Shown here piece by piece: positions 1-64,000 of a stretch of DNA of 64,000 bases (position 1 is the first letter of the stretch; each line of letters starts with the position of its first letter). Below the pieces are notes generated by a model that was given only the letters and a program-made list of their open reading frames with translations, was not told where the DNA came from and did no database searches. The stretch is taken from the NCBI RefSeq assembly GCF_963506605.1, contig NC_083287.1:9424001-9488000 (forward strand), given 5' to 3'. Made by a program: the position numbers and the translations under genes. The stretch comes from Zootoca vivipara (taxonomy: Eukaryota).

Positions 1-3000
1 AAATTTGCTAGTAAGGGTTTGATCAGTTGTTCCCTTGCTTGCTCATACACCACAGATGTCACATAAACGTCATGTTGTTACATAATTTTATTTGGAAGCA
101 TAGTTCACCTATGCCAAGTGGCAAGATATTGTGGGATGCAGTATTTATATGTTTAATTTCTCTTCTTTCTATGTACCAACTGAAAGCATGACATAATCAA
201 AGCTTTGTTGCAGTCATAAATCCTTGGACTTCAGCCATAAAATATTTCCCTGGGAATCGTGTCGTGTGCGTTATCATGTTTCTCCTGCAATGCAATAGGA
301 TGCAAAGTTTCAATTCCATCTCAGCATGATATCTACTGAACTAGGAAGAGAAATGATGGTAAATGTCATTTCACCCTCTCAGCACTCAGAGAGGATTTCA
401 TTCCCAAATATCAGGGGAAATTACCACCTTTAGACTTGATTTTGTTCTTCAAGTCTGCTGTTGTAGAAAATGCTTATATTTTACAGAAACAACTCAATTT
501 TTTTGTCTGTGAGGTACTGATGATACCAATGAGGCATTTCTGTTTTGAAATTGGGGTGTTATTGCTATATTCACTTCTTGTCAAGACACTCCATGCTGCA
601 AAAAAAAAAAAAAAGTGGAAATATTGCTACTCTAATTGCTTGTCTATGACCAAACCCCCAGAAGGTTCTCATGGGGAGCATGGAATTTGGGGAGGGGGAG
701 GTGTTCTTTATGATGGGAAGAAGACTGAATTGTTGAGATCTCTTTTATCTTGGGCTCTTCTCCATTTAAGACTTCTGTCTTTTTAACTATTTGGTGGGGT
801 GCCTTGCTTGAGAGATTGACCCTTAGTGAAGATGTTCTCAGTTGCTGAACCCCTGACCTTTAAAGAAACACATACCCTTTGAAGGCATTAAGGGGCTACA
901 ACATAGCTATGCCCATAGCTTTTAAGGTATTCATATAGCTCAAGGTCTGTCTTCTTGCAGGCATTCATGGATAACCTTTCTCGTCACTAGTATTGTCCCC
1001 TCTAAAGACAGACTTCCCACAGAGCGGGGCATTCTTAATCATAAAATTTCTAAAAGCCCTGGGGAGCATTTTTATTTGAAAATACTTTCCTTTAACCCCA
1101 CCCATCCTTCTTTAAGTAAAATGAAATATATTTATACCTTGTACAAGGAGTGCCAGTACATGGTGGTTTCTTGAACTAATTCCAGCAGAAAGCCCTTTAT
1201 CATTCCCACATACAAACTGTTGTTGCATTCTGCCACTTCTAGAGTATTCTAAATCATACAGAATAAGAGACAGGCAAGAACTTTATGAATAATGGCTCCT
1301 GCAGACAGCTATTATATTTTATTTAAGAACAAACAAATGGATGGTAAGGCACACAAGCCTTTGCAGCAAGTTAACAGACTCAGTAAGCTGACAAGGAGTG
1401 CTGCAGTTAACACTTGTCAAGATCATTATGTCAATTAAGTGGCCAGACACTCTCTTTAATATTCTATTGACTGCATGAGTTGACACATTTTTAAAATCCT
1501 GCTTCAAATTGACTTCAGCTTATTAAACACCACATGTCTATGGCACTTAACAACACATCCTTAGCTTTAGATTATGTCCTCCTTTTCTCACTGAACTGTA
1601 CATGTTAGTAGATCCATCATTCAGACTTCGTAAGCTTTTGAAATAGAACTTTGCTTTACAAAAAACTATTGGAGTTCTGCACACTTTGCATATCGGCCAT
1701 GATCTAGCTGCCACCTAGTAATGAGACACTGGAGGGGGAAATGGCTTTAGAGTTGTTTTACTTCACTTCCTCTTACAATAGGGCACACAAACGGGAAATT
1801 CAGGTGCATCTGAAAATGCGCGCGCACAATGGAATTTTAATATCAGCTTCCCTTAAGGGTTCTTATGTAGGAGTTGGATCCCTATGTAGGAGTGGGAGCC
1901 TTATCTGACAAGGACTTCTTGGATTCTACAATAACAAACATTTTAAAATGGGGAGAGGGGCAGAAGGATAATGATAAGATTAATGTATTGGTGGCAGAAA
2001 CAGGAATGCTGGGGAAATGTCCTGTTAATGGGTCAAGACCACTGCCAGCTGGATAAAATCCGCATAACTTTCAAGTGTTCTGCAGAAATGTAAACTATTG
2101 CTGGCAATAATAAAACCAGGGTACGAGCCTTGAAGACTAGGTAGTCATTGAGGTCCCAATAAACATCTACATTTTGGGTTTGTTGGTTTTTAAGGGTCAA
2201 GACCAGCTATTAACTATGTGCCTTTGTGCTGGATGGTCCTCCTAGAAGTGAAGGGAAAGGAGAATATCTTTTGCAGCTTTAAAGCAGGCATTTCTCCTGC
2301 AGACCCACACTGATGGCCTTTCTCCAGTAGGCTTTCTGTATCTCCATCTTTTGACCCAAGTTCTAGACAAACCTCATGCCAGCTTGAGGTTTGGCAGTGA
2401 TCAAATGTCATGCTAAGCCAAAATGTTTGGTTTGCTTAATGATACTGTGCACAAGCTGGATGCTAGGGGATGATGTTCAAGCTCTCAAACTTCACATTTC
2501 CTTTAGCCAAGCACAGAAACAAACCTAGGAATGGCTGGCTTAGTGTTACATCTTAATTGACAGCCCATTTGTTTCTTTCCAAACCACAGTCTGAATCCAA
2601 GTTTTGTTTTTGATTTACTGACCATGGTTTGTCTGGGAGAAACAGACTACGAGTGCTGGTTCAGATATAATGCTAAGCTAGCTGCTCTGCACCTTGTTTC
2701 CCTGTTTGACTGAAGGAAGAGGAAGGCAGGAGTGCTCTGAGTTGCATGCCTAAACAAACCACAGTTTGTGACTTGGTTTTATGTCTGAATGCTTGCTCCA
2801 TGTATGTGGGAAACATCATGCCTCCAAATTGCTGCAATTTAGCCTTGCCTTTTCACTCACCTTTTCTATTTGCAGCTGCATCGTCTCTACCAGCAGTTTA
2901 TCTTCTTTCAGCTTTGGTAGAAAACTACCGTACTTTCTTGTACCACCTTTGTTTCTCCTACAAGATCTCTACTCTCACCCCTTGCACACCTGCTTCTGCT

Positions 3001-5504
3001 TGAACCCTCTTAGCCTATCCTACTAATTCTGAACACCTGCTTGCCACAGTGTGGCAAATTGATCCACCTGTATGCTTCTTCATACACCCTGCTGATTCCC
3101 ACATGCCTTTATCACTAATATTTGGCAATGCCTCTAAGCCAGAAGTCACCCATATGATCTACATATAATTTCGGACACATATACAGAGAAGATAAATTTA
3201 ATATAGGTCTCTAATTCTCCATGTCTGAGGACATTTAAAGTTACAGCCTAGCTATTAAGGGGGCTGGGGCAGCTCATTATGTCAAAAAATACAAAATCAC
3301 CTAAATGCAAAGAATCTTGTTTCAGTTTTCACAATTTTGATGCTTCCTTCCTTCCTTATGTTAAGAAGGAGGGTATCTTTCCTGTTTCCTATCCTGTCTT
3401 ACACTACATATTCATTTGAACATAAATCCTTCCATGTCCATATTTCCTATAGCTCCAAATATAGCAAGAACTTTCTTAGATCTTGGAGGCACTTAAGCAC
3501 CCCTGATGCTATAAGTTACAATTCGCATTAGAAAATATCTCCTATTAATCTACACCAGAAATTAAATGTTAGCATTCATTTTCAATTCGCCCTTGTTAAA
3601 AATCCTGTGTCAATGGAAGTCAATCATTCTGCAGCACTCCTCCCGGGCTATTAAAATATCTGTCAATATGAATTGTAATTAGAGACGGCTAGTTCTGTAT
3701 GATCTTGCTGTATCCTACTAAGAGTTAAAAAAAAAGAAAAAAACACTTAGAAATTGTTGAAGAAAATTCAGATTGTGTTCAGGAAATTACATATGTTAGA
3801 TCAAGGCCATGTAAAAGTAAATGCATTTGCCTTTCATCCTGAAATAAATGAACAAGTGTGCCATGTGTTTTTTGTTGTTTGCATTCATTTCTGCATTAAA
3901 ATGAACAGGAGATAACAAACATATCAAGAAATCTGAAACTGAAAGAGATATAAGACTGCAACATACTATCCCTCCTGTTTTGCAGGATAGATTGTAGAAC
4001 TGAAATGAATTTATATAATCAGATGCAGATTTGTAATTTTGAAGTGATATTTTCAAAAAAAATTACAAAATCAGACCAATGAACTAGAAATTAGAAAATC
4101 TAAAATTCATTGTGTCAGAATGAGTTCATAAGATGTTTATGCTCAGAACTGATGCTTTGGAAGTTAGCAGATTTGTTAGATTCCAATTTTTACTTCAGCA
4201 GAGCTAGTCATGGTTCAGACATTATGGGCCAAAGATATGCAAACAGCATAGGTTACAGCCATAGCATCAATATTTTGATTAAATTGCATTATAAAGTTGA
4301 ATTAAATATAATACTTTTTATTTGTGAGTCATAAATAAGCACATCTTGATAAGTTGTGCTCGCCCTCTCTTCTAACCAGCTCCCTGAAGAAAAGGTTTCA
4401 GTCTCATTTCTCTTTGGGAGCCATCCCTGTTGGGAACTGTTGCTGCAGTAAACCAATGTGCATATAAACATGTTACAACATTGCATAATCCATTCTCTTC
4501 TATATGCTTCCTCTTGCCTGTAATCATGGGTATCATTTCATATTCCAGGAGAAAAAAATGTTTTTTAAGAGTAGTAAGATTCTCTGCAAAATCTAGAATC
4601 ATGGGATTGTATAATTGTAGTCGGGGGTTTCCAAGGGTCATTTAATCCCACCTCCTGCAGTGCAGAAAAGTCCTAGTTTTAGAGACAATCAATATTAAAG
4701 GGGGGGGGGAACTGTTGTACTTACTTCTTTATATCCTATAACTACAGCAATGTTATCAACAAGGGTCAATGTTCATACCTACTGAATATATCTGTTTCAT
4801 CATTTATAATGAAAGTCACTAAGCAATTAGTACATTGGCCAGAAAAATAGGCATGCCTCACAAATAATCACATGTGCTCCAATATGTCTCCCCTCCCTAA
4901 TTGTGCCCCTGCTGGTGCACATGCACATATATATACATACATAGCTTTATTTCACATCATTTCAGTGCTAAATTGAGGGTTTAAAGCTGAACAAGTATAC
5001 CAAGTCAACTAAAGAGCACTGCATTGTATTCATGGTTTTTCCCTACTAGGTCCAAGATACTGGATTCCACATTAAAAAGCCCATGACAAGAATATCATAG
5101 GAAAATGTTCTCCCATATAACATATCCCCTTGGGATGTGTTCTGGAGAACAATTCTTTCAGGTGTGTCTAGTGTCAGAAGTGAAGTTCTCCTCGACACAG
5201 AGTATTTTCAATTATTTCTCTGATATCCTCATGGGAAAAGCTCTCAAGAAAGTTTATGTATGTTCTTGGAGTGTGTTGCATTCCAGCTCTTTGTTGCTCT
5301 TAACAGTTTCCATTTTTAAAACAAAAAAATATGTTTTTAATTGTATTTTATTGTTATCAACTGACTGTATTATATTGTTTTACAATATGACTTTATTATT
5401 GTTGTATGCCACACATTGAAGGCTGTATTTGGTGGAAACGAGACGTTTAAAGTTCGATGTATGAATGAAATATCTGTCTGTGGCATTTGATGATCGGTTT
5501 ACAT

Positions 5505-5640
5505 CAGGCATCCCCAAACTTCGGCCCTCCAGATGTTTTGGACTACAATTCCCATCTTCCCCAACAACTGGTCCTGTTAGCTAGGGATCATGGGAGTTGC
5601 AGGCCAAAACATCTGGAGGGCCGCAGTTTGGGGATGCTTG
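5505..5640 (+). mobile_element. 136-bp palindromic hAT (Charlie/Buster-type, URR1-like) MITE, family A
   Basis: Termini CAGGCATCCCCAAACT...AGTTTGGGGATGCTTG; perfect 8-bp TSD GTTTACAT (5497-5504, 5641-5648) with central TA; near-identical copies elsewhere in the window. Confidence 0.93.
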
Positions 5641-7576
5641 GTTTACATGAACTTGCTCCCAGGAAAGTGAGAACAGGATTGCAGACTGGGTCACACATGC
5701 ATTTCACTGCTTGATGCTGCAGACTTGAAGCGATGAACAACTAAGCATGAACTAGTCCCTAGTCATAAAATGCACACACTATCAGGGTGAGTAGGATGGC
5801 TGGTTCTCGGTGAGAAGACAACACCCTTCTGTTCAGGCTCCTGTTCCGTCGCTGCCGCCTTTAGTTCTGTCTCCTTCCACAGCTGATCAGAGCCCTTCCC
5901 AGCCTCCACTGAAACATGCCTCCACAGGAAGATGTCTGCCAAGGCAGATTGGCATACCTGCTCCCCCTTCCCAAGTGGCTGAAGTTGGGGCAGAGAAGGG
6001 AGACATTCTGTTCCTACAAACCAGGCTCCCAGCATTTCTTAATAGCTGGTCTTTCACATATTTCTGGTCATGCATTAAGTAGAAAGCACCTAAGTGGGAA
6101 GTTGCCTGAATTTCAGGCTTTCGATTGTTTCCCTTAAATGTTGCATAAAAACACATATTACATCTAGTGGATCAAACATTATGTTTCAATGAGTGAGGCA
6201 AGTATATTTTTCTTCCAGGGGAAATTGCCAAAAAAAAAATCACTCCTCTTAAAACCTAACAGACTGATAACCTCATAAAAAATGTATCCTGAAAATTTCA
6301 AATTTCAATTCCCCCCACCTCCCATAGAGTGGTAGCATCTGAGTGGCAGTCACCATATGACTAAGGGTTATAGCCAATAGTGGATTCTGTGCACAGAAGA
6401 AGGGAGGTGATTTTCACCAATTTCCCTTCCCTTTGCCCTTTCCCAAAATCTGCCCTGGGAAGTTGGGGGTTCCTCTGGTATAGTAGAACAGGGGGAGGGG
6501 CTGAATGGGAAAGGGGGAATGCCTCCCTCCTTTCATTCACAGAAGCCTTTGATGGATCAAATAACTTTTTGTGATTGAAATTACACCTTTGGCTACATTC
6601 CTGAGCTGCAGACACCTCAGTCCTCAGAATGATTGATCCAACATGTGTCCAATCTGCAGGTCAACCCATTATCAGAAGGCATTAAGACTGAGGTGGTCTA
6701 AATGAGGTAGCTGATCTCAACCACTTATTTTTAAAAGTGTAAAGGCCATAGCACCTGCTGGCAGGTAAAATGTAGATTTCTCCAAACAAGCACCTCATTC
6801 TCCACCGCCCATTTTTTTGCTGAACTCATTTAAGAATTAGATTATGAGAAAATTTAATGTAGGTTTTGCTAGAAGCCAAGTTAAAGGTCAACTTTAACTA
6901 AAGTTTCATTTGCTAACTCCAAAACATTAATAATTATGACTAGTGATAGATATTTTTTTTAGGTGAGAAATAGATTTAAAGGATTTTATTAAAGTTGTAT
7001 TCCTCTAAAGGTTCTTTGATCCAGCAGAGTTAATGGAAAGGGGGCTATTTTCCCTGAATCCCCCTTCCCTCTGCAGCTCCCTATGCCCACCCCAAATATG
7101 TTCAAGGGGATTGGGAGACCCTTCAGTACAGTGTGGTAGGTGGGAATTATGGAATTTCCATAAATGACACACCCAGCCTTTTAGCTCATCAAATTCTCCA
7201 CTGGATCAAAGAGTTCTCCATTAGTGGATGGACACAATTGGAAGCAATCCATAGACATATTTTAAAGACAAATACATCTTCATATGAGAAAGATTGCAGG
7301 TACAATAAGACTAGGTAGGAAGTATAGACTCAGCATACCGAACCACATGCTGGAACCTCTCAAAGGAATCAGGGTGCACGCTACAGAGCCAGGATTCTGA
7401 TTAAGTTGCCAGGTGCAAGGAAACCTGTTCTGCATATGGGTACTACCTCTTTGTTACCCCAATCCAGTTATAAAAGCACCTGGGAACCAGAGGAAAAAAA
7501 GGAAAGAAAAGTAGAAGATCAACAGAAATAGAAGAAGGCAAACTGAAGAGGAGCGAAAAAGGGCCAAGCACTAGAG

Positions 7577-7711
7577 CAGGCATCCCCAAACTCAGCTCTC
7601 TAGAATTTTGGAACTACAGTTCCCATCATCCCTGATCACTGGTCTTGTTAGCTAGGGATGATGGGAGTTGTAGTCCCAAAACATCTGGAGGGCCAAGTTG
7701 AGGGGTGCCTG
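7577..7711 (+). mobile_element. hAT Charlie-type MITE, family A
   Basis: Same sequence as 5505-5640; perfect TSD CACTAGAG (7569-7576, 7712-7719). Confidence 0.92.
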
Positions 7712-7749
7712 CACTAGAGGCATGGTAATCGGTCCTTTCTAGGAAAGGA

Positions 7750-7858
7750 ACAGGCTGTAACTCAAGAGTAAGTCATATGTTTTGCATGAAAAGGGTCCCA
7801 AATTCAGTCCCTGCCGTCTCCTGATCTGACTTGATATAAGGTCACCTTCTACGATCCT
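7750..7858 (+). mobile_element. Degenerate tRNA-derived SINE (Squam3-like)
   Basis: GCTGTAACTCAAGAG...TTTGCATGAAAAGGGTCCCAAATTCAGTCCCTG resembles the tRNA-Ala-like A/B-box head of squamate SINEs; similar to 52275-52775. Confidence 0.45.
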
Positions 7859-9987
7859 AAGAACTTTTCTTTAAAATGACGGCATTTTGTAGGTTACATT
7901 TTTCCTTATGTAGTCATGCCTCCAATATTAGCTGAGACTAGAAGAAGTTATCTGGCTTTGGGGGGCTAATGTTTGGCACAAACACCAGATGCATCTTGTG
8001 CACAATTTTGTTGTACTCATTTCTTTGCAATGAGGAGAATCGGGACAGAGACCAAACAAAAACAAACAAACAAAAAACCTCCCAAATGATCTTTTCGTGT
8101 TTTGGAAGCTTTCCCAAATGGCCATTTAAGTTTGCTCATTAGGCTCCCAAGGTCCAAAAGCCTTAGTTTAGAAAAAGGCAGAGTGGCCTAATAAGACTTT
8201 CCATTCTACTGCAGATGCAATATTTATGAAATTGTTATAATGTTTCTGCAGCTGATTTGTGGGCAACAGGCTAAAGTGGAAGCATGTTAACAAGCAAAAA
8301 GGCAAAAGTTTTTCTATTGCCTTCTCTAAAAATAAAATAAAAACACCTGTGACTCATTTTTGAAAAAGGAGATGAAGTGAAGGGATGTGCTCCTCTGCAG
8401 GTAACTGTGTCCAATTCATTGACAACATATTCCTTTTACCATGCCAAAGATGGGAACATTCTTAGTCAATGCAGTTCTGGTATAGTGCTTAGCTGCATTG
8501 TCCTTCATTGTGTTGGCATAATTCGCTTGTGCTCCAAGCAAAATATGAAAATCATATGAGAAAAGAAGTGTATTTTGCTTGAAGCACAAGATATACTGAG
8601 TTATACTGATGAGAAGAAAAAAATCTAATCTTTATCCACAGATTTTAAAGAATACACGATCAAGAACTATGAATAAACTAAAGAAAAAGAAGAAGGATTC
8701 CTGGTGCCTTATTTTCATCTGGATTCACATGGGGTTTATATTTAAAGAGGGAATTGCCAAAATGCCAAAAAAGAGAGAGAAAAGATGAGTCCAAATATTA
8801 ATGCAATATCTCCACTAAATACTGCTTATGGATTGTGTCAAATTAACTGTCTCGAGGTCAGCTATTTAAAATAGAATATCTCACATTTGGACAAACTGTT
8901 TATAGCTTTATTTGCTTTCTTAAGAGACCATTGTTTTTTAAATAATAAAAACCAGGGTGTGATCCAATGTAAATCAAGTCTTATTGGAAGAGACCATATT
9001 TGTGTTTACATCCTATTGGGTGCTGATATACTCAAAATACAATTTCAACCATCCATATGCAAAACCATAATACTCAGGCATCTCTTGCACAGTACTGGAA
9101 AACTGTACTTACACCATGGCAATGATTCTACACTGAAGACATCTTAGTAGCTTAGGGGAAATAAAAATTGTCTAATGTGGAAATAATGTAAATGCTTCTA
9201 AAACATTAAGGTTTCTTTTGCAGTTATCATTTCGTACGCATTCTTTAGATGACTACGACAGTTGAAATGATTCTATCACAGAATGTTTTGCATGAAACAC
9301 TATGCTCAACTAATCAACAAGAGCGGGAAAAAAATTAAGTGCATAGTATTCTAATCACTGTAGTTAACTTTTAGTGATTCCTCCTCCCAAAAAAGAAACC
9401 TGCTTTACATGAATGCAATCCTTTGTAAGAGAATATTTTTGGCAATGCAGTTCTTTCTAATCATTCAGAATATTATCCTAAAAAGTAATCAAAATTATCA
9501 TTCAAAAAACATATTTGGCTAGAAATGTTCCCACTCCAATAAGCTCTGGTTATCCCTTCAGAAAGCAGTCTTGCTTATATTATGTCACTCTTATTCTCAC
9601 TTCACTATGTCTTGCACTATGAACAGTGTAAACAATATCACTTGGCCCAAGACAGATGTGGATCGACAGAGCCCAAGTAATTATAAACAGTGGAACAGAT
9701 CTGTTGGTTCTGAGGTTTACCATTTGCTGTGCTGTATGGTAAAGAACTGGCCAATCTCAGCTTCCTAGAGCATGCATTTCCCATATCACATCTTTACAGT
9801 TTTGTATTTAATATTTTATATGAAAATATGAAAATTAGTATTTGCCTACTAAAAAAAAAGTACAAACACCAAGGAGACAGACTGACTAATCTCCTGCTTT
9901 CAGTGAAGTGGCTCATAGATTTCCAAGCTCATTGCATCTTACAATATTTCACACTAATATCATCTATATAAGCCATGATAGTTAAAT

Positions 9988-10172
9988 TGCATCTCCATGT
10001 TCAGAAGCAGTGTAATTTTGCACACATAAATGTGGAAGAACACTAAAGGACATGGCTATCACTTTCATACCCTGCTTTGGTTCCTGAAATATCTGGCTGG
10101 CCACTATTAGAAAGAGAATATTGGACTAGAAGGGTTTTGATTTGATCCTGCAAGACCACTCATCTGTTCTTA
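9988..10172 (+). mobile_element. Old CR1-derived 3' UTR fragment
   Basis: CTCCATGTTCAGAAGCAGT...CTGGCTGGCCACT...GGACTAGA...TGATCC...TGTTCTTA; similar in reverse to 26640-26860, 36620-36750 and 51440-51600. Confidence 0.5.
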
Positions 10173-10375
10173 CATGGTGCAGAAACCATTTATAGTCCAG
10201 ATCACCTACTCTTTGGGCATAATGTCAGGCAAAAATTTTTTGAATTGTGCACTTTCTCTGAAAAATAAGTCTAAGCAGGATTCCTCTTAAACCTATAGTT
10301 CCAATCTAAAACAATGAAAAATATGTCTGAATATTATGTAGTTATTTTGCTTCTGTCCTCTCATTCTTTGCATTA

Positions 10376-10451
10376 CAGGTAGGTAGCTGTGTTGGTCTGA
10401 AGAATTGTGCATGCACACGAAAGCTCATACCTATGACAAACTTAGTTGGTC
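10376..10451 (+). mobile_element. Penelope-like element pLTR mini-insert with hammerhead core and inverted 5' segment
   Basis: 11-bp TSD TCTTTGCATTA (10365-10375, 10452-10462); CTGAAGA...TGTGCATGCACAC-GAAAGCTCATACC...AAACTTAGTTGGTC shared with 60845-60928. Confidence 0.8.
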
Positions 10452-12740
10452 TCTTTGCATTAGTAAGAAAGGGGGGGCATCAAATTGTGTTACCTATCTA
10501 GACTTACTGCTACTCATTTAGCAAACTCCCAGAAAGTTCAGTTCTTGATCCAATGAAAAGAACTGCCAAAATTACATTTCACATTGTTTAAGTAGATTTT
10601 TTTTGTCCATTGCTGTTGACCTAGGTGTGCATAAAATATGACACAACTAACCTATTGCAAAGTCAGATAACCTTGTCACACATTAATAGCTCCTAGACTT
10701 TATGGCATTTTCTGGCACATTGGTGCCCATAGCAAATTTCCAAACCTGGGCTGTTCAGGTCACATTCTAGAACAATGACAGACACCCTTCTGTAACTAAG
10801 CTGTTCTCATTGTTCCCAGTTAACACAAGGACGTGTCTCCTTCCTTTTAGCGTAATTGCCCATTTTGGAAGGGATGGGTAAGAATAACATATGGTAGCTT
10901 CTTTCTCCTTGACAATCACCGACAATAGTTTAAAAGATCTAAAACTCATTCTCTACACAATTTGTAGTAAATACTGTATAAACTAGCCAGTCCTCCAAAA
11001 ATGGATACATCCTTATGCCTGGGCAAATGGAAATGTGTTAATGTGTTATCTGAAAACAATGTATTTGGTGATTTGAGACAAGTAATTATTTGTCCCATTT
11101 GGCTACTCTGGAATTACCCAGTCAAATCCCAATGTCTCTTCCATATGCAATTTTCTTATCTGTTTTATATCTTTTCACCTGAATCGTATCTGCAGATACC
11201 CAAGGTTTAGGACTGCCCTGTAATGTACAAACACTAATAGTCTTGTGAGCACACACACGCTTCATATTGCAGAAGAGTGAGTTACTATCACAAATAGGGA
11301 GTAAGCCCCATTTAATTAGCTAACACTTTATTTCAAGTAAGCACCCATCACACTTCCAAACTTGACTTAGACAGGTAATGCTTATTTATGTCACTTAATC
11401 CAGATTTAGTCAACAAGGATTTACTCACACAACTTAAGATGCACATTAGCTCACTGGTCCACAGTACTGAAATGTTAAACATTATGTAGAATAAACAGTT
11501 ATAATACTTTAGGTACAGAACAAAAACGTTTTTACATGAAACAGACTAGCCTATTTATACAACAGACAGAACTTCTGAAAATACTTCAGATGCATGCATC
11601 AGATTTATGAAATGATACTCTAGCAATGTGCACACATGTCATTATGTTGACCCTCCATGCAAATTTACAATTTGCATTTTGTTTAATCCATCAATACCAC
11701 CAATGGTTTGCCGCTGTTACCTTCTGCGAATACCAGAAGCAATGATTATGAACGACAGAAATTGAATAAACTTCAAAGTCTTGCACAACCATAGCATGAT
11801 AGCACAATAGTGCATGATAGTGCAATTAAGACATATAGAATTGCCTTTATTAACAAAATTATTTAACATGCTATTCCAGAAAATATTTGTTAGCAAAATT
11901 TGGGGGAAATAAACAGTGTTAATATATGTTTGTACAAAATAAAATAACCCAGATGGAGCAACAACTTTCCATTACAACTTCAAAATATCTTTCATTTAAG
12001 TTATCCCACACACTTTCCCCAACCACTGAAAATATTTGTTAAATATATACTGCCTTAATACTGCCTAGCATATTAACATAAATGGAATTGGGAATGATGA
12101 TTCACCACAACCCGCAGACCGCTTTTACCTTTGCAATCTTTTTCTTTTTTCCCCCCAGTAGCCATAGCCAATCATTGCTCTCCTCTTCCATTATGCTTCT
12201 TTATAGCAGACTGAGATGCTTCTTCATTAAGTAGTGTTACAAATAGAACACACCCGAACTCCCAAGTGGAGCATGCTCTAACGACGCTAGTGCTACAGTT
12301 CTCAAGGTAACCAGGCTCAGTTGGAAACTGAGAGCAAAGTCAATGTAAGATTAGTTACGTATTTGCAAGCCTTAATTGCACATTGCAGCTTGCCTCAATC
12401 CATGATGAACTCTCTTCAGAAGAACAGTATTCAGTTAATTTTTTAAGCAATGCAGATAAAAAAAGCAAAAAAAACAAACACAAAACACAAATTTTACCAT
12501 TCTTATACTTAAAGCAACATATAATTTTAAACTCTTTTTTTTAAAAAATGTACAGCACATCAGACAAGCCAATCCAGTTAGTCATAAAACAATATAAGTC
12601 TCTTCTCTTGTTGCCTTACACAATATGGACAGTTGTAACACTGATGGATTTAAACACAGCAGCAGAAAATGAGAAAGCGTGCAGTTCAGAAAAATGCTTC
12701 TGGCTCACAGAGGTCTGGACGAAATGGTACTTTTCACAAA

Positions 12741-12777
12741 GAAGAAGAAGAAGAAGAAGAAGAAGAAGAAGAAGAAG

Positions 12778-12806
<29 letters not shown>
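12741..12806. repeat. (GAA)22 microsatellite
   Basis: Perfect trinucleotide run. Confidence 0.98.
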
Positions 12807-12808
<2 letters not shown>

Positions 12809-13282
12809 TGTTGTTCTCAACATAAACCTGGTTGTACAACAGAATAGTGAAATGAACCCATGCTTTGTTTATCCCCAAGAAAACAAAGCATCTGGAGGAT
12901 ACAAATGTTCAGATAAAAGTGCAACATAATAGCAATGAAGTAACTGCAAGCAATGAACACTGCAGAGTTCAGACAGCTCACTTTTAATTTCAGATACAGT
13001 ACTTAAATGAGATACAGAAGCTGCAAAGCTGTTTCTTCCATGGCATCATATGGATGCTAACCCAAATGTAGGCTACTACTTTCTACCAAATCAAAACACA
13101 GCAGCTAAGCCTTAGGAATACCTGAAAACAATACAAGATGCTTTACTGTCTTTCTGACAATTTTAAGAAAGTTTTATGCTTTATCTCCCCCCCCCCTTCT
13201 TTTACACACTATCTGGAAACCACTGCTGCTAAGTAAATACTGTATTCAGATAATCATAATGGCAAAAGACAGCTGAAATTAC

Positions 13283-13301
13283 CATGCTTCTCCAACTCCA
13301 T
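13283..13301 (-). CDS. Candidate main-ORF start MELEKH(G..), 19 nt, followed by a phase-1 intron; gene not identified
   Basis: Best Kozak context in the exon (GACA ATG G: -3 A, +4 G) and open into the donor; alternatives are the ATG at 13312-13310 (MIGQWSWRSM) or a terminal ATG|gt; no downstream coding exon recognised in 1-13282. Confidence 0.35.
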
Positions 13302-13308
13302 TGTCCTA

Positions 13309-13515
13309 TCATCTGGGATCTAATCTCTGGCGTGAGGGTGGGATATCTTGAACTGTCATTTTGAGAATGCTCCCATGTTGCCAACGCGTTCTGAATCTTA
13401 TCAGGCAAGCAATGCTTTCAACAGATTTCAAGCCACCTACCCAAACCTGTACCATTTCCCCATCACTAGCAATTCTGCCAGCCCCTTCCAACCTTACTCC
13501 TAAATTATCCGCCAT
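13309..13515 (-). CDS. Candidate 68-aa upstream ORF (MADNLGVRLEG...RLDPR) contained within exon 2
   Basis: ATG lies 10 nt after the splice acceptor and the stop lies 26 nt before the donor; its TGA overlaps the next ATG (ATGA). Confidence 0.35.
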   Translation of the reverse strand: MADNLGVRLEGAGRIASDGEMVQVWVGGLKSVESIACLIRFRTRWQHGSILKMTVQDIPPSRQRLDPR

Positions 13516-24635: not shown

Positions 24636-26639
24636 ATTGCTTTGAGCACAAAACTTTTCAAACCTGGTTACATCACAGCATTGGCTACCTAACACCAAGT
24701 ATATAGAAACTGAATATACAGAGATCAGATGATGTGTAAGCATGGGTCAACCAGCCGTAGATAATTACTATTTCAGATATTCCCCCTTTTGCTAGGGTTG
24801 TATAATATTTTCCATTCTTCCCAGAATTTCCCCCATTTCTCTAACAAGCAAATTAAGTTGTCCTAGTCATTCTGTAGCCATAGAGGACATTCAGAACGCC
24901 TGACTTCTCCTGCTACCTTCATTCCAAAGAGTTCAACACAAAGATGGACTTGACTGGTATCTGTCCGTCAGTTCATACTTTTTTGCTTATTAAATTTGGC
25001 ATGAGACTCATATTCATGCTCATCTGTTATAAGGGAGTTTCCGTAGAGAGTTAACTGTTGCTAATCTCGAGTTTTGATCTGCTTAGCACCAAAGGACACT
25101 GGCATAAAAGCACAACACAGTTCACAGAAGGAAGGATATTTAGCTTCTACTGCCATTGGGCCCTCAAACCTGATTGCCAAACAGCCTTATTTATCACTCA
25201 GTGCCCTCAACAACAACGCATTTCCTTTATCCCTAATTGCCTCAAAATTTCCTCCAGCTGCTGCTCCCCCCCAACTTTGCCTTATCCATTAGACACATTT
25301 AAATTTTCCCTTTGTTTTGTTATCTACATTTTTTTCGCACCCTAAAATTACAGCCCTTTCAAGGCGCAAGTCCCTCCATTCAAATATCTGAACACGGTAT
25401 AATTTTAGCATCACATAATTTCCTCCATAATTGCTAAATCATTTTCTTCCTCTCCTGCCACCCTTTCCTTTTTATTTCTTGTTTTTTTTTTTAAAGACGA
25501 AGAAGGAAGCATCCAAGGAGGCACATCTAAAAGAGGCAGGAGATTTAATAAAGCTAAGACTGCTTCGCCTCATGTTGCACTATGCCACTGAATCACAGAG
25601 CCATAAAACAATATCTCTTCTGTTTGCAAACTTTTCATATCTGCTCTTCCATTCAATAAATCTTAAACTTTCTGGATCCGCAAGTCATCGTAGGTTCACA
25701 AGTGCAAAACTCTTTCAAGTGTATCAATGAAATTCCCAAGGAGCATGCAACAAAAAGTATTAAAAACGTAAGATGAAGCTGTTTAGGGCATTTTTAAATT
25801 TCATTTCATTTTTTTTTTTTTACTTTTCACTAGTGGTGCCTTAGAGATGGGGAGAACTGACATGTATTAAAATAAAAGTCACACATTTTCACTCCCTTGT
25901 ATCATGAATGTTTTGTCATAATGGATTTTCATTTTAATGTTCCAATTGCATCTGTAACATTCTTTCAATTCATAGCACTAATGACTTCCATTATTATTTA
26001 CATGCTTCTTTAATTATAAGGTTTTGCATCTCACTCATAACATTCTCTTTCTCTCGCTCTCTCTCCACTACCCCAGATATAAGGCAGATGGATTTTAGCT
26101 TTCTGACGCACGGAAGCTCGTGATGATTTAGCCTACATTAATACCTCTTCGTAATGTGCCCACAATCTGAGCCCCTCGCATAGTTATAAATTAAATAAAG
26201 GAAGAAGAAGAAGTGGGTACGTTTCTCCTCAGGAAAACCACCAAACACAGAGATATACCAAATCTCTTTAAAGCAGTATATATGCAAATTTAATTGAAAA
26301 CAAATATATATCAAATGGCTTCCCAGGAGAAATGGAAATTTCTCTAAATTAGTAGCACACAAAGCAATAATGCCTATTCTTAACACGTTTAATTTTGCCT
26401 GACAGGTTTCCTTTTAGTTAAGAATGGCTGCCATTCACTTGGATGGGGAGAAAAGCAAAGGTGGCACTTGGGGACATGGTTATACCCATGTAAAAACCCT
26501 TTGCATGTCAGTTTGGATATGGCAGGCATTGTCTTATACAAGGCTCCCATTTGCGCTCACCTCAACAGTCATAATAACAAGCTAGTAAAAGTATAAAACT
26601 GATCCGGAAGTATTTTTGCTGTGCATTGTAGCAAAACAA

Positions 26640-26860
26640 TTAAGAGCATAAGAATAGCCTGCTGGTTCAGGCCACTTGGTCCCTCTGGTCCAGCATCCTG
26701 TTCTCACAGTAGCCAACCAGATGCCCCTGGGATGAATGCAACCCACAATCTCGCCTCTTGTGCACAACAACACTCTCACCTCCTGTGGTTTCCAACAACT
26801 GGTATTCAGGAGCCTTCTGCCTTCAACAGTGGAGGTAGAACAAAGCCATTGTGGTTAGGC
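26640..26860 (-). mobile_element. Old CR1-derived 3' UTR fragment
   Basis: AAGAGCATAAGAATAGCCTGCTGGTTCAGGCC...GTCCAGCATCCTGTTCTCACAGTAGCCAACCAGATGCC, typical reversed CR1 3' end. Confidence 0.6.
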
Positions 26861-27667
26861 AGTTAAACAGATTTATATGTTAGAGAATGCCACCTGTCCC
26901 ATGTTTTACTCTGCCTTAGGAACTCAATCACATTTACAATGCTGTGGCACATATCAGAGCTGGCAGAACACCCTAATTTCCCAGGTAGAGCTAGCCTACT
27001 GCATGAATACTAAAGTTGTCAAAATCCATGTCTCGATAAGCCCTAGAATTTGGCGCAGCATCACTAGAAAAATCTGACATGGACATGGAGATGGGGGATT
27101 CCAATTGCACTGCAAAAACAGCTACAAGGTTTGCAGCTTCCAGGAAAGCTGAAGTCTTGCAGACATTGATTTCTATAAAAGTCTTTGAAACAGAACATTT
27201 GCAGAAGTACCGTATATACTTCTCCCCAAAATAGGGAGCTCGTAAGCACTGAGCACTCTGCAATGGTTAAGATACCTCCAAGTCAGTCAAAAAGCTGGAA
27301 ATGGAAGCACATATAAAAGATATTGATTAGTAGTAGAAGAGAATAGAAGGGAGAGAGATTAAGATACTTCAGGAAACCCTAAAATCTCAAATTTGCACTG
27401 CGCAAAGCTTCTTCAAAAAGCCCTGAAACTCGAAATTACATGGACTTGCATGAAGCTTACATCATAACTGGGAAAAGTGGACTTGGCTCATGCACCTTTG
27501 ATAACTGGGCCAATGAGAAAATTTCAATCTTGTCACACAACTACACTTGCTGAAACTCCCTCTTCTACGTAACTCTTTCCCCCCAAATTTTATAATTTTA
27601 TACAATACAGTCTCTCCACAGAGAAAAGAACATAGCATTAAGTTTATTGTGTCATTTTACATGGTCT

Positions 27668-28068
27668 TAAAGAAGGCTGATCGCCAAAGAATTGATGCTC
27701 TTGAATTATGGTGCTGGAGGAGACTCTTGAGAGTCCCATGGACTGCAAGAAGATTAAACCTATCCATTCTGAAGGAAATCAGCCCTGAGTGCTCACTGGA
27801 AGGACAGATCGTGAAGCTGAGGCTCCAATACTTTGGCCACCTCATGAGAAGAGAAGACTCCCTGGAAAAGACCCTGATGTTGGGAAAGATTGAGGGCACA
27901 AGGAGAAGGGGACGACAGAGGATGAGATGGATGGACAGTGTTCTCGAAGCTACAAACATGAGTTTGACAAAGCTGCAGGAGGGAGTGGAAGACAGGAGTG
28001 CCTCGTGTGCTCTGGTCCATGGGGTCACGAAGAGTCGGACACGACTAAACGACTAAACAACAACAAAA
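27668..28068 (+). mobile_element. 5'-truncated BovB (RTE clade) LINE
   Basis: KKADRQRIDALELWCWRRLLRVPWTARR...HGVTKSRTRLND; (CAA)n tail. Confidence 0.96.
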
Positions 28069-28539
28069 ACATTAGCAGTCCATATAGGTTCTCCACAGAC
28101 AGGGATGTGGGGCTGGTGGGAGAGCTTTATTCCCCACCCCTTATGCATGAAAAGAGGGAGACCAGGTATCATCAAGGTATTTTCCTTTATAAGCCAATTT
28201 GCAACTCTTCTAAGCCCAGTTAGCTATATCCCAACTCTTATGCAAGCAGATCTCAAGAGGTAGCTCCCCCTGGGATTTCCAGTGAAATGCTATCATTAGA
28301 CATATGGCTACCAGTAGAAAGGGGGGGGATCAAATCTTTCTGCTGGATAGTAGGGTTGGAATTTGGGTTTAGTGAAAGCCGGGCTAAGGCTGGGTTTGGT
28401 GAGAGAGGTTGTTTTAACCATTTTGGATGAGATATAGAAGGCCCTGGTCCAAAACATATAAACAATTTTGCGTTCCCACCAAGCATGAAAATATGTTCCA
28501 AGGTTCCATACTCTGGCTTCTCCTCAGATCATATTTGTG

Positions 28540-29220
28540 TGTGGAGACCCTTTAACCTGTCCCAGAAATAAATTCACACTGGACTCAAATTTTGGTGCTT
28601 TTTTGTGGCAGAATTTAGGCCACAACTTTATTGATTACAAATCAAATGAGTGGTTGCATAGGCAGCCTCAGGTGAACACCTGGGACAGAGGCAGGCAGCG
28701 GTGTCTGCCACGCCTCCACCCAGATGAGCCCTGAACTCAGGCTCAGGGCACAACAACCCCGCATGGGGAAGATGAACCATGAGTCCTTGGATTCCTTCTT
28801 ACAGGAATACCCAACGCATAGGTATGACTACGCATCCTGCAAGAACCAGAGCCTATCCGCAACATTACAAGTTGTGACAATTTGCTGCGCGGCAGGCAAA
28901 ACCCAAATGGCACCAGCCAATCAGCCAAGTGGGGGAAATTCCTGCTGTGCCCCTGTCCCAACGACAGGCGACACACGATGGCATAGCAAGGTGCAAGCCC
29001 TAAATATAGGGAGAGGTGGGTGGGTGTTCCGGTGCTATGAAACCCGAAAGAGAAGCTCAGGGCCATGTGCAATGGTTAAGTAGTGGTCCCTCTAACTACT
29101 TTGATTGGCATCCCGATAGCCCAATTGCTCCCTTGTTCGAGGGACCACCAATAGGGCGTTGTGGCTGCTCCAATGATCCCAACCCAACACCAGGCCTGAT
29201 TGCTGGGTCCCACTGCAACA
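28540..29220 (-). mobile_element. Putative solo LTR (Gypsy-like; DIRS/Ngaro terminal repeat not excluded)
   Basis: TG...CA termini with 4-bp TSD TGTG/CGTG; minus strand shows CCAAT (~29104-29108), TATA-like TACTTAA (~29076-29082) and downstream AATAAAGTTGTGGCC (~28618-28632); more CpG-rich than flanks. Confidence 0.5.
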
Positions 29221-29354
29221 CGTGACCTCTGTTTAGGGAGGACCCAATAAATCTTGCCTTTTACTATATATAACTCTTAAAGGTGAAGAACCCCCATCAG
29301 CTCCTGCACCTAGTCACCTACCCACAACAGAGACCGGCCGTCAAGCACAGAGTA

Positions 29355-29598
29355 CAGTGGTGCCACTACTTACGAATTTAATGCGTTCCGAACACACATT
29401 CGTAAGTAAAAAAAAAATTGTAAGTCGAATCCCATAGGAATGCATTGGGAGAAAAAATTCATAAGTAGAAGCAACCCTATCTAAAAATTCGTAAGTAGAA
29501 AAAAATCCTATCTAAACCGCATCCAAGATGGCGGACAGAGCTCCGTTCGTATGTAGAAACATTCGTAAGTAGAGTTATTCGTAAGTAGAGGTACACTG
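29355..29598. mobile_element. Tc1/mariner (Tigger/pogo-like) MITE
   Basis: TA|CAGTGGTGCC...GGTACACTG|TA; repeated subterminal TTCGTAAGTAG motifs. Confidence 0.85.
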
Positions 29599-32500
29599 TA
29601 AAATAAACTGAACATGGCATGGGATGTTTTGCTACAGGAGCTCTGGTGGCTCCCCAGAGTTGCATTTGGGGGAAGAGTTGCTTCTGTGAGCATCTAGAAG
29701 CACAGATCTGTGCATGCAGAATTGCAAGCTTCACTACGCATCTTGCATGGTCTTCAATAACATTTCATTAGATTGCATTATTTACGCTGTGCTATGGGAG
29801 CTCTTTAGCACAAAGTATTTGTCCTCTCAGGTATGTCCCCAAATGTGCCTTCGTTCAGTAATAATTGAGATCTGTGGCAACATGTAATGAAGAAAATGAA
29901 TAATGGGGTGACCTGGGTAAGAAGAAAAATGTAAGGGGGAAAGCTGTTCTCAGGAAACCTGACCTATTTTGTAAGGGGTTGCTGAAACCAGTTTGGGGGG
30001 GGGAGTGTTGTGTATTAGGCTCACAGCCAGTGATGGGCAAATGCCGTTTCTGACATTCAGTATACCACCCTTACTCTGATGATCACAGGGTGGTTCACAA
30101 CATAAAAATACAAAATGAGGAGAACCCAAAATACATGAGAAAACCAAGAAAACAAAAACAAACCAATAACTCCCTTCCTACAAACACATTTCGAAGGACA
30201 TAGATTGTTTGCAGAGTACCTGGGGGAAAAGAAAATTGCTGCAGAAAGCTTCTTAATCCTCAAAGGATGACTAAAAACCTTAGCATTAATATTATGATTT
30301 CTTTGCAGAAACCCATGAGATTGTATAGATAAAGGGAAGAAACCCTATTACATCTATTCTTAGATGTTTATTTCGACTGGCAGGAGTCTAGCCAGGAAAA
30401 CTTACTAAACATGGGTATAATATGATCCAAGTGGATAACTACCATCAACCACATCCTGGGACAAACAGCAGCTGCATTACTGTCTTCAAGGCCAGCCACA
30501 CATAAAGGACATCGCAGCTATTTACCCTGGAGGTAGGAAAAGCATGAATTGCTGGGACCAGGTTTCATTTCTTTTGAGGAGGGCACAATTGGTGTAAGAT
30601 AGAGCTGATGAAACATGCTTTTAACTGAGCATCTGGCTGTAGAATTGAGTCCAGGAGAATTCCCAAATTGCCGAAACATTTGCAACTCCATCCAGAACAG
30701 GCTGAACAACTGATCTGAGATCATCAGAACATCCAAACAAGAATGCTTATCTCCTATCAGGATTGAAACCCATTACATCTATTGCATGCATTCAAATTTT
30801 GATGTGTTCCCTATCAAAATCTAAATATATTTTATTTATCAACTATTTTATTTTATTTGTTTACTTTAAAACTCCTTATATCCTGCCTTTGTTCTAAGAC
30901 TCCAAGATGGTTAAAAGAATAAAACAATAAGGAATGGGGGTAGAAATCAGCACTATCGTAAAATAGAACAATGCAGTGAAATATTGCAAGCAAGCAGGTT
31001 TTCTAGGAAGCTTGATGTTTATCAAACTGAAAATTCTGAACCTGTGCATCAAAGAGGTAAAACATATGTACCAGATTTGCATATGCACACATACAAGCCA
31101 GTCGCAGTAGCTTTGTGGCGAATGACTAACTGTGGCATCATGTCTACTCAGAAATAAGCCACATTGTATTCAAAGGGGATTCATCCCAAATAAATGGTTT
31201 TAGACCTTCAGGCTAACTTGGCCAGATGTGTCATTTTGAAATTGCTAGTAGGCTTCATAGCTGTAATAGCAATGAAAGCTTTCTTTCTTCTTCCAATACA
31301 TAAAACTAGGAGATCAATTAACAAGTACAAAAGGGCACACTCCTCAATGAAAATGCACAATAAAATTGTCCCCAATACACAGACAAATGGATTCTCAACC
31401 TGGAGGGGCTGGTAAATATGTCAGTATACTGTAACCAGAAAGTGGCATGTAATACAAATCCTTTTGCCAATGTGGTTTCTCTGCCACAATGACTGGGCGT
31501 TCAGGGCAGAGGTGCTAGTGTTGTTTGGTTTTGTAGATTAAGCCAACAACATCACATGCTCATGCAATTCCAAGAAAAAACTCTCCTCTCTGGAAATAAT
31601 GCAGACTACACATCACATTGCAGTAACTCTTTTCCTGATAAAAGTCATACATACCACTTACCTTCGAAAGAAAAGTTGCGCAAGTACACAATCTGAATTG
31701 ATTTCAGAGGAGCTAATGGAGAAATCTTCTACCAGCTGAACAGAAGCTCTGCTCATTTTACTCAAGGTGTTCGGCAAGCTAAACAAGATGCCTTACTGTT
31801 TTCAATTGCTTGGTTTCAGTTATGCATCTGTTACACAATTGCTTCTTCTATATTCTGAGTCATTGGTAGTGTCCAAAAATAGTCCTTTCATCTTAAATTA
31901 AGAGAAGAGCATTATAGATCATGCAGACGGAAAATCCTGTCTCCTTGCTACTAATAAATACGCTACAGGGCCTTAGACTAAGGAAACTGCTGTAGTATAT
32001 CTTAATGCTAACAGATGCTACTGCTGGCCTGCTTAAGAGATCGAGAAAGAAAAGAAGTGGGTGGAAAGAAAAGAGTGAAGAATGAGGGATTTACAAATGA
32101 ATACATTATTTGCACACATGTAGGTATTGGGGAAAGGAAAATAAAACTTTGTGCATAAGAAGGGGTGATCAGCTGTTATGTTCAACAAGAGTTGAGCTGT
32201 ACTCTTGTACAATTGTCCACATGTAGCACTCAACAAGTGTATAGTTTATGTAGGTATGTACACAACAGTTGAGATATACAACACAACAAACATACACCCT
32301 TTCACACAAGCACTTGTATTTGTGTAGACAACAGCTTGTGCCTGCATTCAGTGCAAAGAGTGAACAAGCTTTATGCTTATAAGAATGGTGAGCTACTTCT
32401 GGCTCATAAGACATGTGCTGTTCAGTTCCTCGTTCTACTCTCCAAAGTTTCATAATCAATTAATTTTCCTTGACAAATTCATATTGGTTGTACTGTTTCC

Positions 32501-33209
32501 AAAAAGATGTTCCAAAGTGCATGTTCATTCCTGAAAGTAAACAGAAAATAAGCAGACCAGTACCCTAAGTTAGCCAAAGTTGAGTCAAGACCATTGGGTT
32601 CAATAAGCATGTTTAGGTACTTAAGTAAGATGCATCTGCCCAACTTTGGCAAGCCACATTTTGGGAATAATTCACAGGACTTGTTGCTAGGTACCATATC
32701 TCTGGGATCCTACTTCAGCCTTCATCACAACAGTGGCTGCCTGACTTAGATTTATCTTGTCAAGTGTGTCAGAATCCTTTCCAGAGATAGATTCCAATTT
32801 ATACAATAAATTCCAATATATTGTATAGATATTGTCCAATTTATTGTCCAAAATATTGTATAAATAGATTCCAATTTATGCAATAAATACAACATTTAAA
32901 AATCCAGTTGATTCAAAATTAATACTCAGTTGTAGTCTGCACATTGAAAAAGGCAAATTGCAAATTAACAGCCCTGGTTTTGTGTGTGGTTGTTGTTACA
33001 CATGGATTCCTTTGGCTCCGACTCACTTTGCAAAAAGTTGCAAACGTGTCTATTTCCTGTAGCCAGATCCCCATCCAGTATTTTATACAGCACCTAGGGT
33101 AGTATACATAGTTTTGGTCACTGTTGGATGGCTGATTCCAATCACCCACCCTCACTTTCCTCTTGGAAATGACTTGTATCTACCATCTTTGGGTGTGTGT
33201 ATGCAGGGT

Positions 33210-33992
33210 AGATATGCAGATGACACAACCTTGTTGGCAGAAAGTGAGGAGGAATTAAAGAACCTTTTAATGAGGGTGAAAGAGGAGAGCGCAAAATATG
33301 GTCTGAAGCTCAACATCAAAAAAACCAAGATCATGGCCACTGGTCCCATCACCTCCTGGCAAATAGAAGGGGAAGAAATGGAGGCAGTGAGAGATTTTAC
33401 TTTCTTGGGTTCCATGATCACTGCAGATGCTGACAGCAGTCACGAAATTAAAAGACGCCTGCTGCTCGGGAGAAAAGCAATGACAAACCTAGACAGCATA
33501 TTGAAAAGCAGAGACATCACCTTGCCGACAAAGGTCCGTATAGTTAAAGCTATGGTTTCCCCAGTAGTGATGTATGGAAGTGAGAGCTGGACCATAAAGA
33601 AGGCTGATCGCCGAAGAATTGATGCTTTTGAATTATGGTGCTGGAGGAGACTCTTGAGAGTCCCATGGACTGCAAGAAGATCAAACCTATCCATTCTGAA
33701 GGAAATCAGCCCTGAGTGCTCACTGGAAGGACAGAGCCTGAAGCTGAGGCTCCAATACTTTGGCCACCTCATGAGAAGAGAAGACTCCCTGGAAAAGACC
33801 CTGATGTTGGGAAAGATTGAGGGCACTAGGAGAAGGGGACAACAGAGGACGAGATGGTTGGACAGTGTTCTCGAAGCTACGAACGTGAGTTTGACCAAAC
33901 TGCGGGAGGCAGTGGAAGACAGGAGTGCCTGGCGTGCTATGGTCCATGGGGTCACGAAGAGTCGGACACGACTAAACGACCAAACAACAACA
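33210..33992 (+). mobile_element. 5'-truncated BovB LINE with an uninterrupted RT C-terminal frame
   Basis: RYADDTTL...GLKLNIKKTKIM...YGSESWTIKK...TKSRTRLND; (CAA)n tail; 13-bp TSD ATGCAGGGTAGAT (33201-33213, 33993-34005). Confidence 0.97.
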
Positions 33993-35461
33993 ATGCAGGG
34001 TAGATCATTACAGCTTGTAACATATCCTGACTCTTGTAACAGGGCCACACATTTTTTCTTCCTAACCGACTAACAATACCTGACCTTTAGCAAAACTACC
34101 AATCTGTCCTTAGCTGAACTAAGTAAGATAAAGATAGGAAAATACCATCCTTTCAAAAGCATCTTAACCCAACTCTTCTGGGGTAAGGGAAAAAAATTAA
34201 TAATTTAATCAAGGCAAGCTAGGATCAATCATGCTATTTGAAAGGATTTCCTGATGAATGACAAGTCATTAAAATGGACCTGCTGAGAAAACAAACCAGC
34301 CCATGTGAGGTCTCAATAATGTGACCCTGGAATGTCAAATGGGGGCGGGGAATTGAGGAGCAAAACTATTGAACCAAAGGGAAATATTAAAAATAAGGAT
34401 TGTTCAGTTTTCTTGTGAACTTGTAAAGAACAAAGCTACAACAGTTGGCTTGAACTGTTTGATCAATGATTGTTAACTCCTCTTCATAAAGAACAGTTTG
34501 TTTAGGGTCTCTTTCTTCTTCCTCTTCCACACCCCAAGCATTTTGCAGTTATGGAACGGTGCTTGATAAATCCATTTTGGCTGAGACATTATGCAGGTGC
34601 ACAACAAGCTAACCAAAGGCTGCAAATTAATAGTTTAGGACTAATAATTGCTCATCCTCTGTACAGCAGAACATTCAGCCCAAATCTGCATGTATTCCTA
34701 TATTTTATTAACTCTTTTACCCCAGGAAGTGAAGATACTGTTCTCCTTGCCTGAGTTAAGTTCTGATGTGACTCTTGATTCAGCACAGAAACTCTGTGGA
34801 TGTTAAGGGTTATCTGTGTGTGCTGTTGTACTTACCTTTCTGTCAGCTACCAGGGCTCATCCAACATATTTTGCTGCCTGAGATAAAGGGCAAGATGCTG
34901 ACTCCTCTCTGTTGCCATATTTTGAAGAGCAAAAAAAGAGGACACATTTGCCGACTTCTGCTTTTAACTATGGATCGCCACGATGACTCTCATTTCAAAA
35001 CAGAGGACGTGTCCTGGGAAAAGAGGACATATGGCAACCTCCCCATACAGAGGATTCCCATGTTACTTTAACAATGGTGGTGAGACAGCACCATCTACTG
35101 AATCTCAGATAGCATGGTTAAGTTTAGGGGGGTGGGCCAAGGAGACTGTATGGAATACACATATTTTTCACTTAAAAGTGGAATGGTTTGGAGGACGTGA
35201 CTTAGAAGGAACAGCTAGAGGGCTGTCATCACTCCCCTCCCCCCAGCATTTGCTGCCTGAAGTGGTCACCCCATTTTGCCAAACAGTAGGGTCGGCCCTG
35301 GAAGTTACCATAATAGTGTACAACCAATCCATTTGATGTAGCCCATCAAATGAAAGCCTGGAATGTCAGGTTGAAACTACACAGCAACACAGGGAGAAGG
35401 GAGAAGGGTGGGCGCTGTAAACCTATGTCTTCCATCATTCGTTGTCTGGTGACATTTAGTG

Positions 35462-36210
35462 TAAGGTTACCAGATATATTTTTTTCAATAAAGCCGGGGA
35501 CACGTAAAAATAAATAAATAAATAATAGATTTATTAATTTTTTGAAAAGAGAAAAAAAATTAAGAAAAAAATCAACACCACAGATCAAAGTTTGCTTTAA
35601 AACTGAGCTTTGGTTGGTTGTTTTTTTTTTTTAAAAAAAAACCCACCATGCAATGTATTAAATCCAGCATTTCCTCACCTTACATGTATCGGGAGCTCAA
35701 AAAGATGTGCCGCATATATAAATACGCAGCAGTTTTAGTCCCGCGCGAGACCTACCCGGCTTGGCCTGGTCTCCCTCCACCTTCACGGGTGAGCGCCGCG
35801 CTGAGGCAAAAACCAAAAGGAAACGGGCGGCAGCTCACCTGGCAGTGGGCCAAGGCCACCAGGCCAACGGCTTTACCGATCACTGCCATCGCGGCCACTC
35901 CATCGCTCAAGCCAGCTGCCTCTTCTTCCACCGTGGAAACCCGGCCCACCTTGCCCTGCCCCTTCTGCCACCAGCCAAGCCACTCTGCCCTTGCTTGCCG
36001 CCCCCCCCCGGCCACACTGCCCTTTCGGCCTTTCTCCGGCAAGCCTGTGGGGCATTGGGTGAGAGGCTTTTTTCGATGAAGCCTGGCTCCAGGCTGCTGA
36101 GATCACCGCTGCCATGTTTCCCAGGGACATTCGGGGGACAGAATTTGTCCGGGGACAAATTTGCAAATCCAGGGACTGTCCCTGGGAAACGGGGACGTCT
36201 GGCAACCCTA
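35462..36210. mobile_element. 749-bp non-autonomous hAT (Blackjack/Ac-like) element with GC/CpG-rich cargo
   Basis: TIRs TAAGGTTACCAGA / TCTGGCAACCCTA; perfect TSD ATTTAGTG; subterminal GGGAC repeats; ends shared with 43156-43279. Confidence 0.88.
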
Positions 36211-36619
36211 ATTTAGTGGGGAAAGTGTGGGTGATGTCATCCCAGTACCATGTCCTCACCACTCTGCTCCATTGGCTGCCATCGGGGCAAGGAAATGCTA
36301 CAATCCTGGCATCATGTAAGGCCTTTTCTTCTGAGTATCTTGCTAGGAAGACATTTATGGGTGGCAAGCACTTGTCTCCCCATAGCAGTCCTTTGGGAAA
36401 GTGTGTTAAACAGAAATGAAGGAGCTGGGCCCATGCTCCATTGCACCAAGCCAAGAGTGCAGGGCAGGCCATTCGGGCAGGGTGGCGATGAGGCTTAGTG
36501 TTGTGCCCAAACCCACCCCCCAATTTCTTGCCCTGAGAAAGCGTTCCTTCCCTGAGAAAGAGGCTTCTGTTTCTCCACAATCTGCCTCTTTCTCAAAACA
36601 CCTTCAGATTCCTTTAGAA

Positions 36620-36750
36620 TTTAAGAACATGCTGGATCAGGTCCATCAAGTTCAATATCCTGTGCTCACAGTGCCCAACCCGATGCCTTTTTCCTGCCAT
36701 TTCCAGCAACTGATATTCAGAAGCATTACTGCCGCTGACCACTGAGGGTC
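36620..36750 (-). mobile_element. Old CR1-derived 3' UTR fragment
   Basis: Similar to 26640-26860. Confidence 0.5.
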
Positions 36751-36768
36751 TTGTGGTGATGACCCTGT

Positions 36769-37015
36769 CATAGCTGCCAACCGTCCCTTTTTTTGCGGGA
36801 AACTCTCTTATTCCAAGCCACAGCTGTCAACTTTCCCTTTTTTTGCTGGAAATTCCCTTATTCCAGCGCTGTTTCCCGCTGCTATCCTGGATTGTTAGAT
36901 ATACCGTAGACTGTCCCCAGGACAGGTGAGGCTGCTGATCCCTTATTTCAAATCCGAAAGTGGACAGGTAAGGCTCCTGACCCCTTATTTTCAAATCCGA
37001 AAGTTGACAGCTATG
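36769..37015 (-). mobile_element. hAT MITE, family B, empty copy (no nested A)
   Basis: TIRs CATAGCTGCCAAC / GTTGACAGCTATG; perfect TSD GACCCTGT; single copy of the GTCTACGG site (CCGTAGAC at ~36904-36911); internal ~40-bp duplication. Confidence 0.93.
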
Positions 37016-39632
37016 GACCCTGTATGGCTGCATTCCTTCACATACTGTGAAGAAGCCATTTCAGGTTTCTCTCTCCTTATTTGCTTTAAAGGAGACATGC
37101 TGAAATAGCAGCAGACAAGGCTGTGTACAGATTTGAAAAGATGAATGGAAGCTTAGGCCGCAGAAAGGAAACGGCGCTTTAACCGCTCGCGCTCTGAAAC
37201 GGCACCTTTCGCACTGAAGATCAAACCTCTGAGAAATTCAGAACCAACCATACCAGCCATGACTGGATGCAGGAAGTGCAATGGACAATAATGTGAGGTG
37301 AGGTCCTGAGCTGAATGTTTGCTTCAACAATGCATTCACAAGGTGGCATAAGGCCAACCACGCTGCCTCGTGTCCATCCCTTCTCAAACTGCCCTGCTGC
37401 CCTGGGCTCCTTTGGAGGAAGGTGTGGAATATAAATTTTAACTCAACAAACAAACAAACAAATGTGAGGATGATAATTCTAGCCTACATCAGAGCATTCT
37501 TGTAAGGACAACTGAGATAGTGAATGCCAAGGGCTTTGAGCACTCTGAAGCACAGCATAAATGTCATTAGCTTTGAGCTACTTACTCTGGGCTGAGCCGT
37601 TGCTCCTAGATCAATTCTCCCTCAATTCCAAAATAATGAACTACCATCATAGCCGTATTTGAGATAGCGCCCTTGTGCTTTGAGCACTCTACAACACTCA
37701 GTATTCTCTGGGAAAGTAAAGATAGGAAATGTCACCTTTATTGTAGCATCAGCCATAACAGATTACAATGATTCTCTCGTACCGTTCTGGGCAAATACAA
37801 ATTTTACACTGTCTGTTTTTAATTAGGGATTGCACTCTCCTTTATACTTACTTGATCTTGTCAGTTTCAAAGCTGTCCTTTAATGCTTGGCTGGCAGTTT
37901 TTAATTGCTCACCAAATGCTTATTATAAAGCTTTCATAAAAACCGCGCATTGTTCACAGTGGATAGCTATTGCAAAAGAAAAAAAAAACCCAACCTGTTG
38001 CTATTGCAACTGGTGACTGAAATTATTGTACATAATATGATGGTCATTTCAACCTAGACTGCCAGTATCAACTCTCCCATTTTACCTTATAGACTCTCTA
38101 GGAGTTGGAAGCTTTGCAGAAGTTTAACACAGACAGTCCTTTCCATGACTGCATAACTGCTCCACCTGTTGCCTTTCTACCTACTGTAGAATCCTGGATC
38201 CTAAGACAAAGTAACTTAAGGAAACTCAAGGAAAACAAGATCCCCCTCTCCCCCCTCCCCACAGCAACCAGCTGTGCCCCGCCTCTCCAAGACCATATGG
38301 AGTGTGGCAATGGGGGCTTATGTGAACTTCTTTAACTTAACTTGGAATCCAACCCTGATTTTGAGCAATTCTACCCTCACAAAGAAAACCCTGATGCCCA
38401 AATTAAATTGTTTAAGGGGGTGTAAGTGGCTGTAGGGAGGAGGAAAGGAAAAGAAAGGAAACTTCCCCGAATTTCCTTAAATTAACTTATATTCAGTTTT
38501 GAGCCACAGTCTGTAAAGAGGTTGGGCCAGCAATTCATTTTAGAGGTTCTGAAAGGTCACCAGCACTGAAACGCTTTTACTCCCCCCCCCAAAAAAATCC
38601 CTGACATGTTTAATTTGATCTGGAACCTCCGAATGCATCTTCCCTTAAACTCAGGTGAAAGTTGGGAGCAGCAGAACTCAACCGAGGAATTTCTCATTCC
38701 CTATCAGAGCTTCTTCGTTTTTCTTTGAAATCCCTTGCTTATCAGGACTTGAGCAGGAATCTGCGTATTTGCATTGCATGTTGCTTTAAGTGGAGATGCA
38801 AATCTGTTTTAGGTGAGGATGTAAATCCATCAAATTCTGCCAAAAGCGGAAGGGAAGGCCAATGCAAATGGTTCAACTCAGCTGAAACACATGGAAATGA
38901 AGCTAAAAGAATTTCCATCGGTGCTGCTCTGAATATTCTCTGCTGATGGTGAATATTCTCTTGCGGAAGGTAAGTTCTGGGTAGAATTCCTCATCCTCAT
39001 TTTTATTTCCATTAAAAAAAACCACCACCACCATATTGTAACAATATGTAGCCAAACTCATTATACGTCAAAAATACTTGCTTCCAATGCAGAAAAAGAA
39101 AACAAATGAAGAAAGATAGAATGGAATATGAACTGGGAGAGGATAACAAAACTCTACAGGCACCTCCCCAAACATGTGTGATCAGCATGCACATGACTGC
39201 CGACACATGTGTGATTTTTGGCACTGAGAGAGAACAGAGTGGGGGTGGCAAGGGTGGGGTGGGGGCGGAATGGGCCAGAATGGACTTGTGCATTTGATTG
39301 ATGCATGCAGCTGCTGGGAACAGAACCCCCGCGTAAGTAGAAATTCCCCTGTATAGCACCATGAATAAACTAAAAGGAAAAATATCATCATTTTTAATGT
39401 TATTCCTAAAATGTAAAAAAAGCCCCAGTCATCCTCCTTTAAAAAAAAAAAGTATGTCCCCCCCCCATTTCTGTCTGTTTGTTCAAGGAGGCAGGAGAGG
39501 ATATATTGTTTCATAATATCTTTCCAAACTTGTGCTAGCAAGTTATAACATTGCCCTTTTAAATACACAGTGGTTAGCTTGTTGCAAGCTCATTTAAGCT
39601 TCTCAAGATAGGATTCCTGGTAATCCCCTTTA

Positions 39633-39931
39633 GGTAAAGGTACCCCTGACCGTTAGGTCCAGTTGCGGGAGACTCTGGGGTTGCGGCGTTCATCTCGCTC
39701 TATAGGCCGAGGGAGCCGGCGTTTGTCTGCAGACAGCTTCTGGGTCATGTGGCCAGCATGACTAAGCCGCTTCTGGTGAACCAGAGCAGCGCACGGAAAT
39801 GCCGTTTATCTTCCTGCCAGAGCGGTACCTATTTATCTACTTGCACTTTAATGTGGCACTTCGAACTGCCAACCTTCTGATTGGCAAGCCCTAGGTTTTG
39901 TGGTTTAGACCACAGCACCACTCACATCCCA
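39633..39931 (-). mobile_element. Sauria SINE, internally deleted
   Basis: tRNA-like head GGGATGTGAGTGGTGCTGTGGTCTAAACC on the minus strand, ACCTTT tail, 12-bp TSD TAATCCCCTTTA (39621-39632, 39932-39943). Confidence 0.93.
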
Positions 39932-41295
39932 TAATCCCCTTTACTCCCCCTTAAAAAGTATAGACACAACACAATCTTGTGTAAAAGGTATAAAAGAAGT
40001 ATACTCACACATTCAGTTCACAGATGGATCCCTGAAGGCAGACTTAGTTACAGAAGTATATACATATGGAATCTATCCCATAAGGAGATAGTCCCTCTAG
40101 CTGAAGAGCCGTTGCTTCTGTGAGGAATGGAGTCAAAGAGAGAGGAGGAGGGCGTTGTGCCTGGTCCTTTTGTCACCTGGACAGGTAAGGTCACACCCAC
40201 CTCTAGTTACATGCAGAAGAAGTTTGTCCGAGCCCAGGAGGAGGAAACAGGAAGTTTTCTACTGGCTGGAGCAAACATCCCTTCTCATGTACACTCTAGA
40301 AATGTTGTATTTGACTGCTATCTGTGTTTCACATCTCACACTGTTTGGTGTCTGTTGGAACTGCTTTGCTCAATAGGAAGCTGATTTTTTCCCCTTCTTG
40401 AATTAGTTACATGGATGATCCCAACCAAGCATGGATCATGCTGTGAACGTATGACAGCAGAGCACTATGTATCAAATCAAATCTATGTGCCAATGCCACC
40501 GTGTGTAAGTAAAAGAACCCTAAGTGAGGAGCTTGGCAAGAAAAGCCGAAATGCCATAGGGAAGGAGTGACATGAAAAAAAATGGTGCAAATCCCAGCCT
40601 AATTGGAATGACTTAGCATTTTTTTTCAGGTGTGGAAGCTGAGGCTACACTTCTAGACCCACTTTTGACAATAAAGGAAACAGAGGGAAAGCAGGTCTCC
40701 GTGCTAGGTGAATTTATCAGCTATTACTTTCCACAAATATTGCCTGGACTTTCTCTTTTGCCACAGGAAGGACTACCAACAGCTGCTGCCACGGCAGAAC
40801 AGGAGGTGGGGGGCGGGAGCCTTCACAGTTATTTGATTTGGCAAGAGCCGAATTTTGCATGTTGATTTGAAGCAGCAGCCCTGTTCCTTAGCTGTAAGCT
40901 TCTAGTATACAGTAAATTACTCATACTGTTTCTGCTGCACTCCTCGTTTTGCGGGCTTTTAATAATGCATTTGAATTTCCTGACCCTTCATGCAAATAAA
41001 GAAAAACTCTTAAAGGAAAGGGAACCCAGTGTATAGACTGGGAACACTAATAAACACAGTTGACTGTCTCTAGGGGGAGAAAGAGCTGTTGAGAAAACTA
41101 GGCAAGCTTTAAATTGTCTTATGAAAACTAATTATTGGTACATGACAGTTTAAATCTGGGAGGCGTAATCAAATAACTACACAATGAACTGTGTATTTTA
41201 TAATATGCTAACATGATTATTCTCTCTGCATAGTACATATGTATATATGTAGATAAGGTGAACTAGCACTCACACACACAAAAAATGTTCCAGTA

Positions 41296-41543
41296 CAGAG
41301 GTCACCAAACCTTTTCAGCAGGGGGTCGGTCCACCGTCCCTCAGACCTTGTGGGGGGCCGGACTATTTTTTTGGGGGGGATGAACGAATTCCTATGCCCC
41401 ACAAATAACCCAAAGATGCATTTTAAATAAAAGGACACTTTCTACTCATGTAAAAACACGCTGATTCCCAGACCGTCCATGGGCCGGATTTAGAAGGCGA
41501 CTGGGCCAGATCTGGCCCCCGGGCCTTAGTTTGCCTACCCATG
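41296..41543 (+). mobile_element. hAT Charlie-type MITE resembling OC1/hAT1 non-autonomous elements
   Basis: CAGAGGTCACCAAACCTTTTCAGCAGGGGGTCGGTCCACCGTCCCTCAGACC...GGGCCGGACTAT...GAATTCCTATGC; TSD TTCCAGTA/CTCCAGTA. Confidence 0.8.
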
Positions 41544-42225
41544 CTCCAGTACAACGAATTACTTCATCTAAAGTGTGGGCATCTAACTCCCTTTTCCAGT
41601 CTGGTAAAGGTCATCATGTTCCTCATCAAAGCATGCAAATGGGTGCAGATTCAAGTGGAATGGAGGCAATGAGCAAGACTATTTCATACGTTTATGACTG
41701 GAAGTCCAGTTGTCCAAGCAGAATTCCGTTGTGAGAGGGCAAACATTATTGGATATTGCCCAGTAAGTCTAATTTCAAAACAAGCAAGCAAGCAAACTAA
41801 CATGCTAACACAAGCACACATATTTCCAAACATGAGGGCTACAAAGATGATCAAAAACATTTTTTTTGGGGGGGGAGAGAATAACAAATTTGGGTGGGGA
41901 AGCCAAAGGCCACTAAAAGATATGTTTGAGTGGCTCCTTTGGGTTGTGATGGTGGCCTTGATCAGATTGACTTGAGGGAGTTAAGGGAATGCAAGTTATC
42001 TGGCAGTGGAGGCTGGAATGCCGCTCACAATTGATAGTTGGTATTTTGTGATTGGTGAGTATTTTGTGAATGGCTTTGCTTATTGTATTGTTCTGGTGGT
42101 TTTCTTGTACTTTTCCTGTACCTTTCTTTTGTCACTTACTGCTTTGGGGGCCATTAGGCTGAAAGTATATTCATGAAAATAGCATCCAAAATTGTGTCAA
42201 GATGAATTGCTTGCAAAAATGCATA

Positions 42226-42509
42226 CAGTGGTGCCTCGCTAGACGAACGCCCTGTAAGACTAATTTTTCGCTTCACGAAAGGATTTTCCGAGTGGAGGTT
42301 GCCTTGCTAGACGAATTCATTTTACGAAAAATTCGTCTAGTGAATCGCGGTTTCCCATAGGAATGCATTGAAATTCAATTAATGCGTTCCTATGGGCAAA
42401 AAAATAAAATAAAAAATTCAATGCATTCCTATGGGATTCGCTAGACGAATTTTTTGTTATAAGAATTGACCCGTGGAACAAATTAAATTCGTCTAGTGAG
42501 GCACCACTG
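42226..42509. mobile_element. Tc1/mariner (Tigger-like) MITE
   Basis: TIRs CAGTGGTGCCTCGCTAGACGAA / TTCGTCTAGTGAGGCACCACTG; TA TSD; internal palindrome CCCATAGGAATGCATT...AATGCATTCCTATGGG. Confidence 0.92.
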
Positions 42510-42971
42510 TACATTAGTCAAAACTGCATACAAACATGTATTTAAGACAATTTTAAACTAAAATGCTGAAAAATTTTCATGTATTATTATTCATTTCACT
42601 TCTACATTGCTGTATATTTTTAAGGGGGGGGGGGAAACTCAGCAGTTTGCAACCTGCATTAAAACATCAAATAAAACAATCCAGACAAAAACATTACAGA
42701 AGAAAGTAAACTATAAATTTCAAAGCGACATAAGAGGAAACTAAATTATCTTACCCATTTCAAAACAAAACATTACAAAGGAGGTATAAACATTACAAAT
42801 TGTGTATAAACATAGACTTGGCATGGACAAATTTAACGATATTTGGAATTTATAAAAACTGTATTAGGTTAAATATTGCTTAAAAACAATAACAATCTTG
42901 TAATGTTTATAGGTTCTTTATTTGTATTGAATAAGGGTAATTTTAACTTTTTTCTTCCCTCCCCTTTTTCA

Positions 42972-43115
42972 NNNNNNNNNNNNNNNNNNNNNNNNNNNNN
43001 NNNNNNNNNNNNNNNNNNNNNNNNNNNNNNNNNNNNNNNNNNNNNNNNNNNNNNNNNNNNNNNNNNNNNNNNNNNNNNNNNNNNNNNNNNNNNNNNNNNN
43101 NNNNNNNNNNNNNNN
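42972..43115. other. Assembly gap (144 N)
   Basis: Run of n. Confidence 1.
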
Positions 43116-43155
43116 AATATTGTTCCCCTCAAAAAAAATAATGGGGGACCAAAAC

Positions 43156-43279
43156 TAAGGTTACCAGACGTCCCCGCTTCCCGGGGACAGTCCCCAGATT
43201 TACAAATCAGTCCCCATACAAAATCCACTGAAATTGAAAAGTATCCCTGGACTCATTGAAAAAAAATCTGGTAATCTTA
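43156..43279. mobile_element. 124-bp minimal hAT (Blackjack-like) MITE with the same ends as 35462-36210
   Basis: TIRs TAAGGTTACCAGA / TCTGGTAATCTTA; TSD ACCAAAAC/GCCAAAAC. Confidence 0.87.
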
Positions 43280-43338
43280 GCCAAAACTTCCTTGGCCCCC
43301 AGAAGAGTCAGTGTCTATGGAAGTGACTGTTGCCTTGG

Positions 43339-43688
43339 CATAGCTGCCAACTTTCGGATTTGAAAATAAGGGATCAGGAGCCTCACCTGTCCCGGGGACA
43401 GTCTATGGCAGGTATCCCCAAACCTCGGCCCTCCAGATGTTTTGGACTACAATTCCCATCATCCCTGACCACTGGTCCTTTTAGCTAGGGATCATGGGAG
43501 TTGTAGGCCAAAACATCTGGAGGGCCATAGTTTGAGGATGCCTGGTCTATGGTATATCTAACAATCCAGGATAGCAGTGGGAAATGGCGCTGGAATAAGG
43601 GAATTTCCAGCAAAAAAAGGAAAAGTTGACAGCTGTGGCTTGGAATAAGGGTTGTTTCCCGCAAAAAAGGGGAGGGTTGACAGCTATG
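43339..43688 (+). mobile_element. hAT MITE, family B, carrying a nested family A MITE
   Basis: CATAGCTGCCAAC...GTTGACAGCTATG; perfect TSD TGCCTTGG. Confidence 0.93.
43409..43544 (+). mobile_element. Family A MITE nested in a family B copy
   Basis: Perfect TSD GTCTATGG; forward orientation. Confidence 0.93.
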
Positions 43689-43991
43689 TGCCTTGGCAAT
43701 GCTGAGCAAACCAACACTAGGATTTTCCTGCGGCCACTAGGAGTGTTGCATGGAGTTAAGCCCCTCCACATTTGAATTCATCATGGCAAGCTGCTAAGGG
43801 GTAGCAAGAGAAGATAATTTTCATATCCCCAATGGCGTATTCTGATGCTGATGAAGGCATAAACACATTTTTCAGCATTCTTGATTAAGACCCCAGGAAC
43901 ATAGTTCTCTTCAAATTAGATCTTTCCTTTCCACCTGTTCACCCCGCCCCGACCCACTCCACTAGTTTCCATCCTTAATGGGGATTAAAAA

Positions 43992-44081
43992 CATAGCTGT
44001 CAAGTTCTCCCTTTTTTAAAGGGAAGTTCCCATTTGCTGAATAGGCTTCCTCACCAGAAAAGGGAAAACTTGACAGCTATG
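43992..44081. mobile_element. 90-bp hAT MITE with family B-type TIRs
   Basis: CATAGCTGTCAAGTT / AACTTGACAGCTATG; perfect TSD ATTAAAAA. Confidence 0.9.
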
Positions 44082-45076
44082 ATTAAAAAGAAAAGAAAAG
44101 AAAGTCGACAAATTGGTGCAAAGAGTAGAAAACTGAATTTAAGACTGGAAAATGGAGAAACTCGGAGTTCCAAACCTGGCAGATCCTTCTGTTCCCAGTT
44201 CCAGTTCAGTGTAGATCAGACAGCTACTTACGAAACTTAAAGACATTAGGAGCTATTTATTTGTAGTCTCGCTATTCTGCATTAATTCTTCACAAACACC
44301 CTTTAGACCTCCTCCTCACAACATATTGGTTTTGTATCTAATAAAAGGGCAACTTGGTGCTTAGTGAAGCAAACAGTGAATTACATAGTTAGTCTCTGCT
44401 CCCAAAATTAATAACATTTTTTTAAAAAAACCACACCAAACTATAATTAGGCTAATTGTGAAACGCTGGAAGTATGACATCTGTCTTCAATCATTGACTC
44501 ATACTATGCATAGAAATGAATTAACTAGTAATGATATCAGGACTTCTACCCAGTAATATATTTTCCTATTATTTTAGATGTCCACCATTAGGTTTTATGA
44601 CTCATAAAAGTCTCTTTGAAACAGCCTATGCATATTATTTCTTTCAAGTGAAAAGCCGCCTTTGTCCAGGTGTTTAAAATGAACCACTTGAATGATTCTT
44701 TGCTGATTCTTTTTTCTTCCCACACCTTTTGTCAATTAATTAAAAACATCATCTGTTTTTTGATATATCGGATGGTTCTGCTAGGCAAAGTTCATACCTA
44801 TGGATTATTCCCATTGAGGAAACTAGTGATTTTTTATTATTACTTTCTGTTCCGGGCTGTTTGCTGTATACATGTCTTGACCAATCAATGAACAACACCA
44901 ATATAGGCAAAACATGGGGAGGAAAATATAATATGTTAATGGACATGGTCAGCAGGGCAATGAGAAGTTGGGATTTAGTGTTTTAATGATGAAACCCATG
45001 CCTTTCAATACAAGGGGGCAGTGCAGGCAGACTACTGCCTTTACCTCATCTTCTAACCATAGCTAGGAAATCAGTA

Positions 45077-45311
45077 CCGTGTTTCTCATATTATAAGACA
45101 TGTCTTATATTTATTTTTTCCTCAAAAACACACACTATGGCTTATTTTCAAGGGATGTCTTATTTTTTTCCTCCTCCTCCTGCCGTGGCCAGCATTGCTG
45201 CTGTGCCTATCACTATGTCTTATTTTCGGGGTATGGCTTATATTCCTTGAATGCTTAAAAATCCTGCTATGGCTTATTTTATGGGTATGTCTTAAAATAT
45301 GAGAAACAGGG
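45077..45311. mobile_element. Tc1/mariner (Tc2/pogo-like) MITE
   Basis: TA|CCGTGTTTCTCATATT...AATATGAGAAACAGGG|TA; repeated (T/G)CTTATTTT subterminal motifs. Confidence 0.88.
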
Positions 45312-45456
45312 TAGCATGCTGTAGTCTCTCACTCTCACACAACACCCCCCCTTTAAATAGATTGCTTCATCCATTGTGTAGTGACTGCTTCCTCCGTCTC
45401 AGTTGGTTTTGACTAGCATAGCCTCTGCAGTTCAAGAGAATTTGGTTAGCATAAAC

Positions 45457-45592
45457 CAGGCATGCCCAAACTTTGGCCCTCCAGATGTTTTGGACTACAA
45501 TTCCAATCATCCCTGACCACTGGTCCTGTTAGCTAGGGATCATGGGAGTTGTAGGCCAAAACATCTGGAGGGCTGCAGTTTGGGGACGCCTG
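45457..45592 (+). mobile_element. hAT Charlie-type MITE, family A
   Basis: Perfect TSD GCATAAAC. Confidence 0.93.
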
Positions 45593-45809
45593 GCATAAAC
45601 CATGGTTAGTGATGGTGCTACACTGCAGAGATACAGCAAACCATAGAAGGGGAAGTTACTGAGTGTTTTCTTTTTCTTTTTTTCCATATCTAAATGCTCC
45701 TGCAATGTTCATGATCATACTGCTAGAACTGAGAGCTTTCAGTTCTGACTGCCCTGCAAGTCCCTTAAAAAATGGGGACGATGACAAATTTGCATAACAA
45801 TTGCATATG

Positions 45810-46139
45810 CTTGAGAGTCTCATGGACTGCAAGAAGATCAAACCTATCCATTCTTAAGGAAATCAGCCCTGAGTGCTCACTGGAAGATTGTGAAGCTGAG
45901 GCTCCAATACTTTGGCCACCTCATGAGAAGAGAAGAATCCTTGGAAAAGACCCTGATGTTGGGAAAGATTGAGGGCACTAGGATAAGGGGACAACAGAGG
46001 ACGAGATGGTTGGACAGTGTTCTCGAAGCTACGAACATGAGTTTGCGGGTGGCAGTGGAAGACAGGAATGCCTGGCGTGCTCTGGTCCATGGGGTCACGA
46101 AGAATCGGACACAACTAAACGACTAAACAACAACAACAA
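45810..46139 (+). mobile_element. 5'-truncated BovB LINE with small internal deletions
   Basis: LRV.WTARRSNLSILKEISPECSLE / KLRLQYFGHLMRR...; (CAA)n tail. Confidence 0.95.
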
Positions 46140-46639
46140 TGTATATGTACAGGTGTACATTTAGTATGGATTTTCGCCAAGATTTGCTACCTCTGCCCTT
46201 TTCCCCTTATTTAATCATGATATGTACTCAAGTGTTAATTAATACTCTGCATCTGTCTGCCTTACTAAACAGCTGAACAGTATCATAACTGAGAGCTGCT
46301 TTTTGCTTTCTTTTAAAAAACATCATTCGCCACTATACATTTGCAGTGAATTCAAAAGCCAGATGTCTGGTAATATGATAACCTTGCCATTCCAATTAAT
46401 GCAGGCGCTCTTTAATATAAGGTACATAGTACCAATGAATAATGCAGGGAGTCTGCATCCAAATAAATAATGTAGAGAACAGAATGAACAAAAATATTGC
46501 AGCCCACAACAGCCTTTCCATATCATGTTTTACAGCTCACATCCATTTAAACATTTCTGAGAACTGAATAGCCATTACTTTGTGACCATCTATTGGCCAA
46601 AACGGTTCTGGCTTCATGCATGGTTTATTAGGACCAGAC

Positions 46640-47875
46640 CTCTATCATAATGCCTCTATTAAAAAGTCTGGTGTGAACGTTTTTAGAATATTGTGTTCAA
46701 TTTGGCTCAGCTCATTTTAAAAAGGACATAGCAGATGTGAAACAGGACAGAAAAGGGCTAGTTACAGTGCAATCCTATATATATATCTACTCCAATGAAG
46801 TAAGCCCCATTGATGAGACTGACTCTAATGAAAATATATATTTAGGATTGCAGCCTAAGGCAGGGAGGGTTAATCCATAGCCCCCCAGATGTTTTTGAAT
46901 TCAACTCCTGCCAATCCCAGCCAGCAGGGCCATTGTTCAGAGATGATGGGAGTTGTAGTCCTACAGATCTGGAGAGTGGAAAATGCGCTTCAAATGTGCT
47001 TTAAAGGTATAGGGTGTACACAGAGTGTATTTTTTATACATATTTTTTATTTGTTTTATCGTGTTTGGTTTTAATGCCTTGCATCATTATCCTATTGCTA
47101 AATGCTGAGCAGGTTTTAAATATGAATTAAAAAACAACACCAAAGCAGAAATACATGGAACATTGTGACATTACAACTAGGGTTGGGTGATATCTGGTTT
47201 TCCATACCATGACATATCACCAGCTAATTATCTATATATCACGATGTCTGAAACAAGGATGGAACTATGCAGAGGCAAACAGTAGGGCCAGGTGGTCCCT
47301 GGGACTCAGCTACACAGCTGCAATTATAACATTATTAAGTGTATTATAAAAATGTGACACCAGATGGTGATGTAGAGCTTAATGACAAATTGCATATATT
47401 TTATAGTGTTTTTTTCCCATAGCATTTGCATAGCGTTTTTTTATATCTGTGTAGATCCAGCCCAGGTTTTCAACATAGTGATATATCACCAGCTTAGCAT
47501 TGTGATATACCAATATATTGTGATGTCTGAAATAAGGATGGAGCTATGTGGAGGCATTGGCGTGCTTCACGATTTTCCCCACAATGTGATTTTTGCGTAG
47601 CATGAGCACGTACACAAACACACACACACACTATGATTTGTGATATATTGTCTGGTAAAAAATGATGAAACTGATATCACGATATGAACTTCAAACCGGT
47701 TTTGGATATATGTATTGATACGTATATCACCCAGCCCTAATCACAAAACAGGTAATTTCATAAATGTTGGGAAGAAAGAGATAAATGTGCAGCTGCTGTT
47801 TTATGTAATGAGCCTAAAATGATCAAGGGATTGGAGCATCTTTCCATTCAGGAAAGGCTACAGAGTTTGAAGATG
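46640..47875 (+). mobile_element. Ancient CR1 remnant split by later insertions
   Basis: LEYCVQF..HFKKDI..KRA-like segment at ~46683-46760 and KMIKGLEHL..ERLQSL-like segment at ~47815-47870. Confidence 0.55.
47178..47739. mobile_element. hAT (Ac-type, TAGGG termini) non-autonomous element with an internal duplication
   Basis: TAGGGTTGGGTGATAT / ATATCACCCAGCCCTA; degenerate TSD ATTACAAC/ATCACAAA; ~47197-47277 duplicated at ~47465-47556. Confidence 0.8.
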
Positions 47876-48486
47876 TGGGAAAGCACATTTTGAAGCTGCT
47901 CTGAACATTGAACACTCTTTGGGCCATTGGCATTTATTCAAAGGGAAGTGCCACATTTCAAAAACCAAGCTGGAAAAGGAACTGATGGAGCCTTCAGCAA
48001 TCACAGTCACTCTGAAATGCACACCCACACCCCTACCCCTCAAACTTATTATTACTGCTGGGGGTTGCTGTGGATAATGCCAGCTACAAAGCAGAAGCAA
48101 CGTATTCCAGTTAAAGCGATGGTAACGGTGAAATTGCTTAATGTACACAAGGCTGAGGATTTCTCCCCTGCAAAGCAACATGAAGCAATGATTTTCAATA
48201 AATGATAATGCAGAGAAAACAGAGCAAAGAGTATCTTGTACACTGAAGAGGCCTCAAGTCGAAAAAGAATTAGCTATAATAGGAATCAATTTACAGATTA
48301 AGATGCAAGGTACATTGGAGCTGTGCAATCTGTTGTAAGGTGGGGGGCCTGTAATTTTTGGGAAGACTCTGGCAGCCCTCGGAGTGAAAACTTCTGGGAG
48401 CCTCCAATTACACAAACAGAAGAAATAAGGCTTTAGCTAAATATAGGCCTTTCAGCATGTCTTTAACAGCCTGTGTCATTTGCAAA

Positions 48487-48503
48487 GCTCCCAGATGGCG
48501 CAA
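48487..48503 (+). promoter_or_regulatory. CTCF-like motif
   Basis: GCTCCCAGATGGCGCAA matches the CCAGRKGGCGC core. Confidence 0.45.
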
Positions 48504-48898
48504 TAAGGTTCTAATTAGGAGTTCTGACTTGATGTGATGCGATACGAGCTACAAATTTACAGTGCGGCATTAAATTATGTAAAAGGCTACAAACTCTCTT
48601 CCACTTCCTTTTGTGGTTGCCTTAGCTGGTGGTGGAAGTCACAAATGGCAAGGTTCTGCTCCGAGTCTGATTGGTTAGCCTATTAGATGGTGGAAAGAGA
48701 GCTTAATGCTGGCCAATTGAGACTGGCAGACAATACTAGCCCACATGTGTGGAGAGGGAGGAGAGAGGGGCCGAGGGGCTGCACTTCTGACCCAGCCCTT
48801 GTCATCCATGCATTAGCTGCCTTAAGGTGGAGAAGCAAGCCCAGCACTAGCAGCTAGTCAGGTGGGGCATTGGCTGAGGGCCCCAGGGGCTTGGAAGG

Positions 48899-49257
48899 AG
48901 CCTCAGCCCAGTATACCTGAAAGAGCATCTCCACTCCCATCGTTCAGCCTGGACACTGGGATCCAGCTCTGAGGGCCTTTTGGTGGTTCCCTCACTGTGA
49001 GAAGTGAAGTTACAGGGAACCAGGGAGAAGGTCTTCCCGGCAGTGGTGCCCTCCCTGTGGAATGCCCTCCCATCAGGTGTCAACGAGATAAAGAACTACG
49101 CAACTTTTAGAAGACATCTGAAGGCAGCCCTGTATTGGGATTTTTTTAATGTTTGACGTTTTATGTTCTTATATGTGCTGGAAGAGTGGCTGGGGAAACC
49201 CAGCCAGTTGTGAGATGGACAGGGTATTATTATTATTATTATTTATTATTATTATTA
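48899..49257 (+). mobile_element. L2-clade LINE 3' end with (TAT)n tail
   Basis: PVYLKEHLH..SSSEGLLVVP...VVPSLWNALPS...FRRHLKAALY resembles the L2 ORF2 C-terminus. Confidence 0.85.
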
Positions 49258-51321
49258 ACATTATTATTAACAGCAGCTGAGTTGTACCACCCTTCGCAGC
49301 CCTCCCCATGGAGTGAGAAGTGGGGGATGGTGTCGCTTTTGATCAGGAGAAAAGATCAGCTATACTGTGTCCTCGTTCGGAGCATGGTGGCTTCCATTGC
49401 CGATACTGTGCCAAGAGTCTGGAACCGGCCCTTCAAGGAATCCTTGGTGTCTTGCCTTCTTCATGTGAAGGCTTCCCTGTATTCCGAAACCTTTCATGAG
49501 CAAGGTAATGTATGGAAATAATTTCTGGTACATACTCTGAGTCATCAGCTTAAATAATGTTCACTATTATTCTTTTATTACATTATTTCTTCCTTGTGTT
49601 CCTTCCATTGAACCCAAGGTGATGTGTATGTCCTTACAAGGCTGTTGCCTATCCAGGTATTGACTGGACTGAGCAACATGGAAGCTGGGGGGAAATACAA
49701 AAGACCAGGGAGAGAGGAAGAAGAAGAAAAAAGATGGAGCAACTCAGAACTCCATCACCCCTTACTCTCTCCAGAAATGCAAGAGAGAAGTTATGGCTTC
49801 CTTGAATATATTCTTCATTTTGTAAATGGTTAATAAACTTCACTTTATATTTATGGACATCTTGGATTCTGAAAGTTACTATTACAAGAGCAACACACCA
49901 ACCAAACCCTGACTTTCTTAGTCTCAGCAAGGGAGCAGAACATCTGCCTTCAGACCATACGCTGGAATCTCTCCATGTTCATGCACATATTCCCTTGTGA
50001 TCAGAAGTAGGATGCAAATGCAGATTTTCACCAACTGAAAAAACACCCCACCTGTAGCTCCATTTCTCTAAAATAAAATGGGCATAATTAGGGTTGTTGA
50101 TTACCGTAGTTATTCCTAAAATACAATTAGGGACAAAATGGAGGAGTTACCCAAATTGCTTCCAATTCAACAGGACTATGAATACCTTTAAAACTTTAAT
50201 GTAGTACAATTGGAGACACTGGGTAAAATATGATATGACTCAGTTAGCAAAAATGTTATTCTACAATAGGGAAAACGTTACACAACAGATATGTTCAGAA
50301 GATATAATACTGATCATATTCTTTTTCACAATGAGGAATTTAAGGTAAGATTATAAAATATGGAATATACAAAAAATAGGAATTGGTGGTGCTTTTGTGG
50401 ATTTTTGTTTAGAACTGTGAAATTCACCACTATCAAGATACACGTGACTGATCAGACCACTTCTCTTCCAGTACTTGTCAACTCTGGCATTTGTCATTGC
50501 TGTTAATACTGCTAATTCTGTTACCGCAGAAACAGTAAGCAAGCTTCTGTAAAGTCTGAAAAAAAATCATAGAAGTTGGGCAGAACAATTAAGGCCTGAA
50601 ATTTTGGAACTGGGGCCGGGCAGCCACTCCCCCCCCCCCAATACAAAATACCTGGGAGGAAGAGAATGTCATCCTATCTGCCAGAGTTCAAGGGACATTT
50701 TTGGTCCATTTCCAAGAGATATGGTTGGTGCAACAGCACCCTTTCTAGTTTTCAAGCTTCTCCAATTAAAATAAGTTAAAGGCAGCCCTCTAATCACCAC
50801 GTTGAGTTGTGAGTAGGGAAAAATATGGGGGATTTGGACTTCTTTTTAAGAAAATACGCACATTTATGCAGAAATGAGACAGAATGGACTGAGCAGGGAA
50901 CAAAAGGTAAACAGAATGGAAATAACCCAATCTGTCCATTGCTATTCAATGTACAATCTTATCATTGATGCTCAAGGCCAAGCTCCACCACGTGGAAACT
51001 TCCACTTTCTCCAAAGCTTCCTTTAGTCTTCAAAGAATGGATATTTTGAGAAAAGTTAATGAGACTTATGACAAGATGATGGAGTAAGGTTTATCAATTT
51101 GTCTTGCTTTACCAATCAAATCAAACACTTCATTTAGAGTTTCCATTTGCCTCATAAAGCTAATAATGCATTTCATCTGCATATTCACCGTCATTAACTT
51201 TTGTCACAGCATTTTGCCAAAATAGAGCCTGTCGACACTTTCAGTGCCGGTGATAAACATCACTTAATTTATTTTCAATTAAGTACGCTCTCTGTGAAAT
51301 GATAACACAGAAATAGTTTGC

Positions 51322-51365
51322 CTCCATTTTACAGGCAGAAAAAACAAGGCAAGGTGAAATAAGCC
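51322..51365. mobile_element. Possible MIR/CORE-SINE remnant
   Basis: CCATTTTACAGGCAGAAAAAACAAGGC resembles the CORE motif CCCATTTTACAGATGAGGAAACTGAGGC. Confidence 0.35.
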
Positions 51366-51439
51366 TGTAATATCTGCTGTGTATCCCTTGAGAGACAATG
51401 GTAGGTGCTATCTCACTGGGTCTGACTAACACACCCCTC

Positions 51440-52200
51440 ACAAGAGCAGCCGTGTCAAAGGTCCATTTAGCCAAACAACCTGATTCACACATTGGCCAAT
51501 TAGATGTCTTCAGGAAACCTACCAGCAGGAAATACAAGCCCTGTAACACCAGCAAGTAATATTTAGTGCTTCAGACCATGAAAGCAAAACTTGTATCTTC
51601 CATGAATTTGCCTCAGATAAGCTGATGGCCATCACCACAGCAGATGGCAGATAATTTCATAAATTCAATTAGCTGTCTTGAATCTCAATACAATTGGTTT
51701 CATCAGGTCACCCATTCCGAGTTCTAGTACAGGCTTACTCAACCTCGGCCCTCCAGATGTTTTTGGACTACAACTCCCATGATCTCTAGCTAGCAGGACC
51801 TGAGGAAGCCTGTTCTAGTATTATGATCGAGGAGGAATACCTCTCATCCGTATCATGTATTAATTCTATAGATCCCTATCATAGTCACTCTTAGTTGCCA
51901 TTATTGGAGAAACCCCAAAACATCCTTAAAAAGTTTAGCAATTTAGCCTTGACTCAAAGAGATGGTTCTTCAACATCTTGACAATTCTGGATGCTCCTTT
52001 CTGCACCTTTCCCAGTTATACCTTTCTGAAACAGAGAGAATAGAGCTCTACAAAGCATTTTGAATGCTGTTACACCACAGATTTATATGAAGGCAATATG
52101 ATTCTGGCTTTTTTATTTTCAATCCCTTTCCTAATACTCCCTGTAATAGAATTTCCCATTTTCACAGCTGCTGCACATGAAATTCATGCTTTCGCTCACC
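51440..52200 (-). mobile_element. Old CR1 3' fragment (ORF2 end plus 3' UTR)
   Basis: Reverse strand gives degenerate CAAAVK.NS..GIIRKGIENK...ILP.YKS..LEKVQK; CR1 3' UTR motif at 51440-51530. Confidence 0.7.
51730..51812. mobile_element. 83-bp internally deleted family A-related MITE
   Basis: CAGGCTTACTCA...TGAGGAAGCCTG; perfect TSD TTCTAGTA. Confidence 0.88.
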
Positions 52201-52274
52201 TATCTCCTAGTTGGTTCAGACTCCATCAGTGTGTGGCTGAAGTAACAACTTTGTCCCAATGTGCATTATTAATG

Positions 52275-52775
52275 GAAGAGGGTCGTCACTAAGTGGTAGG
52301 TAGAGCATTTGCAGTGCGCGCAAATAGTGGCGTAGCATGGGGTGCCAGTGCCTGGGGCTGTGCGGAACAGGAGGTGAGTGGGAGGGAAACAGATGGAGTA
52401 CGCATGCACATTCAACTGCCTAATGGCATCCGCATCACCCAGCAGATCGCAGCTGTGGAGATAAGAAGTTGTTCCGTTGTCTGGAGAAGTCGTTTCCCAG
52501 GTCGCATGGAGAAGCTGTTTTCAGTACAGCCCAGAGAGGGAAGCATGCAGCTGTATTGAGAAGCAGCACTGGGTGTTGAAATTTTGCGCCTCTATTTTGC
52601 GCCTGGGGCAACCGCCCCACGGCCCCTCCCACGCTATGCCACTGCTTGCAGATGCTTCCAGGTTCAATCCCTGGCATCTTCAGGTTAGAGGCTGAGACCC
52701 TGAAGAGTCGGTGGACAATACTGGGCTAAAATGGACCAATGGCCTGTCTCAGCACAAAACAACTTCCTATGTTTA
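52275..52775 (+). mobile_element. Squam3-like tRNA-derived SINE interrupted by a MITE
   Basis: A-box region AGTGGTAG..GAGCAT, B-box GGTTCAATCCC, 3' GACAATACTG..TGGACCAATGG..CTTCCTATGTT. Confidence 0.7.
52325..52644. mobile_element. hAT (Tip100-like) MITE inserted between the A and B boxes of the SINE
   Basis: TIRs TAGTGGCGTAGC / GCTATGCCACTG; degenerate 8-bp TSD CGCGCAAA/CTTGCAGA. Confidence 0.7.
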
Positions 52776-54988
52776 TGTCAAACACTTTTGCTCAGTTCCA
52801 GCTAGTGAGCTATTCCTGGGCAGAGATAATTTGGCCACATGATTTATGCTTTGATCAGCTCCATGTGGATTACTGTAGGGTACTCTATGTGGAGTGTCAT
52901 TTGAAGAACACTCAGAAAATGCAAATCCAGTGGCCCATCTTTTGCATGGCTATCATGTGGAGTCCCATAACTCTGATTTTTAAAGAGGGCTGGTCTGGCT
53001 GGCTGAGGAATCTGTGGGGCTTTGGATCAACTGGTTTGCCAGCCCCAGATCCCCTCTATCAGGACTTTTGTCCTGCCGTCCTTGGAGGAAGAACTGCTGG
53101 AAGCACCTTTCCACCAGCCCATCACCACCAGTGACAGCCTCTCTGCTGCAGGAGGCCAGCAGAGAGCCAGCAATTTCCATGGAGGAGGGGGTTGTGCTTT
53201 AAATCCAGTGCCAACAGGATCGTTTTCCATGTCTCTTCCTTCCTCCCACCCTCCCACCAGGCTGAGCGTTTCCTTGCAAAACCTGCTTCTTGAGTGAAGA
53301 AACCAAGGTCATCACAGCAGAAACCATCAAATTACCACTGCCAGATCAGAATTAGCCCAGTGTAGCCTTTCCCACTCTTTTACCCAAGCACCCCATGATG
53401 GATTTTTGCTGCACCACACTCCGTAAACGTGTTCATTTTTCATTTCCCCCAGGTGCTCAGCATGCAGCAGCATTCTACCTTTCAAAAAAAAGAGGGGAAA
53501 AATAGGGGGTGCAGTATAATATGCTTTGATTTAAATTATTAGCCCTCTGCACTGTTTCTTTCAGATGTTATTTTCCTGCCTGTTCCTCTGACTGCTGAAC
53601 ACAATTGCTACAACTCAATTATTAAAACGGATGCTAAAAATAGCTCCACAAGAGCTTGTCTGCAAAGCAAAATCTTTCAAACACCACCAGATACTCCAGA
53701 CAGAAGCTGCTTAGCTTTTTAAAATTCTTTTCTGTTGTTTCCTTAACCCCCCCCCCCACAAAAAAATGCTCCCCAAGTGACATAACAGTAAAATCAACAA
53801 TATAAAAACAATAATCTTAGGGGCTTCTGCATACATGTTTCTTTGAAGTCCTGGGAGTTTGCAATTGCTTATCAGCCTTTCGATGCCAGAACTACTGCTC
53901 TAATGAAATATGCAACCTTGTCATGTTCACTTATGTCTCCGACTGGCAAGTCTGGGACACTACGCATATTGGGATTCCAGCTAGTACCCCTTTGAATCAC
54001 TTTCTGGCTCTTACATCCCAGAGCCAACCTGGTGGGTACAAAATTGTACTGGGGTTTTCAACTGGCAATATTTATATCCTTTGCAAATGAGGTGTGCAGC
54101 TCAAAAATGGCCGTAGTTGCTCACAACATGCATGGAGTCACACAGGATACAGGAAAATGTACTACAAGGGTGAGGAACCTGCTGCAAGGCTCAAAGAAAT
54201 GCTTGTGAGAGGAACTGATCAATATGTACGACAACGAAAATGTGTGATTGAGATTAAACTTATTAACTACTATCTTTGATTTAATTTATTTTTTAATCAG
54301 ACATACGAAATATGTAAAATAAAATCAGGTTTAATGTTTTGTAAAACCCGGATACTAAATATTAAATTTATGAAAAATCAAAGCGTTGTGTCTGCTTTAC
54401 AAAAAAACTTTAAGCAGTATCACAAGATGCATTAGGATGGGATTTTTAAAAAAAACTGATCAATGCCTAATGCAATAAAAGATTGAAATTAAGTGACTAT
54501 TGATTACTGGCTACTCTCCTTGATTTAAATAATACAGTAAAATCATGTTACAGGCAACCTGTTACTACTTGTCTATCCCCTTCTTTCCCTTCACACACTT
54601 AGAATAATTTACATGTAAGAGAGGGCAATCTGATATTTTGAGCAAATATATGGATTATACCCAAGCGTGGACATGGTGCACAGACTACCAATAATTGCAA
54701 AAACTATGACAATTGCAACAATAATAAAGTTAAGTCCAGTTCCCTTTGACTCTTTCTCCTTCTAAACTATTTCCATTCCAGCTTTTCATTATAAGGACAA
54801 TGTAACTTTAAGACACTGTGCCTGAGTTTGCTTATTTTTCTCTTCCCTCCTCCTCCCCCTTTCCTTTTGGGTCTGCAGGCAGGAACTGTTTTGCTTCTGT
54901 TGATCTTATGTAAGCTGCTCTGGGGGCATTTTTCAGCTGAAGAGTGGTACACAAATGCTGCAAATGAATAAAACTACCATGGCCAGTC

Positions 54989-55291
54989 CATAGCTGCCAA
55001 GTCTCCCGTTTTTAAAGCTGTTTCCCGCTGTTATCCCGAATAGCAAAATATCCCGTAATTCCCCTGGATTTTCAAAGCAGCTCCTGCTGGCCAGGGAGGC
55101 TCCTTCTGCGCATGTCTGGACATGCACAGAACCAATTTCGGGTGCCGCTTTGCCCATGTCTGGGCACCGGAAACCGGGTAGCGCTGGCACCGGAAGTCGC
55201 TTCTACGCATGTCTGGACATGCGTAGAAGCGACTTCCGGTGCCACGCCGCTGCTGATCCCGTATTTTTCAATCTGGGAGTTGACGGGTATA
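54989..55291. mobile_element. Family B-related hAT MITE with a long internal palindrome
   Basis: 5' CATAGCTGCCAAG, 3' GTTGACGGGTATA; perfect TSD GGCCAGTC; CpG-rich. Confidence 0.87.
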
Positions 55292-56239
55292 GGCCAGTCC
55301 CCTCTCCAGACTTCAGATTATGCAGACAATCTGAGTGCAGAATTGGGAAATTTCGTCTGAAATACTGCTGGGGGGGGGGGAGTACTTGCTTATCCATGCT
55401 AATCATCTGTGTGACCTTTATATGAGCTAAACTCACACCTGCAATTGGTTTAAATGGAAATAAAACTCTTGAAAATCATTTTGTATGGGTATTTTTCTAT
55501 AGTCACTGCACAGTACTCCATGGCTCAAAGGCATGTGGTGAAAAGATAAAGATTTCCCCCCCCCCCCCGAGTGTAGATATACCTGAACTAAAGCTTCTAT
55601 GTGCTCCAGAGGGAATTCAGGGTAACGGTTAAGAAACAAAATGGGCAAAAATAGTAGAACATAGTGAAGTCTGACAGATTCCTGTGTGTCCTTGAACTAG
55701 CTTGCTTTTTCACCTCCCTTTAGCTCCCTTTCCAAGCCAGTTATTGGACTTCAATCCTGCATGTCTAGTCTTTTTCCTGACCACAATAGCCCTTGCCAGC
55801 CTTATTACATATTTATCCTGCTCTTCCCACAAATGACTCAAGAGCATATCAGGTTCTCCCCACCCCACCCACATTTCATCATCACAACAATCATGTGATG
55901 CTGAGATAATATCTGGCTGGCCTCAAATCACACATATCAGGGCTTCCCAGGTATCAAGGTTTATCAATGCCGGCTGATCTTTCTTGAAAACCAGCAATAC
56001 TGTTCACACATAAGTTTATCCCTAAAAAACTGTTACTTCATTCATTTCTTTCTGTCTCGTCTTCCTTTTTCATATCAACACCTTGAAAACATTTACCTCG
56101 AAATGAATAGTCTTAACATTCCTCAGTCTGTTGTTCTCAATATTCTATTAATGGAGTTCTTGGAATCTAGATCGGTCAGCTCTTACAAATTGCAGCAAAG
56201 TGGAACCTCCATGTTCAGTAAAATATACCTCTGAATAGC

Positions 56240-57150
56240 AGACAAGGTTGTATATTGTCTCCCTGCTTATTTAACTTATATGCAGAATTCATCATGCGAA
56301 AGGCTGGACTAGATGAATCCCAAGCCGGAATTAAGATTGCCGGAAGAAATATCAACAACCTCAGATATGCAGATGACACAACCTTGATGGCAGAAAGCGA
56401 GGAGGAATTAAAGAACCTTTTAATGAGGGTGAAAGAGGAGAGCGCAAAATATGGTCTGAAGCTCAACATCAAAAAAACCAAGATCATGGCCACTGGTCCC
56501 ATCACCTCCTGGCAAATAGAAGGGGAAGAAATGGAGGCAGTGAGAGATTTTACTTTCTTGGGCTCCTTGATCACTGCAGATGGTGACAGCAGTCACGAAA
56601 TTAAAAGACGCCTGCTTCTTGGGAGAAAAGCAATGACAAACCTAGACAGCATATTGAAAAGCAGAGACATCACCTTGCCGACAAAGGTCCGTATAGTTAA
56701 AGCTATGGTTTTCCCAGTAGTGATGTATGGAAGTGAGAGCTGGACCATCAAGAAGGCTGATCCGCCGAAGAATTGATGCTTTTGAATTATGGTGCTGGAG
56801 GAGACTCTTGAGAGTCCCATGGACTGCAAGAAGATCAAACCTATCCATTCTTGAGGAAATCAGCCCTGAGTGCTCCCTGGAAGGACAGATCGTGAAGCTG
56901 AGGCTCCAATACTTTGGCCACCTCATGAGAAGAGAAGAATCCTTGGAAAAGACCCCTATGTTGGGAAAGATTGAGGGCACTAGGAGAAGGGGACGACAGA
57001 GGACAAGATGGTTGGACAGTGTTCTCGAAGCTACGAACATGAGTTTGACCAAACTGCGGGAGGCAGTGCAAGACAGGAGTGCCTGGCGTGCTATGGTCCA
57101 TGGGGTCACGAAGAGTCGGACACGACTAAACGACTAAACAACAACAACAA
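56240..57150 (+). mobile_element. 5'-truncated BovB LINE (RT C-terminal half, one +1 frameshift at ~56762)
   Basis: RQGCILSPCLFNLYAE...NNLRYADDTTLMAES...; (CAA)n tail; extra C in GCTGATCCGCCG relative to the 33210 copy. Confidence 0.97.
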
Positions 57151-58872
57151 GCAGCTGCTGAGGACAAAATAACAGAGGAGGGGTTTTGCATTTAGGAGCT
57201 GCATGTAAGATTCACAAAAGCAAAAGGCTGGTCACTGTTAGAACTAGATATACCATTAGTGCAGATCATGGGTTGGCAGAAGGTAGGCTGGGATCTATTG
57301 GTAGATTTCTGGGTGATTTGCTGTGGATTGGAAAGAGTTCCCGACTCCTAATTGTCTAACAATAGCAGTAATAAAACAGCTTCACAGCTAAATTAAGCTG
57401 CTGAAAAATAAGGCTCCAGAGGAATAAAATGAGGGATTGGCATGAAAGGAAATGCGAGCTTGGTTCAGGCACCGATCACAAATTCATGGGCTCAGCATGT
57501 GCTCAGAGGCCCCCAGTTCCATAATTCTTGGACTGGTGAGAGGACCTCAGGGTTCTAGGAAAAACCAAAGAAGGTCTTGCAATCCTGAAGTATGCCCACT
57601 CCTAATCTAGATAGATCACGATTGTGTTCCTCTAGTTTTTATTTGACCCCAACTCCCATCAGCTCCAACCACCATAACCAATGGTAAAGGATTATGGGAG
57701 CTGTAGTTTAATAACATCTGGAAGACCACAGGCTTCCCATCCCTGAGATACATCTTTGGTCGTATGCAACCTTACCTGGGAACAAGTCTGATTGAACTCC
57801 AAGGGGCTTACTTCTGAGCAGACATCTATGGGCTTGAACTGAATATGCAGTTTTAGTTTAGTGGTGCATATACTTGGGGACAGCGAAAGAAAGTCAAGGT
57901 TTGAGCACTGACTCTTTTCTCATTGTGCTTATTTCGAGCATGCCCAAATATATTCTAAAATACGAACGGTATATTTGTTGAGATTGGTTTCAATTCACAG
58001 TGACTCAGAGGCTGACTGGATGTGTCATGACGAATTTGGCATCCCCTCTGAACCCTTTCATTATCATAAGATCAGTCCAACCAGCATGCGGCATTCTAAA
58101 ACTAAGTGGGAGGCTGGAAGCATGATGTGTTTGGTGAGGGGATACCTGAGTGGGGGAAAGGAACAAGTGGGCTCTCCAACAAAATTCCTGTCCTCTAAGA
58201 GGAGCTCTCCTGCTCAAGGTTCCCAATAGCTTAGAATATGAACCTTATAGTGCTGTTTAGCCCTGTCAAGGTGCAGGAAATATGGAATTTCAGGAGTTGG
58301 AGCAGATAAAGGAGAATGACCATAGTGTACTGGGGGACACTTGACCACCAGGTCAGGGTTGCAATTTATACCCCACCCCACCCCCATCAACACGGATTGA
58401 CCAGCTCCCTGGGAGAGGCCAACCAAACCCTGGCTCCTTGCTGGAGCACCACAATTTTTGCAAAACTGCCCACCAATGAAGGTACCATAAGTAGACTTTT
58501 TTTGAACATTTAAAAGTGCAACTGGTTTACAAGTCAATGAAACAGGAGGCTTCTGCATATAACCGAGTGCTAGAGTTGCATACTTTCCTCTACTAAACAC
58601 ATTTTCAAACATCTTTTTTTTGGGGGGGGGTGGCTAATCTCACCAGAAAATTCAGAGAAGTGAGAATAGCTTCATTTTGTTTTCCATATTGTTTGGGGAA
58701 GTATGAATTAGGCTGAATCGCATTAGAGTACCAATCATACTCCATTTCCTCCCCCATTTTTAGTGAGTGCTCCCATTTTTCCACGTAAGCGTAGGTACTT
58801 TCCTCCAAAGACTGGGATTATAACATTTCATGCCACAAACAACCTGCAGATGCCTTCTTCCTTGAAACATGT

Positions 58873-59491
58873 CAGCAGCTAAAAAAGCCAATGCAATTCT
58901 GGGCTGCATCAATAGGAGTATAGCATCTGGATCAAGGGAAGTAATAGTACCACTGTATTCTGCTCTGGTCAGACCTCACCTGGAGTACTGTGTCCAGTTC
59001 TGGGCACCACAATTCAAGAAGGATAATGACAAGCTGGAACGTGTCCAGAAGAGGGCAACCAAAATGGTCAAATGCCTGGAAACAATGCCTTATGAGGAAC
59101 GGCTTAGGGAGCTGGGTATGTTTAGCCTAGAGAAGAGAAGGTTAAGGGGTGATATGATAGCCATGTTCAAATATATTAAAAGATGCCATATAGAGGAGGG
59201 AGAAAGATTGTTTTCTGCTGCTCCAGAGAAGCGGACACGGAGCAATGGATTCAAACTACAAGAAAGAAGATTCCACCTAAACATTAGGAAGAACTTCCTG
59301 ACAGTAAGAGCTGTCCGACAGTGGAATCTGCTTCCAAGAAGTGTGGTGGAGTCTCCTTCTTTGGAGGTCTTTAAGCAGAGGCTTGACAGGCATATGTCAA
59401 GAATGCTTTGATGGTGTTTCCTGCTTGGCAGGGGGTTGGACTGGATCGCCCTTGTGGTCTCTTTCCAACTCTATGATTCTATGATTCTATG
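58873..59491 (+). mobile_element. Young 5'-truncated CR1 LINE with an intact ORF2 C-terminus
   Basis: [16 protein letters not shown]...[20 protein letters not shown]...[13 protein letters not shown]; (ATTCTATG)n tail; short ATGTC duplication at the ends. Confidence 0.97.
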
Positions 59492-60844
59492 TCCCGCAAA
59501 ATCCTTGCCAAGGCATCAGGTATCGCTAGACCCGATACTTAAGATTTTCCTGGCTTGCAAATATGACTGTTTTCTTTAAGCAGGAGTTGGGAACCTCAAA
59601 CCCAGGAGCCAAATATGGCCCCCAGGCTCCTCTGTCTGGTTTTGGGACACTCCACACACCACATCCCCTCTTCTCAGGTCTCCCCCTTTGACTGCCCCTC
59701 TTCTGCCCTCTCCTTAAATGATTTGCCCCTCATCTTGCTTGCTGCAGTGGTGGATACAGGTGCAGGAGAGTTTGCCTCGAATGGAGTCTACTATACAAAT
59801 ATAAGAGTCATAGCCTTTGCTCCACCCACTTTTTGCCTCTGCCCTTGGGCTGAAAAGGGTTTCCCACCCTTGTCTCAGAGGGCATTTGATGTGTGGCCTC
59901 TGTAGCAGCAAACCATTCTTAAACCTGCAGGGAGGTTTTGGCTAGAAGCACGTTCAGGTTTTTCCTGGCCCATTTGCTAGAGGAATAGGAGTGCCCCTCT
60001 CCTCTTGTCGCAGATAAGTTCCTTCACCTGGATTCTTCCATTGTGCGACATGGGTGTCAGATTTGGCCTCTGTTTCACTATCGAACTTGGATACGAGGTT
60101 AATTTAATTGTTTGGCAGCTCCAGCAGTCTCTCCCTGCTCCTTTGTAATAGTGCGAGAGAACAAAGAGGTCTCTGATATTATCTTAAGACAAGAAGATCT
60201 CTTGCTTGGCAATTTTCATGCTGTCAAATATGAGATTGTTAAAGAACTTATCAGTAGGTGGCTTTTGATCAATATTTTGTTAAAGCAAAGACAATTACAT
60301 CCCAATTTAGCAAATATATGACTAGCTTTCAGGAAAATACCTTCTGACAGAATCTTGAGGCTCCTGTTCAGAAAGCCACCCTCCTTTTCAATTGAAATAT
60401 CAATGTTTTCAACATGCAAGCACTCGCAAACTTTTGACAGGGCACATTCTACTTAAAAATGGAGCCAAGAAGAGCTAACATGATCTCCCATGGACTCAAA
60501 TTCAGGGCTTGTGCTAAAATGAATGCTCGGCCCACATGAAGTTGCATCCACTTCCTTCTGCTTATTCCTGTTTTTATCTACCGGTATAATCTTTGGCATC
60601 AATAGGGAATGATAGCTGGGTTACAAAGTGAATGAGAGAGGATGTGAATGACTGCTTTTCCAGGGTGTGATATAGTAACCTTCCTCATTCCTTGACAGGG
60701 CTTCACTCCACTGTGGAACCAATTGTCAACTTTTGCCAGGGGAAATATTCACCTGTCACATTTGCCTTTCCCCTCTAGGAGTTCATTACCACCCTGATAG
60801 GTGAAGACAGACAGCAAGGGAGAGACTGGTTCAAGGAAACAGAG

Positions 60845-60884
60845 GGTATCTGAAGAAGTGTGCATGCACACGAAAGCTCATACC
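60845..60884 (+). ncRNA. Minimal type I hammerhead ribozyme motif
   Basis: GGTAT (helix I) CTGAAGA A GTGTGC-AT-GCACAC (helix II) GAAA GC TC | ATACC (helix I'); predicted cleavage after C60879. Confidence 0.75.
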
Positions 60885-60928
60885 AAAATAAAAACTTAGT
60901 TGGTCTTTAAGGTGCTACTGAAGGAATT
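60845..60928 (+). mobile_element. 84-bp Penelope-like pLTR mini-insert
   Basis: 15-bp TSD TTCAAGGAAACAGAG (60830-60844, 60929-60943); homologous to 10376-10451. Confidence 0.85.
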
Positions 60929-61052
60929 TTCAAGGAAACAGAGTTAGGGCCAAATGACATGTTAGGCAGAGTTTTGTGTAGTGGTTCCTTGGGTGCTTTT
61001 TGTTTTTACATGAAAAGCAGCTGACAGAAGTTGCATCTACGAGTGCAGCAGG

Positions 61053-61102
61053 CAGTGCCAGATTTACGTATAAGCTAAACGAGCTATAGCTTAGGGCCCC
61101 AC

Positions 61103-61154
<52 letters not shown>

Positions 61155-61522
61155 GAAAAAACAACTGGATGTACATTTCCAAAATATAAGATAAAAATAA
61201 AATAAAACCTACATACAGCAACAGTCTTTTGTGTTGTGTAGGTTCCTATGATGCAAGTAATGGGCCCCACCTGCTAGCCTGCTTCCTAAAATATCACTGG
61301 TTGCTCATTTCTATATATAGGGTGCCTACATTCTGCATGGACTGATTGCATGGCAACATGTGCAAATGGATTTAGATACCTCTGAGGTCCATAAATCACC
61401 ATATAGCATATAATCAAAGCAAAAAACAGCAACAATTTGTTGTTGACAAAGGAAAGCTGGACATGTAAAAGGCCCCATTACCTTCAGTAGCTTAGGGCCT
61501 CATGAAACCTAAATTCACCCTG
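61053..61522. mobile_element. hAT (Tip100-like) MITE containing a (TAA)n expansion
   Basis: CAGTGCCAGATTTA / TAAATTCACCCTG; subterminal AGCTTAGGGCC repeats; TSD GCAGCAGG/GCAGGAGG; (TAA)~17 at 61103-61154. Confidence 0.8.
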
Positions 61523-62012
61523 GCAGGAGGGACAGGATGAAGAGGGGGTGCTTATCTTTTCCTCTGGTGATCTTTGCTCCTGACAAAATTGCTCTCTGTC
61601 CTCCCCTTTCCCCCCTTTTTAAGAAGAGGTACAGCAGTGGTGGGGAACATCTGGCCAGGAGGCCTACTAAGTCCTGCAGACCTCTTCATTTGGTCTGCGA
61701 GGCCATTTTTGCCAAGTCACAAGCCCACCTGCTCTCCTTCTGATGTCATAGATGACATCAGGTGTGGGGCAAGTAAAGACTCAGCTGGACCAAAAAGGGA
61801 CTTGCAAGCCCCAATGATCAGTTGATCCAATACCTATCTACACTTCCCTTCCATTCCTCTTCCAATTTTGATTCTCTTCTAAAGGGCCCCAGAGAGGAGG
61901 AGATGAACCACAGCAGTAGTCAATCACAATGGTAAAGTGCTTCCCTGCTGGACAGAGCAAACTTTAAATGGCATCGGAAAGACGGAGCTAAATGTCCGAT
62001 CTAAGAATCCAC

Positions 62013-62149
62013 CAGGGCTTTCTTTTCAGCCGAAACTCACCGGAACTCAGTTCCGGCGTCTCTTAGGTGGGCACCATTGCCATTCTAAGAGAATGAGGGA
62101 GATGCTCGTGGTGAGTTCTGGCACCTCTTTTTCTAGAAAAATAGCACTG
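62013..62149. mobile_element. hAT (Tip100-like) MITE
   Basis: CAGGGCTTTCTTT / AAAAATAGCACTG; perfect TSD GAATCCAC. Confidence 0.87.
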
Positions 62150-63314
62150 GAATCCACCATGTGTTAGTCTTCACAATTAGGTGTATGTGCCATTTTAATA
62201 ACAAAGTGCAGTAACTTGCTAATTGTTTTCATTAATTAAATATTTTCTGAAGCATCTGTTTAGAATGCAGCAGAGCGATCTGAATGAAATTCCACTGAAC
62301 TGTGGCTTTTAGAGGGTGAAACCCTCTAAAACTGCTTAGGAGAAGTCATACTTTTAATATAGACACAGCAGCTTTAATTACCCATGGTTTGTTATACTAT
62401 TAAAAGCATTGAAGAGCCATCAAGCCGTTCAGCCTGCCCAGCCTCACATCCATTTCAGCCCATTTGCCAAGGCGAGTTCCTTTCATTTTAGGTAGGATCT
62501 GCTTTTGACATCTCCCATCTGAAAAAAGCCCAAACATCCTCACAATATTAAAGACTTATATTGTCTTCTTCTGGAAACGGTGAAAGAAGAGTAATACAAT
62601 GAACTGTCAAATAAATAAATAAAATAAAAAACATTTCCTTTGTGGTTACTTTTGAGATGGCAGACAACTGCATCAAACAGCACAAGCCAAGAGATTTATA
62701 TCCGGAATTCACATTCACCGTGGTTTTGAGCTCTATGCAGCCAACGTAAGATTCTGATCTTTACAGGGATGCTGTGAGCTATTCTTCAGCAGCCAGTCTC
62801 CCATGTAGAGAGCTTATTGTGTAGTTCAACTCATTATCAATACAATACTGCCAACAGAAGAATTCAATATATCTGTCTTCAGTTGTTCGAACAATGCATT
62901 CTAGATACCAAAGGACGACCTGCTGCACATTAGGGTCCACTTTATGTAGATTTGTTTACTGATCCCTTATTCCAAGCCAGTCTCCAACCTCCCTTCTCTC
63001 AGTGCCCCCTCATCAGATCCAGACACCATCTTTGTCCAGCCAGCCCTTGACAGGCATCAACTGCAGAGCTTGGAGTCCTGCTCTCACACCACAAGGAATG
63101 ATGGATAATGCACACTTCAACGTTGAAATATTGTCTTAAGCAGACTGGGCAATGCACACCTTTATCAAGATAAGTCGACTTGATCCCCAAATCCTGATAG
63201 ATCATTCTGAGTGACTTGAGGAAATTGTTCTGTGCATTTCCCAAATTATCTCAATAATTATCTGAGCAACAAGCACATTACACACAGAAAGTTGGATACC
63301 TTCCGTAACATTTT

Positions 63315-63367
63315 CTAGTTCAATTCTTCAATCACCTCCTCCATCTCCGCTTGTGACATTAGCACTG
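63315..63367 (-). CDS. Possible terminal coding exon of an upstream minus-strand gene (xVLMSQAEMEEVIEELN*); unidentified
   Basis: Acceptor GTTTTATCTCCCCATTGCATCAG|CAG (NAGNAG); purine-rich codon-like stretch ending in TAG; unique sequence downstream with ATTAAA candidates at ~62194-62378. Confidence 0.35.
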
Positions 63368-63562
63368 CTGATGCAATGGGGAGATAAAACTAAAACAGCA
63401 TTTTATCACAGATCAACATCCGTATCTCTTGGCAGGAAACAAATGACCACAGGGGCTTTATAATGCCCTCAGGCACAGGAGCTTTTGCAGTAATCTGTGA
63501 CAAATAAAGGAGGCATGTTATGGAACTAACTCCTAACAGATTATGGTACAAATGAAAGATTC

Positions 63563-63658
63563 ATGAATGTTTGTTTGTTTGTTTGTTTGTTTTGTATAAT
63601 GTTTTAAATGTGTTTATTTTGGAAAATTTAATAAATAATTATTTAAAAAAAAAAAAAA
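63563..63658 (+). mobile_element. Poly(A)-tailed retroposed fragment (probable L1-type 3' end)
   Basis: 15-bp TSD ACAAATGAAAGATTC (63548-63562, 63659-63673); AATAAA at 63630-63635; A-tail 63645-63658. Confidence 0.85.
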
Positions 63659-64000
63659 ACAAATGAAAGATTCTATGCATTTTCAGTGGCACTTGCAAAA
63701 AGAGAGAAACTGATGCCCAGAGGGGGAAATGTGTACATTTTAAATGCCACTGCATGCCTTCTACGGTAATACATATCCCTGCTCCTCATAAAAGTAGCAT
63801 TTCAGAATTCAGTCCAGATAGCCTGCAACTTCAAATCAATAAAAGGTTGGGGTTTTTTTTAATTAGCCGCAATCAGTACCGAAAAACGCACTTGATTTTT
63901 AGCCAAACAACCAAGCAGCGTGGACTGAGAAATTATGCATATGAGGGAATTTAGAAAACAAGAAGCATTCTAGCAAGTTGTATGAACAATGTATGAACAA

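Follow-up and report, generated by a model that had tools for sequence, protein, structure and literature searches.

A 749-bp non-autonomous hAT-type insertion in the genome of Zootoca vivipara with an interior that resembles the 5′ end of a gene

The non-autonomous hAT families of the anole are described as mostly deleted versions of autonomous elements, and lizard hATs take up cargo, uptake having been described in the anole hobo families (PMC3014272). These families have shared ends and family-specific centres, which are reported to arise via deletion and uptake of genomic DNA; the cargo described consists of fragments of other transposons, and the word ‘exon’ is absent from the main text of that paper. 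Tol2, a vertebrate hAT, carries a spliced transposase gene of four exons (PMC8151067), so that splice donors can belong to a hAT without having come from a host gene. Animal Pack-TIRs, as presented by Tan et al. (2021; PMC8277862), are elements whose terminal inverted repeats (TIRs) enclose a few hundred GC-rich bp, with the target-site duplication (TSD) intact, and are defined by an identified parental locus. Only four multicopy Pack-TIRs are given in that survey of 100 reference genomes (in frog and alligator), and its lists contain none for anole, garter snake or painted turtle and no hAT consensus in the anole library. Both anole and frog are thus known to have hATs with cargo.

The locus reported here lies in a window of 64 kb from Zootoca vivipara (the whole stretch of DNA analysed, 64,000 nucleotides), which has a GC content of 41.5% and contains many short inverted-repeat elements and fragments of LINEs, repeats of the types seen in squamate reptiles. 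An element of 749 bp at positions 35462–36210 is flanked by the identical 8-bp sequence ATTTAGTG at 35454–35461 (left TSD) and 36211–36218 (right TSD). Its 13-bp TIRs, TAAGGTTACCAGA on the left (35462–35474, plus strand; the 3′ end in the minus-strand reading) and TAGGGTTGCCAGA on the right (36198–36210, minus strand; the 5′ end in the minus-strand reading), match at 11 of 13 positions, and their termini, TAAGG and TAGGG, conform to the YARNG rule as stated in PMC3014272. The left subterminal region (35475–35503, plus strand) contains one copy of the motif GGGACA at 35497, whilst the right (36116–36197, minus strand) contains a GGGAC(A) array, with copies at 36124, 36135 and 36152 on the plus strand and 36182 on the minus strand, together with a 17-nt inverted repeat. 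The duplication of ATTTAGTG around the entire 749 bp indicates one insertion event; the initial assignment to the hAT superfamily is upheld by the 8-bp TSD and the YARNG termini, and we conclude that 35462–36210 is a real hAT-type non-autonomous insertion. A Pfam scan of 14 open reading frames (ORFs) of the element found no hAT transposase domain. TAGGG-type termini combined with GGGAC subterminal repeats, as present here, are features which we take to be those of the hAT-Blackjack group (Blackjack, MER81, MER94). These three are given by name only in the text of PMC5753468; no paper connecting the terminal motif with Blackjack was found, nor, in a search with most subscription journals and the repeat databases outside its scope, one on the element’s family.

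The element resembles the hobo-N1..15_AC families of Anolis carolinensis (Novick et al. 2010, PMC3014272), which likewise have 8-bp TSDs, YARNG termini and lengths from a few hundred bp upward, as well as ends that are shared around differing centres; unlike in those families, the TAGGGTTGCCAGA/TAAGGTTACCAGA TIR pair is missing from Table 1 of that paper. Tol2 has in common with it an 8-bp TSD, imperfect TIRs and subterminal repeats, but differs in being autonomous and 4.7 kb long, the likeness being one of described structure (PMC8151067). The resemblance to animal Pack-TIRs extends to the TIRs, the GC-rich interior and the intact TSD; however, the parental locus by which Pack-TIRs are defined (PMC8277862) was not found for this element within the 64-kb window.

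The ends had been described initially as matching those of a 124-bp MITE at 43156–43279 (plus strand; flanks identical at seven of eight positions). The similarity is real, since blastn aligns the outer 70 nt of the right end to the MITE with 82.9% identity (E 3.7e-15) and the left end to MITE positions 43241–43279 with 78.6% identity over 42 columns (E 0.003), and the first 13 nt of the MITE are identical to TAAGGTTACCAGA. However, the MITE has TAAG at both of its ends, and one of its TIRs is unlike that of the element; ends which are only about 80% alike, with one TIR differing, imply that the two are related subfamilies and not a single element with and without an insert. CpG positions account for four of the 12 differences between their ends. 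An assembly gap of 144 bases (42972–43115) is located 40 bp to the left of this MITE.

Several other repeats are found in the window. A reverse transcriptase match is located at 33063–34073. Just to the left of the 749-bp element, at 34850–35300, two more inverted-repeat elements are nested in an area that is an insertion cluster; one of them, at approximately 34912–35040, has a related GGCAACC end (a blastn match to the element end) and lies inside or beside another. A second family, whose ends are of the CATAGCTG...CAGCTATG type and whose interiors vary, is represented at 36769–37016, 43339–44084, 54989–55290 and 20381–20487; the first of these copies has two strong donor-like sites, and the family can serve as a control for transposon interiors that look like exons. 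Four 3′ fragments of one LINE, presumably RTE/BovB-like, are present at 27668–28069, 33210–33996, 45747–46139 and 56222–57150, two of them being 98% identical over 300 nt. A minus-strand open frame of 219 codons at 21815–22474, and a protein-looking plus-strand frame of 65 codons at 22068–22265, have no Pfam match.

On the minus strand, the element begins with a TIR and the GGGACA array, continues through a GC-rich leader that includes CCAAT and a GC box and then through the donor cluster, and finishes with an AT-rich tail containing AATAAA and the second TIR. The leader-like block (35881–36067, minus strand) is G-rich, with a G-skew of 0.41 (−0.41 on the plus strand, compared with −0.30 for the genuine CpG island at 13726–15275, which lies 20.2 kb from the element and contains a long, likely non-coding first exon of the nearest gene, on the minus strand, with its donor at 14103), the stretch 35881–36054 resembling that island in its G-skew; the block contains GGGCGG at 36003 and CCAAT at 36058, and is depleted in CpG with an excess of TpG and CpA. 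The AT-rich tail (35504–35689, minus strand; 24% GC, no CpG) contains donor-like sites at 35683, 35678 and 35646 and the sole minus-strand AATAAA, at 35535, 73 bp inside the far TIR, a word whose chance occurrence is expected in sequence of 24% GC. When scored with a splice matrix, with at least 7 bits taken as donor-like, 35504–36110 has six donor-like sites on the minus strand and one on the plus strand. Six such sites on either strand were obtained in one of 2000 dinucleotide shuffles and 13 of 2000 trinucleotide shuffles, and in two of 416 windows of 610 bp across the whole sequence. The minus-strand donor cluster, the G-skew and the GC-to-AT gradient bear out the gene-5′-end look that was attributed to the interior, a likeness which exceeds chance. 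On the plus strand, a TATA-like word at 35715 is followed, some 70 nt on, by a donor-like site at 35789, mirroring the minus-strand arrangement at 35889, such that a first exon is readable in either direction.

The ATG, 17 codons and donor reported by the initial annotation are present: the minus strand reads GCCGCGATGG at 35889, encodes the peptide MAVIGKAVGLVALAHCQ, and reaches CAG|GTGAGC at 35839/35838, giving an exon-like segment at 35839–35889 whose unspliced frame extends over 45 codons to 35752. The donor at 35838 ranks 16th among 6310 GT sites, but is neither the sole nor the best donor of the element, as the site at 35678 has an equal score and another lies on the plus strand at 35789. 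A strict form of the ATG-to-donor pattern (R at −3, ATG, G at +4, an open frame and MAG|GTRAG), which was picked post hoc, arose in 32 of 5000 dinucleotide shuffles and occurs at two places in the whole 64-kb window; shuffles keeping 2-, 3- and 4-mers yielded it 19, 60 and 102 times per 2000, respectively, and a looser form was found in 364–1196 of 2000. Counted within the element, the ATG at 35889 is not the first in good context, since that at 35903, 14 nt upstream, has the same G−3/G+4 context and opens an out-of-frame ORF of seven codons (35880–35903, minus strand) which overlaps it. There are four out-of-frame ATGs upstream of 35889 inside the element, three of which read across it.

A CpG island is conventionally a stretch of at least 200 bp with a GC content above 50% and an observed/expected CpG ratio (o/e) of at least 0.6. 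The claim of a CpG-rich core holds in so far as 35651–35975 qualifies (GC 0.585, o/e 0.76), but the island is marginal: o/e is 0.61 over 35735–36110, compared with 0.87 for the genuine island (0.83 over 13726–15275) and 0.29 in the window, and falls to 0.50 in the supposed promoter and 5′ UTR (35881–36110), where TpG is 1.56 and CpA 1.39, values which rest on approximately 10 CpGs. CpG is thus not retained upstream of and over the exon; the richest block (o/e 0.88; 35690–35880), which includes the plus-strand TATA-like word and the donor-like site at 35789, is in the supposed intron. The ratio for a 421-nt core, 0.66, is below that of all 16 windows of the same length from the genuine island (0.74–0.97), the counts being small. 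Ten segments of the window satisfy the same definition, several of them within other repeats, and the interior of another MITE, at 54989–55290, has an o/e of 0.89; CpG richness alone therefore marks young repeats in this window.

An imperfect fold-back at 35761–35867 contains an exact 10-nt inverted repeat with CGGC on both sides, and its inner arms constitute the donors at 35838 (minus strand) and 35789 (plus strand). Its folding has a z of −2.30 (four of 200 shuffles); the inverted repeat with its flanking CGGC repeat was obtained in 5 and 8 of 3000 shuffles; when the flanking repeat was not required, the counts were 408 and 553 of 3000. At 36068–36086 (plus strand) the left subterminal motif recurs inside the element as a direct copy, matching at 16 of 19 positions (0 of 500 shuffles) and at 15 of 19 to the MITE version (one of 500), at twice the depth of the MITE match; elsewhere in the 64 kb the motif occurs only at the two known element ends. 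Sequence typical of the element can therefore be traced inward for 143 bp from the right end, so that any foreign cargo comprises at most 35504–36067. A complete nested mini-element (36055–36210) was considered and rejected, as the would-be TIR beside the motif matches at only 6 of 13 positions; the motif is instead either a subterminal repeat or a product of template switching. A search for nested TIRs with TSDs returned 11 candidates, ten in A/T runs and one corresponding to the fold-back. The only tandem repeat in the element is AAAT. Inverted 7-mers at the level of the interior were seen in 18 of 1000 shuffles, the corresponding values being 15 of 1000 for a window of the genuine island, 0 of 1000 for two other MITE interiors and 144 of 1000 for a third; an interior made up of repeats of its own is thus not supported, since it is less self-repetitive than two of the three other MITE interiors.

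Searches for a parent of the interior within the 64-kb window by blastn and nhmmer gave best E-values of 4.4–4.7, the MITE control giving E 9e-10. Pfam searches with eight ORFs of the element returned a best E of 0.041, to an unrelated family, and six further ORFs gave none at E 0.05. A 42-residue stretch ending in the MAVIGKAVGLVALAHCQ peptide, compared by word index with longer proteins, matched none of 102 candidates at E 10, 17 residues being near the detection limit. In further word-index searches, the plus-strand 171-residue frame matched none of 136 candidates and a 164-residue frame none of 156; an element end intended as the positive control was also unmatched, so the collection may hold no such reptile ORFs and these word-index negatives are weak. 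Exact protein look-up returned none of 10, and the ESM Atlas no usable match (best 0.79). The two phmmer matches among 1.84 billion representatives were to long tandem-repeat proteins scored over 8–9 stretches and are regarded as artefacts. The PDB gave two matches at E 2 or worse and no nucleocapsid; antibody light chains matched by a minus-strand frame (E 0.099 or worse) were attributed to chance, with no V-set match. Plasmids and bacterial and archaeal genomes contained no match to the element, three phage records matching over 44 nt at E 0.01 were ascribed to chance, and four Rfam matches were all far below their gathering scores.

The transposase’s own leader, the second option of the initial annotation, fits the layout described above better than does a captured host exon. 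To judge from the sequence, the 749-bp element is most likely an internally deleted autonomous hAT which has kept its own leader and lost the transposase frame between its ends, a reading to which we give an even chance. The autonomous parent would keep a GC-rich promoter and leader with donors at one end and an AT-rich polyadenylation end at the other, and the transposase frame between leader and tail would have been deleted. A transposase produced elsewhere would then have moved the shortened element as a single cut-and-paste unit, the 124-bp MITE would be a more deeply deleted relative, and the leader would be methylated and decaying, leaving the copy silent. The minus-strand order of TIR, leader, donors, AATAAA-containing tail and TIR is the residue expected of a transposase unit without its coding part, and the polarity along the element’s axis, comprising the G-skew, the donor ratio of six to one and the AATAAA near the far TIR, supports the same origin. 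Likewise, the upstream out-of-frame ATGs and the lack of a homologue for the peptide in the searches above are easier to reconcile with a leader than with a coding exon of the host. Set against this, a captured host promoter would give the same polarity, the 14 ORFs scanned with Pfam contain no transposase remnant, and the interior is not repeat-built as two of the three other MITEs are, such that foreign DNA is equally compatible with it.

Alternatively, the interior could be a non-genic filler or composite, made of genomic DNA or pieces of repeats joined by gap repair or template switching, in which case its exon-like features would be incidental; we consider this to be a less likely origin, albeit one to be taken seriously. 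Both the copy of the left-end motif at 36068 and the CGGC-flanked fold-back, which makes both donors, are oddities of the kind left at junctions; other repeats are equally CpG-rich, and the second of the two 610-bp windows with six donor-like sites begins in another MITE. Uptake of genomic DNA by hobo_AC elements (PMC3014272) provides a precedent, and only 13.4% of animal Pack-TIRs, in the figures of PMC8277862, carry exonic sequence. However, neither the excess of donors on one strand nor the skew would be expected of random filler, the poor TIR match beside the 36068 motif does not support a nested mini-element, and there is no source for such filler within the 64-kb window.

The initial proposal, that a Pack-TIR had taken up the CpG-island promoter, the first exon and the start of an intron from a host gene, we regard as about equally unlikely. 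It draws on the rarity of the strict ATG-to-donor pattern, on a donor cluster and G-skew like those of the genuine island, and on the passage of 35651–35975 above the GC 0.5 and o/e 0.6 thresholds, and it has a precedent in the frog element hAT-N8_XT, which contains 291 bp of the CAPSL 5′ UTR; multicopy Pack-TIRs are also reported to favour GC-rich cargo (PMC8277862). Nonetheless, no parent is present within the 35 kb to the left or the 28 kb to the right, whereas 160 of 281 single-copy Pack-TIRs in that survey lie less than 15 kb from theirs, which excludes the commonest class. The peptide region has no match among its 102 candidates (a weak test), an ATG of equal context is found upstream at 35903, CpG has decayed in the promoter part, and the core is poorer in CpG than every window of the genuine island; together these count against a captured host first exon. 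The more far-reaching version, in which a multicopy squamate Pack-hAT would have spread a distant host CpG-island promoter, first exon and donor as a portable alternative first exon, is in our estimation decidedly improbable.

A fragment of a retroelement gag gene on the plus strand is very improbable as the cargo. It was suggested by a zinc-knuckle spacing, Cys-x2-Cys-x4-His-x4-Cys, at 35957–35998, which lies in an open frame of 171 codons, is the only such spacing in the six frames of the window, and was obtained in 6 of 5000 shuffles and in 0 of 2000 in each of three further sets. Looser knuckle patterns, however, turn up in 34–38 of 2000 shuffles, 831–932 of 2000 contain a frame of 124 codons, and support was lacking in Pfam (no zf-CCHC at E 10), in the PDB (no nucleocapsid), among the 136 word-index candidates and in phmmer, where only the two repeat-protein artefacts were returned. 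The spacing is probably coincidental.

The nearest gene has a short upstream ORF of 10 codons at 14222, before its donor at 14103, and its intron 1 seems to pass the start of the window; no coding exon 2 of this gene is recognisable in 1–14100, and none of 64 scored candidates in the window was recognised by eye as a host coding exon. That the element is co-oriented with this gene is correct, both being on the minus strand, but the suggestion that it could splice to exon 2 is not supported, no coding exon 2 being recognisable in 1–14100 and the intron required likely exceeding 35.8 kb and passing 37 acceptor-like sites (at least 9 bits). That the copy serves this gene from a distance as an alternative promoter and first exon is scarcely credible, despite the shared strand, a matrix score of 10.6 bits for its donor against 7.8 for the gene’s own, and the chimeric Pack-TIR transcripts described in PMC8277862. 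The island is 20.2 kb and the gene’s own donor 21.7 kb distant, with 21 + 16 acceptor-like sites intervening; no exon 2 is recognisable up to the edge of the window, and the copy shows signs of methylation decay. The copy at 35462–36210 is probably silent and probably makes no contribution to the neighbouring gene, 20 kb from it.

On the best reading, the locus adds a further non-autonomous hAT to a reptile genome full of repeats, and as such matters little. If it has kept its own leader, the element could be used to probe how its autonomous parent is organised at the 5′ end; it also cautions that the GC-rich interior of a young transposon can pass for a CpG-island first exon. Were the interior instead a host first exon present in many copies, it would amount to a Pack-MULE-like promoter shuttle in squamates; given that the anole library listed in PMC8277862 has no hAT consensus, a proven squamate Pack-TIR would fill a real gap.

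Follow-up and report, generated by a model that had tools for sequence, protein, structure and literature searches.

A short hammerhead insert in the Zootoca vivipara genome as a probable leader copy of a Neptune-type Penelope-like element

Within the 64,000-nucleotide stretch of Zootoca vivipara DNA analysed here (the window), a short insert carrying a hammerhead ribozyme motif lies between perfect direct repeats and begins almost exactly at the first helix of that motif. The locus raises the question of where such an insert comes from: is it a mobile unit in its own right, as the initial annotation proposed, or a fragment of a larger element, and what fixes its ends? We addressed this by comparing the insert with its genomic relatives, with an intact parent element and with published systems, which are cited here for the accessible parts of each source.

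The TSD-flanked insert is 84 bp long (60845-60928), and its right boundary is ambiguous by 2 nt because the start of the TSD also fits a T-run in the parent. Direct inspection of the sequence bore out the 15-bp TSDs and the minimal type I hammerhead of the initial annotation. That annotation had given helix I as GGTAT/ATACC; four of its pairs belong to the family, but the fifth is made by the non-parental junction base G60845. The family helix is thus 4 bp long, because the parent carries T, not G, at this position. The features are collected in Table 1, and relative positions below are counted from G0 = 60846.

Table 1. Coordinates of the insert and of the second family copy in the window
Feature	Position	Strand	Basis or remark
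Left TSD, TTCAAGGAAACAGAG, 15 bp	60830-60844	+	identical 15-mer, not extendable
Non-parental 5'-junction G (parent has T)	60845	+	likely copy of the RNA cap; genome-wide G excess
G0	60846	+	inferred transcription start of the parent PLE
Minimal type I hammerhead	60846-60884	+	layout, fold, parent alignment, covariation
Helix I	60846-60849 with 60880-60883	+	family version, 4 bp
CUGAAGA core; extra A	60850-60856; 60857	+	
Helix II; GAAA; then palindromic AGCT	60858-60871; 60872-60875	+	
Cleavage triplet CUC, C17	60879	+	predicted cut after C60879
Remaining PLE leader, to T-run start	60885-60928	+	first 3'-end peak; parent alignment
Right TSD, TTCAAGGAAACAGAG, 15 bp	60929-60943	+	first 2 nt also match the parent T-run
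Left 11-bp TSD of copy 2	10365-10375	+	right counterpart 10452-10462
Inverted PLE tail segment of copy 2	10373-10399	-	96% over 27 nt to parent
Broken hammerhead and leader of copy 2	10396-10451	+	sister subfamily

The 35-nt hammerhead core matches twice in the 64-kb window and in none of 100 shuffles, and it has 17,000 exact copies in the genome against 0 for the reversed control, so that its presence is not due to chance. Genomic counts given here are from pattern matching across the 1.44-Gb genome. The insert carries the CUGAnGA and GAAA core and the NUH triplet of the minimal hammerheads of Penelope-like elements (PLEs), together with an extra base between A9 and G10.1, a G10.1-C11.1 pair and palindromic 15.2-16.2 positions (PMC4209133); by way of its intact parent it can also be placed in a PLE pLTR. 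The fold of the 41-mer is weak (z = -2.17); for the parental version, which lacks the junction G, z is -0.56, with helix III unpredicted in the monomer. A search of Rfam returned no hammerhead at the gathering score in the window, nor at E<=10 over 60700-61100.

As a further check on the fold, which the initial annotation had proposed, we looked for covariation in helices I and II. A descriptor search admitting other types of helix II gave 12 matches, 9 of them from an older, decayed family (L183-L187, L190-L193) whose helix I is of the GCAU/AUGC type and whose helix II differs; these copies resemble a turtle motif in the accessible part of supplementary file 2 of PMC4209133. The resulting alignment has 14 rows and takes in 11 of the 12 matches (L182, a deletion variant, is excluded, and one base is missing from the L104 row). 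Pair 2 of helix I, which lies outside the search pattern, is C-G in 7 rows, U-A in 4, U-G in 1 and unpaired in 2, and the covariation score of this alignment of both families was above that of all 500 shuffles. The change in helix II was forced by the search pattern, and the covariation that is present against the older family amounts to about one event per pair, since the rows form two related groups. CpG positions excepted, each fixed base of the core is kept in 146-151 of 151 contexts, among matches limited to at most 3 mismatches.

The source of the insert could be located. The parent is an intact tandem PLE with 3,030-bp units and an ORF for a 901-aa protein with RT and GIY-YIG domains; positions 60846-60928 are identical to its leader (83/83; 83/84 over the whole insert), which bears out the PLE origin put forward in the initial annotation. 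A 598-bp tandem array (L061) revealed the sequence downstream of the tail and so led to the ORF start, where a 35-mer has 148 genomic copies, several of them 3,030 bp apart. The tandem units at L162-L166 have open frames of 925 codons, and their 901-aa product, encoded by a single ORF with a C-terminal GIY-YIG domain, matches Pfam RVT_1 and GIY-YIG above the cut-offs. The ATG lies 137 nt below G0, and the full-ORF copy L165 begins at G0. Between the RT and endonuclease (EN) domains the linker reads C-X4-C-X2-C, and a CX2-5CxxC linker at this place is the mark of Neptune and Nematis (PMC8557442); by these sequence characters the parent is classed as a Neptune-type EN+ PLE. Its family also shows tandem pLTRs, inverted 5' copies and an optional tail of 30-40 bp.

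Two features of these loci deserve mention in their own right. L162-L166 hold several near-identical intact 901-aa ORFs in tandem and head-to-head arrays, a pattern of sequence that suggests recent activity. The array at L061:4320-6742 (G000:C1:2777319-2779741) is made up of four tandem units, each 598 bp long, from a PLE with an internal deletion, in which the start of the ORF is joined to the C-terminus of the endonuclease and followed by a pLTR. It has an intact hammerhead in every unit and the tandem arrangement of a non-LTR retrozyme, and it is a natural dimer substrate.

The wider family is dispersed, as had been proposed: besides the copies of the core, a 26-nt anchor further 3' has 32,109 exact genomic copies. 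A second member in the window, at 10376-10451, had been described as another ribozyme. Its family membership holds (an 89.7% match across 58 nt and an inverted tail of 27 nt, between 11-bp TSDs), but it is structurally broken: with the 5' strand of helix I missing and G10.1 changed to T, which removes the G10.1-C11.1 pair, it cannot form a ribozyme.

Both copies had also been placed antisense to local transcription. For copy 2 this is plausible. A CpG island with CCG/GCT repeats lies at window positions 14000-15100, and near 14,100 the minus strand has a donor-like site; the island is likely the first exon of a gene, and with the donor-like site it suggests that copy 2 sits antisense in a first intron. 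Around copy 1 no host gene was recognised by eye in the ORF and exon lists, neighbouring stretches included, and an antisense orientation can be proposed for copy 2 only. Elsewhere in the window, a plus-strand Rfam match to SNORA33 (2042-2174, 78.9 bits), with no ribosomal-protein exons recognised nearby by eye, is possibly a retroposed copy. Plus-strand open frames at 56222-57137 and 58866-59411 resemble what we take to be RTE/BovB-like and CR1-like LINE fragments.

To see where copies of the leader end, we examined 117 arms lying within the initial 2.9 Mb of contig C1, counting an inverted insertion as two arms. The 3' ends are bimodal: 59 arms lack the tail and end at about +86-97, 56 have it and end at about +124-138, and only 2 enter the ORF, 19 apparent ends beyond +210 being mostly alignment artefacts. 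Counted from where helix II starts, the second peak falls 112-126 nt downstream. Because arms were sampled by the 3' anchor, their 5' ends were not preselected. Among the 116 arms that could be placed, 21 begin at -4..+1 (3.5 per nt) and 19 at -32..-200 (0.11 per nt); 23 begin at +8..+31, 20 of these at inverted-arm junctions, 2 begin at +32..+36, and about 49 extend beyond -31. Copies stop at G0 twice in L178 and in L112, and some, such as L144 and L166, begin at -3 to -5. Of the 60 non-inverted TATA-less copies, 22 lie between exact repeats of 9-16 bp, with all loci pooled and at least one element-internal false match included.

The upstream sequence suggests a reason for the peak at G0. In 31 of the 33 distinct upstream variants, G0 is preceded by a TATA-like box at a distance of 31 nt, with a spacer of varying sequence; the fraction of copies bearing the box rests on the arms sampled above, all taken from a single contig. 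The optimal spacing of a TATA box is about 30-31 nt, with a pyrimidine-purine start. Among PLEs, a rotifer pLTR has been reported with a TATA box and an initiator-like TCACT (PMC3846280).

A further indication comes from the base before G0. Genome-wide, 4,023 of 14,501 copies (27.7%) have a non-parental base at -1, compared with 708 of 19,036 (3.7%) at the +3 control; the -4 control gave 125 copies, all one subfamily, and background loss is 1.4% per base. Hand counts of the first 100 matches listed at each position gave G 70, A 17 and C 13 at -1; G 11, A 31 and C 58 at +3; and G 14, A 16 and T 70 at -4. On these counts, G at -1 differs from the +3 and -4 controls with Fisher p = 4e-9 and 8e-4, respectively. 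At 28 of 30 inspected loci with a non-parental base at -1 there is no upstream pLTR. We rejected the alternative of a subfamily with G at -1, as only 2 of 29 G copies were flagged as TATA-bearing and one of these flags (L179) was spurious. A clean TSD followed by one G is seen in only 3 of 27 TATA-less copies of the G class; in the others the G belongs to the TSD or to an element-derived piece. In L1, an untemplated 5' G has been linked to copying of the cap (PMC9341517). The extra G, which precedes G0 in thousands of the copies here, likely marks the capped transcription start of the element, and the window copy, with its TSD, single G and span from G0 to the T-run, is the cleanest type of product.

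The ribozyme itself might instead have set the 5' ends, with cleaved RNA serving as the template. This candidate was rejected: purine-preceded starts number 107 at the cut site and 101 one base earlier (p = 0.73), and of 30 cut-site matches inspected, 12 were judged to be intact ribozymes in which a base had changed. The peak at G0 and the lack of enrichment at the cut site thus indicate that the template ends at G0 rather than at the cleavage product.

RNA reads were drawn from three runs with the same species label, all from one study, at about 6% of each. Depth over the leader was 117-1,772 per mate class, mostly from reads continuing into host sequence, and only 0-3.6 at the start of the ORF. 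No pile of read starts or ends appeared at G0 or at the cut site among those listed for the three runs; these blank tables weigh little because the libraries consist of fragmented short reads whose strandedness is not known, and most of the signal is host read-through (40-89% of the reads continue into unlike sequence). Loose read ends fall at -1 to +6, +87/88 and +129-132, the same places as the ends of copies. In run X24, depth reached 100-540 over the endonuclease C-terminal region (L164:2700-2900 and 5427-5729), far above the other two runs.

The same reads bear on the idea that G0 is a 5' splice site and that the short copies are reverse-transcribed excised introns, ending at the T-run and the CAG at +104. 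The element begins with GT at G0 and has a T-run followed by CAG at +102-104 in the subfamilies inspected; at L164:3144-3168 (parent +80..+104) this stretch looks like a 3' acceptor, 33 nt above the ATG, and PLE introns are known (PMC2377424). However, many of the copies beginning at G0 extend through the tail to about +130, past the acceptor, and the joint of -1 to +105 is absent among the 15 RNA joints listed of 45. We give this explanation next to no credence.

The initial annotation took the copies for an independently mobile family of ribozyme mini-elements that cut host transcripts in cis or in trans. The 32,109 copies of the anchor, the conservation of the core in the 151 contexts and the abundance of copies in host RNA are what such a family would lead one to expect. 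Yet the insert matches the parent leader at every position from G0 on, the ends of copies are heterogeneous with two broad 3' peaks, the TATA-like box lies outside the insert, and the fixed ends, own promoter and diagnostic changes of a SINE-like non-autonomous element were not found. A distinct mini-element is therefore not supported, and the window locus is ordinary, one among tens of thousands of PLE fragments. Nor did the cutting of host transcripts find support: no pile at the cut site was listed at depths of 100 to more than 1,000, which is a weak test; copies starting there are not enriched; and forward and reverse counts of the core, not strand-resolved against genes, are equal. In the accessible parts of the published work, a lone minimal hammerhead of S. 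mansoni showed no cleavage (PMC4209133), the anole PLE hammerhead requires its protein (PMC11167929), and 1 of 9 Xenopus dimers was cleaved while 8 of 9 were not (bioRxiv 2026.07.22.740005). We consider the mini-element reading very unlikely. On its own as a monomer, the ribozyme is probably inactive, and in the parent its activity would depend on a dimer or on the PLE protein.

We think it probable, though well short of certain, that the insert is a short copy of the leader of a hammerhead-bearing Neptune-type PLE, internally primed on the element's own capped RNA and run off its 5' end. Pol II would start at G0 from the TATA box of the pLTR, and the RNA would therefore begin with helix I. 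The endonuclease would nick target DNA, and RT would start at an internal site, about +86-97 or +124-138. From the first leader it would reach the cap after 85-135 nt and often add a C, which appears as G in the top strand; for the window insert, priming would have occurred about 85 nt into the capped RNA. The cDNA would then join the target or prime again, giving inverted arms and short duplications, while read-through RNA spanning tandem units would yield the longer copies from its downstream leaders. Because it lacks the TATA box, such a copy is likely dead on arrival.

This origin on capped RNA accords with the identity to the parent, the TSDs, the two 3' peaks, the sharp 5' peak at G0, the excess of G at -1, the TATA-like box at -31 and the lack of a peak at the cut site. 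Against it, about 49 of the 116 arms reach past -31 and call for a tandem read-through transcript, the RNA shows no pile of starts at G0 among those listed, some copies begin at -3 to -5, and a fold-back on helix I can give a G without a cap (L207, L214, L221; 4-5 nt in 3 of 28). In D. virilis, Penelope is described as having a TATA-less internal promoter and a start well upstream of the ribozyme (PMC2377424).

Some of these points would also suit another history with no capped start, in which the copies are ordinary 5'-truncated products from a downstream pLTR of read-through RNA and the peak at G0 reflects pausing of RT or a fold-back on helix I that adds a templated C. Junctions of this kind do occur: L207, L214 and L221 are inverted insertions whose arms are joined via helix I complementarity (17-20 nt checked), which suggests, from sequence, self-priming of the cDNA on the ribozyme helix. 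Many copies extend upstream into the endonuclease region, and 5' truncation and self-priming palindromes have been described for PLEs (PMC3846280; bioRxiv 2026.07.22.740005). However, an RT moving 3' to 5' should open helix I before it reaches G0, leaving no barrier in the monomer, and fold-back predicts extension by more than one base, whereas among 28 unselected G copies only 3 were extended by at least 4 nt. The constant distance of 31 nt between the TATA-like box and G0 would also be left unexplained. We regard this history as unlikely, though it deserves some weight.

If copying to the cap is correct, internal priming on the leader would explain why minimal hammerheads occur singly throughout the genome. 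A cut in the parent RNA would remove the cap and 34 nt. The role of PLE hammerheads has been termed unclear (PMC8557442), and we tentatively suggest, as a possibility that falls short of even chances, that the ribozyme is a cap-proximal switch: cleavage triggered by a dimer or by protein would take the cap off the mRNA 137 nt upstream of the ORF, and RT, mostly copying the leader back to the cap, would scatter thousands of cap-marked ribozyme cassettes through the genome. The peak at G0, the extra G, the TATA spacing, the two 3' peaks and the missing peak at the cut site would fit one simple cycle with a predicted start site, in a group whose transposition cycle has so far been only partly reconstituted. 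With intact, near-identical parent ORFs available, the start site, copying of the cap and cleavage assisted by the protein can be tested directly in an element of Neptune type. In the openly accessible literature covered, we found no report of a PLE start on helix I or of a cap-derived G. The new part is this family-level 5' signature, a modest and testable addition to PLE biology.

The type of motif is already known, and the insert belongs to it: PLE minimal hammerheads, including reptile ones, were described in 2014 (PMC4209133). Besides the core features listed above, the insert shares with them a 4-bp helix I, and its family likewise runs to thousands of copies, most of them single and associated with truncated PLEs; a Chrysemys (turtle) row in supplementary file 2 of that paper has the same layout. 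Unlike those described there, the present family has a perfect 14-nt palindrome for helix II and GUAU/AUAC rather than GCAU/AUGC for helix I. The accessible part of that paper reports no transcription start on helix I, 5'-end peak or extra G.

The closest functional parallel is PAc, the Poseidon PLE of Anolis carolinensis (Frangieh et al. 2024, PMC11167929), for which two internal RT-initiation sites that bound the tail were shown in vitro, as the two 3' peaks do here. The anole starts lie 111-118 nt below the start of helix II, compared with 112-126 nt for our second peak. Uncleaved RNA was the dominant template for PAc as well, with no reads ending at the cut site. The two elements differ in that the parent here has a Neptune-type Cys linker and an ATG well below G0 rather than at helix II, and run-off copies to the cap are not discussed in the accessible text of that study.

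Non-LTR retrozymes (bioRxiv 10.64898/2026.07.22.740005) are likewise derived from PLE pLTRs, carry type I hammerheads and occur as dispersed monomers, but they are defined by tandem arrays of at least two ribozyme units, whereas the window locus is a single TSD-flanked copy. Finally, an additional G likewise stands at the 5' junction of full-length L1 insertions, where it has been interpreted as copied from the mRNA cap (PMC9341517). L1 primes at the poly(A) end, so that only a full-length copy reaches the cap; here, internal priming near the 5' end would yield very short copies that still reach the cap.
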